A stretch of DNA of 64,000 bases, taken from the NCBI GenBank assembly GCA_027491435.1, contig JAOZFG010000004.1, positions 96,001 to 160,000 of the forward strand, given 5' to 3'. Made by a program: the position numbers and the translations under genes. Positions within the stretch are counted from its first letter, which is position 1. Every line of letters begins with the position of its first letter. This DNA comes from Thermoproteota archaeon (GTDB lineage: Archaea > Korarchaeota > Korarchaeia > Korarchaeales > Korarchaeaceae). The notes under the pieces are model-generated. The model was not told the origin of the DNA and did not search any database. It was given only the letters and a program-made list of their open reading frames with translations. Below are positions 1 to 64,000 of the stretch, in pieces.

Positions 1-75
1 CTTCAAGCTTTTCAATCAAGTAGAAGGAACGCTCGGCTTGTAAGCATAGCTTTCCCCTAACGGGCCTGACTACCC

Positions 76-513
76 TCAAAAGATCACCCTAATGGGGCCG
101 CCGGGATTTGAACCCGGGACCTCCGGCTCCCAAGGCCGGCATCCTACCAAGCTAGACCACGGCCCCTCCCTTAACTGGGTCTCAGGTATTAAAGACTTTA
201 CGGAGGAACAGTCCACCCTTATGACCGGCCCCTTGTTCACAACTAGGGAGACCTTCTCCCCCTTAACCCTAAAGCTAACCCTAGAGTGGGGCTGAAGTGG
301 TATTACCTTGTTTATAACCCTGGCGGACCCCCCGCGAAACTCAACCATCAATACGATTTCCAGGTAATCTTCTCCCTTATTTTCAACTGTTAAGAGGCCT
401 CGCTCACATCGGGCGATTACGTCAGATGAGTACAGGTGTCCGGTCGCCCCGTGGCTCAGAGTTAGGGCGGCTATGGAGGTGAGTAGGAAAGATACAAGGA
501 GCTTATTCCTCAC
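76..513 (-). CDS. Hypothetical secreted protein; its 3' end overlaps tRNA-Pro
   Basis: Signal-peptide-like N-terminus (MRNKLLVSFLLTSIAALTLSHGA); start overlaps the upstream gene; the last ~30 codons are the tRNA sequence. Confidence 0.5.
   Translation of the reverse strand: MRNKLLVSFLLTSIAALTLSHGATGHLYSSDVIARCERGLLTVENKGEDYLEIVLMVEFRGGSARVINKVIPLQPHSRVSFRVKGEKVSLVVNKGPVIRVDCSSVKSLIPETQLREGPWSSLVGCRPWEPEVPGSNPGGPIRVIF
93..166 (-). tRNA. tRNA-Pro (anticodon TGG), intronless
   Basis: Reverse complement GGGGCCG TGGTCTAGCTTGGTAGGAT G CCGGC CTTGGGA GCCGG AGGTC CCGGGTTCAAATCCCGG CGGCCCC A. It has a 7-bp acceptor stem, anticodon loop CTTGGGA and T-loop TTCAAAT; no CCA follows the discriminator. Confidence 0.95.
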
Positions 514-886
514 CGTTAACCCTCTCTACGAACCACCTGGGCTCTCCCCTTAGCCTTATGTGGGGAATCGTGATTCCCTCCGTTGTGGTTGGGGCCTCCG
601 AAACGTAAAACCCCTCCCCATTTTCATCAGCCCTGTATATGAGGAAGCCTCCGTCAACCCTCTCCTCTACGGTTACGTATGAGAATATGTCCGGCTTCAT
701 CGATCCGTAGTTCCCTGAAAAGGTGCCCAGGACGTACCTACCTAACTTATCGCTCCAGAAGCCTATTATAACTCCACCGGAGTTAGAGCTGGCTATAAGC
801 CTAAGTAAATCGTTCACAGAGGAAAGCTCAAAGAGTTCCATTTCCCAATCGCTACACTCTTTATTATCCCCCTCCATCTGGCTCAC
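503..886 (-). CDS. Small conserved-looking archaeal hypothetical protein
   Basis: 127-aa ORF overlapping both neighbours. LSSVNDLLRLIAS...IPHIRL resembles small TACK-archaeal uncharacterised proteins (recall only). Confidence 0.6.
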   Translation of the reverse strand: MSQMEGDNKECSDWEMELFELSSVNDLLRLIASSNSGGVIIGFWSDKLGRYVLGTFSGNYGSMKPDIFSYVTVEERVDGGFLIYRADENGEGFYVSEAPTTTEGITIPHIRLRGEPRWFVERVNGEE

Positions 887-1560
887 CCTTGTCCGATCGT
901 GAAGGACATGGTCCTAACTATATAAAACGTTGCTTTCATGGATTTAAGTAAGTCCCCGTCTGTGGTATAAATTCCCTTACCCTCGGAGTAAATGATCAGG
1001 CCCTCTTTATCCCCTATGACGCCAGAAAAGGGTGAATTACATATTCTAAGCTCCTCCAATAAATCCTTTGCCTTGATAGCGGCCCTAATGGAGGTGAACA
1101 TAACCTCCCAACCAGCCTCACCCCTGTAATGCCTCAAGAAGCTTTCTACTAGGTCCTCGTTCACTATAAAGAGGGCCTTCTTGACCCTGCCTGCTATGCT
1201 CTCAAATATGTATTTTATGATGCTCCCAAACACGGGGACTACCTTATCCTTACCTATCAGGTAGATGGGGAGCTTAAAGGGCTTAATAGCCCCTACAAGC
1301 GAGACTTTCCTGCCGAACTCCTCTATTACATGATTTAACAGCAAAGAGGTCAGCTTATCCCTAGGAGGTCCTATGAACAGAGTGGGCCTGTAACCGACTA
1401 TCCTTATCAGCCCCTTATCCTCTAAAGACCTGCCAACTTGGTAGACTTTGGTTCTAGGTATGCCTGTCATCCTGCTGATCTCGTCAGCTTTCATTGGCTT
1501 TTCCGCTTCTATGAGTGAAGAGAGCATGATCGCCTCGTATCTAGACAGCCCTAGCTCCAC
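883..1560 (-). CDS. TrmB-family transcriptional regulator
   Basis: N-terminal LGLSRYEA...ADEISRMTGIPRTKVYQVGRSLEDKGLI...RP matches the TrmB wHTH. Confidence 0.85.
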   Translation of the reverse strand: MELGLSRYEAIMLSSLIEAEKPMKADEISRMTGIPRTKVYQVGRSLEDKGLIRIVGYRPTLFIGPPRDKLTSLLLNHVIEEFGRKVSLVGAIKPFKLPIYLIGKDKVVPVFGSIIKYIFESIAGRVKKALFIVNEDLVESFLRHYRGEAGWEVMFTSIRAAIKAKDLLEELRICNSPFSGVIGDKEGLIIYSEGKGIYTTDGDLLKSMKATFYIVRTMSFTIGQG

Positions 1561-1580
1561 AAAAACTTTCGAAAGACCCT

Positions 1581-1883
1581 TTAACCCACCAATTCGGCCA
1601 CTATCTTGTTTCCCTGTACCCTCCTCACCCTCGCCTGAACCTTTATCCCCGGATCTGATGCCCCTACCACCGTTACGTTTCTCCCCTTGTATTTCCCTAC
1701 GCCCTCCCCCCTCCTGGTGACTGTCATTATTAGGACCTCTATTATGTCTCCGGGTTTCACGTCCTCCCCTTTCTCCTCCTTTACCTCATACCTGGTTATG
1801 TATATGCCTGTCCTACCCTTCCTACCCAACCTTCCGCGCCAACCCTTGGAAGCATCTTCTACTTTGGGATTCCTTCTCGGCAT
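1581..1883 (-). CDS. TRAM-domain RNA-binding protein with basic N-terminal extension
   Basis: VKPGDIIEVLIMTVTRRGEGVGKYKGRNVTVVGA...ARVRRV is a single TRAM domain; start set at ATG 1883 (MPRRNPK). Confidence 0.8.
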   Translation of the reverse strand: MPRRNPKVEDASKGWRGRLGRKGRTGIYITRYEVKEEKGEDVKPGDIIEVLIMTVTRRGEGVGKYKGRNVTVVGASDPGIKVQARVRRVQGNKIVAELVG

Positions 1884-1948
1884 GAATCCCCACAACCAAA
1901 GGAAACTTGTTGAAGCCTCAATAAAAATGTTCCCCTGCATTTACTCAT

Positions 1949-3178
1949 CTAGGGTGCTGTGAGAGGTCTTTTACCTATTTCGTTTCCCATCTCATCAAAT
2001 CTAACGTAACCTAAGGCCAAGGCGTCGAATTGATCCGTGGAGGCTAGCAAAGATGCCCTGCGGGACTTAAGGTCCAGCTCCTTAATTATTCCAACCCCCA
2101 CACAGGTTCGCCCTCTGATCAAACCAACGTAGAGGTTAGAGTAGTCTCTGACGTTCCCCAGCCTAACCTCCTTGTTCAACAGCCGAGATATGGTGTTGAC
2201 CCTGTACTGGTCAGCTTCCCCCTCATGCAGGATTACAAGGGAGTCAGGAGACTCCTCAACCCATACCACGTTAACGCTTAACAACTCCTTCAGAAGTCCC
2301 GAGTATTCAAGCCTTTGGTTCCCGGTCAACAAGGACGTGTTTAACAGCCTAATATCGTTAAGATCCACCTGAACCTCCCTAGAGTCCTTCATGAAGAAGT
2401 CGAACATCTCCATCCTGGCTGCCCTCCTATAATTTCTCGATTTTGAGGACACCTCTTGAGGAGATCTGACTTTTATCACCCTCGCCCAAGGTGGAAGGCT
2501 CCTCTCTATGTGTCTTAAATCTCCCTCATCCTTTTCTATTAACACGACGACGTCTGGGTCGTAGGCCTCAACTTTATACCTTTTTAACGCTCTTGCAGGG
2601 CTCCCGTCCACGTAGCCCGTGGTGTTCAACAACTGGGTTCCTTTACCGACCGTGTCGGAAAGGGCCTTGACGCCAACCACCATGGGAAGCAGGTGTCCTC
2701 GGGGAGTTGTATCCCCCACGAAGTACATGTGATCGGGGTTGAGCAGCCTGAGGTGCACGAACGTCTCCCCTACCTTTTTCGCGGCTATTACTCCAGGAGG
2801 GCCTAGATCAGACTGACCTACGTCCGAGTCCACTATAGCCACTTCCTCACCACTCGCTATCAGCTTGCTGGCAACGTACATTATCGTAGAACTCTTGCCG
2901 GAATCAACCCTGCCTATTAACATAACCTTTCGATCGAGAGCCTCTTCGACTAACTCATCCCACCAGCTGGGGATCGGGTTCTCGACCTTCCTAACTTCTC
3001 CGACTACCTCCACCTTAGATCTCTCCTGACTCCAGACTAGGACGTCGATGCCCTCCATGTCTACCGAGATAGAGTTTACGTCGAAATACCAAGCTTTAGC
3101 GCTGCCATCCAACACCTCCAACCTGAAGGGGCTCCTGAGAAGGATCCCCGTCCCCTTAGTCAGCTCCACAGTGACCAT
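1949..3178 (-). CDS. Clp1/Grc3-family polynucleotide 5'-hydroxyl kinase
   Basis: Walker A GRVDSGKS, DSDVGQSDLGPPG, LNTTGY and RRAAR motifs typical of archaeal Clp1. Confidence 0.9.
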   Translation of the reverse strand: MVTVELTKGTGILLRSPFRLEVLDGSAKAWYFDVNSISVDMEGIDVLVWSQERSKVEVVGEVRKVENPIPSWWDELVEEALDRKVMLIGRVDSGKSSTIMYVASKLIASGEEVAIVDSDVGQSDLGPPGVIAAKKVGETFVHLRLLNPDHMYFVGDTTPRGHLLPMVVGVKALSDTVGKGTQLLNTTGYVDGSPARALKRYKVEAYDPDVVVLIEKDEGDLRHIERSLPPWARVIKVRSPQEVSSKSRNYRRAARMEMFDFFMKDSREVQVDLNDIRLLNTSLLTGNQRLEYSGLLKELLSVNVVWVEESPDSLVILHEGEADQYRVNTISRLLNKEVRLGNVRDYSNLYVGLIRGRTCVGVGIIKELDLKSRRASLLASTDQFDALALGYVRFDEMGNEIGKRPLTAP

Positions 3179-3220
3179 TTAGCCCACCTCAGATAACGAT
3201 TTAAGTTAAGGTTGTAACAC

Positions 3221-4222
3221 ATGACTGTGGACGGCGACCGCTTTCACCTGATAGAGGTGCTGCTTGATTGTGAAAAACGTTTACACGTGGTTCCTGAGGG
3301 GTTTGAGGTTGTCGATGAAGGGGGCTTCAGGATCAGGCTTAGAGCGCCGACGGCCTCTCCTTCGGAACTGCTCGGCATGCTGTGGGAAATCTCCTTGGAC
3401 GAAAATGGGGAGCCATGCAGGATAAAGGAAGTCAAGGCACCAATCAATAGGAGGACTGGCTTCAGGGGAAAGACCGTCCTCAGGAGGATACTGGGGAGGG
3501 GCCCTATGCTAGCAGCCTCAATAGCTAAGGGAAGGATATTGGATCCCAGGAATCACGCCAAACTTTTCTCTGAGATGGCTAGACAGGGCTTAGATATAGG
3601 CATGGATCCGCTACACTATTCTGACTTAGAGCTTTACGAGAGAGCCTATCACATAGAGGAGGAGATCGACAGCTTTAAGGAAGAAGGAAAAAGAGTTTTA
3701 TACGTCTACAACGCCCCTAAGACAGCCGATTTACTGGAAAAGGTGATCTCTTTAGGGGCCAAGGCCTTCAGGGTGGACTCGTTAAACTTGGAGCTGTTTA
3801 ACTTGCTGGCCGATGTCAAGGTAATGATCTTCTTAACCAGACCTTACCTGCTCCCCCGATTAAGCCTAGAATCAATATACAACCTGCTCCCTCCCTTCGG
3901 CTTTGAAGCAATTGAAAGGCCGTCCTCAAGTAAATGGACTAAAGCGGAGCATTTAGATCGATTAATAAAGAGGACTGGTTCACTTCCAATGACCTCTCCG
4001 GATGTAACCCCAAGAAACTTGGATTACAACATGTCCGACCTAGACGTAATAATATGGGCCGATGTCTTCATCTACGCTCACCCCTCCGGGCCGTTAGCTG
4101 GAGTTAGGGCAGCTAGGGAGATGATAGATTCATACCTTAGGGGAGAGAGCCTCATAACAGTAGCGAGAAGGGTTGAGGAGGTAGGGCAGGCTGTTGAGAA
4201 ATGGGGCTTGGAGCTGAGGTAA
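3221..4222 (+). CDS. Highly divergent RuBisCO large-subunit-like protein lacking catalytic residues
   Basis: C-terminus AHPSGPLAGVRAAREMIDSYLRGESL...VGQAVEKWG matches the form III RuBisCO end (GHPDGPxAGARAVRQAIDA...ALEKWG). The GxDxxKDDE motif reads GLDIGMDPL. Confidence 0.75.
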   Translation: MTVDGDRFHLIEVLLDCEKRLHVVPEGFEVVDEGGFRIRLRAPTASPSELLGMLWEISLDENGEPCRIKEVKAPINRRTGFRGKTVLRRILGRGPMLAASIAKGRILDPRNHAKLFSEMARQGLDIGMDPLHYSDLELYERAYHIEEEIDSFKEEGKRVLYVYNAPKTADLLEKVISLGAKAFRVDSLNLELFNLLADVKVMIFLTRPYLLPRLSLESIYNLLPPFGFEAIERPSSSKWTKAEHLDRLIKRTGSLPMTSPDVTPRNLDYNMSDLDVIIWADVFIYAHPSGPLAGVRAAREMIDSYLRGESLITVARRVEEVGQAVEKWGLELR

Positions 4223-4935
4223 AGGTAGGGTGTTGCGGCTTTCCTATAAGCAAAAGAAGGTACTATGAAGAGTTCAGGGTTGTTGAAGTTCAGAAAACTT
4301 TCTATAAACCACCAAGAGTCGAAACAGCCCTGAAGTGGAGGGAAGAGGCTCCTGATGATTTCGAATTTACGGTAAAGGCTTGGATGGCTTTCACGCACAA
4401 CCCCAAATCTCCCATGTGGAGTAAGAGCGGCTTGCCTAGGAAAGAGGGTTATGGGCTCCTCAAGCCCACGTCCAAAAACTTAGAGAGGTGGGAGGAGTTC
4501 CTAAAGGTAGTAAGGGCTTTAAAATCGAAAGTCGTGGTATTTCAGAGCCCACCGTCCTTCAAGGCCACGGAAGAAAACATGAAGAACGTTAAAGAATTCT
4601 TCAGGTCGATCAGGGGAGACGTCGAGCTGATTGGCTGGGAGGTCAGGCATGAGAGCTGGAGCGGCCCCTTGAGGGAGATCCTACCAGAATTGGACTTGAT
4701 ACATGTGGTCGATCCACTTTATGAGCTTCCAGTTCACGGAAATGTGTTATACTTCAGGCTTCACGGGAGGAGGGAGGGCAGGAGAATAGTGTATAACCAC
4801 AGGTACACGGGTGATGAGCTAGAGGAGGTTATGAGGGTGCTAGCTGATCTGGGCAAGCCCGGCTACGTGATGTTCAATAACGGGATATTCATGAGGGAGA
4901 GCGCCCTAAACTTCCTGAAGAAGATTCAGACGTAG
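4201..4935 (+). CDS. DUF72 (YecE/UPF0759) family protein
   Basis: VGCCGF, VVEVQKTFY, FTVKA...TH, FQSPPSF, WEVRH, YFRLHG and YVMFNN motifs. Confidence 0.9.
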   Translation: MGLGAEVKVGCCGFPISKRRYYEEFRVVEVQKTFYKPPRVETALKWREEAPDDFEFTVKAWMAFTHNPKSPMWSKSGLPRKEGYGLLKPTSKNLERWEEFLKVVRALKSKVVVFQSPPSFKATEENMKNVKEFFRSIRGDVELIGWEVRHESWSGPLREILPELDLIHVVDPLYELPVHGNVLYFRLHGRREGRRIVYNHRYTGDELEEVMRVLADLGKPGYVMFNNGIFMRESALNFLKKIQT

Positions 4936-6212
4936 TGCCAACCCTCCAAAGTTGACCAGTTCCACCTCAACGTCTCGGGAACTGCCATCCCATAGACTAC
5001 AGATCCTCTCCACACGCTGTATTGCGGGTCTGAAACCATCTTGGGCTTTGTTTCAATTCCCAGCTTGGAGAGCATTAGCTTCATCTTGGTGGGCGAGTCA
5101 GTCGCTACCCCCTTGAGAGCGGGTGGAACTGACCAGTTGAAGGCGCCTCCTGATAGTATCAGGTTCTTGGATATGGCAGCCTGTAACTCCACAGGAGTCT
5201 TAGCGATGGCCCTTTTTACCGCCTCAGCCAAGCTAACATTCCCAGGTATAACCTCACCACCTATTAGAGTGTCCTTGGGCGGGGTGAACCCCCTGCTATA
5301 GTAGCTCTCGAAGATCTCGTGGGAGGGGTTGAAGAAGTACTCGCCGATCAGGAACCTCTGCCAGACCTTGTCGCCCATGTCCACCTCGACAGCTGTTCCG
5401 GGTATCCTGAAGACGGACTGGAGTACGCTTGGGTGCTCTTTCGCCCACTTAATGGCCTTATCTAGGTCTATAGGGACAAGGCCCACTGACTCTTTGAATA
5501 TCCTAACGAACTTCTCCTCCCTGGCCAGCTCGGGGTAGCCTAGATCCCTAAGTATTTGAGCAGCTATCCTATCGGAATCGCTCCCTCCCCTGTTTAGCGG
5601 TATAAGGGCCGTCCTTATCACGTCCCTGCTTATGGGCGTTATCTGAGTGTTACCATGACCAGCTTCTATCACTATGCAAGTGGTGGCCCTCTCAGCTATG
5701 GCAACTGCTAGGGGTTGAGGTATTATGGTAACAGCCCTTACCAAGTTCCCCCCTTCCTCAGCGTTCACCTCCTCGTGTATGCTAAACATCCTTTCAAACA
5801 TGTAAGTGGGGGACTGCGCTGCGAGGGAAACCACCACGTAAAATCCGTTGAAGGGGGTCCCGTCAACGGCCTTCTCACCTGGGTAGTACTTCTTCAACCC
5901 ATATCTCACTAGCTCCTTGATTACCCTCCAACCCCTCTCGTCGTTTCTCTCCACTATACCGTTCCTCATGGGGTAGTGTAACCGGGTCAAGTCAGCCCTA
6001 GACTCGAGGTATTCGGTGACCTCGGGGCCGACGATAACCTCTCTCGGAGTAATCCCCCTGATCTCAGCTGAAACCTTTGAGATCTTTGGGAAGTAGCCCC
6101 TGTTCTCAACCACGTCGGGTCCCTTCTTCATTAGCCACCAGGGTCCAAACTTATAGAAGGACGTGCCGAAATCAGAGGCGAACACGTGCTTGCCAGACTT
6201 CGACAGCTTCAC
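4926..6212 (-). CDS. Crenactin (archaeal actin homologue)
   Basis: DFGTSFYKFGP (P1), YPMRNG, PQPLAVAIAE, EAGHGNTQITPIS (P2), NRGG, RFLIGE, LSGGAF, PQYSVWRG and EGW, all collinear with Pyrobaculum crenactin; GGAGGTGA precedes the GTG start. Confidence 0.95.
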   Translation of the reverse strand: MKLSKSGKHVFASDFGTSFYKFGPWWLMKKGPDVVENRGYFPKISKVSAEIRGITPREVIVGPEVTEYLESRADLTRLHYPMRNGIVERNDERGWRVIKELVRYGLKKYYPGEKAVDGTPFNGFYVVVSLAAQSPTYMFERMFSIHEEVNAEEGGNLVRAVTIIPQPLAVAIAERATTCIVIEAGHGNTQITPISRDVIRTALIPLNRGGSDSDRIAAQILRDLGYPELAREEKFVRIFKESVGLVPIDLDKAIKWAKEHPSVLQSVFRIPGTAVEVDMGDKVWQRFLIGEYFFNPSHEIFESYYSRGFTPPKDTLIGGEVIPGNVSLAEAVKRAIAKTPVELQAAISKNLILSGGAFNWSVPPALKGVATDSPTKMKLMLSKLGIETKPKMVSDPQYSVWRGSVVYGMAVPETLRWNWSTLEGWHYV

Positions 6213-6813
6213 TCACCTCCACAAGCCTCGTCAGTTCCTCAGCCTTTAACAGTCTTGAGGGTTCCAACTTACCACTCTCCATGTCGACGGGGATCCCTTC
6301 CCTCATAAGGATGAAGGCCTTAACTATGGGTCCGTAGGAGTACCCTCCTACCCTTAAATCGCTTCTCACGACCCTGTGGCAGGGGATTATCAGGGGTATC
6401 GGGTTCTTGGCCATGTAGTTTCCTATCGCCCTGGGAGATGTCCCCACAGCCTTGGCCAGCTCGCTGTACGTGGTGTACCTCCCCTTAGGTATCAGCTTGA
6501 CCGTCTTTAAGGCCTTCACCATCTTCTCCCTAGGTGGCAGCAATACCCTGATCTTTGGAGGGTTAGCCTCCTTTCCTAGGTAAAGCTCGTCGATGTAGTT
6601 AGCTATTATGCTGGTCATCGGGTTGTAGCTGTCCCTATAAAGGAACACCCTTTCCCCCCAGGCAGTTATGCAGTTTATCCTGAGGTCGGCCAACGCCTCC
6701 TCCTCATTCTTAAGGGGTATGGTGTTGCATACCAACCCCTTCCTAGTTATGCCAACCCCAACGTACCCTGAGCTCACCTCTTCCACCGAAATCACTATTT
6801 GCAGTCGCATCAC
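6172..6813 (-). CDS. ogt: Methylated-DNA--protein-cysteine methyltransferase
   Basis: IPKGRYTTYSELA...RAIG...NPIPLIIPCHRVV...GGY active-site motif. Confidence 0.93.
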   Translation of the reverse strand: MMRLQIVISVEEVSSGYVGVGITRKGLVCNTIPLKNEEEALADLRINCITAWGERVFLYRDSYNPMTSIIANYIDELYLGKEANPPKIRVLLPPREKMVKALKTVKLIPKGRYTTYSELAKAVGTSPRAIGNYMAKNPIPLIIPCHRVVRSDLRVGGYSYGPIVKAFILMREGIPVDMESGKLEPSRLLKAEELTRLVEVSEAVEVWQARVRL

Positions 6814-6870
6814 CCTTCAGGAGGTGACCTCCCACTCGTCTTATTTAAAGGGAATCTGGGCAGCGGTAAT

Positions 6871-7920
6871 ATGATGGAAGTAATACGGGTGGATGGGAGT
6901 TACGGGGAAGGAGGGGGCTCGATACTAAGGTATGCCCTGGCCTTATCCGCTGTCACCATGAAGCCAGTCGAGGTCTACAATATTAGGGCAAAGAGGAGCA
7001 ATCCAGGGTTGAGACCACAACACCTAAATGCGGTGAGGGCTTTAGCGATGATATCATCGGCTAAAGTAGAGGGGGCTTACGTGGGATCGATGAGGATCTA
7101 CTTCGAGCCGAGAAGCCGCACAGGAGGGAACTTCAAGGTAGACATAGGCACCGCTGGGAGCATAAGCCTGATAATACAAGCCATACTGCCGGCCGCCCTT
7201 TTCTCCGAAAGGGAAAGCAGGTTCACCATAAGGGGAGGGACCGATGTCAGGTTCGCGCCCCCCATAGACTACATGAGGGAAGTCTTCTTGAAGAACATGA
7301 AGAGGTTAATGGGGGTTGAGGCTGAGATAAGGGTGATTAAGAGGGGGCATTACCCTAAGGGCGGTGGTCTAGTTGAGCTTACGGTGAAGCCCTCTGAGTT
7401 GAAGCCATTCAAGGCCGTTGAAAGAGAAGAAGTAAGCTCAATAATGGGGAGAGCCCACGCCGTTAAGTTGCCTAAACATGTCGCGGACAGAATAGCCTCT
7501 TCAGCCGAGTCAATCCTTAGGGAGAGGGGATTCCGGGTGAGCGTAGAGAGGGAATGGTCCAAGAACGATCATCTAGGTCCCGGCGCTGGGATAACCTTAT
7601 GGACTGAAGGTGAAGTGGCAATCGGGGGAGATTCATTAGGAGAGAGGGGAAAGCCCAGCGAAAAGGTGGGGCGAGAGGCAGCCCTCAAACTTCTTAATGA
7701 GCTAGGGACGGGAATGGCCTTGGATAGTCACATGGGAGACATGATAATTCCCTATATGGCCCTAGCCAAGGGCGAATCCGTGGTCGGCATATCCCAGCTT
7801 ACGATGCACGCAATCTCCAACATATGGCTGACTGAGAAGTTCCTTCCTGTGAAGTTCAACGTTGAGGGCCAGCATGGGAAGCCTGCTAAGGTCTCTGTGA
7901 TGGGAAGTGGTCTTCCATGA
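6871..7920 (+). CDS. rtcA: RNA 3'-terminal phosphate cyclase
   Basis: DGSYGEGGGSILR, NPGLRPQHL, TAGSISL, GGTDV, RGHYPKGGG and DSHMGD motifs; start set at ATG 6871. Confidence 0.95.
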   Translation: MMEVIRVDGSYGEGGGSILRYALALSAVTMKPVEVYNIRAKRSNPGLRPQHLNAVRALAMISSAKVEGAYVGSMRIYFEPRSRTGGNFKVDIGTAGSISLIIQAILPAALFSERESRFTIRGGTDVRFAPPIDYMREVFLKNMKRLMGVEAEIRVIKRGHYPKGGGLVELTVKPSELKPFKAVEREEVSSIMGRAHAVKLPKHVADRIASSAESILRERGFRVSVEREWSKNDHLGPGAGITLWTEGEVAIGGDSLGERGKPSEKVGREAALKLLNELGTGMALDSHMGDMIIPYMALAKGESVVGISQLTMHAISNIWLTEKFLPVKFNVEGQHGKPAKVSVMGSGLP

Positions 7921-9578
7921 ACATGGACGAGCTGGAGTTCAGGAGGCTGGTTAAGTACGTGGCCGAGAAATCCGGCCTATCGGAGGAAGAGGTTCTAGAA
8001 AGGGTTAACAAGTACATACAGGAGATGTCCGGTTTAATAAAACTGGACGGAGCGCTCTACCTCGTGGCTAGCGATTTAAACGTGGAATTGCCCATGCCCG
8101 GCTCTCCTGTACACGAGACCATACAGATAGGGAAGCTCGTCCCAGGGATGAGGAGGGCGGTAGTCGAGGGAAGGATAGTCAAGATGTACGGGGTTATAAA
8201 ATACGTGAACAAGAGTGGTGAGCCTTCAGAGAGGCTCGAGTTCAGAATAGAAGACGAAACCGGGGAGGCCGTCGTGGTGATCTGGTCTAAGAGCATGGTA
8301 GATTCTTTGAGGGATAAGCTCAAGGAAGGTGATGTGATCAGAATAATAAACGCCAGGGTCAGCCACAGCTATGGAGAGCTGAGTTTACACGTGGACTCCT
8401 CAGGGGAGGTTGAGCTAATTAGATCCTCTCAGGGTTATCCGCTCGTCAACGAGAGGGTGTATACCGTGTCAAACATCCCCATGAAACATGGAGAGGAGGT
8501 CGACGTTAAAGGCAGGGTCGTCAGGATGTTCGAACCGTCCACATTTGAAAGACAGGACGGGAGCCTTGGGAGGAGATCCTCTTTTCTGCTGGGAGATGAT
8601 GAGAGTTCTATAAGGGTAGTGCTCTGGGGCTCTCAGGCCGACAACGTCACCAAGCTTAAGGTGGGCTCCCAGGTCCTGATAAGGAACGCTAGGGTGGTAA
8701 TAAGGGATTTCGGCATTGAACTCCACAGCTCTCCCAGGACTAAGATAGAGGTGTTAGGTGAGACCGAGGACTTATATCATGAGTTTAAAGTGCTGTACAG
8801 ATTTGAGCCAGAAGTATTGAGCGTGAAGAAGTTAGTCTACATGGACTTACTCGTGCAATCGGATAGCAAGAGGTCCATACTCAGGGTATGGGGAGAAGAC
8901 ATGGTGTCTAAGCTCTCATCTGCTCTGCTGCCAGCTATCATAAGGGTGAAAGGGACTTATTCCAGGGATGGTATACTCCACCTGGGTAAGAGCGGTAGCT
9001 TAGAGTTAGTGGAGGAGGGGGTTGGAGAGCTCCCTGAAGGGATTGCTAGGCTAGCTAGACAGGTTAAATACAAGAGATCATGGATAGGAGAGTCGTCAGA
9101 CGGTTACAGGGAGTTCAGGGGAACCATAACATGGGTTAGCGAGAGGGCCCGGATAAGTTGGTACTGCCCTAACTGCGGATCCCGCGTTGAGTACGAATAT
9201 GACAGGTTCTTCTGCCCTAACTGCGGTGAAATAGAGGATGCCGAACCTCTCTTAGGATTTTCCTTCATGATAGATGACGGTACGGGCGTAGCCAGGGTTC
9301 AAGTCTACGGGAGGAGGGCAGAGCTCTTGTTAGGGGCCAAGACGCTAGAAGTCATAGAGAAGGCCAACGAGTATGGCGAGGAGGACTTCTCCATACCGTT
9401 GGACTTCCTCTCCCAGGAATTGGTCGGAAAGGAGGTAGTAGTCAGGGGGAAGGCAGCCTACCTGGAAACGGGCATGGTCAGAGTCATACTGGACGAGATG
9501 GAGGATGCTGACTTAAGGGAAGAGGCTGAAAAGCTGGCTGACGAAATCGAGAGAATCTGGTTAAACGTCGAGAGATGA
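7917..9578 (+). CDS. rpa: Replication protein A (multiple OB folds plus Zn ribbon)
   Basis: Repeated OB motifs (IEDETG..VVIW, LGDDESSIRVVLW, IDDGTG) and a CPNC-x12-CPNC Zn finger; ATGA overlap with rtcA. Confidence 0.85.
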   Translation: MNMDELEFRRLVKYVAEKSGLSEEEVLERVNKYIQEMSGLIKLDGALYLVASDLNVELPMPGSPVHETIQIGKLVPGMRRAVVEGRIVKMYGVIKYVNKSGEPSERLEFRIEDETGEAVVVIWSKSMVDSLRDKLKEGDVIRIINARVSHSYGELSLHVDSSGEVELIRSSQGYPLVNERVYTVSNIPMKHGEEVDVKGRVVRMFEPSTFERQDGSLGRRSSFLLGDDESSIRVVLWGSQADNVTKLKVGSQVLIRNARVVIRDFGIELHSSPRTKIEVLGETEDLYHEFKVLYRFEPEVLSVKKLVYMDLLVQSDSKRSILRVWGEDMVSKLSSALLPAIIRVKGTYSRDGILHLGKSGSLELVEEGVGELPEGIARLARQVKYKRSWIGESSDGYREFRGTITWVSERARISWYCPNCGSRVEYEYDRFFCPNCGEIEDAEPLLGFSFMIDDGTGVARVQVYGRRAELLLGAKTLEVIEKANEYGEEDFSIPLDFLSQELVGKEVVVRGKAAYLETGMVRVILDEMEDADLREEAEKLADEIERIWLNVER

Positions 9579-9584
9579 CCCAAA

Positions 9585-10235
9585 ATGAGGATAATAATGG
9601 ACGATAGGGAGCCTGCCACCATAGAGGCCATCTTGAGGTCTAGAAACGTCAGGGTTGAAAAGAAGAGGATAGAAGTGGCCGACTATTTAGTTGGCCCGGA
9701 GGTGTGCGTCGAGCGGAAGACGGTTTCCGACTTCCTGAAGTCAATATACGAGGGAAGGCTTCAAGATCAGGTCAGCAACATGCTTGACTCCTGTTCCAAG
9801 GTCATAGTAGTGGTCGAGGGGAGGCCTCATTACGTTAAAGGCAATGCGAGGCTCCACATGCTCGGAGCGTTGGCCTCTCTAGCCTATAAAGGGGCATCCA
9901 CTGTGACCACGCTTACGATGGAAGACACAGCTCTCTTCCTGGTTTACCTGGCCAGGAAAATACAAGGAACTCAGGACAAGGTGATGCCGATCATCAGGAG
10001 GAAGAGGCCCAAGGGATGGGAGAACGCCCTGGCCATACTAACCAGCTTTCCGGGTATAGGGGTGAAGTCGGCTGAAAAGGTGTTAAGGGAATACAGGAAC
10101 TTGAGGGAGGTCTTTACATCAGATTTTAACAAGCTCAGAAAGGTTTTGGGGGACTATAGGGCCAGGAAGATGGTAGAAACGCTCGACACACCGTTCAAGA
10201 TAGTTAAGGAGGAGAAGCTTGAGGATCAGGGGTAA
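9585..10235 (+). CDS. xpf: Short-form XPF/ERCC4 structure-specific endonuclease
   Basis: DDRE, ADY...VERKTVSDF...GRL..Q nuclease motif, then HhH (FPGIGVKSA); no helicase domain. Confidence 0.9.
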   Translation: MRIIMDDREPATIEAILRSRNVRVEKKRIEVADYLVGPEVCVERKTVSDFLKSIYEGRLQDQVSNMLDSCSKVIVVVEGRPHYVKGNARLHMLGALASLAYKGASTVTTLTMEDTALFLVYLARKIQGTQDKVMPIIRRKRPKGWENALAILTSFPGIGVKSAEKVLREYRNLREVFTSDFNKLRKVLGDYRARKMVETLDTPFKIVKEEKLEDQG

Positions 10236-11533
10236 AGTCTAGTGGGCGTTCTTGGGAAGGCTATGGCATCTCTAACGTGTCCTATTCCAGTTATCCACCT
10301 GACCAGCCTCTCTACCCCCAACCCAAACCCAGAATGAGGGACGCTGCCGTACCTCCTTAGGTCCAAATACCATTGGTAATCGTCTGGATTAAGCCCCTCC
10401 TCCCTTATCCTGCCTAGCAGCTCATCCAAGTCCTCTATCCTCTGACCTCCCCCCACTATTTCCCCTATTCCCTCTGGGGCTAAGAGGTCGGCGCAGAGGA
10501 CCACTTCTCCCCTGTTAGGATCCGGCTTATGGTAGAAGGCCTTGGCCTCCTTAGGGTACCTGTGGACAAACACCGGCACGTCGAACTCGAGGGATATGGT
10601 CCTCTCAGCTTCAGTTCCCAGGTCATCCCCCCAGGATATATCTACCCCCTTACTCTGAGCTATGTCCACCGCTTCATCGTAGGAAATCCTCGGGAACCTC
10701 TCCTCTACAGGGTTAAACTTCCTGTTCAACGCCTTCAGGTTCTCAGAAGCCTTATCCACCACCTCGTGGGTTACATAGGTAATTAAGGACTCCACCACGT
10801 CCATCATGCCGTCCAAATCGGCCCACGCCATCTCAGCTTCAGCGTGCCAAAATTCAGTTAAGTGCCTCCTAGTCCTGGACTTCTCAGCCCTAAAGCTGGG
10901 TTGAATTGTGTAGACGTTTTCGAATGCGAATATCAAGGCCTCCAGGTAGAACTGGGAGCTTTGCGTTAGATAAGCCTTCCTGCCGAAGTAAGGTACCTCG
11001 AAGAGAGTAGCTCCTCCTTCCACGGCAGCGCCGACGAACGTAGGCGCTTCAACCCTAACAAAACCGTTCTCTCGGAACCACCTATCTACAGCTGAGATGA
11101 CGACCTCCCTTACTTTTAATACGTTTCTCATGTAAGTGCTCCTGATGTGGAGGTGCCTATTGTCCAGAAGAAACTCCTCGCCAGCTCCCGGCCTGATCGG
11201 ATAGTTCTCCGAGGGGCCTATCAACCTGAAGTCCCTGGCCACCACCTCGACTCCACCGGGGGCCCTAGGATCTCTCCTCACGACGCCCTTTACCCATATT
11301 GATGACTCAATCCCTGCCTTTCTGGCCTCGTCCACCCTCTCCTTTGGAAGGTTTCCCTCTTTGAAAACAACTTGAACAGCTCCCGTGGAGTCCCTGAGCC
11401 TGAGAAACAACAACCCCCCTAGCTCGCTCCTCCTGTACACCCAGCCCTGAAGAGATACCTCCTCCCCTTCATCGAGGGACCAGAGCTCCTTTACGAAGTG
11501 CGTTCTACTACCGAATTTCCACAAGCGAGACAC
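10226..11533 (-). CDS. asnS: Asparagine--tRNA ligase
   Basis: OB anticodon domain, LTQSSQFYLE, FRAEKSRTRRHLTEFWHAEAE, GEIVGGGQR, YGSVPHSGFGLGVER. Confidence 0.93.
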   Translation of the reverse strand: MSRLWKFGSRTHFVKELWSLDEGEEVSLQGWVYRRSELGGLLFLRLRDSTGAVQVVFKEGNLPKERVDEARKAGIESSIWVKGVVRRDPRAPGGVEVVARDFRLIGPSENYPIRPGAGEEFLLDNRHLHIRSTYMRNVLKVREVVISAVDRWFRENGFVRVEAPTFVGAAVEGGATLFEVPYFGRKAYLTQSSQFYLEALIFAFENVYTIQPSFRAEKSRTRRHLTEFWHAEAEMAWADLDGMMDVVESLITYVTHEVVDKASENLKALNRKFNPVEERFPRISYDEAVDIAQSKGVDISWGDDLGTEAERTISLEFDVPVFVHRYPKEAKAFYHKPDPNRGEVVLCADLLAPEGIGEIVGGGQRIEDLDELLGRIREEGLNPDDYQWYLDLRRYGSVPHSGFGLGVERLVRWITGIGHVRDAIAFPRTPTRLYP

Positions 11534-11576
11534 CCCCGACTGACGATAGGGTAAAAGCTATCCTACTTAATAACCC

Positions 11577-12902
11577 TTGGTGCCAAAGGTGGAACTAAGG
11601 CGGGCCGTTAACTTACTAGCCAGTAGGGGTCTGCTGGATACAGTCGATAGGAGGTCGGTGATCTATCAGATAGCTAGGGAGCTCAAGATAAGGGACGGTA
11701 AGAGGGCACTCTTGGTTAAAGAACCAATCCTCCCAAGCGGTGAGAGGTCCGGGATCAGGGTGGTCGGGGGTATAGCCACGAGCAGGGAGACAATATCCGC
11801 CGCTACGGGCCTACCCTACTCAAAGCTGAGGGAGCGCATGAAAGAGGCTATAAAGAATAGGGTCCCGCCATCTAGAGGTTCCCCATTGTGGAAGAGGGCC
11901 AACCTCAGCTTACACGAATTGCCTATACTGAAACACTATCAAGGAGAACCGGGAAGGTATTTGACGTCCTCAATAGTCATATTCAGGGACGAATCCGGCA
12001 ACTACTCAGCATCTTACCACAGAATGCTCCTTCTTCCAGGAAATAGGGTGGTTCTCAGGGCAGTAGAGGGGAGGAAACTCCACAGGACAATATCCAAGTT
12101 TAGAGAGATTGGGGAGGATTTGCCAGTAGCAGTCTCCATAGGATCCCCAGTCGACGTGATGCTGGCTTCGGCGATGCCTGCCGAAGGTTACGATAAGCTC
12201 TCAATAGCCGGCGCCATTTCAGGAAGGTCAGTCCCAATATCGCCTTGCGAGGATGTAGACGCTTGGGCACCTTCGGAGTCAGAGATAGTTCTGTGCGGCA
12301 GGATAACCGGAAAAGATGAGAGAGAAGGACCTTTCTACGAGATATTAGGCAAGGATATCGTTAGAAGACAACCAGTCATGGAGGTCGATGAGATTCACCT
12401 CAGGGAAGGCGCCATATATCAGGCCATACTGCCGGCCAGCAGGGAGCACGAGCTCTTAATGGGGATGCCAGTCGAGCCTCTGATAATGGAGAGGGTCTCT
12501 GAAGTGGCTGATGTGGTTGACGTGGCCATGACCCCAGGGGGAGGTGGGTGGATAGAGGTCGCCATCTCCATAAGAAAGGAGAACGATGATCAGCCAGCCT
12601 TAGTGGGTTTAATGGCGATTTCAGCTCATAAGAGTCTTAAGAAGGTCATAGTGGTGGACGAGGACGTTAACGTGAACGACTACGTTGAAGTCATGAAGGC
12701 CGTCGTCCAGAGGGCACACCTTCCTGACGATTACAAGTTTATATCTGGAGTTAAGGGCTCCTCCCTCGATCACAGTAACCTCAGGTACGTCCAAGTGGAT
12801 GGAGAGATCAGGTTGATCAAGCTTCCCCAAGGAAAACTCATAATAGATGCCACCAAGAAGGGGCCGAAGGAGCTATTCGAACCCCCCGTAATCCCCGAGT
12901 GA
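11577..12902 (+). CDS. UbiD-family (prFMN-dependent) decarboxylase
   Basis: LPIL.HY..EPGRY, SYHRM, EGPF.E, VIVVDEDV, GSSLD, IIDATK. Confidence 0.88.
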   Translation: MVPKVELRRAVNLLASRGLLDTVDRRSVIYQIARELKIRDGKRALLVKEPILPSGERSGIRVVGGIATSRETISAATGLPYSKLRERMKEAIKNRVPPSRGSPLWKRANLSLHELPILKHYQGEPGRYLTSSIVIFRDESGNYSASYHRMLLLPGNRVVLRAVEGRKLHRTISKFREIGEDLPVAVSIGSPVDVMLASAMPAEGYDKLSIAGAISGRSVPISPCEDVDAWAPSESEIVLCGRITGKDEREGPFYEILGKDIVRRQPVMEVDEIHLREGAIYQAILPASREHELLMGMPVEPLIMERVSEVADVVDVAMTPGGGGWIEVAISIRKENDDQPALVGLMAISAHKSLKKVIVVDEDVNVNDYVEVMKAVVQRAHLPDDYKFISGVKGSSLDHSNLRYVQVDGEIRLIKLPQGKLIIDATKKGPKELFEPPVIPE

Positions 12903-12948
12903 TTTCGTTTATTTTTTATACCCCCATGCCCCTGGATTACACGAGGGG

Positions 12949-14067
12949 TTGTGGGATAGGGTGAAGGGACCTAGAGTAATAACGGGGATGGTTAAGACCA
13001 ATGTTCATGACCATTACCTCTACAAGATTCAGATGGGCGAGCTCGAGTCCCTACTTAAGGCCCTGGGTTACAGGATAATAGAGAGGATCATACAGGTGAG
13101 ACCTAAAACCACTGTAGACTACGTGTTCGGCAAGGGAAAGGTGGAGGAGATTAAAGCTAGGGTCAGGGCCTTAGACCCAGAGGCATTCGTAATATATAAC
13201 ACGCTCAGCAGCAAGCAGAAGTGGAACTTGGAGAGGGCCTTGGGCGTCGAAGTCATCGACAGATATGACGTGACCCTCATGATCTTCAGGGAGGCGGCGA
13301 GCGACGTTTTGTCGAAACTTCAGATAGAGCTGGCGACCTTGGAGAAATCCTTCCCTTACATAAAGCTATCAGCCTCTATGAAGTACAAGAAGATGAGAGC
13401 AGGCTTTAGGGGCGGGGGAGAATACGCCTATCATAAGCAGCTCAGAGCAGTTCAGAAGAGAATGAAAATACTGAAGAAGAAGATAGAGAAGTTGAGCGCT
13501 CATAAGGAAATGGAAATATTGAAGAGGTTGGAAGACGGATCCAAGATCTCCGTGCTGACCGGATATTACAACGCGGGTAAGACAAGCCTGTTCAACGCTT
13601 TGACAGGGTTTAACAAGCCAATTAGTGACATGCCCTTCACTACCCTGTCCAGCAAGTACGGAGCAATAAACGACAGGGAGCTCTACCTGGTTGACACGAT
13701 AGGCTTCGTCTTGGACCTGGACCCAAGGCTTATAGCGTCTTTCAAGATAAACCTACTCGATATAAAGTACTCTGAGAGGCCAGTTTTGGTCGTTGACACG
13801 TCTGATGACGATCTGGTGATGAGGATAAAGATAAGGGAATCGATGAAGGTATTAGAATCGGTGGGCAAGGATCTCAGATCCATAGTTGTGGCCGCCAACA
13901 AGGTGGATGAGCTCACCCAAGAGGAGATTAAGAGGAAAACTAGGCTGATAAGGGATGTTTTGGGGGTGGACGTGCCAATAATACCCGTCTCAGCCAAGGA
14001 TGGCATTGGTCTAGATGACCTTGTAAGAGAGCTGACTAGGGAGTCTGTAGCGGTTAGGGTAAGGTGA
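12949..14067 (+). CDS. hflX: GTPase HflX
   Basis: GKGKVEEI, KLQIELA, GGGE, GYYNAGKTSL, FTTL, DTIGF, NKVD, VSAK. Confidence 0.92.
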   Translation: MWDRVKGPRVITGMVKTNVHDHYLYKIQMGELESLLKALGYRIIERIIQVRPKTTVDYVFGKGKVEEIKARVRALDPEAFVIYNTLSSKQKWNLERALGVEVIDRYDVTLMIFREAASDVLSKLQIELATLEKSFPYIKLSASMKYKKMRAGFRGGGEYAYHKQLRAVQKRMKILKKKIEKLSAHKEMEILKRLEDGSKISVLTGYYNAGKTSLFNALTGFNKPISDMPFTTLSSKYGAINDRELYLVDTIGFVLDLDPRLIASFKINLLDIKYSERPVLVVDTSDDDLVMRIKIRESMKVLESVGKDLRSIVVAANKVDELTQEEIKRKTRLIRDVLGVDVPIIPVSAKDGIGLDDLVRELTRESVAVRVR

Positions 14068-14142
14068 TCGAGGGACACGGTTTAATCGTATTATATACGC
14101 AACATTTTTATTTTTGTAAGGATACCCGGCACGGGTATCTTC

Positions 14143-14721
14143 ATGAAAGCCAGTAACTTCAATAGGCCCATTAGCAAGGCCATCGGCCTTATAGCTCTGT
14201 TAGGAGCCCTAGGAAACCTTTTATCCATACTTTCGACTGCCCTAGGGAACATACACCCTCAGATAGCCGTAGACCTTTCACACATAGCCACCATAATGGC
14301 AGCTTCTATGATGGGAGCCATCGGAGGCCTGGCGGTGGGCGCCATATCCTCAATAACTCCCTACATCAGGTTCGGCCCCATGGGGTACCTGGGGCCCCTT
14401 GTGGGGCTACTCATCTTCCCAGGCAAGGCAATGACAGGGGCCTTTGCTGGGATCCTTATAGAGAAACTCAAGAGGCCGTCAATATCCCTGATAATAGGTT
14501 ACGTGCCGGAATCTCTGTTCACATGGCTCTCCTTCAAGGTCTGGATACCCTTGCTCCTTCCTCAAATGTCCCGGTGGATAACCGATCCCATAGTCTACGG
14601 GATACTGATAAAGGCTTGGTTTGAGATTTTGATAATAGCAGCACTATCTGAGAAGTTAGTACCTAAGGTGTGTGATGTGGTCGGAAATTGTCTTATAACA
14701 AGCTTAAATATAAAAACCTAA
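14143..14721 (+). CDS. ECF transporter S-component-like membrane protein
   Basis: About six hydrophobic segments; ALLGALG...DLSHI...G...G..VG pattern of S components. Confidence 0.65.
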   Translation: MKASNFNRPISKAIGLIALLGALGNLLSILSTALGNIHPQIAVDLSHIATIMAASMMGAIGGLAVGAISSITPYIRFGPMGYLGPLVGLLIFPGKAMTGAFAGILIEKLKRPSISLIIGYVPESLFTWLSFKVWIPLLLPQMSRWITDPIVYGILIKAWFEILIIAALSEKLVPKVCDVVGNCLITSLNIKT

Positions 14722-14746
14722 TATTTATGATGATCGTAAAAACGTA

Positions 14747-15625
14747 CTAGAGGCCTAGGTTACCTCGGCGCCTTCTGGAGTGGTAGGCGATGGTCTTGTA
14801 AATGAGCTTAGCCACCGCTAGGGAGTCGGCTCCCATGTGAGGGCAGGGCCTGAACTCCACGAAGTCCATTGAAACTACCTTGAAGTTCTCTATAATGCCT
14901 TTAACTGTGGAGACGGTTTCTCTCCAAGTTAGGCCGTCTGGTTCAGGTGTTCCTAGACATGGAAGAACTGAGGGATCCATCACGTCTAAGTCCACGCTTA
15001 GGTGAACTCTCTTTCCCAATAAATCGCTCAGCTTATCCTTCCAAGTGTCGAGTTCCTCCCTCAAGACTATTATAGACCCCCTGGAGTTCTCGTACTCCTC
15101 CCAATCGGCAGTCCTCACCCCTATAACTGCTACCCTCATGAACTCGCTTATCCTCTTGGAGGTACAGGCATGGCTATAGTTGCTCCCCTCATAGCTCTCG
15201 TAAAAATCCATGTGGGCATCAAGCGAGATGAATGCCTCAGCTCCCCACCTCTTGGCCGCCCTAGCGGCCCCTATAGACACCGTGTGCTCACCGCCCAGCA
15301 GCACAGGTACCTTATTATCTCTGAGAACACCATCAACCAGCTCCTCCACCTCCTTCAGGGCCTCTAGAGGGTCTACCTTGGGTTCAATCTCAGGTAGCGT
15401 GTATATGCCCACCTCTGCCGGTACATCTCCTGTCTCCAAATCGAATGTATCGAGGTACTTAGAAGCCTCTATAATGCTATTGGGGCCGAGCTTTGATCCG
15501 GGAAGCCAACTTGACGTGTGCTCGTAAGGGTACCTTATTATCACGTAATTTGACTCATCGTAAGTGTACTCCAGCGATAGGAAGCTATCCACGACAAATG
15601 AGTTTCTAAACCGCTCAGAGTTCAT
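14747..15625 (-). CDS. speB: Agmatinase
   Basis: GSKLGP, LGGEHTVS, DAHMD, SHAC, DLDVMDP, GTPEPDG ureohydrolase motifs. Confidence 0.92.
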   Translation of the reverse strand: MNSERFRNSFVVDSFLSLEYTYDESNYVIIRYPYEHTSSWLPGSKLGPNSIIEASKYLDTFDLETGDVPAEVGIYTLPEIEPKVDPLEALKEVEELVDGVLRDNKVPVLLGGEHTVSIGAARAAKRWGAEAFISLDAHMDFYESYEGSNYSHACTSKRISEFMRVAVIGVRTADWEEYENSRGSIIVLREELDTWKDKLSDLLGKRVHLSVDLDVMDPSVLPCLGTPEPDGLTWRETVSTVKGIIENFKVVSMDFVEFRPCPHMGADSLAVAKLIYKTIAYHSRRRRGNLGL

Positions 15626-15781
15626 CTAGGCACCTCCCAAAGAACCTCATCGAATAAAGCCTCCATCCTCTCCCCAAACCCTATGTCATCACGGGGACAC
15701 TTGAGTGGGAAGATTTTTAAATAGAAAGCACGCTAGGAAAACTAGCCCATCGCATTGCGGGCATGGACCGAGGTGATACAT

Positions 15782-16030
15782 ATGGCCGCTAGGAGAGTTG
15801 GTGTACCTATGACCGACCGGATTCTTGAATTTCTAGATGAGAAGCAGCCTGGCCTGAAGTCCAGCGTCTGGAAGATCTTCTATCCCATGAGGGACGAGCA
15901 GCCTATAGAAGTTAGTGTGAAGCCTGGCTCCCTGGCCGGCGGCACCCTCGAGCTCGATTTTGAGGGAAGGAAGCTGATAGTAAAGGAGGAGCCTGTGGAG
16001 AGAAGGCCCGCCGGCAGGTTAGGAATGTAA
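15782..16030 (+). CDS. Small hypothetical protein (82 aa)
   Basis: GAGGTGAT RBS before ATG 15782; host-like codon usage; no family recognised. Confidence 0.7.
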   Translation: MAARRVGVPMTDRILEFLDEKQPGLKSSVWKIFYPMRDEQPIEVSVKPGSLAGGTLELDFEGRKLIVKEEPVERRPAGRLGM

Positions 16031-16225
16031 AGGGGCCCACGCCCCCTTACTCTTCACTATTTTCGCCGTTATTTTTCGATTGACGGCTTATCCTTTATCA
16101 CAATTTACGTTAGTTTAAGTTCACTAGAAATATTATCTGCTGACAGCGTTAAATGTGATTTTATATAACCATGTCTTCAACCCAAATTTTATCTTGGTGT
16201 GCTGGCCTATTGATCGGTGCACCTT

Positions 16226-16492
16226 ATGTCATCGGTTGAGGGAGACATTATCATACCGGTTTCTAAACCCTCACCTGGTTCTGCGGGGGACACCGGACTT
16301 TGGAGGGTATTTAAGCCAGTGGTACATGAGGATAGGTGCATAAAATGCTGGTTATGCTGGCTGTATTGTCCTGAAGAGGTGATATCTGAGGGTGAGAACG
16401 GTTTCCCCGAGATAAACTACAGCTATTGCAAGGGCTGTGGGGTCTGCGCAGACGTGTGTCCGAAAGACGCAATAGAAATGGTTCCCGATTGA
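16226..16492 (+). CDS. porD: 2-oxoacid:ferredoxin oxidoreductase delta subunit (2x[4Fe-4S])
   Basis: TGLWRVFKPV, CIKCWLCWLYCP and YCKGCGVCADVCP. Confidence 0.9.
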   Translation: MSSVEGDIIIPVSKPSPGSAGDTGLWRVFKPVVHEDRCIKCWLCWLYCPEEVISEGENGFPEINYSYCKGCGVCADVCPKDAIEMVPD

Positions 16493-16501
16493 GGTGATAT
16501 C

Positions 16502-17716
16502 ATGGGCGGTACTTGGGAGATAATCACGGGCAACCACGCGGCAGCGATAGCCGCCAAGCTGGCCAGGGTTAAGGTAGTTCCGGCCTACCCTATAACTCCT
16601 CAGACCACCATAGTGGAGTACATAGCCTCCTTCATAGAGTCAGGCCAGATGGACGCTGAGTACATTAGAGTAGAGAGTGAACACAGCGCCATGGCCGCAG
16701 CCATAGGTGCTTCAGCAGCGGGGGTCAGGGCCTTCACGGCCACCGCCAGCCAAGGGCTTTTGTTGATGCACGAAGTAGTCCACTGGGCGGCTGGCTCTAG
16801 GCTACCTATAGGCATGGCAGTAGTAAACAGGGCGGTAGGTCCGCCTTGGAACATTCACGTGGATCATCAAGACTCCATGTCACAAAGGGATACTGGCTGG
16901 CTACAGATGTACGTTTCTTCGAATCAAGAGGTGCTGGACACCATACTGATGATGTTTAAGGTAGCTGAGAGCCCGGAGGTCCTGCTCCCCTTCATGGTCT
17001 GCTTGGACGGCTTCGTCTTAAGCCATACCTACATGCCCGTTAACATACCAGATCAAGAGGAAGTTGACGAGTTTCTCCCGCCCTACAAACCACCACACTG
17101 GTCTCTGGACCCAGAGAATCCAATAACCTTCGGCAATCTGGCCTTGCCCGATGAATATCAGGAGATGAGGTGGTCCATGGACATGGCCATGAGGAGAGCC
17201 CATGACGTCATAGAGAGGGTGGTCGAGGAGTTCAGGGAGAGGTTCGGCAGGTATCATGGCGGTGTAGTCTGGGAGTACAAGTTGGAAGACGCTGATTACG
17301 TGGTAATAGCCATGGGAACTTTGGCATCAGAGGCGGAAGTGGCCGTTGACGAGCTGAGGGATAGAGGAGTCAGGGTGGGCCTCCTCAAGGTGAGGTCCTT
17401 TAGGCCCTTCCCACACAAGGAAGTGCTTAAGGCTCTAGAAGATAAGAGAGGAGCTATAGTGATAGACAGGAGCATTGCCTTCAGCTCAGGAGGTCCTTTA
17501 GGCATAGAGGTAAAGGCCTCCATATACAACCAGCTTGATCTCCCCATCGTGAACTTCATCACTGGGCTGGGAGGGAGAGACGTAACATATCAGGACGTGG
17601 AGCAGATGGTTAGGGAATCCATGGACAGGATACTCTCTGACAGGGTGGACAGGCCCTACTATTGGTTCAAGCTGAAACCGGAGTTTGAGAAGGCGGAGAT
17701 TAGGGAGGGATACTGA
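16502..17716 (+). CDS. porA: Pyruvate/2-ketoisovalerate:ferredoxin oxidoreductase alpha subunit
   Basis: AYPITPQT, VESEHSAM, TATASQGL, NRA, DGFVLSH, GLGGRD. Substrate (Por versus Vor) is not resolved. Confidence 0.9.
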   Translation: MGGTWEIITGNHAAAIAAKLARVKVVPAYPITPQTTIVEYIASFIESGQMDAEYIRVESEHSAMAAAIGASAAGVRAFTATASQGLLLMHEVVHWAAGSRLPIGMAVVNRAVGPPWNIHVDHQDSMSQRDTGWLQMYVSSNQEVLDTILMMFKVAESPEVLLPFMVCLDGFVLSHTYMPVNIPDQEEVDEFLPPYKPPHWSLDPENPITFGNLALPDEYQEMRWSMDMAMRRAHDVIERVVEEFRERFGRYHGGVVWEYKLEDADYVVIAMGTLASEAEVAVDELRDRGVRVGLLKVRSFRPFPHKEVLKALEDKRGAIVIDRSIAFSSGGPLGIEVKASIYNQLDLPIVNFITGLGGRDVTYQDVEQMVRESMDRILSDRVDRPYYWFKLKPEFEKAEIREGY

Positions 17717-18603
17717 TGCCTCTAACTATATACGACTTGATGAAAGAGAAGGGATCTTACCTGCCTGGGTCTGCCGCTTGTCCCGGATGTGGGGCGACCC
17801 TGGCCTTCAGGATAGCCTCCAGAGTTCTAGGCCCTAACACAGTTTACGTGGTCCCGGCCTCTTGCTTCAGCGTCATACAGTCCCCGTTCCCCAAAAGCGC
17901 TGTAGGGGCTCCCCTATACAACATAGCCTTCCCTGCTGCAGCGGCCACAGCCTCTGGTGTGTGGAGGGCTTTTAAAACCCTTAACAAGGAAGTAAACGTT
18001 GTAGTATGGGCTGGAGATGGTGGAACCGTTGATATAGGACTTCAGGCCCTATCAGGAGCGGCTGAGAGGGGTGAAAACATAATCTACGTGTGTTACGATA
18101 ACGAAGCCTACATGAACACTGGGATACAAAGGTCCGGAGCCACCCCGCCCTACGCACTTACTAAGACCACCCCCACAGGGAAAAGGGAACCCTCCAAGGA
18201 CATGCCCCTAATAGTGGCAGCTCACAGGGTTCCCTACGTAGCTACGGCCAGCGTTGGTTACCCGTTCGACTTGGCCAAGAAGTTTGAAAAGGCGAAGAGG
18301 ATAAAGGGGTTCAAATACATACACATATTCTCACCTTGCCCGCCCGGATGGGACTATCCGGTTGAAAAGACTGCAGAGATCGGCAAGCTGGCGGTTGACA
18401 CGTACTTCTGGCCCCTCTATGAGATAGAGAACGGGAAGCTCAAGATAACCCTGAAGCCAAGGAGGAAACCACTCAAGGAGTTTATCAGGCTCCAAGGAAG
18501 GTTTAGGAAGATGTCCGATGAGGAAATAGCCGAGCTGGAGAAAATGGTCGTGGAGAGGTGGAAGTTCCTGGAGCACCTGGAGAAGTCAGAGAGGATTTTC
18601 TAA
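17716..18603 (+). CDS. porB: Pyruvate/2-ketoisovalerate:ferredoxin oxidoreductase beta subunit
   Basis: ACPGCG, TPP motif GDGGTVDIG...YDNEAYMNTGIQRS, SPCPPGW. Confidence 0.9.
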   Translation: MPLTIYDLMKEKGSYLPGSAACPGCGATLAFRIASRVLGPNTVYVVPASCFSVIQSPFPKSAVGAPLYNIAFPAAAATASGVWRAFKTLNKEVNVVVWAGDGGTVDIGLQALSGAAERGENIIYVCYDNEAYMNTGIQRSGATPPYALTKTTPTGKREPSKDMPLIVAAHRVPYVATASVGYPFDLAKKFEKAKRIKGFKYIHIFSPCPPGWDYPVEKTAEIGKLAVDTYFWPLYEIENGKLKITLKPRRKPLKEFIRLQGRFRKMSDEEIAELEKMVVERWKFLEHLEKSERIF

Positions 18604-20391
18604 CCCCCTCACCCTCATTTTAACTCCCCACACTTCGAGTTCATCCCCTTCTTTAAGCGGGGTCTCTTCAATTTTTTCTCCATTTAGGAGGACGTCTACA
18701 CTTTCAGGCCTTAGGATCCACCCATCCTCTAACCTTATGAAGCTGAGGGCTCCCTCACCTTCAACTCCTAAGTCTACGGGAGTGACCAACATGGAATCGG
18801 TTATAGTAACGCCAAAGGGCTCTAGGAGAATTCCCTGAGCTACTTCCACATCTTCTCCCTTCGACTTAACCACAACCGAGACTATTAATCCTATAACGGC
18901 CGCTTCCATGAAGAAGCCTAAGAAGGTCATGAATATCACTTCCATGAGCAGGGATTCACTGTCAGGGGAGTTGACATCACTACCCTCTCTCAGAATCTTC
19001 TCGGCCAGCCAGACCAGGGGGTTAAACCACCTGGTTCTGTTCACGTATTGTTCGGCAGCGTTCAGCATTCTCTCCACGTGAGACGTCACCATAGCCTCCT
19101 TAGGTATGCCCAACCTGATCAAAAATTGGGCTACATCCTTTCCGGTGGCTTTATTCATGTAATAAACGAACTTGGCTAGCGTGTTCACCTTGGCCCTATC
19201 TTCCCTGACCTTGTGGAAGAATCTCTTGTAAATAGAAGGCCCCCCGTACTCCTTAGCGAGCCTGTATATGAGGGCCAGACTAGCTGAATAGTACAGGTAG
19301 GGATTATCCGGAAGCCCCCCGCCTTTCCAGGATACCACGAAGCTGTAATCGTTGACGTGTTTTTCGACGAACTTAACTGCATCCTCAAACTCCTTCTCTA
19401 CTTTACCGTCGAACCCCAAAGCATCTCTGACGATGATCCCGCTTAAGTACTGGGCAAGCCCCTCATGAGCCCATCTCAGGTCGATGGTAAGCCCGGAGTA
19501 CTGCATGTACTGGTGGAGGAGCTCATGTGTTAGCGTGTTGGGCAGCTCGGTGTAAACCATCCTGACTAACATCATGTTGAGGTTTACGACCCCAGGGGTT
19601 ATCACATCGGACGTGTACCTAGGACCTGTGTAGCCCAGGGTCAGTATGTCCCTCATGCTTCCCGGGACGAAGAATTTGACCTTAATGTTCAACTCGCTGT
19701 CGGCAGCGGTGTAGTCCATTATCTCATCAATCAAGGCCTTATAATACTTTGACACGTTTTCAGCTAGATCCTCATATCTTGGAGGGTACACTATCTCCAA
19801 ATTCCCAACTTTTTTCGTAAGAAACTTAGCTTTCTTGACTTTAAACGCTATTAGGACCCTCATCGTGTTGTTTTCAGCGCCATCCAAGTTGTAGGTGATG
19901 TACTTGAAGTCCTCTTTTTCGTTAAATGTGAAGTGAGGGGGCTCCACCTCCAAGTCTTTGAACTCCTTGGGAAGCTTAACGACTATCTCAGCGTCGTCTC
20001 CTCTACTAAACCCTATTTGCGTGGAGAAAAATACCCCGTTAGGCTCTATTATCAATGCTCCAAACCTGTAAGACCACCTCATTTCAAAGACCGTGTTGTC
20101 CTCGTACGCGAAGGTGAAGTTGGCGTAGAAGTAGTATTCCGTCTCATTTATGATCTTTTTATCAAATATTCTGCCTGAGAGGACCTTCAGCTTATATTCC
20201 CTGAACTTTGGAACCAGGAGCCAGCTCCTTCCGGCAGCCTTCCCCTCGAACTTTATGGTTATGTGGGTCCATCCAGTTTCTTCGACCTCATAAATGTAAG
20301 TATATTTTCCCCCGTCAGGCTCGGCCGTTGACGGGAGGACGTTCAGTAGCAGTAGTAGCGCTAAGATGACGGCCAGCCTTCTCATGCCCAT
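18586..20391 (-). CDS. Secreted/membrane-anchored gluzincin (M1/MA-like) metallopeptidase with C-terminal FHA-like domain
   Basis: Signal peptide; HELLH...WAHEGLAQY Zn motif; hydrophobic helix VIFMTFLGFFMEAAVIGLIVSVVV; tail LLNGEKIEETPLKEGDELEVWG. Confidence 0.75.
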   Translation of the reverse strand: MGMRRLAVILALLLLLNVLPSTAEPDGGKYTYIYEVEETGWTHITIKFEGKAAGRSWLLVPKFREYKLKVLSGRIFDKKIINETEYYFYANFTFAYEDNTVFEMRWSYRFGALIIEPNGVFFSTQIGFSRGDDAEIVVKLPKEFKDLEVEPPHFTFNEKEDFKYITYNLDGAENNTMRVLIAFKVKKAKFLTKKVGNLEIVYPPRYEDLAENVSKYYKALIDEIMDYTAADSELNIKVKFFVPGSMRDILTLGYTGPRYTSDVITPGVVNLNMMLVRMVYTELPNTLTHELLHQYMQYSGLTIDLRWAHEGLAQYLSGIIVRDALGFDGKVEKEFEDAVKFVEKHVNDYSFVVSWKGGGLPDNPYLYYSASLALIYRLAKEYGGPSIYKRFFHKVREDRAKVNTLAKFVYYMNKATGKDVAQFLIRLGIPKEAMVTSHVERMLNAAEQYVNRTRWFNPLVWLAEKILREGSDVNSPDSESLLMEVIFMTFLGFFMEAAVIGLIVSVVVKSKGEDVEVAQGILLEPFGVTITDSMLVTPVDLGVEGEGALSFIRLEDGWILRPESVDVLLNGEKIEETPLKEGDELEVWGVKMRVRGLENPL

Positions 20392-20512
20392 CCTCTATGG
20401 GGGACATAAACCCATTGAAAAATGTCACGTTGTCTGTTGTCCTTCAACATATTAGCACGCGACGCAATGCCAAAATCCTTTATTTTCTCAGGTGCTATGC
20501 CCGGGGAGCCTC

Positions 20513-21820
20513 ATGGAGATATTGCTTAAGGGGGCCAGGTATATAGTAACGCAGGATGATTACCGGAAGGTGTTGAGGAACAAGGATGTGCTGATAAAAG
20601 ATGGGCTTATAGAAAAGATAGGCGACGTCAAAGGGTCATTTGACGAGGTGATAGATGCTAGGAACTACCTTGTGCTTCCTGGCCTGATAAACACGCACAC
20701 CCACATACCAATGGGTCTGTTCAGGGGAGTGGCCGATGACATGGAACTGTTCTCTTGGTTAACCCAGAAGATATGGCCGATGGAATCTCACCTAAAGCCT
20801 TATCACATAAGAGCGGGCACAATGCTGGGCATCCTAGAGTTGCTGAAGACGGGTACTACGACGTTCTTTGACATGTATTTCTTTGAGGGGGTAATAGCCG
20901 AGGTTGTTCAGGAAATGGGAGTTAGAGGGGTACTGGCCCAGGCAGTGCTGGACTTCGAGACCATGGAAGGTGAGGACAGCCTTAAACTGGCCGATAAGTT
21001 CGTAAACGAGTGGAAAGGTAAGGATAGAGTGTTGCCCTGTTATGGCCCCCACGCCCTTTACACGGTCAGCAAGGAAAGGCTGGAATATGTGGTAAACAAG
21101 GCTAAAGAGCAAGAGGTGCCCGTACAAATGCACTTATCTGAAACGGAGAGGGAGGTTAAAGAGGTCAAGGAAAAGTACGGTAAAACTCCTACCGAAGTCA
21201 TAAGGGACCTTGGCCTACTGGACGTAAAAGCTGTCCTCGCTCATGGGGTATGGGTAAGCGAGGAGGAGATGGGGCTTTTGAAGGCAGACAACGTGCTAAT
21301 ATCGCATAACCCCATAAGCAACCTCAAGCTATCTTCTGGCATAGCTCCCATTCCTGAAATGTTGAGTAAGGGCGTTAAAGTTTCTCTGGGGACCGACGGG
21401 CCGGCTAGCAACAACACTCTAGACATGTTCGAGACCATGAAGGTTACGGCCCTGATCCACAAGGTGGCTAAGATGGACCCAACCGTTGTGAAGGCGCAAG
21501 AAGTGTTGGACATGGCTACTAAAGTACCTGGAGAATTCCTCCCATGGAAGGTGGGGTCGGTGAAGGAGGGATACGAGGCAGACCTCGTACTCTTAAACGT
21601 CAGGAGGCCTTGGTGGGTGCCCATTCACTCGCCCGTCTCCAATCTAGTGTACTCGGCCAGATCTCCAGACGTGGACTACGTTATAGTAAAGGGGAGGGTT
21701 TTAGTTAGACAGGGTAGGTACGAACTCGCTGACGAGAATAAGATACTGGAAGAGGCCGAAAAGGCAGCTCTGGATCTGCTAGATAGGTCTGGAGTGGAAT
21801 CAATGCTCAAGGAAAGCTAG
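20513..21820 (+). CDS. mtaD: 5'-methylthioadenosine/S-adenosylhomocysteine deaminase (amidohydrolase)
   Basis: PGLINTHTH, GPHALY, MHLSET, AHGV, HNPISNLKL.SG, LGTDGPASNN. Confidence 0.85.
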   Translation: MEILLKGARYIVTQDDYRKVLRNKDVLIKDGLIEKIGDVKGSFDEVIDARNYLVLPGLINTHTHIPMGLFRGVADDMELFSWLTQKIWPMESHLKPYHIRAGTMLGILELLKTGTTTFFDMYFFEGVIAEVVQEMGVRGVLAQAVLDFETMEGEDSLKLADKFVNEWKGKDRVLPCYGPHALYTVSKERLEYVVNKAKEQEVPVQMHLSETEREVKEVKEKYGKTPTEVIRDLGLLDVKAVLAHGVWVSEEEMGLLKADNVLISHNPISNLKLSSGIAPIPEMLSKGVKVSLGTDGPASNNTLDMFETMKVTALIHKVAKMDPTVVKAQEVLDMATKVPGEFLPWKVGSVKEGYEADLVLLNVRRPWWVPIHSPVSNLVYSARSPDVDYVIVKGRVLVRQGRYELADENKILEEAEKAALDLLDRSGVESMLKES

Positions 21821-22360
21821 TAACTCAACGTAACTCGGTCTAACAACCCTACAAGTTAAATCTAACTTTTCTACCAGCTCGATAGGGTTTTCCCCCTCTA
21901 TCTCTACGAACTCTCCGAGGCCCTGAACCCTGTCAAGGAATATCAGATCAGAGATCCCCTCAACCTGCACGATGGTTCTCCTCTTCCTAACTCTCAGCTT
22001 CTCAGAGAATCCAGCCAGCTCAAGGGATCTAATAACCTCCTCTTGGGAGGAACAGCCAGCATCTACCCCTATGGCCTTTAACGCCCTTACACAGTCTTCG
22101 CTTCTTAAGGCGCCCTCTATTTCCTCTCTCTCCTTGTGAACTCCCTGCCTTCTAGGCCCTTTATAAGTCACCAGAACCCTATTTCCCAAAATTCTCACCC
22201 TGAAGGCCTTATCCTCCAGCAGAAGGGAGCACTTGTCGTCGTCAAAGTAGATGTCCTCAGTCGCGAAGCTCACGGAGACCTTGTATCTCAGGCCAGATTC
22301 CCTTAATCGCTGTAAGAAGGCTACGTGACCTAATTTCAGCTTTATCTCCCTTTCCATCAT
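21800..22360 (-). CDS. CYTH-domain protein (class IV adenylate cyclase/triphosphatase family)
   Basis: EREIK (ExExK), DIYF, RVR, TYKGP, REEIE, KRR, LDRV.GLG.FVEIE, SYVEL; GGTGAT RBS before ATG 22360. Confidence 0.9.
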   Translation of the reverse strand: MMEREIKLKLGHVAFLQRLRESGLRYKVSVSFATEDIYFDDDKCSLLLEDKAFRVRILGNRVLVTYKGPRRQGVHKEREEIEGALRSEDCVRALKAIGVDAGCSSQEEVIRSLELAGFSEKLRVRKRRTIVQVEGISDLIFLDRVQGLGEFVEIEGENPIELVEKLDLTCRVVRPSYVELLAFLEH

Positions 22361-22395
22361 ATGATCACCGATTAGGGGTGGCGGCGGGGCCCGAT

Positions 22396-22483
22396 TGGTG
22401 CGGGGGGTGGGATTTGAACCCACGAACCCCTAAGGGAGCGGATCTTAAGTCCGCCGCCTTTGTCCTGGCTCGGCCACCCCCGC
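22396..22483 (-). tRNA. tRNA-Leu (anticodon TAA), CCA encoded
   Basis: Reverse complement GCGGGGGTGGCCGAGCCAGGACAAAGGCG GCGGA CTTAAGA TCCGC TCCCTTAGGGGTTC GTGGGTTCAAATCCCAC CCCCCGC ACCA; long variable arm. Confidence 0.96.
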
Positions 22484-22550
22484 TCACTTACAAGTATACG
22501 ACCTCTCTTTTTATATTTTCTCCACTTTGTTGGAGAAGGGGTGTGTTCCA

Positions 22551-22895
22551 TTGGACACTAAGGGAAAGCTGGTGTCATCCCCTATCGCTGTCACAGACGA
22601 CGAGGTGCTGGCTCTTGGCTTTGAGATGATAGGCATTCAAGCTAAGGTGATAAAGGGAAGGAGGGAATTGTTAAGGTTCTTCAGGGAGAACGAGGCCTCT
22701 CTACCCCATATAGTCTTCATTAATGAGAGTGTAGCCGAGCAAATTAGGGACTATAGGCAAGATCTCATCAGGAGGGGCAGAGTTACCCCTGTGTTCGCCA
22801 TAGTCCCCGACTTGGAGGGGTCCAGGGGCACCAGGTTGGAGGAGTTAAGAACTTTATTGGTTAAGGCCCTTGGGAGTGAGGAGTTGAAGATATAA
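22551..22895 (+). CDS. atpF: A/V-type ATP synthase subunit F
   Basis: IAVTDDEVLALGFEMIGI...IVFINE...P....VP...ALG pattern; first gene of the cluster; TTG start assumed. Confidence 0.75.
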   Translation: MDTKGKLVSSPIAVTDDEVLALGFEMIGIQAKVIKGRRELLRFFRENEASLPHIVFINESVAEQIRDYRQDLIRRGRVTPVFAIVPDLEGSRGTRLEELRTLLVKALGSEELKI

Positions 22896-22907
22896 GAGGT
22901 GGGGTGA

Positions 22908-23204
22908 ATGCCTCGACTTGTTGAAGTAATTATGGAAGCCGAGGAGGAAGCAAACAAGATTATTAAAGCTGCTGAGGAAGAAGCAAAAAGAATAATAGAA
23001 GAAGCGGAAGAGCAGGCAAAGAAAATTATAGAAGAAGCCAAGACGAAGCCCATAGAAGTGGCCCGGCTAGACAACGTAGACCAAGAGTTGAAGGAGCTAA
23101 TTAGGAAGGCTGAGCAGGAAGCTAAGGCTCTAAAAGAGGCGGTTGGGACTAAAATGGAGGAGCTAGTTGAGATGATAGTGGGGGAGGTGCTAAAGGTTGA
23201 GTGA
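22908..23204 (+). CDS. atpH: A/V-type ATP synthase subunit H (G-like stator)
   Basis: EAEEEANKIIKAAEEEAKRIIEEA coiled-coil repeats; position in the cluster. Confidence 0.75.
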   Translation: MPRLVEVIMEAEEEANKIIKAAEEEAKRIIEEAEEQAKKIIEEAKTKPIEVARLDNVDQELKELIRKAEQEAKALKEAVGTKMEELVEMIVGEVLKVE

Positions 23205-23844
23205 GAAGGTGGTATTGGATAAGGACTCCCAAGCCATTGTGGACGCTATCTTGAGAATTGCCAGGGATAGGGCTGAAGCCATAAGAAAGGAGGCCCAGAA
23301 GAGAGCCCAGGAAATCTTGGAAAAGGCTAAACTGGAGGCCGAGGAGATACTCAAATCCAGGAGGGAGAGGGCTGAGAAGGAGGTTAGGGAGGAATTATCC
23401 AGAAGGAGAAGCGCCGCTGAGGTAGAGGCAAACCAGATACTCCTGAGAACTAAAGCTGAGATAATAAACGAGCTGTTTGAGAAAGTCCGGGAGAGGTTAG
23501 AGGCTATAGCTGAGGGCAGAGATGAGAAGTGGAATTACAAGGATGTGCTAATAAGCCTGGCTTTAGAGGGAGCCAAGGCTTTAGGGGAGAAGGAAGTGGT
23601 CTTAATGGGAAGGGAGAAGGACAGGAAGCTGTTGGAAGAGGTGGCCAAGGAACTCTCATCCAAGGGAATAAGGGCCACTGTGGATGAGAGAGCAGTACCC
23701 ATACTGGGCGGCCTAGTGATCAGGGACGTTGCCGACACCAGGAGGTATTATAACACGTTTGACGGCAGGTTGAGGGCTTACAGGGAGGAGAAGGAGGTAG
23801 AACTCCTTAAGAAGCTGTTCCCGAAGGAGGAGACTGTCATCTAA
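23197..23844 (+). CDS. atpE: A/V-type ATP synthase subunit E
   Basis: N-terminal coiled coil; C-terminal ILGGLVI...YNTFDGRL. Confidence 0.88.
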   Translation: MSEKVVLDKDSQAIVDAILRIARDRAEAIRKEAQKRAQEILEKAKLEAEEILKSRRERAEKEVREELSRRRSAAEVEANQILLRTKAEIINELFEKVRERLEAIAEGRDEKWNYKDVLISLALEGAKALGEKEVVLMGREKDRKLLEEVAKELSSKGIRATVDERAVPILGGLVIRDVADTRRYYNTFDGRLRAYREEKEVELLKKLFPKEETVI

Positions 23845-23858
23845 TAGGAGGTGATGTC

Positions 23859-25643
23859 ATGTCAGAGTTAATGTTTGAAAAGGGGGTTATATCCCATATA
23901 AAGGGACCTGTGGTAATAGCTGAGGGCCTGAGGGGGGCTAAGATAAGGGAAGTGGTTCTGGTAGGCGAGGAGAGGCTAATAGGCGAGATAGTCAGGATAG
24001 AGGGGGACAGAGCCACCATACAGGTATATGAGCCCACCGGAGGTTTAAAAGCAGGAGAACCAGTAGAGAGGACTGGAGAGCCGCTGTCAGCCGAGCTAGG
24101 GCCTGGACTCCTGGGCCAGGTTCTGGACGGGTTGGGCAGGCCCTTGGAGGCCATCGCCGTTGAGGCCGGCGGCCCCTTCATAACCAGGGGTATAAAGGTG
24201 CCCACGCTCCCAAGGGACAAGAAGTGGCACTTCACCCCTGTTATCAAGAAGGGAGATGACCTGGAGCCAGGCGACGTAATAGGGACAGTTCCAGAGGGTG
24301 CCATAACTCACAAGGTTATGCTCCCGCCCAACTACGGCAGGGTTAAAGTTCTAGACGTCGTGCCGGAAGGAGACTACACCGTTGAGGAAGTAATAGCTAC
24401 TGTTGAGTACGCTGGAACGAAAGTAGACCTCAAAATGTACCACAAGTGGCCCGTTAGGAATCCTAGACCGTTTAACCTGAAGCTGGCCCCTGTAGAACTC
24501 TTGGTAACTGGTCAGAGGGTTATAGATACCTTCTTCCCGATAGTCAAGGGAGGTACCTCGGCAATACCAGGCGGCTTCGGCACAGGAAAGACGGTGACTT
24601 TACATCAGGTCTCGAAATGGGCAGACGCCGACGTCGTCGTCTACGTAGGATGTGGAGAGAGGGGCAACGAGATGACAGACTTGTTACACACCTTCCCCAA
24701 ACTGGTCGACCCTAAGACGGGCAAGCCCCTCCTTGAGAGGAGCGTCCTAATAGCTAACACAAGTAACATGCCCGTTCCGGCTAGGGAGGCCAGCATATTC
24801 ATAGGGGTGACCTACGCTGAGTACTTCAGGGATATGGGGCTACACGTGGTACTGACCGCCGACTCGACTTCTAGATGGGCCGAGGCCCTAAGGGAGCTGA
24901 GCTCAAGGCTTGAGGAGATACCTTCAGAGAGGGGGTTCCCAGCTTACCTCCCTGACTTCATAGCAAGCTTCTACGAGAGGGCCGGCAGAGTTTACGTTAA
25001 GGGAAGGAGGGACGAGGTGGGCTCGGTGGCCATAATAGGGGCGGTAAGCCCGTCAGGAGGCGACCTGAACGAGCCCGTCACTCAGCATACCATGAGATAC
25101 GTGGGCGCCTTCTGGGCGCTAGACAAGAACCTGGCGTTCAAGAGGCACTTCCCGGCCATAAACTGGTTAAGGAGCTTCTCTAAGTATACCGAAGGTTTAA
25201 GGGAATGGTGGATAAAGAACACAGGCCATGACATGATGGCCTACAGGGAGAAGGCCATGGACATACTTCAGAGAGCCTCCAGCTTGGAAGAGGTCGCCAG
25301 GGTCGTTGGAGAGGCCGCCTTGTCCGACGAAAACAGGTTGATATTGCTGGCGGCAGACCTGATAAAGGAGGGCTTCCTGGTTCAAAACGCCTACCATGAG
25401 GTAGACACCTACTGCTCTCCGAAGAAGCAGGCCCTTCTACTTAAGACCTTGGTGGAGTTCTATGAGAGGGCTAGGCCCATGATAGACGCGGGAGTTCCCA
25501 TATCCAGAATACACGAGATGAAATCACTGGGAACGCTCAGGAGGCTCAAGTTCATACCCGAGGAGGAGTTTGAGAAGGCCGTTGAGGAGGCTGTGGCCCA
25601 GCTAGAGAGTGAGATATCCTCCCTGATAGCCGAGGTGAGATAA
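23859..25643 (+). CDS. atpA: A/V-type ATP synthase subunit A
   Basis: [42 protein letters not shown]; no intein. Confidence 0.97.
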
Positions 25644-27046
25644 TGTCCATATACGGCATGACTTATAGGGGGATCGATCAGGTTAAGGGTCCCCTCGTCA
25701 TAATGAGGGGGGTCCCAGGGGTCGCCTACGAGGAGGTAGTTAGGATATTCTCCGAGGACGGAAGGGAGTGGATGGGACAAGTCCTAGAGGCTGGCAAGGA
25801 CAAGGTGGTTATACAGGTGCTTGGAGACACTGAAGGCCTCGAGTCCAACGCTATAGTGAAGTTCACTGGGTCCACGCTGAAGTTACCGGTCTCCGATGAA
25901 ATGCTAGGCAGGGTCTTTAACGGAGCAGGGGAGCCCATAGACGGCGGTCCACCGATCAGGGCTGAGGATTGGAGGGACATAAACGGGGCTCCCATAAACC
26001 CGGCTAAGAGGGACTACCCAGATGAGTTCGTCGAGACCGGTCTGTCAGCCATAGACGGAATGCTCAGCTTGGTCAGAGGGCAGAAGCTGCCCATATTCTC
26101 GGAAGCAGGTCTGCCTCACAACCACGTGGCCGCTCAGATAGCCAGACAGGCCATAGTGCCCGGCAAGTCTGAGAGGTTCGCTATAGTGTTCGCAGCTATA
26201 GGTCTGAAATACGACGACGTCCTCTTCTTTAGGAGACAGTTCGAGGAGTTTGGAGCTCTAAGCAGGTCAATACTCTTCCTAAACTTGGCTAACGATCCTG
26301 TCATAGAGAGGATAACCACTCCCAGGGTTGCCCTCACCGCAGCAGAGTACCTGGCCTTCGACCTGGGGATGGACGTTTTGGTCATAGTCACTGATATGAC
26401 CAACTACTGCGAGGCTTTAAGGGAGCTGAGCTCAGCCAGAGAGGAGGTTCCCAGCAGGAAGGGTTATCCCGGTTACATGTACAGCGACCTGGCCTCAATA
26501 TACGAGAGGGCTGGGAGAATAATCGGGAGGCCAGGCTCCATAACTTTCATGCCAATACTCACCATGCCCGGCGGAGACCTGACTCACCCAATACCCGACC
26601 TGACCGGTTACATAACAGAGGGTCAGATATTCTTGGATCTGGACCTCCACAACAGAGGGATTTATCCGCCAATAAACGTCCTTCCAAGCCTTAGCAGGCT
26701 AATGAAAGACGGTATAGGACCTGGGAAGACTAGAGAGGATCACAAAGAGGTATCCGATCAGCTTTACGCTGCCTACAGCCAGGGGAGCAAGGCTAGGGAG
26801 CTTGTTCAGATAGTGGGAGAGGCAGGCCTCAGCCCCAGGGAGAGGAGATACTTGGAGTTCGCCAGGAGGTTCGAGAGGGAGTTCGTGGCCCAGGGCTTCA
26901 AGGAGAGGAGGAACATAGAGGAGACTTTGGAGATAGCCTGGGATCTACTAGCAATGCTTCCTGAGTCCGAGCTCACCAGGATAAGCGACAAGACCTTGGA
27001 GAAGTACCACCCGCGCAGGAGGAGGGAAAGAGCAGTAGCGAGGTAA
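25643..27046 (+). CDS. atpB: A/V-type ATP synthase subunit B
   Basis: [53 protein letters not shown]. Confidence 0.97.
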
Positions 27047-27056
27047 GGGACCTATC

Positions 27057-27683
27057 ATGAGCTTTAGGTCGGTAGGGAGGGTCCTCCCTACCAAAGGTTT
27101 TCTTATAAGGCTTAGGGAGAGGACCCAGCTGCTGAAGAGTGGCGTGGAAGCTCTTAAGATGAAGAGAGATCAACTGGTCAGAGAGAGCCAGGAACTGTTA
27201 GAGTTCCTAAAGACTAGGTCGGAAGTTGAGAAGAAGCTCGAAGAGGCCTATCGAATGCTAAAACTAGCTTACACAGCGGCAGGCCCCACAGAGATGAGAA
27301 AGGCAGCCCTTTTAACTATGCCTTTGCTGACGGAGGTCAAGGTTAGAAGCGTAATAGGCGTAGAGGTTCCAGAGATAGAGTTCAAGGAGTTTCACCTAGC
27401 CGCATCGCCCTCACTGGAAGCCGTGGTAATAGCCGCTGCTAGGAAGTTCGCTGAGGCGGTAAATGAGCTATTACCCCTAATAAATGCTGAGGCCAAGTTT
27501 GAGAGGATAGCTGAGTCGCTGGCTGATACCATGAGGAAAGTCAACGCGTTGGAGAAGATAATAATACCCGATCACGAGGCGGCCATCAAGTACATAGAGG
27601 AGGCCTTAGAGGAAGACATGCTCGAAGAGTTTCTGAGGGTTAAGAAGTATAGAGATATAAAGAGGAGGGAGGAACTTGGTTAA
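27057..27683 (+). CDS. atpD: A/V-type ATP synthase subunit D
   Basis: PTK..L, LKMKRD.L, RKVNALEKIIIP. Confidence 0.92.
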   Translation: MSFRSVGRVLPTKGFLIRLRERTQLLKSGVEALKMKRDQLVRESQELLEFLKTRSEVEKKLEEAYRMLKLAYTAAGPTEMRKAALLTMPLLTEVKVRSVIGVEVPEIEFKEFHLAASPSLEAVVIAAARKFAEAVNELLPLINAEAKFERIAESLADTMRKVNALEKIIIPDHEAAIKYIEEALEEDMLEEFLRVKKYRDIKRREELG

Positions 27684-28734
27684 GGCCAAGGTAAGATATC
27701 TGGCAGTCAGGACTCATGGACTCTACTCGCACCTCCTAGATCTGGATGAAATGAGGTCTTGGGCCCTAATAGACAGCGACGAAGAGCTGTTCAATAGAAT
27801 GACTAACACGGATTATGGGGCCTTCTTTGAGGGACCCCAAGACTTGTCTAACGTTTCAAAAGTGGAGGAGGCCATATACCGTTCCCTTTCAGTTAGGTTT
27901 AGAAGGCTGCTATCCCTGGCCAGGGGCACTAAGATGGAACTGCTCCTGAGGAACTTCCTCAGCAAATACGACATAGAGAACTTGAGGAGGATAGTCTTCT
28001 CCCTAACCTATGGTAGAACCCCGGAGGAGCTCTACCTAATACCTATAGGGGGATTTAAGCTGGACATAGGTAAGCTGTCGAAGACGACTAAGGTAGAACA
28101 CCTGGTGGACCTGTTGGAGGACAGAGGGCTGGCTAAAATAATTCAGGGCTGGTATGCCAGCGAGTACAGGGAACCTTACAGGTTAGACCTAAGCCTCGAC
28201 TCGTACTACGTAAGAACGCTGTTGTCTATGTTGGAGGGCATTAGAAAGTCAGTAGTTAAGAAAAGAAGTCCAGCCGGTCAGTTAATACTGTCTTACGCCG
28301 AGAGCTACATTATGAGAAGCGCGTTGAAGGCCCTTTACTTAGACATAAAGGGTGACGAGGTAACCAGCATTTATGGGAAGCTTCCGTTTAAGAGATTAAT
28401 GAACGTGATTAATTCTTCCTCAAACATAAATGAATTGCTGGATAACCTGCTAAAAATTGAACCATATAAGCCTTATGCCTATGAGATAATGGAGGCCATG
28501 AAGGAAGTTGGAGAGCCTTGGGTGATCGAGCACACTATACAGAAGAAGATATACTTAGAATCCCTTAGAATTTCACTTAAACGGCCAGTGAGTGAAGCAT
28601 ACATTCTAAAATACCTCAACGCAACTGAGTGGGAGGCTCAGAACGTAAAGACGATATTGCTGGGGAGAATAAGCAAGATATCAAGGGATACCCTGTATAA
28701 GCTGTTGGAGCTTCCCACTACAACATCTTTCTAG
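27676..28734 (+). CDS. atpC: A/V-type ATP synthase subunit C (d)
   Basis: TDYG, KYDIENL, LDSYY, EWEAQNVKTILLG pattern; position in the cluster. Confidence 0.75.
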   Translation: MVKAKVRYLAVRTHGLYSHLLDLDEMRSWALIDSDEELFNRMTNTDYGAFFEGPQDLSNVSKVEEAIYRSLSVRFRRLLSLARGTKMELLLRNFLSKYDIENLRRIVFSLTYGRTPEELYLIPIGGFKLDIGKLSKTTKVEHLVDLLEDRGLAKIIQGWYASEYREPYRLDLSLDSYYVRTLLSMLEGIRKSVVKKRSPAGQLILSYAESYIMRSALKALYLDIKGDEVTSIYGKLPFKRLMNVINSSSNINELLDNLLKIEPYKPYAYEIMEAMKEVGEPWVIEHTIQKKIYLESLRISLKRPVSEAYILKYLNATEWEAQNVKTILLGRISKISRDTLYKLLELPTTTSF

Positions 28735-28809
28735 AAACCCCTTCCCCATTATTTACTTCAAAAGAAAGTACAAACTAAGTCTAAGTGTAAAGCGACAGGG
28801 TTCTTTCCT

Positions 28810-29124
28810 CTATGCGGACGCCGTGGCGGTGCCTAACTCAGTTAACTCATATACTCCTGCACTCACCTTCTTTATCAATCCCTTCCTGACCAAAAATCTG
28901 ACCTTTCCAGCCACCTTCTGTGTACTCATTTTGGCTTTTTCAGCTACTTCTTTTATCCTAGCTGGCGACCCTAGGTCCAAGAAGGCCTTAAGTATAGTTT
29001 TTGTGTCAGGATCTACCTCTATCGGCTTAACAGTGGGTTCGACGGTAGCCTTTTTGCTAGCCTTTCTACCGGAAGTCCTCTTACCCTTAGAGGATGTCTT
29101 CTTACTGCCCTTCTTACATGGCAT
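28810..29124 (-). CDS. Small winged-helix DNA-binding protein with Lys/Arg/Ser/Thr-rich N-terminal tail
   Basis: ILKAFLDLGSPARIKEVAEKAKMSTQKVAGKVRFLVRKGLIKKVSAGVYELTELG is a wHTH; GGTGA RBS before ATG 29124. Confidence 0.8.
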   Translation of the reverse strand: MPCKKGSKKTSSKGKRTSGRKASKKATVEPTVKPIEVDPDTKTILKAFLDLGSPARIKEVAEKAKMSTQKVAGKVRFLVRKGLIKKVSAGVYELTELGTATASA

Positions 29125-29159
29125 AATGTCACCTACGGATACTAGCTTACCCATAAATT

Positions 29160-29620
29160 ATAAACGTAACTAGGGGCTCTAATGGCCTACTATTATCTCG
29201 TTATATGCAAAATTAAGCCTTTAAGCTGATAAAATAATTAATAGATTAACGTATATTATATAAAATAAATTTGGTTAATCTCCAATCCATTTATTAGTTT
29301 GTCACTTAATGGATCATATCCTAGGATTGAGAGTTATAGAGGGATATCTGACCGTCATTTTCAACATTAAATCTAATTGGGAGTTATCTTTGGATTTATT
29401 ATTAAATTGGATAAATTATCAAAATATTATTTATTATAGTGGGATATATTTAAGAAGATTTCAGAAAAATGTTAGCGAGCCCTAAACGTCAAGCTATTGA
29501 ATAATCCTGTGGTTCAGTTAATAACCAATCATCGTTTCCGCCTGACTAAAGCCGTTAAGCTTCTGATTCGTCAATTGTTGAATCACGCCTATAAAATAAT
29601 ATGTCTACGAGTACCTAGGA
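29160..29620. promoter_or_regulatory. AT-rich divergent promoter region
   Basis: No convincing ORF; 9 G+C in 60 nt at 29221-29280; TATAAAA about 40 nt upstream of 29630. Confidence 0.5.
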
Positions 29621-29629
29621 GGTGGCGAG

Positions 29630-29884
29630 ATGGTTCGAGTTATCGATTGGAACAATTTCCCCGATGTCCCCCCCGGGTTTAAGGAGGTAGATGTGGTTGA
29701 GGTTAAGAGAGTTTATGACTACGAATTACCTCCCTTGGTCGTCTACGTAGGTGTGGCCGTTACTAATGAGGGCGAAGAGATTCCAGCTATAGCTGTCGTC
29801 GAAGAAGGCAACAACTACGCTAAGCTTTACCTGTTAATAGATAAGGAAACCGAGGCCGAGGAGCTCATATCAGCCTTTGCTTAA
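29630..29884 (+). CDS. Small acidic hypothetical protein (84 aa)
   Basis: Strong RBS AGGAGGTG; 17 D/E versus 6 K/R; followed by a T-run. Confidence 0.75.
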   Translation: MVRVIDWNNFPDVPPGFKEVDVVEVKRVYDYELPPLVVYVGVAVTNEGEEIPAIAVVEEGNNYAKLYLLIDKETEAEELISAFA

Positions 29885-29942
29885 GCCTGGCTTAGGAGTT
29901 ACTTTTTTCTTATTTTCAATCACTCACTCTCGGTGATCGGGT

Positions 29943-31874
29943 TTGATTAGGCGTATCACTGTTTTAGGAGCCGGTACCATGGGTCATGGTATAGCTCAAG
30001 TTGCTGCCATGGCCGGTTACGAGGTTATAATGAGGGACATCGAGGAGAAGTTTATCGAGTCAGGCTACAACAGGATAAAGAAGAGCCTAGAAAAGTTAGT
30101 GAAGAAGGGAAAGATAACTAGAGAGGAAGCAGATCTCATCCTGAAGAGGATAAAGAAGACCACTAACTTAGAGGAGGCAGTCAAGCAAGCGGACTTCGTA
30201 ATAGAGGCTGTCCCCGAGGTGTTCGAGATAAAGGCCGAGGTCTTTAAGGCTGTTGATGAGCTGGCTCCCCCTCACGCTATAATAGCTACTAACACAAGCA
30301 GCTTACCAATATCCGAGCTGGCAGAGGCTACTAATCGACCAGATAAATTCGTTGGAATGCATTTCTTCAATCCTCCTCAAATAATGAAGCTAGTGGAGGT
30401 TGTTAGGGGCAATAAAACGTCAGAGCAGACGGTCAACACGACTTTGGAGCTGGCAAAGTCCATGAAGAAAGAACCTGTTGTGGTGAACAAGGACGTCCCC
30501 GGCTTCATAGTCAACAGGGTGCTAGTGAGATGGCTCAATGAGGCCTGCCTAATAGTCGAAAGGGGAGAATCGGACATTTTGACGGTTGACTCTTCCCTTA
30601 AATATGTAGCAGAGTTGCCTATGGGGGCGTTTGAGTTATCCGACTTCATAGGAATCGACGTCATGAGGGACATAATAAGGGCCATGGTAAAGAGAGGTTT
30701 CAAGTTAACTCCCTGCAAGTCCTGGGATAAGCTAGTTGAGGAAGGGAAGCTGGGCGCAAAGTCCAGTTTAGGCTTCTACGATTGGTCTTCAGGTAGGCCC
30801 AACATACCTAAGGAACTCTCCACTAAGTTCGATCCCAAGCAAGTGCTCGCTATGGCGGTCAACGAGGGAGCTTGGTTGGTCAGGGAAGGAGTGGCTTCAA
30901 CGGAGGACGTGGATAAGGCTGTCATCTTAGGATTAAACTTCCCCAAGGGGGTGCTCTCCATGGGGGATGAATGGGGACTGGACGTCGTCAAATCGATAAT
31001 AGAGGGGAAGAGATCTAGGTACGGCCTGCCTGAGTATGAGGTAGACCCTCTTATTGAGGAACTGGTCTCAAAGGGGTTCTTGGGGGTTAAGTCTGGCAAG
31101 GGGTTTCATGACTACGGGTTAAGGGAGGAGGACCTGAACCAGGTCAAGTATAAGGCAACCCCTCCTATAGCGTGGATTATCCTGAACAGGCCTGATAAGC
31201 TGAACGCACTTGACATGGAGTTATTAAATTCGCTAAGGAAAGCCCTGGATATGGCGTTAGATGATGAGATAAAAGTGGTGGTGATAACCGGTTCAGGGAA
31301 GGCCTTCTCAGCGGGAGCTGACGTCTCAATGTTCAAAGGCCTATCCCCCATCGACGCCTATCGACTATCTAGGGAGTTGAACGAGTTCTTCGACGAGCTG
31401 GAGAGGTATCCTAAGCCTACCATAGCCTCTATAAACGGGTTCGCTTTGGGTGGAGGTTTAGAGCTAGCGATGGCGTGTGATTTGAGGGTTGCTAGCGACA
31501 GGGCTCAACTGGGTCAACCTGAAATAACTCTAGGTATAATCACAGGAGCCGGCGGATCTAAGAGGCTTCCGAAGCTTGTAGGGTTAGCCAAAGCCAAGGA
31601 ACTGCTCTTTACAGGGGACATAATATCAGCTGACGAGGCGGAGAAGATAGGGCTGGTCAACAGAGTTGTCCCACACGAGAAGTTGGAGGAGGAGGTCAGG
31701 TCCTTGGCCCTTAAAATAGCGTCAATGCCGTCTAATTCGATTAGGCTCTATAAATCGATATTAAACGGGGAGCAAGAGCCCCTAGCCTTCGGATTGGTGT
31801 TCTCAACAGAGGATTCAAAGGAGGGGATTAACGCTTTCCTCGAAAAAAGGAGGCCGAAGTTTTCCGGAAAATAA
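29943..31874 (+). CDS. 3-hydroxyacyl-CoA dehydrogenase / enoyl-CoA hydratase fusion
   Basis: GAGTMGHGIA, EAVPE, NTSSL, GMHFFNP, GFIVNR; C-terminal LNRPDKLNAL, FSAGAD, GGGLELA, GQPE crotonase motifs. Confidence 0.95.
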   Translation: MIRRITVLGAGTMGHGIAQVAAMAGYEVIMRDIEEKFIESGYNRIKKSLEKLVKKGKITREEADLILKRIKKTTNLEEAVKQADFVIEAVPEVFEIKAEVFKAVDELAPPHAIIATNTSSLPISELAEATNRPDKFVGMHFFNPPQIMKLVEVVRGNKTSEQTVNTTLELAKSMKKEPVVVNKDVPGFIVNRVLVRWLNEACLIVERGESDILTVDSSLKYVAELPMGAFELSDFIGIDVMRDIIRAMVKRGFKLTPCKSWDKLVEEGKLGAKSSLGFYDWSSGRPNIPKELSTKFDPKQVLAMAVNEGAWLVREGVASTEDVDKAVILGLNFPKGVLSMGDEWGLDVVKSIIEGKRSRYGLPEYEVDPLIEELVSKGFLGVKSGKGFHDYGLREEDLNQVKYKATPPIAWIILNRPDKLNALDMELLNSLRKALDMALDDEIKVVVITGSGKAFSAGADVSMFKGLSPIDAYRLSRELNEFFDELERYPKPTIASINGFALGGGLELAMACDLRVASDRAQLGQPEITLGIITGAGGSKRLPKLVGLAKAKELLFTGDIISADEAEKIGLVNRVVPHEKLEEEVRSLALKIASMPSNSIRLYKSILNGEQEPLAFGLVFSTEDSKEGINAFLEKRRPKFSGK

Positions 31875-31884
31875 CTCCTCTTTT

Positions 31885-32091
31885 TTAAACTTGAACTATG
31901 AAAATGTCCTTGCACGCCCTGACGGCATCATAGGGTATGGTCTTCTTCTCGCCGCCCCTACCGGTGGTTATCACCAGCGCAGCAAGTTTGCCCTCAACGT
32001 CATCGAAGATGAAGTCGTCAGTTATACCTAGATAGAGACCATCTATGGTGTAAACCTGCATGTCGTAAAGCTCGGATATCTTCCTGGCCAT
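31885..32091 (-). CDS. Stand-alone PRC-barrel protein
   Basis: SELYDMQVYTIDGLYLG.TDD...D...GKL...IPYDAVRACKDIFIV matches the PRC-barrel consensus. Confidence 0.85.
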   Translation of the reverse strand: MARKISELYDMQVYTIDGLYLGITDDFIFDDVEGKLAALVITTGRGGEKKTIPYDAVRACKDIFIVQV

Positions 32092-32095
32092 AAGA

Positions 32096-32806
32096 TCACC
32101 CCAGTATAATCCTAGCGTCTACCACCTTAATGCCATCGGGATACGCTATGACCGGATTTAAATCCATCTCAGCTATCTCCGAATTTTCAACTCCGATGTC
32201 CCCCACCCTAACTATAGCCCTTTTGAGTGATTCCAAGTCCACCGGCTCAGAGCCCCTGTACCCCAGCAACAGCTTGTAGCCCTTTATCTCCCTAAGCATC
32301 CCTTCAGCGTCTTCCTCAGTCAAGGGAGCAACCCTGAACGAGACGTCTTCAAAAACCTCTACAAAGATCCCGCCTAACCCGAACATGACAGTAGGTCCAA
32401 ACTGAGGATCCCTCGTCAACCCAATTATCAGCTCAAGTCCTGGCGGGGCGAATTCTTGAACCAGAATCCCGACTATCTCAGCTTCAGGAACTTTACTCCT
32501 AACGTTCTCCAGTATCTCCCTGTAAGCCTTTCGAACTTCCTCTTCGTTTTTCAGGTTGACGATTACCCCGCCAACGTCGCTCTTGTGAATTACCTGGGGA
32601 GAGACTATTTTGAGCACCACGGGGTAGCCTATCTCTTCAGCCGCCTGAACGGCCTCCTCCTCACTCTTAGAGAGCTTAACCTTGGTCACGGGAATTCCGT
32701 ATAGAGAAATAAGCTCTTTAGACTCGTGTTCTAGCAGAAATTTCCTACCTTCCCTCCTGGCACTCTCTAGAATCTCCCTAGGGCTTACCAAAACAGTCAC
32801 CCCCAT
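32096..32806 (-). CDS. ADP-forming acyl-CoA synthetase beta subunit (ATP-grasp)
   Basis: GYPVVLKIVSP..HKSDVGGV, DPQFGP.VMFGLGGIFVE, MDLNP, VDAR. Confidence 0.92.
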   Translation of the reverse strand: MGVTVLVSPREILESARREGRKFLLEHESKELISLYGIPVTKVKLSKSEEEAVQAAEEIGYPVVLKIVSPQVIHKSDVGGVIVNLKNEEEVRKAYREILENVRSKVPEAEIVGILVQEFAPPGLELIIGLTRDPQFGPTVMFGLGGIFVEVFEDVSFRVAPLTEEDAEGMLREIKGYKLLLGYRGSEPVDLESLKRAIVRVGDIGVENSEIAEMDLNPVIAYPDGIKVVDARIILG

Positions 32807-32831
32807 TCACTGAAGGAACCTCTAAAAAGGT

Positions 32832-34109
32832 TTACCTGAAGCTCCTCCTCAACCTCTTAAGCTTAAGTATTGTCTTTGAGATCCTCCTTGGCCTGGTTTT
32901 CTTAATTTCTCTCGGCTCTTCTTTTTCAGTTTCCTCCTTCTCAGGCTGCTCCTTCATCTCTAGGTTTTCCTTTGGTACGAAGTACCTGCCAGCTGGGTCC
33001 TTCTCCAATAACCCCATGACGACTAGGGCTTCTAGCCTGGAGTAGGCTTGAGCTAAAGGAACTTCCGACTCAACGGCAACCTTCTCTAAGGTTACCGGAC
33101 CTCCGCCGAAGACCCTCAGTATTATGTCAAGTTCCCTTCTCATCTTTGGAGGGGCCCTCCTCACGTAATCTATTATCTCCCTCTCAGAATCTATGACCTT
33201 GTCGAACACGTAAGCATCTATTCTTGACCTGCCCAGTATCAGAGACACCTCGAGAGTCTTCGACAGTATCTCTAGCAGCCTCGATGGGTTTCCTTCGGCT
33301 AGGTGATTGGCGGACACGACGACCTCCTCATCAAAGGGGTCGAGAGGAGTCCTAGGCTCGGTTACCCTGAACTTGGACAACCTCTTGGAAACTAGGCTTA
33401 TGGCCTCCTCGTCAGAGAGAGGGGGGATAGATACCCTCTCATGAACCCTAGAGGTTAGAGCCGGAAACTTCTTGTCTATCTCCTCGTAGGCCTCGTCGCT
33501 CATGGAAAGAACTACCAGTATGCCCTCAGGCATCAAAGAGACTATCTCCCTAATCATCTCGAAGAAAAAGAAGGACCATCTATCGTCGGCGTAAAGCATG
33601 TTGTGAACGTCGTCCAACAGCAAGGCGGACGGAATCATTGACTCTAGGGATTTCATTATCATCCTGCCTGCCTCAGAAGGAGATGTTTTCAGCTGGTAGA
33701 GCTCCTCATCAGTTAGCACGTCAGGCATCCCAAGGAGGACCTTTTTGAGGACCTTGGATATCCTCCTGGATCTACTGTATGACGTCATAAGTAGGTCGTC
33801 GATTATGTCAGGCCCCTCAACCACCGAGACCTCTTGAAAAATGGAGTCCAGGTTAGCCTTATCATAAGAGTAGTTCAACATGTTGAGCCTGATGGTCCTC
33901 CCCGACCCAGGAGGGCCCGTGATAACCACGAAAGCTGAGGCAACTCCAGACATGGCCTCAGCTGCCAACGAATCTAGTATGTCGTCCACCCACTGCTTTG
34001 TGAATATCGCTGTAGGATCCTCAAGTTCTATGATAGATGTCCTCAGGAAAGGATTCCTGTAAAGCCCTAGTAGCCTAGCATAATCCCTGGCCCCAGCTGA
34101 GCTCCTCAA
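32832..34109 (-). CDS. AAA+ fold protein with C-terminal wHTH and deviant Walker motifs
   Basis: GPPGSGRT, LLLDDVH, PALTSR, GNPS lid; HTH TLEKVA...AYSRLEALVVMGLL; very basic tail. Confidence 0.7.
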   Translation of the reverse strand: MRSSAGARDYARLLGLYRNPFLRTSIIELEDPTAIFTKQWVDDILDSLAAEAMSGVASAFVVITGPPGSGRTIRLNMLNYSYDKANLDSIFQEVSVVEGPDIIDDLLMTSYSRSRRISKVLKKVLLGMPDVLTDEELYQLKTSPSEAGRMIMKSLESMIPSALLLDDVHNMLYADDRWSFFFFEMIREIVSLMPEGILVVLSMSDEAYEEIDKKFPALTSRVHERVSIPPLSDEEAISLVSKRLSKFRVTEPRTPLDPFDEEVVVSANHLAEGNPSRLLEILSKTLEVSLILGRSRIDAYVFDKVIDSEREIIDYVRRAPPKMRRELDIILRVFGGGPVTLEKVAVESEVPLAQAYSRLEALVVMGLLEKDPAGRYFVPKENLEMKEQPEKEETEKEEPREIKKTRPRRISKTILKLKRLRRSFR

Positions 34110-34214
34110 TTAGCATTCCACCCAATGTTCTGACCTTTCCTGTCCATTAAAAAGGTTAGCCCGCTTTAGGTGTTCAACGCAAAACCTGACGTCGAATAAA
34201 GGGAAGAGGGGGGT

Positions 34215-36134
34215 TCAGTAGTAGTACCAAATGGTCCAATATTCGTCTATGTTTTCTCCCCTCTCTTTTAACCTCATCAGGTAGTCATATATGGGAACGT
34301 CCACGTAAGGCCACGGGTTCACGGGGGCTATTCCCTTCTCCCACGGGTGCCACACGTATATCCTGCTTCCAGTCTTAGGCATTATGGCTATGAGTTCTCT
34401 GTCCTGCCAAGCCCTTATGTGGTTCTTGCCCAGGGCGGGAACGTTAAACACGGGCTCATCGGTTCTGAACTGGCCTGGAAGTAGTCTGGCCTCCTCCTTT
34501 CTCTCCTGAGCTATCCTAGCTATGGGCACCAGGTAGTCCTTCTGTTCGAACTTACCCTTCGGGTAGAAGTTGTAGTACGGGTCGACTCCTATCATCTTCA
34601 TGCCTATCCTGGCTAACACGTACTGAAACCTCCTTGAAGTCTCGAAGTGGTACACCTGCTGGTTGTATACGTATATCCCGTGCTCCTTGAGGGTCTTGAC
34701 AGCCTGGGCCATGTAGGGGGTTATCTCCTCAGCGCTCTCTATGTGAGTAACAAACGATATATTCCTCTTGCCGGGCTCTATGAAGCTGGAGAGCATCTCA
34801 GCATACTCATTGTTTATCCTCATAGGGACAGTCACCACGATCCTGCTTCCTATCCTGATCTCCCTTATGTGGTCGATCTCGGAGAGCTTGCTCAGTATGT
34901 ACTCCATGTACTTGTTGTTGAGTATTGCAGGATCTCCTCCTGTGAGGAGGACGTCGATCAGGGAGTCATGCTGGGCGAACCACTCAATGGCCTTCTCGAC
35001 CAGTTTGGGAGAGGGTATTCCAACGGGGCTCATGGCTTCCTCTATCTCCCAATTCCTCTGACAGTACACGCAGATCTGCGGACAGGTGTCAGCTACCTTT
35101 ATTATAGCTACCATCGGGTACCTCCTGGTCACCAGCTCAAGCGGAGAGGTGTCGTGCTCCTTCATGAAGTCGAAGACGTAGTCCCTATTCTGCCTATTCC
35201 TTATCATCTGCTCCAGGTAGTAGGAGGACGGAATCACTTGAGCCCTTACCTGGGGGTCCCTCTTCCTGTCCGCCCTGGTGAAGTCAAACAGGTGCAGGTA
35301 GTAGGGGGTTATCCCGAAAGGTATCCTGTTCTCTATCGCAGTCCTCATGTTCCTTACATCCTCTTCAGTCAGAGGAACCAGCTCCTTCAACATGTCGACG
35401 TGGTGGAGTCTCTTGAATACGTTCTTGAAGTGCCACTTGTAGTCATACCAGTCATCCTCGGTGGCGCCCAAGTAGTCCAGTATCTTCTTCTTGTTTTGCT
35501 CTCTCTCCTCAATGACCTTCGGATCCAGCCCGAAGGTGTACCTGCTGGTGAACTGATTGATAACCTTGCCCAACTCGTCAAGGTACTCAGACCTAATTAA
35601 GGCCGCCTGTCTCCCCTCGCTCTTCTGGAAGAGCTCCACTAGCTTGGTCTTCTCGCCAAGGATGTCGTGGAGCCACCCCTTGGAGTACTCTGCGGTCCCG
35701 TGGATAGCCTTAAATAAGTGCTTGAACTCCATTATAAAGCCCATTCCAACTTCATTAAGGACTTCGGGATCCTCCTTGGCTATCCTATAAAGGTACTCGA
35801 GCGTGCTGAAGGTGGCTATCTTCTCATTCTCAGGTGAGATAATGTTTTTAAATACTCTGATGGCCTCTAATGCCAGGGCATAATCTAACCTATGTACCTT
35901 TATCCTGCCCTCCCTGAATGACCACTCCAGGTCGTTTAGGTACTGGTAGAGGCGTTTCCTGGCCTCCTCTAGGTCTCCGCTCTCCCGGAGTAGCTTGTAA
36001 ATCTCCCTCCCTTCCTTCCACATCTCATCTATTGCAGCGATCTTCTCCTGGAGGGGGGCATCCTTCCAGGAGATCTTACCTAGTATATCCACACCGGCCT
36101 CCACTATGGTCTCCAAGGCTCTCACCGGCGTCAT
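34215..36134 (-). CDS. KamA-family (lysine 2,3-aminomutase-like) radical SAM protein, long form
   Basis: GITPYYL, RRYP, CPQICVYCQR (CxxxCxxC), LLTGGDP, IRIGSR, NQQV, DPYY. Confidence 0.88.
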   Translation of the reverse strand: MTPVRALETIVEAGVDILGKISWKDAPLQEKIAAIDEMWKEGREIYKLLRESGDLEEARKRLYQYLNDLEWSFREGRIKVHRLDYALALEAIRVFKNIISPENEKIATFSTLEYLYRIAKEDPEVLNEVGMGFIMEFKHLFKAIHGTAEYSKGWLHDILGEKTKLVELFQKSEGRQAALIRSEYLDELGKVINQFTSRYTFGLDPKVIEEREQNKKKILDYLGATEDDWYDYKWHFKNVFKRLHHVDMLKELVPLTEEDVRNMRTAIENRIPFGITPYYLHLFDFTRADRKRDPQVRAQVIPSSYYLEQMIRNRQNRDYVFDFMKEHDTSPLELVTRRYPMVAIIKVADTCPQICVYCQRNWEIEEAMSPVGIPSPKLVEKAIEWFAQHDSLIDVLLTGGDPAILNNKYMEYILSKLSEIDHIREIRIGSRIVVTVPMRINNEYAEMLSSFIEPGKRNISFVTHIESAEEITPYMAQAVKTLKEHGIYVYNQQVYHFETSRRFQYVLARIGMKMIGVDPYYNFYPKGKFEQKDYLVPIARIAQERKEEARLLPGQFRTDEPVFNVPALGKNHIRAWQDRELIAIMPKTGSRIYVWHPWEKGIAPVNPWPYVDVPIYDYLMRLKERGENIDEYWTIWYYY

Positions 36135-36660
36135 AGAGCCTATAGTTCACACTAATAAAGATTTCTGAGTCGGCCAAGAGCTATTCGTTGTAAAAGGAGT
36201 CCAAAGAAAAGCTTATTAGATACGAAAATAGGGGACACACTAACTCCCAATATTTTTAATTAAACCTTATAGATAGCAGGAGAATGCATAGATTAATTTA
36301 CTTAAATATACAATATCGTTACATCAATATCAGGTAAAATAAGGTTATATCAGCTTAGAGAGTACTATGCACAACTACGATACTTCAATAAAATTGATTT
36401 TAGATAACTCGGAAATTAAAGATGATTAATTTCTATATAAACTAGATATAATCAAATATAATGAGGAAAGCTACTCAATTCTGAGCAGCGTCCCTATTGA
36501 ACTTGTAAAGACTGGAGAAAGGCGATCTCTATTGAACATAACGTGCTTATGATGGCATTACAATTTACAATGAAACTTCTGTCATTTATGTAAGCGATTA
36601 AATCCTAAATAAAATTGGTAAATTGTCAAATTTTAATAAATTACCTTAACTCAAAAAAGT

Positions 36661-37089
36661 TTATGGTTTAGGAGGTGGATAATTAGATGTGTCTTCATAG
36701 AACCATAGGTAAGTCTCCCCGTCACCCACCACGTACCTATCAGCCCCTACAGGTCCAAGAGTCCATCCCATTTTGTTATCCCACTTCCACCACATCCAGT
36801 AATAACTTCCCTCGTTTCTAACCCCCTCTATTGACTCTATGAACACGCCGTATGGATATTGTTTGTACTCCACGTCGGCAACCAACTTGGTAACGTCAAA
36901 CAAAGTGCTTCCAGCTGGCACCTTTGTGTTGTTATGCCAGGTCAGACTGTCTCCCTGCTTAAAACCTATGTTGACGACAACGTAGCCCTTCTCACCCTTT
37001 TCGTAAACGCAGGAAGCCAAGAGAGCAGACGCTCCAACAGCCCAGATCAGTAGGGTCAACATGAGGATCTTAGACAGCCTTTCCCTCAT
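36661..37089 (-). CDS. DUF4430-domain membrane-anchored protein
   Basis: N-terminal TM; GSTLFD, YGVFIESIEG, YWMWW, VGADRY...DGE...W.Y. Confidence 0.8.
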   Translation of the reverse strand: MRERLSKILMLTLLIWAVGASALLASCVYEKGEKGYVVVNIGFKQGDSLTWHNNTKVPAGSTLFDVTKLVADVEYKQYPYGVFIESIEGVRNEGSYYWMWWKWDNKMGWTLGPVGADRYVVGDGETYLWFYEDTSNYPPPKP

Positions 37090-37146
37090 AGGTTGGATTA
37101 TTTATCCAACCTAATAAAAAGGTGTCCTCTACAGGCAACAACGGCT

Positions 37147-37587
37147 TCAGGTGAGAGAGCTCGCTATGACGCCTCCGAAGGCCTTGTACACCAAGATCAG
37201 AATCGACATAACCAGAATTGCCCTATCAATCAATCCACCAGTCCTAAAAGGGCCTCTAACTCTACTCCCTATTAGAAGGAAGTCCACTCCTGCCTTAGTC
37301 ATGGCGTCCAGAGCCAAGTGAGTGGCGTATCCCACGGCCCAGGGAAACCATCCATCACCTAAGAGCTTGTATACCAACGCTGAAGATAACAAGAGGGCCC
37401 ACAGGTTATGTAGGGTCTTCCTGTGGACAATTAAAGGATATTCTCTTAACCAATAATCCAGATCGGGAAAGAGCGCACCTGACAGCGTGAGAAGGGCCCA
37501 CCCCATGACCTCCTCCGGAGTTAGAGACCTGCTGAGCGTATGTGAGATTACTGCTAAAGCAAATGCCACGTGGGTCTCCTTTTTCAT
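37147..37587 (-). CDS. Membrane metal-dependent hydrolase (YdjM-like)
   Basis: TH, GALFPDLD, HRKTLH, GYATHLALDAMT..G. Confidence 0.85.
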   Translation of the reverse strand: MKKETHVAFALAVISHTLSRSLTPEEVMGWALLTLSGALFPDLDYWLREYPLIVHRKTLHNLWALLLSSALVYKLLGDGWFPWAVGYATHLALDAMTKAGVDFLLIGSRVRGPFRTGGLIDRAILVMSILILVYKAFGGVIASSLT

Positions 37588-37893
37588 AGAGCACCGCCCG
37601 TTTAATCGGGCCATCCCCTTTTAAAGTTGTCCAGACGCCCCAGCCTATGAGCAAGTGAAGAACCTGATTGAGCGCAGAAGCCCCTTCAAGTTAGGCGTTA
37701 CCTCCGTGGCTCAGATAAATTTCACGACCACAGCCTATAAAGTCACCAACTCCTTGTTTCCACGTATTAACGCAATTTTGCGTCGACAATCCAGATTGCA
37801 GCAATAAGTCGTCTGTCAACGGCTCCCATAACTCGCCTTGCCGCTGAAATTAGAAAGCTTCTTTAGACCTGTTAGGTGGTAACGGCTCTAGGC

Positions 37894-38409
37894 CTAGTCC
37901 AAACTCCTACCTCTGAGAGGGGAGGGCAAGTACCTTCTATACTGAGCCCTTCTAACTACTTCTACAGCCTTGTCCTCGGGACAACCTTCAACGCACACCA
38001 CTTCACCTAACACATCCCCTTTAACTTCAGCCCTCAGCTTCTTCAGTTCACCCTCGCTCCTACACGCTAACACCTTGGCCACTCTTTCGTTAGACGAAGT
38101 CATCTTCCTGAACCCAACCAGTATTAACACGTCTGGTTCAACGGGCATCACGCACCTAACTAACCTAATTAGGCCGTCAACGTCTTCAGGAACGAATCCG
38201 GTGGACAATATCAGCCTGGACTTAGAATAGTTAAAGGCAACCATGGCCCCTCCCTCTGTAAGCTTTTTTAATTCCCTAGTGAGCTCCACTTTACGGCTCT
38301 GGACCGCAGATGATACCCTATACCCAGAGCTGGCCAGCTTGTTTGCAAGCAACCTGTAAAATTGTTCAGAAGCGCTTCCCAAGAGCGCCAAAGCGAGCAA
38401 CTCAGTCAC
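37894..38409 (-). CDS. MobB-like protein lacking the P-loop
   Basis: KLASSGYRV, GA.V, PDVLILVGFR and KV.ACRSEGEL track MobB (GYRV...DxxLVEGFK); GxxxxGKT is absent. Confidence 0.5.
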   Translation of the reverse strand: MTELLALALLGSASEQFYRLLANKLASSGYRVSSAVQSRKVELTRELKKLTEGGAMVAFNYSKSRLILSTGFVPEDVDGLIRLVRCVMPVEPDVLILVGFRKMTSSNERVAKVLACRSEGELKKLRAEVKGDVLGEVVCVEGCPEDKAVEVVRRAQYRRYLPSPLRGRSLD

Positions 38410-38917
38410 CTCCCAAGACCCCTGTTAGGGCCATTATCACGGCGTGCTCGTAAAAGTCGGTCCTTGTAATGGCCCCCCTAGTTAAATAACCAACGGCACC
38501 CATCCCCCTCTTTATGTCTTGAATCCCCGTAACGCCCTGCATTATGGATCCAAGCTCTTCACCCATCAGCAACCTGTGGACAATTTCTTTTGGGCACTCA
38601 AACCAGCCAGTCATTCCGGTGGCCTGCCTCCCTCCCTTGTCGAGTATGTAAACGTATGCGGCGCAATAGTAATTGCCGAGGATTCCAAAGACCCCTCCCT
38701 CTATGCCGACCGAGTAATCTGCCTTGGTTATGGAGAGGGCCCTCAGCGCCCTGTTCTTAGCCCCCCTTATCACGTCCTCATTGATGGGCTGGGGGGGCAC
38801 GCCGCTCTCCACCTTAACCCCTACCACCTCCACCCCGTCGAAAAACCTGTTAAAAGCTTTTCTTACCGCTACAACCTTAACCGGGTTATCGGAACCCACC
38901 GCTACGAGCAACGGCAT
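38402..38917 (-). CDS. yjjX: Inosine/xanthosine triphosphatase (DUF84)
   Basis: VGSDNPVK, SGVPPQP, GAKNRA, VGIEGG, GAVGYLTRG..TR. Confidence 0.9.
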   Translation of the reverse strand: MPLLVAVGSDNPVKVVAVRKAFNRFFDGVEVVGVKVESGVPPQPINEDVIRGAKNRALRALSITKADYSVGIEGGVFGILGNYYCAAYVYILDKGGRQATGMTGWFECPKEIVHRLLMGEELGSIMQGVTGIQDIKRGMGAVGYLTRGAITRTDFYEHAVIMALTGVLGGD

Positions 38918-38967
38918 CCCTCCGCACAACCTTTTTAGTGATGACGGAAAAATAAAGCGGTGATGAC

Positions 38968-39378
38968 TTGACTGGAATGGACGTTAAAAGCATTATCGGG
39001 GTGATCTCCGGCTACTTTGACAGGCTGGGCTTCAAATACAGAGTTGAAGATGAACTGATAATAACGGTCTGGGAGATCGAGGGCAGGCCTCACGTAGTCT
39101 TGATAGTTGCTACTGAGAAGATGGTCGGGATGAGGTCTAAACTGCTTGAACCTAAGGAGGTTCCGGAGGATCCTAACTTCTTCAAAGAGCTGTTGAAGGC
39201 CCATCACCTAATGTCCAACGTTAGGTACGATATGGACGGTGATGGGAACCTAGGGGTCTCGGCGTCAACCCCAATTGAAGCTTTAAACTTTGAGAGTTTT
39301 AGAATAATTTTTCTGACACTATTATTCGCCATAGAAGAATTTTGGAAAGATATAGCACCTAAATTCGGGTTAAAGTGA
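38968..39378 (+). CDS. YbjN-like / secretion-chaperone-fold hypothetical protein
   Basis: 136-aa acidic alpha/beta ORF with ELLKAH...VRYDMDGDGNL pattern; GGTGA RBS. Confidence 0.55.
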   Translation: MTGMDVKSIIGVISGYFDRLGFKYRVEDELIITVWEIEGRPHVVLIVATEKMVGMRSKLLEPKEVPEDPNFFKELLKAHHLMSNVRYDMDGDGNLGVSASTPIEALNFESFRIIFLTLLFAIEEFWKDIAPKFGLK

Positions 39379-40395
39379 TCACTTCTCTATAATGAACTCG
39401 TCAACCGCTGTGCCGAAATGCCTTCCCTTGGCCTCGGGAAGGTACACAAGCACCCTGTCCCCTGGCTTCAACTCAGTTACCGGGATGGAGCCCTGCTCCC
39501 CCACCAGGGGGACGGTTTCAGCCAGCTGCAGGATTACCCACCCCTCGCTTTCACCTGTTCTCGCCCTAACTAGGGCCATGGGCCTCCTCTCCACCTTGGC
39601 CCTTCCCACGGAGACCGGCCTTCTGCTACCGTCCTTTTTCACGGCTAGAAGCTCTACTCCAGCTTTTACCTCTGAGAGGTAGTAGGTCTTCCCCTTGGGA
39701 GCCATCACGTAGTTGGACACAGCTCCAGCGTTAACCCTGAACTCCCTAGGCGATGTGTAGGGAGATTCTATGTTCTCACTATGAATTAGGAAGAGGAAGG
39801 AGGCAGATCCACCCACAAGCATGCCCTCTCCCCTGTCGAGCAGGGATATGGTGTCTACACAAACCCTCTCACCGGTCCCAACCTCCCTGACCTCGGTTAC
39901 TTCAGCGTAGGTCAGCTCCAAGGGGCTGGCAACCTCTATAAGCTCCTGAAACCTTCCAAGCTCGCCTTCATCCCTTAAATTAACGGCTATTCCCTCTACT
40001 CCTATTTCTAAGACGTCTAGAAGGGATTTAGCCTCATCTAGGTCGTCTGCTAGTGCTATTAAGTTCTTTCCCCCTCCGAGCTTAGCTATGACGTTTTCTA
40101 AGGGAATTATCTTCCAATCAACAGCATTTATAAGCACGGGCTTACTCCTCGCCAGGTTTACTAACCTGTCCTCATCCTCCTTGCCCCTAATTTCGAATAG
40201 GATGAAGTCGCCGCCCTCGTTCGGCCATTTTGAGAGCTTTAAGTCTCCTTGGGGCCCTATAACTTTCAGCCCCAATGACTTCGCCCTCTTCACGCCCTCT
40301 TCGGTTAGAGCTATTAGCTCAATTCCCTGACCGCTTCCGGAAACTAAAACTTCGTCCGGGGTACCTTCCACCAGAATGAAGGCCTTCTTCCTCAT
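39379..40395 (-). CDS. 3-dehydroquinate synthase II (archaeal aroB')
   Basis: DWKIIPLEN, GERVCVDT, GEGMLVG, FRVNAGAV, VGRAKVERRP, GRHFG..VDEFIIEK. Confidence 0.93.
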   Translation of the reverse strand: MRKKAFILVEGTPDEVLVSGSGQGIELIALTEEGVKRAKSLGLKVIGPQGDLKLSKWPNEGGDFILFEIRGKEDEDRLVNLARSKPVLINAVDWKIIPLENVIAKLGGGKNLIALADDLDEAKSLLDVLEIGVEGIAVNLRDEGELGRFQELIEVASPLELTYAEVTEVREVGTGERVCVDTISLLDRGEGMLVGGSASFLFLIHSENIESPYTSPREFRVNAGAVSNYVMAPKGKTYYLSEVKAGVELLAVKKDGSRRPVSVGRAKVERRPMALVRARTGESEGWVILQLAETVPLVGEQGSIPVTELKPGDRVLVYLPEAKGRHFGTAVDEFIIEK

Positions 40396-40484
40396 CTCCC
40401 CCTATGAGGACTCTCCAGATAAAAGCTAGATATACGGGCCCATCTGCACTTATGAGCTATAACGTCACCATCCCGATAGTGTCG

Positions 40485-41315
40485 ATGATAACCCCTAAGA
40501 CCAGGCTCTACTGCTTATTAGGGGGCTCAGTTAGGTATTCAGCGTCTCCAGCCATACACAACGCCTCCTTCTCCTTCTTAGGAGTGGATGCCGTTTACTT
40601 GGCCTTCAGCGTTAGAAATGTGGTTAAAGCAGTTGAGGGGTTAAAGGAACTGGGGGCCGGCGGCTGTAACGTGACTAACCCATTCAAGGAAGAGGTAATC
40701 AAAGCGCTGGACTGGGTTGACGAGAGGTCGTCCCTGTTGAGGGCCGTTAACACCGTAAAGTTAGAAGACGAAGCTATGGGCTATAACACGGATGTCGATG
40801 GAGTACTGCACGTCCTAGATCTCTTAGATTATGAAGGGGAGGAGACCCTAATCCTGGGGGCTGGAGGGGCTGCTAGATCTGCCATCTTGGCCCTGAGCTT
40901 GAAGGGTTGTGAAAAGTTGACCGTGATGTCTAGGAGCAGGGAAAGAGCTGAGAAATCTTTGAGGTTAGCTAGCTCCCTGGGGATAGAAGTTAAACACGAT
41001 AAATGGAATCCCCACATCCTGAAGAGGAGGCAGTATGGGCTGATAATAAACGCTACACCCCTAGGGACCGAGGGGGTGGGGAAACCCTTAGAAATACCCA
41101 CTGGGACAAGGTGTAAGCTCTTCGATATGGTGTACAACCCACCCGAGACTTCTCTGGTTAAAGATGCCAAGAAGAGGGGGTGTAAAGCTCTAGGAGGTGT
41201 TCACATGCTTGTTAGACAGGCTAGTCGTGCAGAGGAGATCTGGCTTTCCCTGAAGCCTGATGAAGGGGTCATGATGAGGGCGGCTCTAAAGTTCCTGGGT
41301 GTTGAGGTTGATTAG
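40485..41315 (+). CDS. aroE: Shikimate dehydrogenase
   Basis: SASPAIHN, NVTNPFK, AVNT, GYNTD, GAGGAAR, NATPLG, DMVYNP; start set at ATG 40485. Confidence 0.92.
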   Translation: MITPKTRLYCLLGGSVRYSASPAIHNASFSFLGVDAVYLAFSVRNVVKAVEGLKELGAGGCNVTNPFKEEVIKALDWVDERSSLLRAVNTVKLEDEAMGYNTDVDGVLHVLDLLDYEGEETLILGAGGAARSAILALSLKGCEKLTVMSRSRERAEKSLRLASSLGIEVKHDKWNPHILKRRQYGLIINATPLGTEGVGKPLEIPTGTRCKLFDMVYNPPETSLVKDAKKRGCKALGGVHMLVRQASRAEEIWLSLKPDEGVMMRAALKFLGVEVD

Positions 41316-42156
41316 GGTTAGGGTTGGAGGGGCTATAACGGTATTGAATGCCATAGTTCCCCTGCTGGGCTCGGCGCTGGGCGTAGACCTATGGGTGGAG
41401 GCCGAAGCTGAAAAGTGCTCGGAGCCTGTAGTACACCCGGAAACACCTCTGACAGTTGAAGCCCTGAGGGAAGCCCTCATAATCTCGAAATCTGAGGGCG
41501 CCAGAGTTAGGGTGAACTCCAGCGTGCCTCAGGGGTGGGGGTTAAAGAGCAGTAGCATAGTGGCCAACGCTGTAATATTAGCTACTTTAGCTCTTTACAC
41601 GGATTTTAGGCTGATAGAAGTGATAAAGGGCACTGTTAGGGCCTCTAGAAGGGCGGGAGTCACCATTACCGGTGCCATGGATGATGCAGCGGCTTCAGCG
41701 TTGGGGGGACTAGTTATGACAGATAACGGGAGAGATGAATTGTTGTTCAGGGCTCCAGTTAAGGAGTTGGGTGTGGCGATACTGCTCCCGGAGAGGTCGA
41801 AGCCCAGGATGACGTCCACAGTAGATCTCTCCAGTTATAATCACTTAAGGAACACTTTGAGATCTTTAGCGAGCTTAATTCCCAAGGATCCGTGGTCAGT
41901 AATGACTGTAAACGGCTTAATCTACTCAAAGCTCCTGGGATACGATGATACTCCAATACATGAGGCCTTAAAGGCGGGAGCTAAGGCGGCGAGCATTTCC
42001 GGAACTGGGCCAGCCGTAGCTGCTATCTGCGATCCGTGCGACGAGGTTGTGGATAGGTGGTCCTCTCTGGGGGAAGTTATCCTAACTAAGGTCAACAATA
42101 GGCCGGCCCACATTGAAAATCGTCCCAGCGAACAAACTGCAGGTTCTCTCCAATAA
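41299..42156 (+). CDS. aroK: Archaeal GHMP-family shikimate kinase
   Basis: GAITVLNAI, GLKSSS, TITGAMDDA, TDN, SGTGP. Confidence 0.9.
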   Translation: MLRLIRVRVGGAITVLNAIVPLLGSALGVDLWVEAEAEKCSEPVVHPETPLTVEALREALIISKSEGARVRVNSSVPQGWGLKSSSIVANAVILATLALYTDFRLIEVIKGTVRASRRAGVTITGAMDDAAASALGGLVMTDNGRDELLFRAPVKELGVAILLPERSKPRMTSTVDLSSYNHLRNTLRSLASLIPKDPWSVMTVNGLIYSKLLGYDDTPIHEALKAGAKAASISGTGPAVAAICDPCDEVVDRWSSLGEVILTKVNNRPAHIENRPSEQTAGSLQ

Positions 42157-43921
42157 ATCCCGGTAGGAGTTTGAAGTAGGAGACCCTGGAGTACCTCTCG
42201 TCACCCAACACGAAAATTCCCCTGTCTTCGCTGGATCTAATAACCCTGCCAAGCGACTGGGCAGCTCTCCTCAGAGCTGGAACCACGTAGGCCAAGTACC
42301 TCCCCTTCCTAATTCCGTAAATTCTCTGATAATACTCCACGTACAGCACGGTCTTGGTGGTCAACCTGTCAAATGGTATGCCCACCATGTAAGCAGCCAC
42401 CAGCTCCTCCCCCGGAAAGTCAGCGCCCTCTGAGAACCTGCCGCCTGCCGGAGCGACGAGCACGCCTTCTCTGCCCTCTTTAGGTAATCTTTTGAACTCC
42501 TCTAGCATTCTCCTGGCGACATCTCCTGGCATATCCCGCCTCTCCTCGAACAGAATTTTACCTCTCTTCCTGGCGAGCTCCCTTATCCCCTCAATGAGTT
42601 CTGATTGAACTCTGTAGCTGGCGGTGAAGATGGCCACGTTCCCCTTTATCTTGAGGAACTCATCGATGGTTCTCAGGTACCTCCTGACCATCCTGTTGCT
42701 GAGGCTCTCCCCCCTCGTCGAAACGCCCCTTATCAGGTAGGTGCTCACCCTCTCAGGATCGGCAATTTGGGGCACCACGAGGGACTCGCAGGACTCCAAT
42801 CCAACAGTTTCGGCGAACCCCTCGATCGGCTCGAGAGTTCCCGACATGAAAATTACGGCGTGGAAGTTCTTCCATATGTCCTTCAGTATTTCAGCAGACC
42901 TCATGTCCCAGACCTCGTACCTGATGCTATCTTCCTTGGAGTACACATATGCCACGCCGTCAATCCCTTCCTTCTTCTTAGCCACCTTGAGGAACTCGTA
43001 TACTGAGTTAGCGTAGGATCTAGGCTCCTTCCCCCTCTTCATCTGATCCCTGTAGACAGTCTGAGCCAACCTGTTCAGCTTGAGCAGGTCAGACTCCTCT
43101 ATCCCTGAGTAGAGCACCATCTTGTGGAAGTCGAAGGTCCCATCAACGTTGACCGCGTTCTCCTTCATGAACTCCATTAATTTCTTGAGCTTTTCAACCA
43201 AACTTCTCCTCCCAAATTTTATAGCCTCATTTATAGCCCTCTCAACGGTTCTAATGGTTATTGACTTACTGTTAAGGTCCATGGCCGCTGATATTATGTT
43301 GTGGGCCTCGTCTACGACGAGGATAGAGTCCTTGAAAGACAATACCCTCCGGATCACCCAGCCCAGGTCAGTCAATATGTAGTTATAGCTTAGGGACACC
43401 ATAGAAGCCCACAGCAGCAGGTCAAGCTGGAGGAAATAGGGACACACCCTCAGGGACTCAGCTAGAGCCAACACCTCAGTAAAGGTCATGGGCTCGCTCG
43501 GTATTGGGGTGCGGCCTTCATTTAGCCTCCTGTAGTAGGGGCACTCCTTTCTGTTTAGCCTACAGAAGGTGGTAACGGCTTCGTAACCCTTAACTCCTCT
43601 ATCCCTGGCTAAGAGGCACATATCCTTCTTTCCCCTGAAGGATAGGCCGAAGAGGCTCAACCCTTTCTTCCGAACAATTATTTTCAGCTCCTCAACAGGT
43701 CTGTCAGTCTCGTTACCCGTTCTCACCGCCCAGATTAAGTTGTGCCCGTCCAACATAGATGGAAGCGTAGCCGACAGGACTACAGGAGTCTTCCCAAATC
43801 CGGTGGGGGCTTGAAGGCAGAAGAAGCCTCCTTCCGAAGCTACCTCCTCTACGGCCTCGATGACCTCTTTCTGGTATGGCCTGGGCTTGTAAGGAAAGTA
43901 CTTAATTCCCTTGACAGGCAT
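42092..43921 (-). CDS. xpd: XPD/Rad3-family Fe-S DNA helicase
   Basis: RPYQ, APTGFGKT, four Fe-S cysteines (DMC, TFC, ECPYY, VCPYF), DEAH, SGTL, SEGADF, QSLGRVIR. Confidence 0.92.
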   Translation of the reverse strand: MPVKGIKYFPYKPRPYQKEVIEAVEEVASEGGFFCLQAPTGFGKTPVVLSATLPSMLDGHNLIWAVRTGNETDRPVEELKIIVRKKGLSLFGLSFRGKKDMCLLARDRGVKGYEAVTTFCRLNRKECPYYRRLNEGRTPIPSEPMTFTEVLALAESLRVCPYFLQLDLLLWASMVSLSYNYILTDLGWVIRRVLSFKDSILVVDEAHNIISAAMDLNSKSITIRTVERAINEAIKFGRRSLVEKLKKLMEFMKENAVNVDGTFDFHKMVLYSGIEESDLLKLNRLAQTVYRDQMKRGKEPRSYANSVYEFLKVAKKKEGIDGVAYVYSKEDSIRYEVWDMRSAEILKDIWKNFHAVIFMSGTLEPIEGFAETVGLESCESLVVPQIADPERVSTYLIRGVSTRGESLSNRMVRRYLRTIDEFLKIKGNVAIFTASYRVQSELIEGIRELARKRGKILFEERRDMPGDVARRMLEEFKRLPKEGREGVLVAPAGGRFSEGADFPGEELVAAYMVGIPFDRLTTKTVLYVEYYQRIYGIRKGRYLAYVVPALRRAAQSLGRVIRSSEDRGIFVLGDERYSRVSYFKLLPGFIGENLQFVRWDDFQCGPAYC

Positions 43922-44008
43922 TCCCACCTTTAAGGGAGCGGTCAAATAAAAAAGGCCGTTCACCCTTAAAAACGCGTCACCCAACTATGGCCGGGGAGTA
44001 GTGAAGAG

Positions 44009-44731
44009 ATGAAGCTCTTCCCCTATGGAGTTTACTTGGACGGTCTGCTGGCTGTGGCTGACCTGCACTTGGGATACGAAGACGCGCTCAGGGAGAGGGG
44101 GATTGAGCTCCCCTACGAGCAATACCCTAGGATAAAGAAGGCCATGCTGAACGCTATAGGGAGGTTCTCTCCGGAGAAGGTTATAATCGTGGGGGACGTC
44201 AAACACGAGTTCGGGACAGCCCTTAATCAGGAGTGGAGGGAGGTCTTGGACCTTATAAGGATCTTAAGGGATCTAGGAGTTGAGCTAGAGGTTGTAAGGG
44301 GCAATCACGATAACTTCCTGATACCAATACTAAGGAAGGTGGGTATAGAGATTAGGGACCCTCACCTGGTAGAAGGAAATCTCATGTTCGTTCACGGGCA
44401 CAAGCCATTCATACCCCCTGATGACGTTGATCTAATAGTAATGGGGCATGAACACCCTGCCATAGCGTTAAGGGATGAACTGGGAGCCGGGCATAAGATG
44501 AAAGCCTTCTTAAGGACTAAATTCATGGATAGGGAACTCCTGGTGCTCCCCGCCCTCTCTCCGCTGGCCCCCGGGACTGACGTCCTACAATCTTATGGGG
44601 GTTTTCTCTCTCCGGTGTTGAGGTCCATTGATCCATCTAAGATACAAGTGCTGGTGGCTGATCACGAGCTTGATCTGGTAGAAGAGCTCGGTCCGCTTAA
44701 TCTGGTTAGGAGAGCGGCCGGGGTGGTTTAA
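44009..44731 (+). CDS. Metallophosphoesterase (Lhr-associated MPE type)
   Basis: ADLHLG, GDVKH, RGNHD, HGH, GHEHP, LPA.S. Confidence 0.9.
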   Translation: MKLFPYGVYLDGLLAVADLHLGYEDALRERGIELPYEQYPRIKKAMLNAIGRFSPEKVIIVGDVKHEFGTALNQEWREVLDLIRILRDLGVELEVVRGNHDNFLIPILRKVGIEIRDPHLVEGNLMFVHGHKPFIPPDDVDLIVMGHEHPAIALRDELGAGHKMKAFLRTKFMDRELLVLPALSPLAPGTDVLQSYGGFLSPVLRSIDPSKIQVLVADHELDLVEELGPLNLVRRAAGVV

Positions 44732-45249
44732 TGAAGTGCGCAATTTTTGACATAGACAACACCTTGTTCGACAGCAGAAGGAGGTTTTACCTTGTGTTAA
44801 GGAAGTACGGGGTCACCTCGCCTTCAGAGGTACCATTAAGCCTGAGGAAGAGGTTCTGGCTGGATTACATGGACCCTTCCCTATTCCATCTGGATAGGCC
44901 CATACCTAGGGCTGTAGAGATGGTCCTAGAGGCCAAGCTTAGAGGGCTGAAGGTGGTGCTCATAACCGGAAGGTATGAGCTGGTCAGGGTTCCCACCGAA
45001 ATACAGCTTAGGTCTGCTGGAATACCGTTCGACGAGCTCTTAATGAGGCCCAACGATAATATGGACAAGGACTATGTGCTGAAGCCTAACTTAGTTAAGA
45101 AGATAGACTGTAAGTTCTCTGAGTACCACGATGACGACCTAGATACCCTGCTGGTCCTCAGGAAGATTTACCCACAAGCTGTGTACTTCCACCACCAGCC
45201 CGATGGGACCTTCACTATACTGGGTGGTTTAGATGATAAGGAGGGCTAG
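44731..45249 (+). CDS. HAD-superfamily phosphatase (PNKP 3'-phosphatase-like)
   Basis: FDIDNTL (motif I), ITGR (II), LLMRP, K (III), HDDD (IV); TAATG overlap with the MPE gene. Confidence 0.8.
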   Translation: MKCAIFDIDNTLFDSRRRFYLVLRKYGVTSPSEVPLSLRKRFWLDYMDPSLFHLDRPIPRAVEMVLEAKLRGLKVVLITGRYELVRVPTEIQLRSAGIPFDELLMRPNDNMDKDYVLKPNLVKKIDCKFSEYHDDDLDTLLVLRKIYPQAVYFHHQPDGTFTILGGLDDKEG

Positions 45250-47869
45250 AAGAGAGTACAGCATGGAAGAGGTGCTACAGGTCCTACATCCGGCGGTGGC
45301 GAAGTGGTTTAGCTCCAAGTTCAAATCGTTAAGCCCTCCCCAGAGGTATGCAGTGGTTCCCATATCCAAGGGCAGGAACGTCCTGGTCACCAGCCCTACG
45401 GGCACTGGGAAGACTTTGACGGCCTTCCTCAGCATAATAAGCAGGCTTCTAGAGATGGCTGACAGGGGGGAGCTAGAGGATTCCGTGTACGCTGTCTACG
45501 TATCCCCTCTCAGGGCCTTGAACAACGACATATACAAAAACCTGGAAGTTCCCCTGTCGGAAATAAAGGAGATGTCTCCCGACCTCCCGAAGATAAGGCA
45601 TGCTGTGAGAACTGGGGATACTCCCACCAGCGAGAGGGCTAAGCAGCTTAGAAAGCCACCCCACATTCTCATAACAACCCCCGAGACCCTGGGCATAATT
45701 CTAACTGCCCCTAAGTTCAGGGAGAAACTTAGGACGGTTAGATGGGTAATAGTGGATGAGATACACAGTCTGGTGGAGAATAAGAGGGGAGTTCACCTCT
45801 CGCTCAGCCTAGAGAGGCTTCAGCACCTAGCGTATCAGAAGTTCACCAGGATCGGGCTCTCAGCCACTATAAACCCGCTTGAAGAAGTGGCCAAGTTCCT
45901 AGTGGGTTACGAGAACGGAAAGCCGAGGGACTGCCTCATAGTGGAAACCAGTTGGGCCAAAGCGATAGATTTAGCCGTTCTCTCGCCTGTGGAGGATCTG
46001 GTAAATACACCACCAGAGGTAACCTCAGAGAGGATGTACAAGCTGATTGCAGATCTGGTCAAGGAGAATAGGACCACACTCATATTCACTAACACGAGGA
46101 GCGGCACTGAAAAGGTTGTCTTCCACCTGAAGAAGTATCTGGACGGAGTTGAAAACGTCGATGAGAAGATAGCAGCACATCACAGCTCTCTATCCAGATA
46201 TGTGAGAAAGGAGGTTGAGGACAAGCTGAAGAGGGGTGATCTGAGGGCGATAGTGAGCTCCACAAGCTTGGAGTTGGGGATAGACATAGGGTACATAGAC
46301 ATGGTGGTGCAGATAGGAAGCCCCAAGTCCATAACCAGGGCCCTCCAAAGGATAGGCAGGGCTGGCCACAAGCTTCACGAGGTGAGTAGGGGTAGGTTCG
46401 TAGTGGTGGACAGGGACGACGCCTTAGAGGTGGCTGTTATGGTTAGGGAAGCCCTCAGAGGGAGGCTGGACAGGGTACACATGCCCAAAAAGGCTCTAGA
46501 CGTGCTGGCCCAGCACATAGTTGGTATGGCCGTGGAGCAGAAGTGGGACGCTAAGGAGGCCTTTGAGCTGGTTAGATCGGCCTATCCCTACAAGGACCTC
46601 ACCTGGGAAGAGTTCGAGTCGGTTTTGAGGTACCTGTCGGGTGAGTTCACTCAGCTCGAGAGCAGGAAGGTGTACGGGAAGATATGGTACGACCCCGAGG
46701 AGGGCACGTTCGGGAGGAGGGGGAAGTACGCTAGGGTCATCTACGCATCTAACATAGGTACCATACCCGACGAGGTCAGCGTTAAGGTGTACACGACCGA
46801 TGGGAAGTACGTCGGGAACTTGGAGGAGGAGTTCCTGGAGAGACTGGTTCCAGGTGACAGGTTCGTGTTGGGAGGTAAGGTTTACGAGTTCATCTCCGCC
46901 AGGGGGTTGAGGGTCAAAGTTAGGCCTGCTTTCGATCAGAAGCCAACAGTACCAGCTTGGTTCTCCGAGATGCTTCCTTTAAGCTACGACTTAGCAGTAA
47001 GAATAGCCGAGTTCAGGGGGTGGGTCTTCAGGAGGATAGACGAAGGGGTTCCCGCCGACGAAATAGTTGAAAGCATAAGGGAAATGAGCAACGCCAACGA
47101 GCAGGCTGCTAAGGCAATATACAATTACTTGGTGGATCAATACCTGTACCTTAAGCATTTGGGGCTATCGGTTGAGGACATGCCCTCAGATAAGGTGATA
47201 TTGGTTGAAACTTACGTGGATGAGGACGGAAGGAGGCATCAGGTGACGCACTCCCTCTTCGGAAGGAGGACTAACGACGCCCTTTCCAGGGCCTTAGCTT
47301 ATCTGGCAGGCCTTAAGGTCAGGAGGAACCTGGGAATCGCTGTAAAGGATACGGGTTTCGCCATAATATACCCGAGAGGGGTGAAGCCAAAGATCAACAT
47401 AGGGGCCCTCGTGGGAGAGGACCTAGAGGAGTTGCTGAAGAAGGCCTTAGACAAGACGGAGATATTGAGGAGGAGATTTAGACATGTAGCAGCTAGAGGA
47501 CTAATGATCTTAAGAAATTATAAGGGATACGAGATAAGCGTGAATAAACAACAGCTGAGCGCCCAAAAGCTGCTCAAGGTGGTTCAGGAGATAGTGAACT
47601 TCCCCCTACTTAAGGAGGCCTACCGCGAAATAATGGAGGATTACATGGACATAGAGCACGCCAAGGAGGTGGTAGGAAAAATAGCTAGCGGCGAGATAAG
47701 GGTCGTGGACGTAGGAGAGATCCCAGTCCCGACTCCCTTCGCTCATAACATAGTGTTAGAGGGGCTGAGCGACCTTATATTCATGGAGGACAAGATGGCC
47801 GCCCTCAGGAGGTTCCAACTGGCCATAAAGAATATGATTGAGGAGGAGGTTCAAGTAAGAGGAAGGTGA
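45233..47869 (+). CDS. lhr: Lhr-family SF2 helicase
   Basis: SPTGTGKT, SPLRALNND, RTGDT, TTPETL, DEIH, GLSAT, HHSSL, STSLELGIDIG, QRIGRAGH, DVLAQH, GTIP. Confidence 0.95.
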   Translation: MIRRARREYSMEEVLQVLHPAVAKWFSSKFKSLSPPQRYAVVPISKGRNVLVTSPTGTGKTLTAFLSIISRLLEMADRGELEDSVYAVYVSPLRALNNDIYKNLEVPLSEIKEMSPDLPKIRHAVRTGDTPTSERAKQLRKPPHILITTPETLGIILTAPKFREKLRTVRWVIVDEIHSLVENKRGVHLSLSLERLQHLAYQKFTRIGLSATINPLEEVAKFLVGYENGKPRDCLIVETSWAKAIDLAVLSPVEDLVNTPPEVTSERMYKLIADLVKENRTTLIFTNTRSGTEKVVFHLKKYLDGVENVDEKIAAHHSSLSRYVRKEVEDKLKRGDLRAIVSSTSLELGIDIGYIDMVVQIGSPKSITRALQRIGRAGHKLHEVSRGRFVVVDRDDALEVAVMVREALRGRLDRVHMPKKALDVLAQHIVGMAVEQKWDAKEAFELVRSAYPYKDLTWEEFESVLRYLSGEFTQLESRKVYGKIWYDPEEGTFGRRGKYARVIYASNIGTIPDEVSVKVYTTDGKYVGNLEEEFLERLVPGDRFVLGGKVYEFISARGLRVKVRPAFDQKPTVPAWFSEMLPLSYDLAVRIAEFRGWVFRRIDEGVPADEIVESIREMSNANEQAAKAIYNYLVDQYLYLKHLGLSVEDMPSDKVILVETYVDEDGRRHQVTHSLFGRRTNDALSRALAYLAGLKVRRNLGIAVKDTGFAIIYPRGVKPKINIGALVGEDLEELLKKALDKTEILRRRFRHVAARGLMILRNYKGYEISVNKQQLSAQKLLKVVQEIVNFPLLKEAYREIMEDYMDIEHAKEVVGKIASGEIRVVDVGEIPVPTPFAHNIVLEGLSDLIFMEDKMAALRRFQLAIKNMIEEEVQVRGR

Positions 47870-47870
47870 C

Positions 47871-49073
47871 TTGCCCAAGAGGATAAGCCCCGACCTGTGC
47901 GTTAAGTGTAAAGGAGTAAAGATGCTCTGCGGGCTTAGCAAGTGCCCAATACTGGAGAGGATAGCCGGTCATAAGAGGATTAAGAGAACGGACTACGTCC
48001 ACGGGGACACGCCACCTTCAGTCTTGACAGGTGAGCACGGCTATCCCTTAGTGTGGATGGGACCCATGATCGAGCCAGGCGAGCTTCAGTTCCCAGAGGA
48101 TCCTAAAAGGTGGATAAGAACGCCCCTAACGAAAGTGGTCGAGGGAATGTCTTCGAGGGTTAACGCTGGCTTCAAACTGAACGTAAGGCGGGTAGACGAT
48201 CCTAGGTTGGAGGAGGTGAGGTGGGCAGCCTTAAGCTTGAGGCCCGTAGGGGTAGAAGCCAGGTTCCTAAAGCCGATATCTCCCAAGGTGAGCTTTGACG
48301 GCATACTTGCTCCAATAGGCCCTAGGGCCCTAGCCGAGAAATTGTCCGTGGAAGGGGAGCCTAGGGTTCCTGCTAAGCTGGAGTACCTGGTGTATGATAA
48401 AGACGTCAAGACAGAACAGGCCGTGGTGGAGCTTTATTCGTCAGGCATAGACGTATACATGATACACAGGGCCCTTTCCTTAGGTTCCCTTGGCGTCAGG
48501 GTTAACAGGAGATTGGTTCCTACTAGGTGGGCCATAACGGCAACGGACTCTATGGTGGGAAACTGGCTTAAGGGGAGGCTCAAGGAAATGCCTGAGTACG
48601 GCGGGGACTACTTGCTCTTCTCATCATATTATGAGGGAAATAAGTACTTAGTAGCGATGTTTCCCGGATCTCTGGACCTGGAGATTTTTGAGATATGGCT
48701 TCCCATGGGGTTGTGGACTGGGGATAAACCCGTAGTTATGAGAAATGAAGAGGGCAGCAGGGGGCTATCTTACATGGACGGGGGCCATTACGCCATGAGG
48801 GTAGCTTGCTTTGAGAAGCTCTACCACATGAGGAGACAGGCCAGGGTACTAGCTATAAGAGAGGTAGGTCCAGAATACTTCTCTCCAGTTGGGGTCTGGC
48901 AGGTTAGAGAAGGGGTCAGACTGGCCTTGAGGGGCGAGCCTAGGAAATTCGATAGGGTTGAAGATCTCGTAAGAGCGATAGAGGCCCATCTAAAGTATGA
49001 CTTTAAGGTCACACAATCCAGAATATTAAAAGAAGTAATCGGTTTAATTGCAAAAATAACTGATTTTATGTGA
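47871..49073 (+). CDS. Nre-family archaeal DNA repair protein
   Basis: CVKCKG...CG...CP, PPSV..G..GYP, RRLVPTRWAITATD, GGHYA, PVGVWQVRE; C-terminal PIP-like KITDFM. Confidence 0.9.
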   Translation: MPKRISPDLCVKCKGVKMLCGLSKCPILERIAGHKRIKRTDYVHGDTPPSVLTGEHGYPLVWMGPMIEPGELQFPEDPKRWIRTPLTKVVEGMSSRVNAGFKLNVRRVDDPRLEEVRWAALSLRPVGVEARFLKPISPKVSFDGILAPIGPRALAEKLSVEGEPRVPAKLEYLVYDKDVKTEQAVVELYSSGIDVYMIHRALSLGSLGVRVNRRLVPTRWAITATDSMVGNWLKGRLKEMPEYGGDYLLFSSYYEGNKYLVAMFPGSLDLEIFEIWLPMGLWTGDKPVVMRNEEGSRGLSYMDGGHYAMRVACFEKLYHMRRQARVLAIREVGPEYFSPVGVWQVREGVRLALRGEPRKFDRVEDLVRAIEAHLKYDFKVTQSRILKEVIGLIAKITDFM

Positions 49074-49079
49074 GTTAAT

Positions 49080-49740
49080 TAAGAATAATTCCATAATACA
49101 GACAATCATTATTTTTACGGGAGATATTAGTTGCAGCACTTGACAGGACCCCTTCCGCGTATCCAGCTGAACACAGCCTGTTACACGAGCTCCAAAACTC
49201 CACAAGTATGCTAGGTCAAAATCAGCAATAATTTCTAGATAATCCAGATTAATTTAAATAATATTTCTGTTAAAACGGTAAATAATTTAAATATATAACG
49301 TATAAATTCGTCATATTACAATTCTTATTATAATAAAACCGGGTTAAACGTTGATTATTTTGGTAAATAAATCAGAATAATGAAAATTAATTAGAGTAAG
49401 TAGGCGCTAAACAAAAATATATAGGTTATAAGAAAACGGAGGAAATGTAAAATTACTTAATTTGAACGTATCTTCTAACCAAACTCGTCGAGATCTCTGT
49501 ACTACAATTGAATCTTAGCAATCCGACCTCTCCTGGCCAAGATAATGTAGGTAAGGGTGGTAAGCAACTTGTTCGTTCAATACATATTTATTCTTCGTAT
49601 AATAACATCTCTTACGTGTCATCTCGTCGAATAAAGGAACATAGACTAATCCTGTTGCTGGGAAGTGTTTATAAATAACCCCCTGATTAATTCTCTAGTG
49701 TCCAGGTATGACCTTTATTTTTCCAAATCACTGGGAGGTC
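49080..49740. promoter_or_regulatory. AT-rich intergenic region upstream of the Liv-type ABC operon
   Basis: No long ORF; 11 G+C in 60 nt at 49261-49320; TTTATAAA at about 49668. Confidence 0.45.
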
Positions 49741-49745
49741 TAAGT

Positions 49746-51101
49746 ATGAGAAGAGGCGTTTCGAAAGGCGTTACTATCGGTGTCATAGTCGTAGTCATTT
49801 TAGTTGTTGCCGCCGCCCTGCTAATGATGCAGGGCCCCACCCCTACAGAGACTAAGACAGCCCCTCCAGCAACCACGCCTAAACCAGTCACTACCCCGAA
49901 AACCAAAACCACCACGAAAGTAGAGAAGCCCATAGACAAGATCGTGATAGGATTCACCACCTCCCTGAAGGGTAAGTACACCCATCAGGGACAGAGGGCT
50001 CTATACGGAATCCAGGCCATGGTCAAGTGGATAAACGAGAAGAAGGGTGGACTCAACGTAGGAGGAAAGAAGTACTTCATAGAGATCAAGTATTATGATG
50101 ACGAATCCAGTTCCCAGAGGGTTCCCGAACTTTATAGCAAGCTAATCAAGGAGGATAAGGTTAATTTCTTGATAGCCCCCTACTCATCTGGATTGACTAA
50201 GGCAGCGGCCCCCATAGCTGAACAGAACAAGATAGTTATGGTAAGCCATGGGGGAGCTAGCGATTCCATCTTCCAGCAAGGGTATAAGTATGTGGTGCAG
50301 ACCTTGAGCCCAGCCTCCACCTATCTAAAGAGTGTGGTGGACCTCATAGCCGAGAAGGACCCGAATGCTAAAATAGCCCTAATTTATGAGAACACTGCCT
50401 TCGCTGCTACCGTAGCTAAGGGAGCTAAGGAGGAGGCTCAGAAGAAGGGCCTCCAGATAGTATATGAGAAACCCTATGAGAAGGCAGCTACCGAGTTCGG
50501 GTCTATAATAAATGAGGCAATGGCTGCTGGAGCTGACGTGCTCATAGGAGGCGGACACTTCGTGGATGGAGTAGCTTTGGTACAGCAGGCATGGGAGCTT
50601 GGGTGGAAGCTTAAGGCCATAGGCATACTGGTAGCCCCTGCACTACCTGAGTTCAAGGAACAACTTGGTGATGCCACTAATGGAGTTATGTATCCATCCC
50701 AGTGGGAGCCCACCGTGAAGTACACCCCTGAAGTGGCTAAGAAGCTAGGGATAGAGTGGTGCGGTCCCACTAACGAGGAGTTCATCAGGATATACAAGGA
50801 GGTCAGCGGCGGGCAGGAGCCCAATTACCACGCGGCCGAGGCAGCCGCTGCCGTGTTACACTTGGCTAAGGCTATAGAGGTGGCCGGCAGCATAGATTCT
50901 AAAGCAGTAAGGGAGGCTTTCAACAAGGTGGACATCCTGACCTTCTTCGGAAGGCTCAAGATAGATCCTAAGACGGGCCTCCAGATAGGGCACTCCATGG
51001 TTGTGGTTCAGTGGCAAGCCGGTGAGAAGAAGATAGTATATCCAGCCAGCGCCGCAGAGGCCGAGCCCATATACCCGGCCAAGAACTGGTACGAGAGGTA
51101 A
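49746..51101 (+). CDS. Branched-chain amino acid-type ABC substrate-binding protein
   Basis: GGAGGT RBS; N-terminal hydrophobic helix and P/T linker; YDDES, APYSS, TFFG...QWQ.G. Confidence 0.9.
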   Translation: MRRGVSKGVTIGVIVVVILVVAAALLMMQGPTPTETKTAPPATTPKPVTTPKTKTTTKVEKPIDKIVIGFTTSLKGKYTHQGQRALYGIQAMVKWINEKKGGLNVGGKKYFIEIKYYDDESSSQRVPELYSKLIKEDKVNFLIAPYSSGLTKAAAPIAEQNKIVMVSHGGASDSIFQQGYKYVVQTLSPASTYLKSVVDLIAEKDPNAKIALIYENTAFAATVAKGAKEEAQKKGLQIVYEKPYEKAATEFGSIINEAMAAGADVLIGGGHFVDGVALVQQAWELGWKLKAIGILVAPALPEFKEQLGDATNGVMYPSQWEPTVKYTPEVAKKLGIEWCGPTNEEFIRIYKEVSGGQEPNYHAAEAAAAVLHLAKAIEVAGSIDSKAVREAFNKVDILTFFGRLKIDPKTGLQIGHSMVVVQWQAGEKKIVYPASAAEAEPIYPAKNWYER

Positions 51102-51142
51102 CTCACCTACACCCACTTTTTTATTAATTCGGGGGTGATCTC

Positions 51143-52057
51143 TTGGATATCTCCTTACTAATTATTAGTTCAATCTATGGGCTCTTCTGGGGTGCAATTC
51201 TGGGATTCGCAGCTGTCGGCCTTACTTTACTCTGGGGCGTTATGAAAGTGGTTAACTTGGCTCAAGGAGAGATGATAATACTTGGATCCTATGTAGCAGT
51301 CATAATATTCGCCATGGTATATAACCCGTTCGCAGGAGCCATTGTAGCTTTACTGCTAGGGTTGTTCGCCGGCTTTCTGGTGTACTGGGCCTTACTTCAC
51401 AAGCTGGTGGGTAAGGTGGAGAAAATCACTCTGAAAATTGAGATGTCCACTCTGTTAGCGATGTTCTCTCTGAGCATAGCCCTGATGAACTTCTACTACT
51501 TCATATTCGGCGATGAGCCTAGGGGGTTTGGCCTCTGGAATATCGGGATTTCAAACATAAAGTTAGGGGCCATGACCGTCAGGACCAACGTGTTGCTCGC
51601 TGATGTGCTGTCGATAGTGTCCATAGTTGTCGTCTACCTATTCTTGGAGAGGACTATACTAGGCAAGTCGATAAGGGCTGTGATGCAAGATGCTCAAGCC
51701 GCTTCCCTGGTGGGAATCGACCCCGTTAAGATAAAGATGTTGACGGCCGTTCTGGGGATAGGTTTAACTACCTTCTCAGGTTTTATGGTGCTCCTCTACG
51801 AATCTGCTGTAACTCCTGATATAGCTCACAAGTACGCCCCGCTAAGCTTCGTCATAGTAGTGCTAGGGGGTTTAGGAAGCGTTATAGGGGCTCTCATAGG
51901 GGGGCTTATAATAGGGCTAGTTTATGGATTGTCCAAGGGGATCGTCACCTTTTACAACGCTAAGATGAGCGATCCCGTAGCTCTAGCTGTGGTGTTCGTT
52001 ATACTGATAGTCATACTGCTTGTAAAGCCCGAGGGGCTGTTTGGGAGGAAGAGATAA
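51143..52057 (+). CDS. livH: Liv-type ABC permease
   Basis: GLTLLWGVMKVVNLAQG, GKSIRA..QD...A..VGI, VVLGGLGS, KPEGLFG. Confidence 0.9.
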   Translation: MDISLLIISSIYGLFWGAILGFAAVGLTLLWGVMKVVNLAQGEMIILGSYVAVIIFAMVYNPFAGAIVALLLGLFAGFLVYWALLHKLVGKVEKITLKIEMSTLLAMFSLSIALMNFYYFIFGDEPRGFGLWNIGISNIKLGAMTVRTNVLLADVLSIVSIVVVYLFLERTILGKSIRAVMQDAQAASLVGIDPVKIKMLTAVLGIGLTTFSGFMVLLYESAVTPDIAHKYAPLSFVIVVLGGLGSVIGALIGGLIIGLVYGLSKGIVTFYNAKMSDPVALAVVFVILIVILLVKPEGLFGRKR

Positions 52058-53049
52058 TGCTTAAGGAGTTTAGGAGCGTCACCCTGGGTATTATAATAGC
52101 CATCATCGTGGCCATACTTGTGGCCAGGGTACTTCACCTCACGACGCTAGACACCTTGATGACCATAATGTACTTCATGGGAATTGCCCTGTCGCTCAAC
52201 ATAATAATGGGCTTTGCAGGATACGTGAGCTTCGGCCACGCCGTGTTCTTGGGCTTAGGGGGGTATGTGTACATATTGCTGGTCTACTTTCTCGAGCCAC
52301 TTAATCAGCTACAGAGGGCCGGGTTTGGCATAGGAGCCTTACTGGTATCGGTGATTGCAGGTCTAGCAGCTGCTGCCTTAGCAGCAACTGTAGGAGCGGC
52401 CGTTTTAAGGCTTAGAGGGGCCTTCTTCGCCATAGCCACCATAGGGCTGGACTTCACGATCCTATACCTGATGAAGGCCATAGTTCCCGAGCTTAACCCG
52501 GATCAGTTCTTCGGCGGTCAGGTGATCCTTCCCGCTGACAGGATAGTGGACAAGGAGACCATATTCAACGCTTTCTTCATAGCTACAGTAGTCTTGATAG
52601 CAGTCAATTACTACATCAGAAAATCCCCGTTTGGTATGGGCCTCACTGCCATAAAGGAGGATGAGGACGCGGCAGAAGTCCTGGGAGTCCCGACCACATT
52701 GTTTAAGATACTGGCCTTCTCGCTGGCAGCATTCTTCACAGGCATGATAGGCGCTCTCTTCTCCCTGAATGGAGGAGGGGTGGACGAGACCCTATTCGGC
52801 CTGAACCACTCGATAGACATGATAGTCATGATAGTAATAGGTGGCCTAGGGACTGTTCTAGGCCCTATAATAGGCTCCTTAATATACTACGAGCTGTACG
52901 ACCTCCTCTTGGTACACTACCCAGGAGTTAACCTGATCATATTAGGGGTGATAGTGGCTATAATGGTGCTGTTCTTCCCAGAGGGGCTCATAGGGATCTT
53001 GAGGAGGTACAAGATTGGAAACGTTAGGTTGAGGGACATATTGGAGTAA
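52057..53049 (+). CDS. livM: Liv-type ABC permease
   Basis: GYVSFGHA, LRLRG.FFAIAT, AIKEDEDAA..LG, IGGLGT..GP, PEG. Confidence 0.9.
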   Translation: MLKEFRSVTLGIIIAIIVAILVARVLHLTTLDTLMTIMYFMGIALSLNIIMGFAGYVSFGHAVFLGLGGYVYILLVYFLEPLNQLQRAGFGIGALLVSVIAGLAAAALAATVGAAVLRLRGAFFAIATIGLDFTILYLMKAIVPELNPDQFFGGQVILPADRIVDKETIFNAFFIATVVLIAVNYYIRKSPFGMGLTAIKEDEDAAEVLGVPTTLFKILAFSLAAFFTGMIGALFSLNGGGVDETLFGLNHSIDMIVMIVIGGLGTVLGPIIGSLIYYELYDLLLVHYPGVNLIILGVIVAIMVLFFPEGLIGILRRYKIGNVRLRDILE

Positions 53050-53062
53050 TGGGGGTGAGCCC

Positions 53063-53842
53063 ATGTCAAGTTCAGACGTAATACTCATCGTTGACAACGT
53101 CACTAAGAGGTTCGGCGGTTTGGTTGCCAACAGCAGGGTGTCTTTTCAGCTCAAGAGGGGGGAGATATTGGGGCTGATAGGCCCCAACGGGGCAGGCAAG
53201 ACAACGCTCTTCAACGTGATAACTGGAGTCTACAAGCCCGATGAGGGCAAGGTCATCTTTAAAGGTGAGGACATAACAGGTAAGCCCCCTCACGAGATAA
53301 CTAGGAAGGGGATAGCTAAGACTCACCAGATAGTGAAGCCGTTCAACGACATGACCGTCCTAGAGAACGCCATGGTGGGGGCGCTCTTCGGTAAGAGGGC
53401 GAGGCAAGTCGCCATGGAAGAGGCTAGAGAAATAGCCATGGATTCCCTGAAGCTGGTAGGCCTCGACGCCTTCTCGGACGAGTTTGCGGCTAAGCTCAAT
53501 TTACATCAGAAGAAGATGCTCGAGCTAGCTAGGGCCCTCTCCGCCGAACCAGATCTTCTGTTACTAGATGAGGTGCTCGCTGGCCTTAATCCGAAGGAAA
53601 TAGAGGAGAGCCTTGAGATAATAAGGAAGGTGAAGGATGAGAGGAACCTCTCCGTCATAATGATAGAACACGTGATGCACGCCGTCATGAACATATCCGA
53701 CAGGATAGTGGTGCTGCATTATGGTAGGAAGATAGCCGAGGGAATCCCTGAGGAGATAGCCAATAATCCCGAGGTCATAACGGCCTACTTAGGCGAGCCC
53801 GAGTTAGCCCTTAAGTTCGTTAAGAGGAGGGTGACCAAATGA
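53063..53842 (+). CDS. livG: Liv-type ABC ATP-binding protein
   Basis: FGGL.A, GPNGAGKTT, LLLDE..AGL, IEH, AYLG. Confidence 0.92.
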   Translation: MSSSDVILIVDNVTKRFGGLVANSRVSFQLKRGEILGLIGPNGAGKTTLFNVITGVYKPDEGKVIFKGEDITGKPPHEITRKGIAKTHQIVKPFNDMTVLENAMVGALFGKRARQVAMEEAREIAMDSLKLVGLDAFSDEFAAKLNLHQKKMLELARALSAEPDLLLLDEVLAGLNPKEIEESLEIIRKVKDERNLSVIMIEHVMHAVMNISDRIVVLHYGRKIAEGIPEEIANNPEVITAYLGEPELALKFVKRRVTK

Positions 53843-54552
53843 AGGTGTTGGAGCTGAACTCGGTTGAAACGGGGTATGGCGAGACCCAGGTCCTGTGGGG
53901 TATAGACCTATCCGTTGAAGAGGGCAAAATAACAGTACTGCTCGGCAGCAACGGAGCTGGGAAGACGACTACTCTGAGGGTCATAACCGGGCTTCTGTTC
54001 CCATGGAAAGGGTCGGTCCTGTTCAAAGGGGAGGACATATCCAGGGTCCCAACCCACAAGAGGGTTGCCATGGGCGTCGTCATGGTCCCTGAAGGCAGAA
54101 GGCTGTGGCCAGAGCTGACGGTCTACGAGAACCTGGAGCTCGGCGCGTACACTAAGAGAGCCAGAGAGAAGTTCGACGAGAGTTTAGAGCTAGTTTACTC
54201 GTTGTTCCCAAGGCTCAAGGAGAGGAAGAACCAGCTAGCCGGTACCCTGAGTGGAGGGGAGCAGCAGATGCTCGCCATTGGAAGGGCCTTGATGTCGGTT
54301 CCATCCGTTTTACTGCTGGACGAGCCTAGCTTAGGCCTTGCTCCAAAGCTAGTGGCGGAGATAATGAACGTCATAAGGAAGCTTAAAGAGGAGGAGAAGT
54401 TAACCGTGTTGCTGGTGGAGCAGAACGTCCACATGTCCTTACAGATAGCTGACTATGGTTACGTGATTGAACAAGGTAGGATAACCCTGGAGGGAAGCCG
54501 GGATGAGTTGGAGGCAAGTGATAAAATAAAGAAGGCCTACCTGGGTATGTAG
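53839..54552 (+). CDS. livF: Liv-type ABC ATP-binding protein
   Basis: GSNGAGKTT, VPEGRR, LSGGEQQML, DEPSLGLAP, VEQN. Confidence 0.93.
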   Translation: MKVLELNSVETGYGETQVLWGIDLSVEEGKITVLLGSNGAGKTTTLRVITGLLFPWKGSVLFKGEDISRVPTHKRVAMGVVMVPEGRRLWPELTVYENLELGAYTKRAREKFDESLELVYSLFPRLKERKNQLAGTLSGGEQQMLAIGRALMSVPSVLLLDEPSLGLAPKLVAEIMNVIRKLKEEEKLTVLLVEQNVHMSLQIADYGYVIEQGRITLEGSRDELEASDKIKKAYLGM

Positions 54553-54563
54553 AGGCGATCCCA

Positions 54564-55751
54564 GTGATAGAAGGGATCAAAATCCTCGATTTTTCTCGCG
54601 TTCTAGCCGGTCCCTTTGTAACCATGATTCTGGGGGAGTTGGGGGCCGACGTCATAAAGGTAGAGCCCCCAAGAGGAGATGAGACCCGTCAATGGAGCCC
54701 CATAGTCAATGGGGAGAGCGCTTACTTCATGAGTATAAACAGGAACAAGAGGAGCATAGTGATAAACCTGAAGGATGAGAGGGGCAGGGAGATAGTTCAC
54801 AAGCTGGTTAGAGAAGCTGATGTAGTTGTAGAGAACTTCAGGGCCGGTGTCGCTAAGTCCTTGGGAATAGATTACGAAACTCTGAAGGAGATAAACCCCA
54901 AACTCATCTATTGTAGCATCAGGGGGTTCGGAGACAGCAGCCCCTACTCTCAAAGGCCAGCCTACGACATAATACTGCAAGCCATGAGCGGCCTGATGGC
55001 AACTACCGGTGAAGAGGGCAGACCACCTGTTAGGGTCTCTTTCGCATTGTTCGACATAATCTCAGGGTTAATAGCTGCAATCTCAATATTAGGAGCTTTG
55101 ATAGAAAGGGAGAAGACGGGCAAGGGGAAGAGAATAGAGGTCTCTTTATATGACAGCTCGATATTCGGGATGAGCTATATCCCCATGATTTACCTGATGA
55201 CCGGCAGGGTTCCGCCAAGGCTGGGCTCAGCCCATCCATCAATAGTGCCTTATCAGGCCTTCCTGTGCAAGGATGGGAAGTGGCTGATAGTGGCGGTGAC
55301 TAACGAGAAGTTCTGGTCGAACTTCTGTAGGGCCATCGGCAGAGAGGATCTGATAGAAGATGAAAGGTTCAGGACGAATCCGGACAGGGTGAGGAATAGA
55401 GACCTGTTAATCCCAATCCTAGAGGAGATCATGAAGGGAAAGACAAGAGAAGAGTGGATGAAGATATTTGAGGAGTACGGCGTCCCCTATGGGCCCGTTT
55501 ACGAACTTAATGAGGTGTTTGAAGACCCCCATATCAAGTCCTCTCGCATAGTAGTTGAGTTAGACCACGAGTCCCTGGATAAAGTCAAGCAGATACTGTT
55601 TCCTGCCTTATTTGACGGCCGTAGGCTGAAGCCCAAGTCGGCTCCCCCGACCTTAGGTAGTAGCGCAAGGGAGATATTAAAGGAACTGGGTTACCCAGAT
55701 GATCTCGTAGATTCCCTAATAAGCGAGGGGGTAGTTTGCTGTGATAGGTAG
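54564..55751 (+). CDS. CoA-transferase family III (CaiB/BaiF)
   Basis: LAGPF, GADVIKVE, NRNKRS, ENFR, YD...QAMSG, D169-equivalent in FDIISG. Confidence 0.92.
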   Translation: MIEGIKILDFSRVLAGPFVTMILGELGADVIKVEPPRGDETRQWSPIVNGESAYFMSINRNKRSIVINLKDERGREIVHKLVREADVVVENFRAGVAKSLGIDYETLKEINPKLIYCSIRGFGDSSPYSQRPAYDIILQAMSGLMATTGEEGRPPVRVSFALFDIISGLIAAISILGALIEREKTGKGKRIEVSLYDSSIFGMSYIPMIYLMTGRVPPRLGSAHPSIVPYQAFLCKDGKWLIVAVTNEKFWSNFCRAIGREDLIEDERFRTNPDRVRNRDLLIPILEEIMKGKTREEWMKIFEEYGVPYGPVYELNEVFEDPHIKSSRIVVELDHESLDKVKQILFPALFDGRRLKPKSAPPTLGSSAREILKELGYPDDLVDSLISEGVVCCDR

Positions 55752-57042
55752 AGTTAAGGCCCTACTGTTGCTAACCCTGTTAGTCTTAGTGGGCGTAGCC
55801 CTTTTCGTTTTCATAACATTTACCTCGGAGAACACGTTAAAATCAGAGATACTAGCTCCTAAGAAGACGGAGTACATAGTCGTGGGTACAGTACTGCCCT
55901 TGACTGGGAAGTACTCGATAGAGGGGCTTAACGCTCTCAACGGAATTCAGACCATGATAGAATGGGTAAACGTACACAAGGGCGGACTTAATATTGGAGG
56001 AAGGCTCTACAAGTTAAAGCTGGTCTACTTCGACTCCAAGAGCTCTCCTGAGGAGACCACCAGATTGTACAGGGAGCTTCAGGAGAATTACAAGGTGGAC
56101 TTCTTCTTAGGCCCCTACACCAGTAAGCTGACCGTAGCGGCCTTGAAAGCCGTAAAGGACAAGATAATGATGATTCACGGGGGAGCCAGCGACATGTTGA
56201 TAAGGATGGGATACAAGTACGCTGTTCAGGTGATAACCCCTGCCAGCTTCTACATGAAGGGAGTAGTAGACCTAATCGCTGAGAAGGACCCAAACGCCAA
56301 AATAGCACTCATATATGAGGAATCTCCGTTCTCGCTTTCAGTAGCTGGAGGTGTCCGATCTCAGGTGAAGTATCATAACATGTACGGTAAGAAGATAGAG
56401 ATAGTTTATGATAAAGCTTACAGAAGTCTAGAAGATATACCGAAACTCGTGGAGGAGGCGATGAACTCTGGGGCTACCGTGTTGATAGGAGGGGGGCACT
56501 TTGAAGACAGCTCCTACTTGGTTGAGACGGCTTGGAAGAAGGGATGGAGGCTTAAGGCCTTAGGAATACTGATAGCTCCCGTGTTCCCCGAATTTTACGA
56601 TAGGTTAGGTGAGGCTGCCAATTACGTGATGGCTCCAACTCAATGGGAGCCTTCAGCCAACTACAACCCAATATTGGCCACGAAGATAGGCGTTGAATGG
56701 TACGGACCTCCTATAGAAGAGTTCGTCCACATGTACAAGAACCTAACTAGGGGAGAGGAGCCCACTTATCAAGCCGCTGAAGCAGCTGCAGCGGTCCTAT
56801 ATCTAGTGAGGGCCATAGAAGAGGCTAACAGCCTTGATCAGAAGGCTGTAAGAGACGCCTTCAACAAGCTCGACATTCTAACGTTCTTCGGAAGGCTCAA
56901 GATAGACCCGGCAACTGGTATGCAGGTGACCCACGAGATGTTGATAGTCCAGTGGCAGGACGGTAAGAAGGTGATAGTCTACCCGGAGAAGGTGGCCCAA
57001 AAGGAGCCCGTTTACCCTGCAGGCAGGTGGTGGACCGGTTGA
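55741..57042 (+). CDS. Second Liv-type substrate-binding protein (paralogue of 49746-51101)
   Basis: Shares long blocks with the first SBP (VVDLIAEKDPNAKIALIYE, AAEAAAAVL, DILTFFGRLKIDP). Confidence 0.9.
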   Translation: MIGRVKALLLLTLLVLVGVALFVFITFTSENTLKSEILAPKKTEYIVVGTVLPLTGKYSIEGLNALNGIQTMIEWVNVHKGGLNIGGRLYKLKLVYFDSKSSPEETTRLYRELQENYKVDFFLGPYTSKLTVAALKAVKDKIMMIHGGASDMLIRMGYKYAVQVITPASFYMKGVVDLIAEKDPNAKIALIYEESPFSLSVAGGVRSQVKYHNMYGKKIEIVYDKAYRSLEDIPKLVEEAMNSGATVLIGGGHFEDSSYLVETAWKKGWRLKALGILIAPVFPEFYDRLGEAANYVMAPTQWEPSANYNPILATKIGVEWYGPPIEEFVHMYKNLTRGEEPTYQAAEAAAAVLYLVRAIEEANSLDQKAVRDAFNKLDILTFFGRLKIDPATGMQVTHEMLIVQWQDGKKVIVYPEKVAQKEPVYPAGRWWTG

Positions 57043-57650
57043 GGGACAGGATAGACGCCACTATACTCAAGAGCTCAGCTAGCGTTCAGGAGGTAATTGA
57101 CTTCGCGCTGAAGGTCGATGCAGGTAGGTTTAGGGCCCTAGCCACCTACCCCTTCTTTTATCTCTATATGCAAGGCCTAGACCTGAGGGTGAAAAAGGTA
57201 GGGGTCGTGGACTTCCCCTATGGCGTCTCCCCAGTAAATGTTAAGGTGAAGGAGGCCCTCCTATGCAAGGAGCTCAGGTTAGACGAGATAGATTACGTAG
57301 TTAACATAGCGGCCTTCAAGAGTTTTCCTGGCTATGCCAGGCAGGAAGCTCTAAGCATAACTTCGGCCTTTCCGGGAACCGTCAAGGCCATAGTGGAGGT
57401 CCCCTTGCTGACCGAGGATGAGCTCTCAAGGCTCGTGGAGGAGCTTAGGGGATCTGGTGTCAGCTTCCTGAAGACCTCTACAGGCCTTTACAGGCCTGTA
57501 ACTCCGGAAGACGTGAGGAAGTTAAGGAAAATATCCAAGGGAGACTTCCTGATAAAGGCCTCCGGAGGAATCAGGGACTCGAAGACGGCCAAGAAGCTGA
57601 TAGAGGCAGGGGCTGACGTCCTAGGGACTAGCACCCCCTTCAACTTTTAG
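57027..57650 (+). CDS. deoC: Deoxyribose-phosphate aldolase
   Basis: IDAT.L, DFPYG, DEIDYV.N, KAIVE, FLKTSTG, IKASGGIR, LGTS. Confidence 0.88.
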   Translation: MVDRLRDRIDATILKSSASVQEVIDFALKVDAGRFRALATYPFFYLYMQGLDLRVKKVGVVDFPYGVSPVNVKVKEALLCKELRLDEIDYVVNIAAFKSFPGYARQEALSITSAFPGTVKAIVEVPLLTEDELSRLVEELRGSGVSFLKTSTGLYRPVTPEDVRKLRKISKGDFLIKASGGIRDSKTAKKLIEAGADVLGTSTPFNF

Positions 57651-58955
57651 AGCCTCCTTCAGTAACGACTCCCCCAACTCAAATAGCCTCTTAAGTGCGT
57701 GAGGAGTTTCCGCTTCCACGTACAGCCTGAACAGGGGCTCAGTACCTGAGGGTCGGATTAAGAACCACCCCTCTTGAAAATCAACCCTCACGCCGTCTAT
57801 ATGAGAAAAGCTCCCGTCAAGTTGGCTTGTTAACTCCATAACCCTCTTCAACACTTCCCCCTTCACCTTATCTGGGCAGTAGTAGCCTCTCTTCTTCCTG
57901 AAGTATTTGGGGAACTTCTCGAATAGGCCGGACGGCCTCTTGGCTAGGTTAACTAGTTTAATTAACGTGTACAGTGGATCCCCATAGAGTAGGTTGTCCG
58001 GCCATATGTACTTGCCGCTCTCCTCAAAACCTAAGAATCCACCTTCTTTCAGAAGGGCATCTACTATGGCCGGAGGTCCTATCCTAGTGTATACAACGCG
58101 AATACCCCTCTCCGCCAGCAGGGTAACCACTCTAGAAGTGTTTATGGGGCAGATCACCACATCCCCTGGCTTACCGTATTCCATGGCCAACAAAGTGCCC
58201 AAGTAATCTGGGGGTATGACTTCCCCCCTTTCATCCACAAAGATCGCCCTGTCGCCATCCCCATCAAAGGAAATCCCTAGATCAGCTCCCTCATCTCTTA
58301 CCTTAGCTCTCAGCCTGGCCAGGCTATTTTCATCTGGCTCGGGTGCCCTTTTAGGGAAGGTTCCATCGAGCTCCTCGTTGTACACCACGTAGTCGAACTC
58401 GAGGGCGTCAAAGACACCCTTTAACGCCCTTACAATGGGGGAATGGCCACCGTCAGCCACCACTTTAAGCTTTCTAGGCTCGATCTCAACCTCTAACAGG
58501 TCCTCTAGGTAGTGCCTATCAGGATCTTCCTCTGACAATTTACCTACGTCCCTCCATGAGGCCCCTCGAGAACTCCCCTCGGACAATATCCTCTCCACAA
58601 GGGCCTCATGCTCCCCGTGGAGCTCTGAGGTATCCTCTTCAAAGAGCAGAATGCCGTGTATTTCTGGGGGCGTGTGAGAACCCGTCACCACCGCTGAGCC
58701 CTTCAGCCCGAGCGACTTGGACGCGTGGAGCGCCGATGGGGTTGAAGTGATCCCATAGTAAATTACGTCGTTTCCCGTGTACATTATCCCAGACATTAAA
58801 GCCAAGGAGAGTAGCTCGCTTCCAAGCCTGGTGTCCCTACCAACCCCCACTGTTCCCCTCGCGAAGGTTGAGAAGGCCATGCCCAACCTCAGCGCCAGCT
58901 CGGGAGTTAGCCTATCCAGAGTCCCCCTTATCCCGGAGGTCCCGAACAACCTCAT
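57621..58955 (-). CDS. Alpha-D-phosphohexomutase-family enzyme (possible phosphopentomutase)
   Basis: FGTSGIRG, GRDTR, TGSHTP phosphoserine loop, FDGDGDR, EESG, RPSGTEP. Confidence 0.88.
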   Translation of the reverse strand: MRLFGTSGIRGTLDRLTPELALRLGMAFSTFARGTVGVGRDTRLGSELLSLALMSGIMYTGNDVIYYGITSTPSALHASKSLGLKGSAVVTGSHTPPEIHGILLFEEDTSELHGEHEALVERILSEGSSRGASWRDVGKLSEEDPDRHYLEDLLEVEIEPRKLKVVADGGHSPIVRALKGVFDALEFDYVVYNEELDGTFPKRAPEPDENSLARLRAKVRDEGADLGISFDGDGDRAIFVDERGEVIPPDYLGTLLAMEYGKPGDVVICPINTSRVVTLLAERGIRVVYTRIGPPAIVDALLKEGGFLGFEESGKYIWPDNLLYGDPLYTLIKLVNLAKRPSGLFEKFPKYFRKKRGYYCPDKVKGEVLKRVMELTSQLDGSFSHIDGVRVDFQEGWFLIRPSGTEPLFRLYVEAETPHALKRLFELGESLLKEALKVEGGASP

Positions 58956-58996
58956 CCGCAGTCGCCCACCCTTATAACTTATAATCTTGGGTTAAC

Positions 58997-59980
58997 TTGA
59001 TCCCCATGAAGGCGGCCTTACTTTACGGTCCTAAGGACATCAGGGTTGAGGAGGTTCCCGAACCCAGTGGAGAGGTGCTAATTGAGGTTGAGGAGGTGGG
59101 CATATGCGGCACAGACAAGTCGCTCTACAGGGGAACCTACAGGCTGAAGAAGAGGCCCCTGATCCCAGGTCACGAGATCTCCGGAAAGGTCGTCTCGGCC
59201 CCAGTTGAAGGGCTTATAGGCAAGAGGGTGACCACGGAGATAAACATCTCTTGCGGAAAGTGCTGGTACTGCAGGCGAGGGATGGAGACCCATTGCCCAT
59301 ACAGGAAGGCAATAGGCATATCCACCGACGGGGGGATGGCAGAACTGCTCAGCGTCCCCTTAAAGCTGGTTCACCCGGTGGATTTACCTCCGGAGGAGGC
59401 AAGCTTCGTGGAACCACTGGCCGCCGTTATAGAGACCTTTGTGATGGCTCCCCCTGAAGAGGGCTCCAATTTCCTGATTCTGGGAGCCGGGACCATAGCC
59501 TTGCTGACCGCTCAATACGTTAGGACGTTCAAACCTGGTGACGTGGTGATAACCGCTAGGGGAGATTCGCCTAAGAGGGAGATGGCCTCTAGATACGCCC
59601 GATTCGTTCCGTTAGAGGAGCTAGATAGCTACAAGAGAAAGGAAACACCGGAAGGAGCTGGATTCGATTACGTGATAGAGGCCACAGGAAGCCCTGAAGG
59701 AGCTAAGCTAGCTCTAGAACACGTTAGGCCCAGGGGAGTGGTGGCCGCTAAATCCACTCACGGCGAGATTGTTGGTTTGGATTACACTTCACTGGTTGTC
59801 AAGGAGGTCTCCCTGGTAGGCAGCAGGTGCGGCCCCTTTGACAAGGCCATAGAAGCCATATCTTCTGGAGTAGTTGAGGTAACCTCTCTGATAACGTCGA
59901 AGTTCTCCTTGGATGAAGTCAAAGAGGCGTTCGAGACCTCCCTAAAAAGGGATCAGGTGAAGGTGCACATCATTCCTTAA
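58997..59980 (+). CDS. Zinc-dependent (MDR) alcohol/sugar dehydrogenase
   Basis: GICGTD, GHE, CGKCWYC...HC, EPLA, GAGTIA, GSRCGPF. Confidence 0.9.
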   Translation: MIPMKAALLYGPKDIRVEEVPEPSGEVLIEVEEVGICGTDKSLYRGTYRLKKRPLIPGHEISGKVVSAPVEGLIGKRVTTEINISCGKCWYCRRGMETHCPYRKAIGISTDGGMAELLSVPLKLVHPVDLPPEEASFVEPLAAVIETFVMAPPEEGSNFLILGAGTIALLTAQYVRTFKPGDVVITARGDSPKREMASRYARFVPLEELDSYKRKETPEGAGFDYVIEATGSPEGAKLALEHVRPRGVVAAKSTHGEIVGLDYTSLVVKEVSLVGSRCGPFDKAIEAISSGVVEVTSLITSKFSLDEVKEAFETSLKRDQVKVHIIP

Positions 59981-60869
59981 TGTACGGCTTCCCCAGCGCC
60001 GGCGGTATCTTGGCCTTCCTCATGAAGACGGTCACCACGGCTAGGGTAGCTACGTAAGGAACTATCTTGAACAAGTACGCCATTGACGGGTTTAAGCTGA
60101 CCACGCTAAGGTAGATTGCCAAGGATTCAAAGAACCCGAAAATGAACCCGCCTAGCAGGGCGTTAATAGGGTTCCACTTGCTGAACACGACATTAGCCAG
60201 GGCTATGAACCCCCTTCCAGCGGTTATCTCCTTAGTAAACTGGCCCACCCAATCTAGGGAGAGGTGAGAGCCAGCCAAACCAGCGAGCATCCCCCCAACT
60301 ACCGTAGCTATGGACCTAACTCTCATCACGTTAACTCCCATAGCTTCAGCAGCCTTGGGGTCCTCCCCACAGGCCCTTATCATGAGACCCCACTTAGTCC
60401 TGAACAGGACGTACCAGGATAGCAGGCTTATCGCGACGCTAACTGGCAGCAGGGTGGAGATGGGATAACAGCATACGTATATCTTGGGAAGGGTGGGTAG
60501 CTGAGGGGAGTTACCGTAGGTGCCCCACATGTAAACCAGGGTTACGACGGACATTCCGTAGGCGAATAAGTTCACCCCAACTCCTATCACTATCTGATCT
60601 CCCCTAAGTAGAACCCCTAGGAGGGCGTGTAGCGCTCCAAGGAGAGCTCCGGTTACCAGCCCCACCGTAATGGCTAAGGCCAGATTTCCTGTGTAGTAAG
60701 CAGTGACCCCTGAAGTCAGGGCTGACAGCAACATCGTCCCCTCTATGCCTATGTTCACCACCCCAGACCTCTCCGCTATTATCTCCCCAACTCCCGCTAG
60801 AACCAGAGGTATCATGGGAGGTATAGAGCCCGCTATCAGGTCGGCAACCTCACTCAGCACCTCTACCAA
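59970..60869 (-). CDS. Nucleoside/sugar (CUT2-type) ABC permease 2
   Basis: ERSGVVNIGIEG, RACGEDP.AA..MG, GRGFIALA, PYV.T, P.ALG.PY. Confidence 0.9.
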   Translation of the reverse strand: MVEVLSEVADLIAGSIPPMIPLVLAGVGEIIAERSGVVNIGIEGTMLLSALTSGVTAYYTGNLALAITVGLVTGALLGALHALLGVLLRGDQIVIGVGVNLFAYGMSVVTLVYMWGTYGNSPQLPTLPKIYVCCYPISTLLPVSVAISLLSWYVLFRTKWGLMIRACGEDPKAAEAMGVNVMRVRSIATVVGGMLAGLAGSHLSLDWVGQFTKEITAGRGFIALANVVFSKWNPINALLGGFIFGFFESLAIYLSVVSLNPSMAYLFKIVPYVATLAVVTVFMRKAKIPPALGKPYIKE

Positions 60870-61893
60870 CCTTCCTCACCCTTAAGTAGCTTATCAGCAT
60901 CCTATAGGCGTAGGGCATCGCCAACGATATTATTATAACCCCGCTAAGAGCGTCTGTGAGCTCTTTGGGAACGTTCATCGAGACTTGCATTCTCTGACCG
61001 CCTAGCAACAACATGGAGAAGAATATGGACGAGAGGATTATCCCGATCGGGTTGTTTCTCCCCATGAGCGCCACGCCTATGCCGTCAAACCCCATCCCAT
61101 ACATGGAGGTTAGGAGCTGATCCATGTAGTACGTGAAACCTATAACGTTAAGGGCCCCGCTGAACCCGCCGAACACACCTCCCAGGGCCATTGATAGGGT
61201 GAAAGTCCTCCTCGGGTTTATGCCCGCATAAACAGCTGACCTCCTGGAAAGCCCTGAGACCCTGATCTCATATCCTAGCTTAGTGTGATAGACTAGGAAG
61301 TAGGCCACTAAGGCCAGGGCTATGGACACTAGAAAGGAAACGTGAAGCTTAACCCCGCTCAGGTCTATTGTAGACAGCCTAGAGCCTTCAGGAACTGAGA
61401 CAGACCTGTAAGGAGCTAAGGGATTGTAGAGGTACGTGGTTATCAGGTAGATGGAGAGGTAGTAAAAGGTCCAGTTCATCATTATGGCAGTTATCACCTC
61501 ATTTACTTCTCTATAAGCCCTTAAAGCCCCTATTACGAGCCCCACTAACCCTCCTGCCAGGGCCCCAGACGCCAAAGGCAGCAAGGGGTTGGGAGAATAA
61601 AGGGAGACGGCCAGGGCAACTAGACCTCCCACGTACATCTGGCCCTCTCCTCCTATGTTGAAGGCCGACGCTAAAGCTGGCACCGAGAAGGCCAGACCGG
61701 TCATCATGATCAGTGAAGACCTGCTCAACAGGTAGTCTGGGTCAGATAGACCCCCAAGGGTTATCAGGTAGAGTCCCTTTAAGGGGTCGAATCCCATAAG
61801 GCTCATTATCAAGGCAGCTACTGAGAAACCGGCTAGTACTGAGCCGATTACCTCCAACACAAACTGAAGGTATTCCCTAAGCACGTACACCAC
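60850..61893 (-). CDS. Nucleoside/sugar ABC permease 1
   Basis: FNIGGEGQ, NEVIT.IM.N, GFDGIGVALMGRNNP. Confidence 0.9.
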   Translation of the reverse strand: MVYVLREYLQFVLEVIGSVLAGFSVAALIMSLMGFDPLKGLYLITLGGLSDPDYLLSRSSLIMMTGLAFSVPALASAFNIGGEGQMYVGGLVALAVSLYSPNPLLPLASGALAGGLVGLVIGALRAYREVNEVITAIMMNWTFYYLSIYLITTYLYNPLAPYRSVSVPEGSRLSTIDLSGVKLHVSFLVSIALALVAYFLVYHTKLGYEIRVSGLSRRSAVYAGINPRRTFTLSMALGGVFGGFSGALNVIGFTYYMDQLLTSMYGMGFDGIGVALMGRNNPIGIILSSIFFSMLLLGGQRMQVSMNVPKELTDALSGVIIISLAMPYAYRMLISYLRVRKVGRGAE

Positions 61894-63367
61894 CCATTAA
61901 CAGGCCTATTCTCTCCAAACTGAAGCTCTCGGATGGGCCCTCAGCTATTATCTTCCCTTCGTACATGACAGCTATCCTATCGCTCAACTGAAATACCTCA
62001 TCCAAATCTGTGGAGACCAGGAGGATGGCCTTGCCAGAATCTCTTAACTCTAGTATCTTCTTTCTTACGTACTCAGTGGCCGCCACGTCCAATCCGTGAG
62101 TGGGCTCAGAGGCTATAACTAGAGAAGGATTTCTCGATATCTCCCTGCCCAACATGAACTTCTGTTGATTTCCACCGCTTAACCTTCCCACAGGAGTATT
62201 GAGGCTGTCCACTAACACGTTGAACGACTTGACTATTTTATCAGCCTCCTCTCTAGCCCTCCCCCATTCTATCACGGGTCCGCTGGAGAACTCCTTGATC
62301 CTAGTCAAGACCACGTTCTCGACGAGGTTCATCTCCATCACTAGCCCGACAGGCCTTAGGTCTGGTATATAAGCTAGACCCCTATCGTAAACCTCCCTAG
62401 TAGCCCTGCCAGTTAACTCTTCACCGCCTATGATGACCTGTCCCCTCTGCGCTTTCCTGATTCCAACGATGGCTTCGACCAGCTCCTTCTGACCGTTGCC
62501 CTGCACACCTGCGATCCCAACTATTTCCCCCTCCCTGACCGTTAAGGAAGCGCCTTTGACAGCCCAGACGCCGTCATCGCCCTCGACCCACAAGTCCTTG
62601 ACCTTGAGGACGGGCCTTCCTGGGCTGACCTTTTTGCGGCTCAGTTGAAACAGAACCTCCCTTCCCACCATCATCCTAGCTAGCTCTACGTCGCTCACTT
62701 CCTCAGTCCTGTGAGTGCCAACCACCCTGCCCCTTCGAAGCACCGTCACCCTATCGGTAATTTCCCTAACCTCCTTCAACTTGTGGGTTATGAATATTAT
62801 GGTCAAACCATCATCCCTGAGCCTCCTTAGAACCTTAAAGAGGTCCCTCACTTCTAAAGGCGTCAGAACTGAAGTGGGCTCGTCCAGTATGAGTACCTTG
62901 GCCTCCCTGACTAAGGCCTTAAGTATCTCAACCCTCTGCCTCATCCCAACCGGTAGATTAGACACCTCCTGATCTAAGGGGACCTTCAGACCAGTTGCCT
63001 CTATTAGATAATCTAACCTCTTCCTTACAGCCCTCTCATCCATCCCTATGCGAGTTGAGGATAGGACGATGTTTTCCATGACGGTGAATCCCTCTACCAG
63101 GGAAAACTTCTGGTAGACCATACCTATGCCGGCCTTAATGGCATCCCACGGACCGGAGAACCTCGCCTCCCTTCCGAACACCTTGATTCTACCGCCAGTC
63201 GGCTTGATCTCCCCGTACAATATCCTCATTAACGTCGTCTTTCCAGCGCCGTTCTCCCCAAGCAATCCGTGGATCTCGCCTTGTTCAACGGAGAAAGACA
63301 CCCCCTTTAAAGCGTAGGTGCCGTCAGGGTATACCTTCCTAACTTCCTCGAAGGAAACTGCCTCCAT
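61877..63367 (-). CDS. Nucleoside/sugar ABC ATP-binding protein (two ABC domains)
   Basis: GENGAGKTT, QRVEILK, DEPT, ITHKL, GVQGNGQ, LSGGNQQK, PTHGLDV. Confidence 0.93.
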   Translation of the reverse strand: MEAVSFEEVRKVYPDGTYALKGVSFSVEQGEIHGLLGENGAGKTTLMRILYGEIKPTGGRIKVFGREARFSGPWDAIKAGIGMVYQKFSLVEGFTVMENIVLSSTRIGMDERAVRKRLDYLIEATGLKVPLDQEVSNLPVGMRQRVEILKALVREAKVLILDEPTSVLTPLEVRDLFKVLRRLRDDGLTIIFITHKLKEVREITDRVTVLRRGRVVGTHRTEEVSDVELARMMVGREVLFQLSRKKVSPGRPVLKVKDLWVEGDDGVWAVKGASLTVREGEIVGIAGVQGNGQKELVEAIVGIRKAQRGQVIIGGEELTGRATREVYDRGLAYIPDLRPVGLVMEMNLVENVVLTRIKEFSSGPVIEWGRAREEADKIVKSFNVLVDSLNTPVGRLSGGNQQKFMLGREISRNPSLVIASEPTHGLDVAATEYVRKKILELRDSGKAILLVSTDLDEVFQLSDRIAVMYEGKIIAEGPSESFSLERIGLLMGGVRA

Positions 63368-63391
63368 ATCAATTCCCTCAAAAAAGAGGGG

Positions 63392-64000
63392 TTAACTGGT
63401 GCTGCCCTTCGAGAGGGCAGCATCCAAGTTGCCTGCCTCGATCTCCTTTATTATCTGATCCCTTTCCTGAACGCTCATAGGGCTCTTAAACTCAATCTCT
63501 CCATTCTTTATCTTCTGTTCAAGCTCCTTAACTAAGTTCCAGATCTCGGGCTTTATGTACTTCTCCCTAAGCTTCTCCACTGTCTTAACTACGTCATCAG
63601 GAGTCATGTCCTTGAGCTTACCGTTTTTGTAAGCCTCCTCAGCGAACCACCTTACCTCCTCTAGCGTAGCTATACCAACCCCTCCCTCCTTAAGGCCTAG
63701 GGCTATTATGCCACCCTTCCAGGTTCCCTTGATCACCATCTCTATTGCAGTATAAACGGCGACGTCCACTCTCTTCCTGCCGCTTATGGGTATGTGCATA
63801 GGATCTATCCACTCCTGAGAGGCGTCCTGCCCTATGGCAAAGGCCTTCTCCTTATGTTGTTCCTCCCACTCCTTGACGGCAGTAAAGGCACCCAGGTGAG
63901 TGGCGCCGGCTAAACCGTAAACTACCCTCACTCCCTGCTTGAGCATCTGCTCAGTGTACTGTTTGCCCACGGCCGGGTCAGTGAACGTGCCCGTTATGGT
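63392..64000 (-). CDS. BMP-family ABC substrate-binding protein (5'-truncated by the window edge)
   Basis: GTFTDPAVGK, VVYGLAG, AIGQD..Q, KRVDVAV, GLKEGGVG; the frame is open to the window end. Confidence 0.85.
   Translation of the reverse strand, partial: TITGTFTDPAVGKQYTEQMLKQGVRVVYGLAGATHLGAFTAVKEWEEQHKEKAFAIGQDASQEWIDPMHIPISGRKRVDVAVYTAIEMVIKGTWKGGIIALGLKEGGVGIATLEEVRWFAEEAYKNGKLKDMTPDDVVKTVEKLREKYIKPEIWNLVKELEQKIKNGEIEFKSPMSVQERDQIIKEIEAGNLDAALSKGSTS

Follow-up and report, generated by a model that had tools for sequence, protein, structure and literature searches.

A degenerate homologue of the RuBisCO large subunit in an archaeal genus: former active site, genomic context and possible roles

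A RuBisCO homologue between Clp1 and DUF72 genes

The window, i.e., the whole stretch of 64,000 nucleotides analysed here (contig JAOZFG010000004.1 of a Thermoproteota archaeon), contains near its start a gene for a homologue of the RuBisCO large subunit in which the catalytic motifs of this enzyme are replaced (hereafter the dead gene). The gene and its immediate neighbours are arranged as follows:

1949..3178, minus strand: gene of a Clp1-type P-loop kinase (PF16575, Clp1_P, 112.9 bits), divergent from the dead gene and 42 nt away from it
3179..3220, no strand: divergent intergenic region of 42 nt, with an A/T-rich ATTTAAGTTAAG element at 3199-3210
3221..4222, plus strand: gene of the dead RuBisCO large-subunit homologue, 333 aa, no internal stop
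3227, plus strand: possible alternative start (GTG) of the RuBisCO homologue, aligned with the start of the L026 orthologue
4201..4222, plus strand: 22-nt overlap between the end of the RuBisCO-like gene and the start of the DUF72 gene, whose ATG lies inside the AAATGG of the EKWG codons
4201..4935, plus strand: DUF72 (PF01904) gene, 244 aa, 140.5 bits (gathering threshold 25.3)

The original prediction on this DNA described a 333-aa ORF without frameshifts, and 3221..4222 (+) is open throughout, as are the frames of three close homologues of the gene (63-80% identical). The GTG at 3227 is considered a possible start because the orthologue of L026, the one locus obtained in a metagenome scan for related loci, begins at the aligned position. 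In the encoded protein, a trimmed N-terminal alpha/beta domain (approximately residues 1-80) is followed by a TIM barrel, and helices form the C-terminus.

That prediction also described the dead gene as overlapping DUF72 at its 3' end and as divergent from Clp1; both features are real and conserved in the loci of the genus. The identical 22-nt overlap occurs in all 11 loci compared and in 8 named records partly duplicating those (the yield of a profile search of genome contigs with a narrow alignment), and, apart from the DUF72 ATG at 4201, no start codon precedes the conserved VKVGCCGF. Clp1 is the divergent partner in all genus loci and in six of the nine loci of other genera, the gap between it and the dead gene measuring 34-131 nt across loci. 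The ATTTAAGTTAAG element is a candidate archaeal TATA region that would serve both divergent genes, and the dead gene and DUF72 are probably carried on one transcript in the window's genus. The coupling of both genes that had been proposed thus stands as far as the overlap is concerned, while its functional side is weakened, because 32 of 32 genomes carry DUF72, even relatives from which the RuBisCO homologue has been deleted, and because in other genera a gene on the opposite strand lies between DUF72 and the dead gene. The occurrence of DUF72 regardless of the dead gene, together with the separate units found elsewhere, suggests that the link with DUF72 may be an accident of the deletion of an isomerase gene (see below). 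The idea that DUF72 was lost together with the RuBisCO homologue is refuted by the same count of genomes.

The order of a larger set of genes (TrmB, glycerate kinase, Clp1, DUF72, crenactin, Ogt, RtcA, RPA) is conserved family-wide, and since the whole neighbourhood is inherited in this order, adjacency is of little functional weight. Less than 5 kb from the dead gene lie the genes of RtcA and of proteins resembling Ogt and RPA. Mutual exclusion of glycerate kinase and the RuBisCO homologue was also considered and rejected, as both occur in all eight genus-type loci. Glycerate kinase is missing from this locus in the window only. Prediction of a complex between the RuBisCO homologue and DUF72 gave a score of 0.00 with a mark of 0.32, which amounts to no answer and is evidence neither way, and the literature search returned nothing relevant tying DUF72 to RuBisCO.

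Homology, predicted fold and former active site

The window protein reaches 24 bits on the Pfam model RuBisCO_large (PF00016), short of the cut-off of 30.1 and with its C-terminal part only; relatives of its clade (the dead clade) pass this model at 35-109 bits (e.g., L067 with 97.5 bits). Its best-scoring NCBIfam model is TIGR03326, the form III equivalog, at 35.9 bits (cut-off 497.45), on which the canonical RuBisCO genes of related genomes reach 540-720 bits. A phmmer search against the PDB placed the MtnW structure 2oek first (4.6e-8), followed by form III RuBisCO 6hun (9.9e-8). Sequence comparison thereby indicates a homology to RuBisCO that is weak but real. An AlphaFold2 model from a 53-row alignment that contained canonical RuBisCOs has a pLDDT of 90.4 and a pTM of 0.90, and modelling from four close homologues alone gave a pLDDT of 40.5. 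The resemblance to RuBisCO first claimed from an alignment by eye holds in the confident model, with form III RuBisCO as the top Foldseek matches (E ~1e-16, TMq 0.72-0.76) and the two-domain fold matched. VIA-align superimposed 325 of the 333 residues on 3a12_D (8-332 onto 22-442; Z 29.8, rmsd 3.4), in a structural near-tie with MtnW (Z 29.5). As modelled, the window protein is a paralogue of the RuBisCO large subunit in which the two-domain fold is complete.

The segments that correspond to the catalytic motifs are listed below, with RuBisCO residues (K175, K201, H294, H327, K334, S379, G403, etc.) in spinach numbering:

3524..3532, plus strand: AKG (residues 102-104) at the end of barrel strand 1, where the aligned form III proteins of relatives have K175-P-K177
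3602..3613, plus strand: MDPL (residues 128-131), where RuBisCO has K201-D-D203-E204; neither the lysine that is carbamylated nor either of the Mg ligands is left
3830..3841, plus strand: FLTR (residues 204-207), where RuBisCO has HxH294-R295; the arginine is retained, the histidines are gone
3911..3922, plus strand: IERP (residues 231-234), where RuBisCO has LH327VG; H327 becomes E232
3995..4003, plus strand: SPD (residues 259-261), aligned with S379-G-G381, a phosphate site
4058..4069, plus strand: ADVF (residues 280-283), aligned with the phosphate loop G403-G404-G405, which it replaces; register uncertain by one column
4076..4207, plus strand: C-terminal block AHPSG...REMIDSYLRGE...AVEKWG (residues 286-329), the best-conserved part both relative to form III and within the clade

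All motif readings given in the original prediction (MDPL, FLTR, SPD, DVF, the missing ESSTGTW and an ALEKWG-like helix) are exact on the alignment. The helix reads AVEKWG at residues 324-329, and the ESSTGTW segment (E60/T65/W66) is absent from the window protein when aligned with canonical form III. Additional losses are those of KPK (now AKG), of H327 (now E232) and of the loop 6 segment (GKLEG with K334), which lies 3' of the H327 site in RuBisCO and is deleted here. Neither K201 nor D203 is kept by any of the 20 clade sequences, and K-x-D-E is kept by 24 of the 30 other RuBisCO/RLP (RuBisCO-like protein) sequences of the same alignment. The residues that now occupy these sites are partly conserved themselves: E232-R233-P234 form a motif specific to the dead clade, D129, E232, R233, P234, D281, Y285 and H287 are conserved clade-wide at the replaced motifs, and H287, P288, G290, G294, D303, R307, G308, E309 and W328 are the conserved residues of the C-terminal block. 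Conservation of the former active-site positions (9 of 19) is modestly above the background of 97 of 333 positions, which are conserved across subclades of only 34-39% identity, and the conserved residues of the former site may have a purely structural role.

Compared with archaeal form III RuBisCO (Thermococcus kodakarensis, PDB 3a12/1geh), the window protein shares the two-domain fold and the C-terminal GHPxG...EKWG block, but it is about 100 residues shorter, all listed catalytic motifs are changed with R295 alone kept, it falls outside the canonical group in the tree, and its genome is without the AMP pathway. The relation to form IV RLPs (e.g., MtnW 2oek/2zvi, the Chlorobium RLP 1ykw and the Rhodospirillum-type isomerase) is that of non-carboxylating RuBisCO homologues on both sides, and the carboxylation residues, whose absence is one criterion for RLPs, are missing from the window protein. 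Nevertheless, it scores far under the cut-offs of the MtnW models (34.7 vs 409 on NF007095, 31.2 vs 513.6 on TIGR03332), and, unlike in the characterised RLP enzymes, the metal site K201/D203/E204 is not retained in the dead clade. The nearest sequence outside the clade is P0008, a metagenomic homologue of 422 aa that branches beside it. P0008 shares with the dead clade the loss of K201 and D203 (VDGES) and also of H294, H327 and GGG, but it differs in keeping EESAGTW, KPKVG and the full length, and in scoring 283 bits on TIGR03326. It looks like a half-degenerate intermediate. The literature search found no work on RuBisCO-like pseudoenzymes, and the portions of PMC6389311, PMC13454268 and PMC12787533 that were available do not mention a clade like this one.

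Pathway context and evolutionary history

The R15P isomerase (ribose-1,5-bisphosphate isomerase) feeds form III RuBisCO with its product, a ribulose bisphosphate. In the window's own genome, which is 99.46% complete, no canonical or form III RuBisCO and no match to AMP phosphorylase (TIGR03327) were found. Its sole strong IF-2B homologue is of the MtnA type (TIGR00512 390.6, cut-off 279; TIGR00511 223.6, cut-off 314.1), and with this copy typed as MtnA no R15P isomerase was found there either. The same holds across the genus, in which canonical RuBisCO and AMP phosphorylase above cut-off are each found in 0 of 17 genomes, and strong IF-2B copies number one per genome as opposed to two in other genera; the R15P isomerase was typed in the own genome only and judged in the other 16 by IF-2B copy number. 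A mere relocation of the isomerase gene within the genus was rejected on account of the MtnA type of the remaining strong copy in the own genome and of these copy numbers.

Outside the genus, an IF-2B gene adjoins the dead gene convergently (tail-to-tail) in nine of nine loci. TIGR00511 scores of 420-436 bits (cut-off 314) were obtained for the three of these nine neighbours that were scanned and for one g5 locus without the dead gene, and by these scores the neighbour is a genuine R15P isomerase. Moreover, form III RuBisCO and AMP phosphorylase are present in all nine dead-gene-bearing non-g1 genomes of families f1 and f2, and two g5 genomes have kept the whole pathway with the dead gene absent. 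The pattern of presence and absence is that of a genus that has lost form III RuBisCO, AMP phosphorylase and R15P isomerase. It had been suggested that the homologue could act as a hetero-oligomeric regulator of a true RuBisCO; as none of the three pathway components was found in the own genome, form III RuBisCO included, such a regulatory role is not supported there. A second RuBisCO homologue does occur in the own genome, a divergent protein of 412 aa on the 7.9-kb contig C9 that retains KDDE, HR and SGG.

The gene does not behave as a pseudogene. Its dN/dS is 0.094-0.140 (Nei-Gojobori, six orthologue pairs, dS 0.2-0.7), the level of its neighbours in the same six pairs (Clp1 0.104-0.126; DUF72 0.074-0.147), and for the window and L026 homologues it is ~0.10 with dS saturated. 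No stop interrupts any of the 19 copies of the clade that genomes yielded, and the view of an intact pseudo-RuBisCO is therefore upheld by selection of the same strength as on Clp1 and DUF72 and by frames that are open in all copies. The family is rare, with eight matches at E<=1e-10 among 1.84 billion representatives. In a 50-row unrooted tree, which held labelled references for only some of the six described form IV subclades, a branch with an SH-aLRT of 100 splits the clade from the MtnW-like/RLP-like group and the canonical sequences, and the internal order of the clade tracks genera. The clade is small and has been passed on vertically inside a single archaeal order; horizontal acquisition was rejected because the clade tree tracks genera and synteny is conserved. 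The dead gene is retained in 8 of the 17 genomes of the window's genus and absent from the other 9. It was lost at least twice within the genus and once in g5, in clean deletions that left no remnants, and is dispensable.

Possible roles of the protein and their meaning

Since the catalytic residues are lost, the protein would carry out neither RuBP carboxylation nor the Mg-dependent enolisation of known RLP enzymes, and since evolution has kept the gene intact, this dead RuBisCO would have some other job. The explanation towards which we lean, if only by a modest degree, is that of a dead paralogue that is RuBisCO-independent in this genus and acts as a non-carboxylating binding or partner protein. 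In the other genera, the dead gene stands tail-to-tail with the R15P isomerase, and AMP phosphorylase and form III RuBisCO are encoded in the same genomes. This pathway has been lost from the window's genus, with about half of its species retaining the dead paralogue under purifying selection. In the retaining species the isomerase gene is gone and the dead gene overlaps the next gene, DUF72, by 22 nt, and its protein is probably made from one transcript with DUF72. The working parts would be a remodelled polar barrel mouth (D129, R207, E232-R233, D261, D281, H287) and/or the C-terminal helices. Such a protein may bind a metabolite, bind a protein, or have a new metal-independent activity, and the role of scaffold or ligand sensor originally put forward is possible. 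Precedents exist for parts of this picture. The RLP of R. rubrum is paired with MtnA, a sugar-phosphate isomerase of the IF-2B family, and the ancestral pairing of the dead gene is alike. HisZ is a dead paralogue that serves HisG, a metabolic enzyme, as regulatory subunit; by analogy, the protein described here is likewise a dead paralogue that selection has maintained next to genes of its pathway, although in the window's genus the active paralogue is gone and a partner of the protein is conjectural.

A neo-functionalised enzyme is possible but doubtful. This reading overlaps the preferred one and goes further in asserting catalysis, on a sugar-phosphate-like or nucleotide-derived substrate and either without metal or with a new metal site, by a mouth rebuilt with carboxylates and arginines (D129, R207, E232, R233, D261, D281, H287). 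It would account for replacement motifs that are kept within and between subclades (xDPL, F-L-x-x-R, IERP, T-S/A-P, D-x-x-x-Y-x-HP), for purifying selection as strong as that on the adjacent enzymes and for the ancestral place beside an isomerase that yields a ribulose bisphosphate. However, acidic or bulky residues have taken the place of both phosphate-binding glycine loops and loop 6 has been deleted, which argues against RuBisCO-style bisphosphate binding, genera differ in their motifs, with positions of strands 5 and 7 varying across the clade, and, to our knowledge, all characterised RuBisCO-like enzymes are Mg-dependent and use the K201/D203/E204 carbamate-Mg site.

The co-occurrence of the dead gene with form III RuBisCO wherever it is found outside the genus (9/9) would be expected of a non-catalytic subunit that pairs with a competent RuBisCO-family protein, ancestrally form III and here the C9 homologue, whose KDDE, HR and SGG are retained. 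The C-terminal 60 residues are the segment best conserved relative to form III, and after the loss of the pathway 9 of 17 genomes lost the dead gene as well, and the branch of the remaining copies grew longer. Such a subunit is nevertheless improbable, because seven of the eight genus genomes that keep the dead gene are without any other RuBisCO homologue and yet maintain it under purifying selection, the two g5 genomes have the whole pathway without it, and the C9 homologue is found in the own genome only, on its 7.9-kb contig beside a HepT/MNT pair.

Even harder to sustain is a partner or accessory of DUF72 or the Clp1 kinase, with the fold recruited to nucleic-acid end processing or repair together with RtcA and Ogt. 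The overlap found in every genus locus suggests translational coupling, Clp1 and the dead gene have a tight promoter region in common, and RtcA, the Ogt-like and the RPA-like proteins are all close by. Also, the DUF72 protein Tm1631 is computationally predicted to be an endonuclease IV-like DNA-binding enzyme (PMC3828134). Both candidate partners, however, persist unchanged where the RuBisCO homologue is deleted, co-transcription with DUF72 is not seen in other genera, and the family-inherited gene order makes adjacency weak evidence. Early decay with stops still to come, to which the repeated losses and the position of the window's subclade as the shortest and most degenerate in a graded series of TIGR03326 scores (283, 188, 112, 100, 64, 41 and 36 bits) might point, is hardly credible given a dN/dS of about 0.1 as in the adjacent genes, frames open in the window gene, its three close homologues and all 19 genome copies, and the positions conserved across distant subclades.

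Beyond the binding or partner protein preferred here, the gene might represent what would be the RuBisCO superfamily's first genuine pseudoenzyme branch, i.e., an ancient non-catalytic paralogue of the AMP pathway beside R15P isomerase that was re-wired in this genus into an operon with a putative DUF72 endonuclease and a promoter region shared with Clp1, for nucleic-acid end processing or metabolite sensing; taken as a whole, this scenario is unlikely.

RuBisCO-like proteins are the main window on the roles of the RuBisCO fold before and beside carbon fixation. Judged by its alignment, the dead clade is a variant of these proteins in which the carbamate-Mg site is wholly lost, and purifying selection has acted on it from a time before the genera within one archaeal order split. 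The loss of the metal site, the purifying selection and the link of older members with R15P isomerase together suggest that the fold has been kept for a task other than enolate chemistry. A practical warning for annotation follows, since in these archaea a match to the RuBisCO large-chain domain need not mean CO2 incorporation. Importantly, these genomes constitute a natural experiment, with the pathway and the dead paralogue, the pathway alone, the dead paralogue alone, or neither, and these four combinations make the function of the dead RuBisCO testable by comparative and biochemical work.

Fold and lost motifs of the RuBisCO homologue

The genes at window positions 883-9578, a stretch whose order is conserved family-wide, are the following:
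883-1560, - strand, TrmB-like gene
1581-1940, - strand, small ORF
1949-3178, - strand, Clp1-type P-loop kinase (PF16575, 112.9 bits), divergent, 42 nt upstream of the RuBisCO homologue
3221-4222, + strand, RuBisCO homologue, uninterrupted 333-aa ORF
from 4201, + strand, DUF72 gene (PF01904, 140.5 bits)
4926-6212, - strand, crenactin-like gene
6172-6813, - strand, Ogt-like gene
6799-7920, + strand, RtcA
7917-9578, + strand, RPA-like OB-fold protein

Judged by sequence alone, the RuBisCO signal of the window protein is weak and C-terminal only. It scores 24 bits with Pfam RuBisCO_large (residues 271-328; gathering score 30.1) and 35.9 bits with the NCBIfam form III model TIGR03326 (cut-off 497), and phmmer against the PDB returns the MtnW enolase 2oek at 4.6e-8 and the form III enzyme 6hun at 9.9e-8. 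AlphaFold2 gave no usable model from four close homologues only (pLDDT 40.5) and a confident one (pLDDT 90.4, pTM 0.90) from an alignment of 53 rows extending to canonical RuBisCOs. The top Foldseek matches of the latter model are form III RuBisCOs (E ~1e-16, TMq 0.72-0.76), and VIA-align places it on 3a12_D with a Z of 29.8 (rmsd 3.4 Å, 325 residues aligned), RuBisCO forms and RLPs all being tied at no more than one Z unit apart. In this predicted structure the window protein shows a RuBisCO fold, which, together with the open frame, bears out the intact homologue of the original prediction.

The state of the motifs was read from an alignment of the window protein (+ strand) with canonical form III genes from related genomes:
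KPK: AKG, residues 102-104
KDDE: MDPL, residues 128-131
HxHR: FLTR, residues 204-207
LHVG: IERP, residues 231-234
loop 6 (GKLEG): deleted
SGG: SPD, residues 259-261
GGG: (A)DVF, residues 280-283
ESSTGTW: absent
GHPxG...EKWG: kept

All replacements foreseen earlier, at KDDE, HxHR, SGG, GGG and ESSTGTW, are thus confirmed, and every residue serving carbamylation, Mg binding, enolisation or bisphosphate binding has been lost. The protein fits a loose RLP definition but fails every catalytic-residue and score test, RuBisCO and MtnW alike; it works differently from form III RuBisCO and would be incapable of carboxylation or of the Mg-dependent reactions that known RLP enzymes catalyse. It also differs from the characterised form IV RLPs, which to our knowledge keep the K201/D203/E204 site, in line with the retention of K-x-D-E in 24 of the 30 RuBisCO/RLP sequences aligned from outside its clade; none of the 20 clade sequences in that alignment retains K201 or D203.

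A vertically inherited clade under purifying selection

Close homologues number only three in a word-indexed search (333-338 aa; 80, 64 and 66% identity), and when 1.84 billion representatives were searched exhaustively with HMMER, 38 matched at E<=1e-3, only 8 of them at E<=1e-10. Their sources are MAGs of uncultured Thermoproteota, Crenarchaeota or Bathyarchaeota, and public records, where they give a name at all, use 'RuBisCO large subunit-like' or 'hypothetical'. Among 32 genomes of the GTDB phylum (>=80% complete; full-length members scoring >350 bits on the clade profile), the dead gene occurs in 8 of 17 genomes of the window's genus (g1), 4/4 of g2, 2/2 of g3, 1/1 of g4, 1/3 of g5, 1/1 of g6 and 0/4 of g7-g9, and frames are open in every copy found.

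The dead gene has been inherited vertically. The phylogeny was run as a 50-row IQ-TREE (quick search, unrooted, limited sampling), leaving out the fragments and near-duplicates P0005, P0010, P0011, P0016, P0017, P0019, P0020, P0027, P0030, P0037, P0038 and P0041 and loci L007, L009 and L010. A branch with SH-aLRT 100 sets the 20 clade sequences apart from all others; among them branching tracks genera, the window's 333-aa type and the genus's 356-361-aa type being a sister pair; in this limited, unrooted tree the clade is not placed within the MtnW-like/RLP-like group. The nearest outsider, the unnamed 422-aa library protein P0008, retains EESAGTW and KPK and has lost K201, D203, H294, H327 and GGG. 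Judged by TIGR03326 scores (283, 188, 112, 100, 64, 41 and 36 bits, the last being the window's type), degeneration appears graded across the clade.

Elsewhere in the representative library, outside the dead clade, K201 is also gone from P0022 (FDDEV), P0032 (MDDEL), P0029 (LDDRF), P0039 (IEDST) and P0040 (RDVVA), GGG reading ENS and NEG in the last two; these may be further independent active-site degenerations. In genome G043 the open frame holding the dead homologue runs to 549 aa, being much extended at the N-terminus (L071 6076-7722), and a Clp1 gene was not found upstream of it; a fusion, a wrongly called start or a rearrangement could account for this.

The dead gene is under purifying selection. 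In the six orthologue pairs whose dS (0.2-0.7) is not saturated, Nei-Gojobori dN/dS is 0.094-0.140 for the RuBisCO homologue, a range comparable with that of Clp1 (0.104-0.126) and DUF72 (0.074-0.147); against the 64%-identical orthologue L026 the window gene gives ~0.10 at saturated dS (2.8). Between the window and genus-type loci, the RuBisCO homologue is 34-39% identical at the protein level, against 45-50% in Clp1 and 50-56% in DUF72; its evolution is somewhat faster than that of these neighbours, yet clearly constrained. The two subclades share 97 conserved positions out of 333, and at 42 of these the residue is also the majority one in the seven most distant members (including D129, E232-R233-P234, D281, Y285-H287-P288, D303, R307-G308-E309 and W328). 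By the dN/dS, the open frames and this conservation, decay into a pseudogene is ruled out for practical purposes.

Locus history and loss of the RuBisCO pathway

As predicted, the 3' end of the dead gene overlaps DUF72 in the window, by 22 nt, and the gene diverges from Clp1. The overlap is identical in all 11 loci compared, plus 8 named records partly duplicating those 11; AAATGG in the conserved EKWG codons supplies the DUF72 ATG, the sole start upstream of the conserved VKVGCCGF. This arrangement makes co-transcription and translational coupling of the two genes likely in the window's genus.

Outside the genus, an IF-2B-family gene lies tail to tail with the dead gene (-6 to +29 nt) at nine of nine loci, identified by Pfam in eight and by coordinates in the ninth. 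Those scanned, at three of the nine loci and at one g5 locus without the dead gene, score 420-436 bits with TIGR00511 (cut-off 314), which identifies all four as genuine ribose-1,5-bisphosphate isomerases. At 6 of the nine loci Clp1 lies upstream in divergent orientation, and at 6 of the nine DUF72 directly follows the isomerase. The family-wide order is TrmB, glycerate-2-kinase-like, Clp1, dead RLP, R15P isomerase, DUF72, crenactin, Ogt-like, RtcA and RPA-like.

The glycerate-2-kinase-like gene is missing in the window only; of the 15 other genus loci examined, 14 have it adjoining Clp1. At L083 3351-3635 (genome G003 of g1, without the dead gene), Clp1 is only a 94-aa fragment, ~800 nt from the kinase gene. 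Within the window, tRNA genes (Rfam) lie at 93-166 (-) and 22399-22483 (-), the first overlapping a 145-aa ORF at 76-513 (-) that is probably spurious over this stretch, and G+C, ~0.50-0.52 elsewhere, dips at 28001-30000 (0.415), 36001-38000 (0.443) and 48001-50000 (0.449).

Among the genus genomes without the dead gene, seven show clean deletion, with a Clp1-DUF72 gap of 20-155 nt at the six of these loci with intact Clp1, and a Clp1+DUF72+crenactin tree implies that the gene was lost at least twice in the genus. Two g5 genomes have lost the dead gene and retained isomerase and pathway, and DUF72 is present in 32/32 genomes.

Genomes outside the genus with the dead gene also have canonical form III RuBisCO (scanned copies 540-720 bits on TIGR03326), and AMP phosphorylase is above cut-off there in 13/13 genomes. 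The search for canonical rbcL and AMP-salvage genes found canonical RuBisCO in 0/17 genomes of the window's genus and AMP phosphorylase above cut-off in 0/17. Strong IF-2B paralogues number one per genome in the genus versus two elsewhere, that of the window's own genome being MtnA-type and at another site (TIGR00512 390.6 bits; TIGR00511 223.6, below cut-off). On these three counts the pentose-bisphosphate pathway is gone from the genus. The isomerase gene is gone from between the dead gene and DUF72, which now overlap, and the dead gene persists without any RuBisCO pathway.

In genome G046, contig C8 carries a canonical 440-aa RuBisCO gene (C8:175-1197) ~10 kb from the dead paralogue (C8:11024-12199). 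The window's own genome, alone among the 17, has a second RuBisCO homologue, of 412 aa, on contig C9 outside the window (L001 1372-2610 -; L076 4470-5705 -). It retains KPS, KDDE, VHRTMH and SGG, lacks ESSxGTW (EQSLGLK), the GKLEG loop and the EKWG C-terminus, reads GRG for GGG and scores 170.6 bits on TIGR03326, far under the cut-off. As C9 is 7.9 kb long and the gene adjoins a HepT/MNT-type pair, besides unannotated membrane proteins, it may be mobile or foreign.

Function of the dead RuBisCO homologue

No description of such a RuBisCO clade or of a DUF72-RuBisCO link was found in the literature, nor any paper on RuBisCO-like pseudoenzymes. The forms mentioned in excerpts of PMC6389311, PMC13454268 and PMC12787533 are all catalytically plausible or are partially conserved RLPs; that of PMC13454268 puts 56.8% of rubisco sequences in parts of the tree that carry no clade name, so that clades as yet undescribed are to be expected.

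On balance, we favour a role in binding or as a partner protein, without carboxylation; in this genome the protein would act independently of RuBisCO and be made together with DUF72. D129 (end of strand 2), E-R-P (strand 6) and D281 (strand 8) are conserved clade-wide at the barrel mouth, and the former active-site mouth appears to have been remodelled rather than randomised. Conservation of former active-site positions (9/19 by our own count, versus 97/333 overall) is modestly enriched, and acidic replacements in both phosphate loops disfavour RuBP-like ligands. A genuine new enzyme activity at the rebuilt site is possible, if unlikely. The proposed hetero-oligomeric regulator, or a subunit, of a catalytic RuBisCO-family protein is improbable overall; plausible for the ancestor, it is contradicted here because 7/8 genus genomes keeping the dead gene have no other homologue. 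Partnership with DUF72 or Clp1 in nucleic-acid processing is very doubtful; the wider gene order is kept across the family, and adjacency is therefore largely inherited and weak evidence on function. Early decay of a gene so constrained is extremely improbable.
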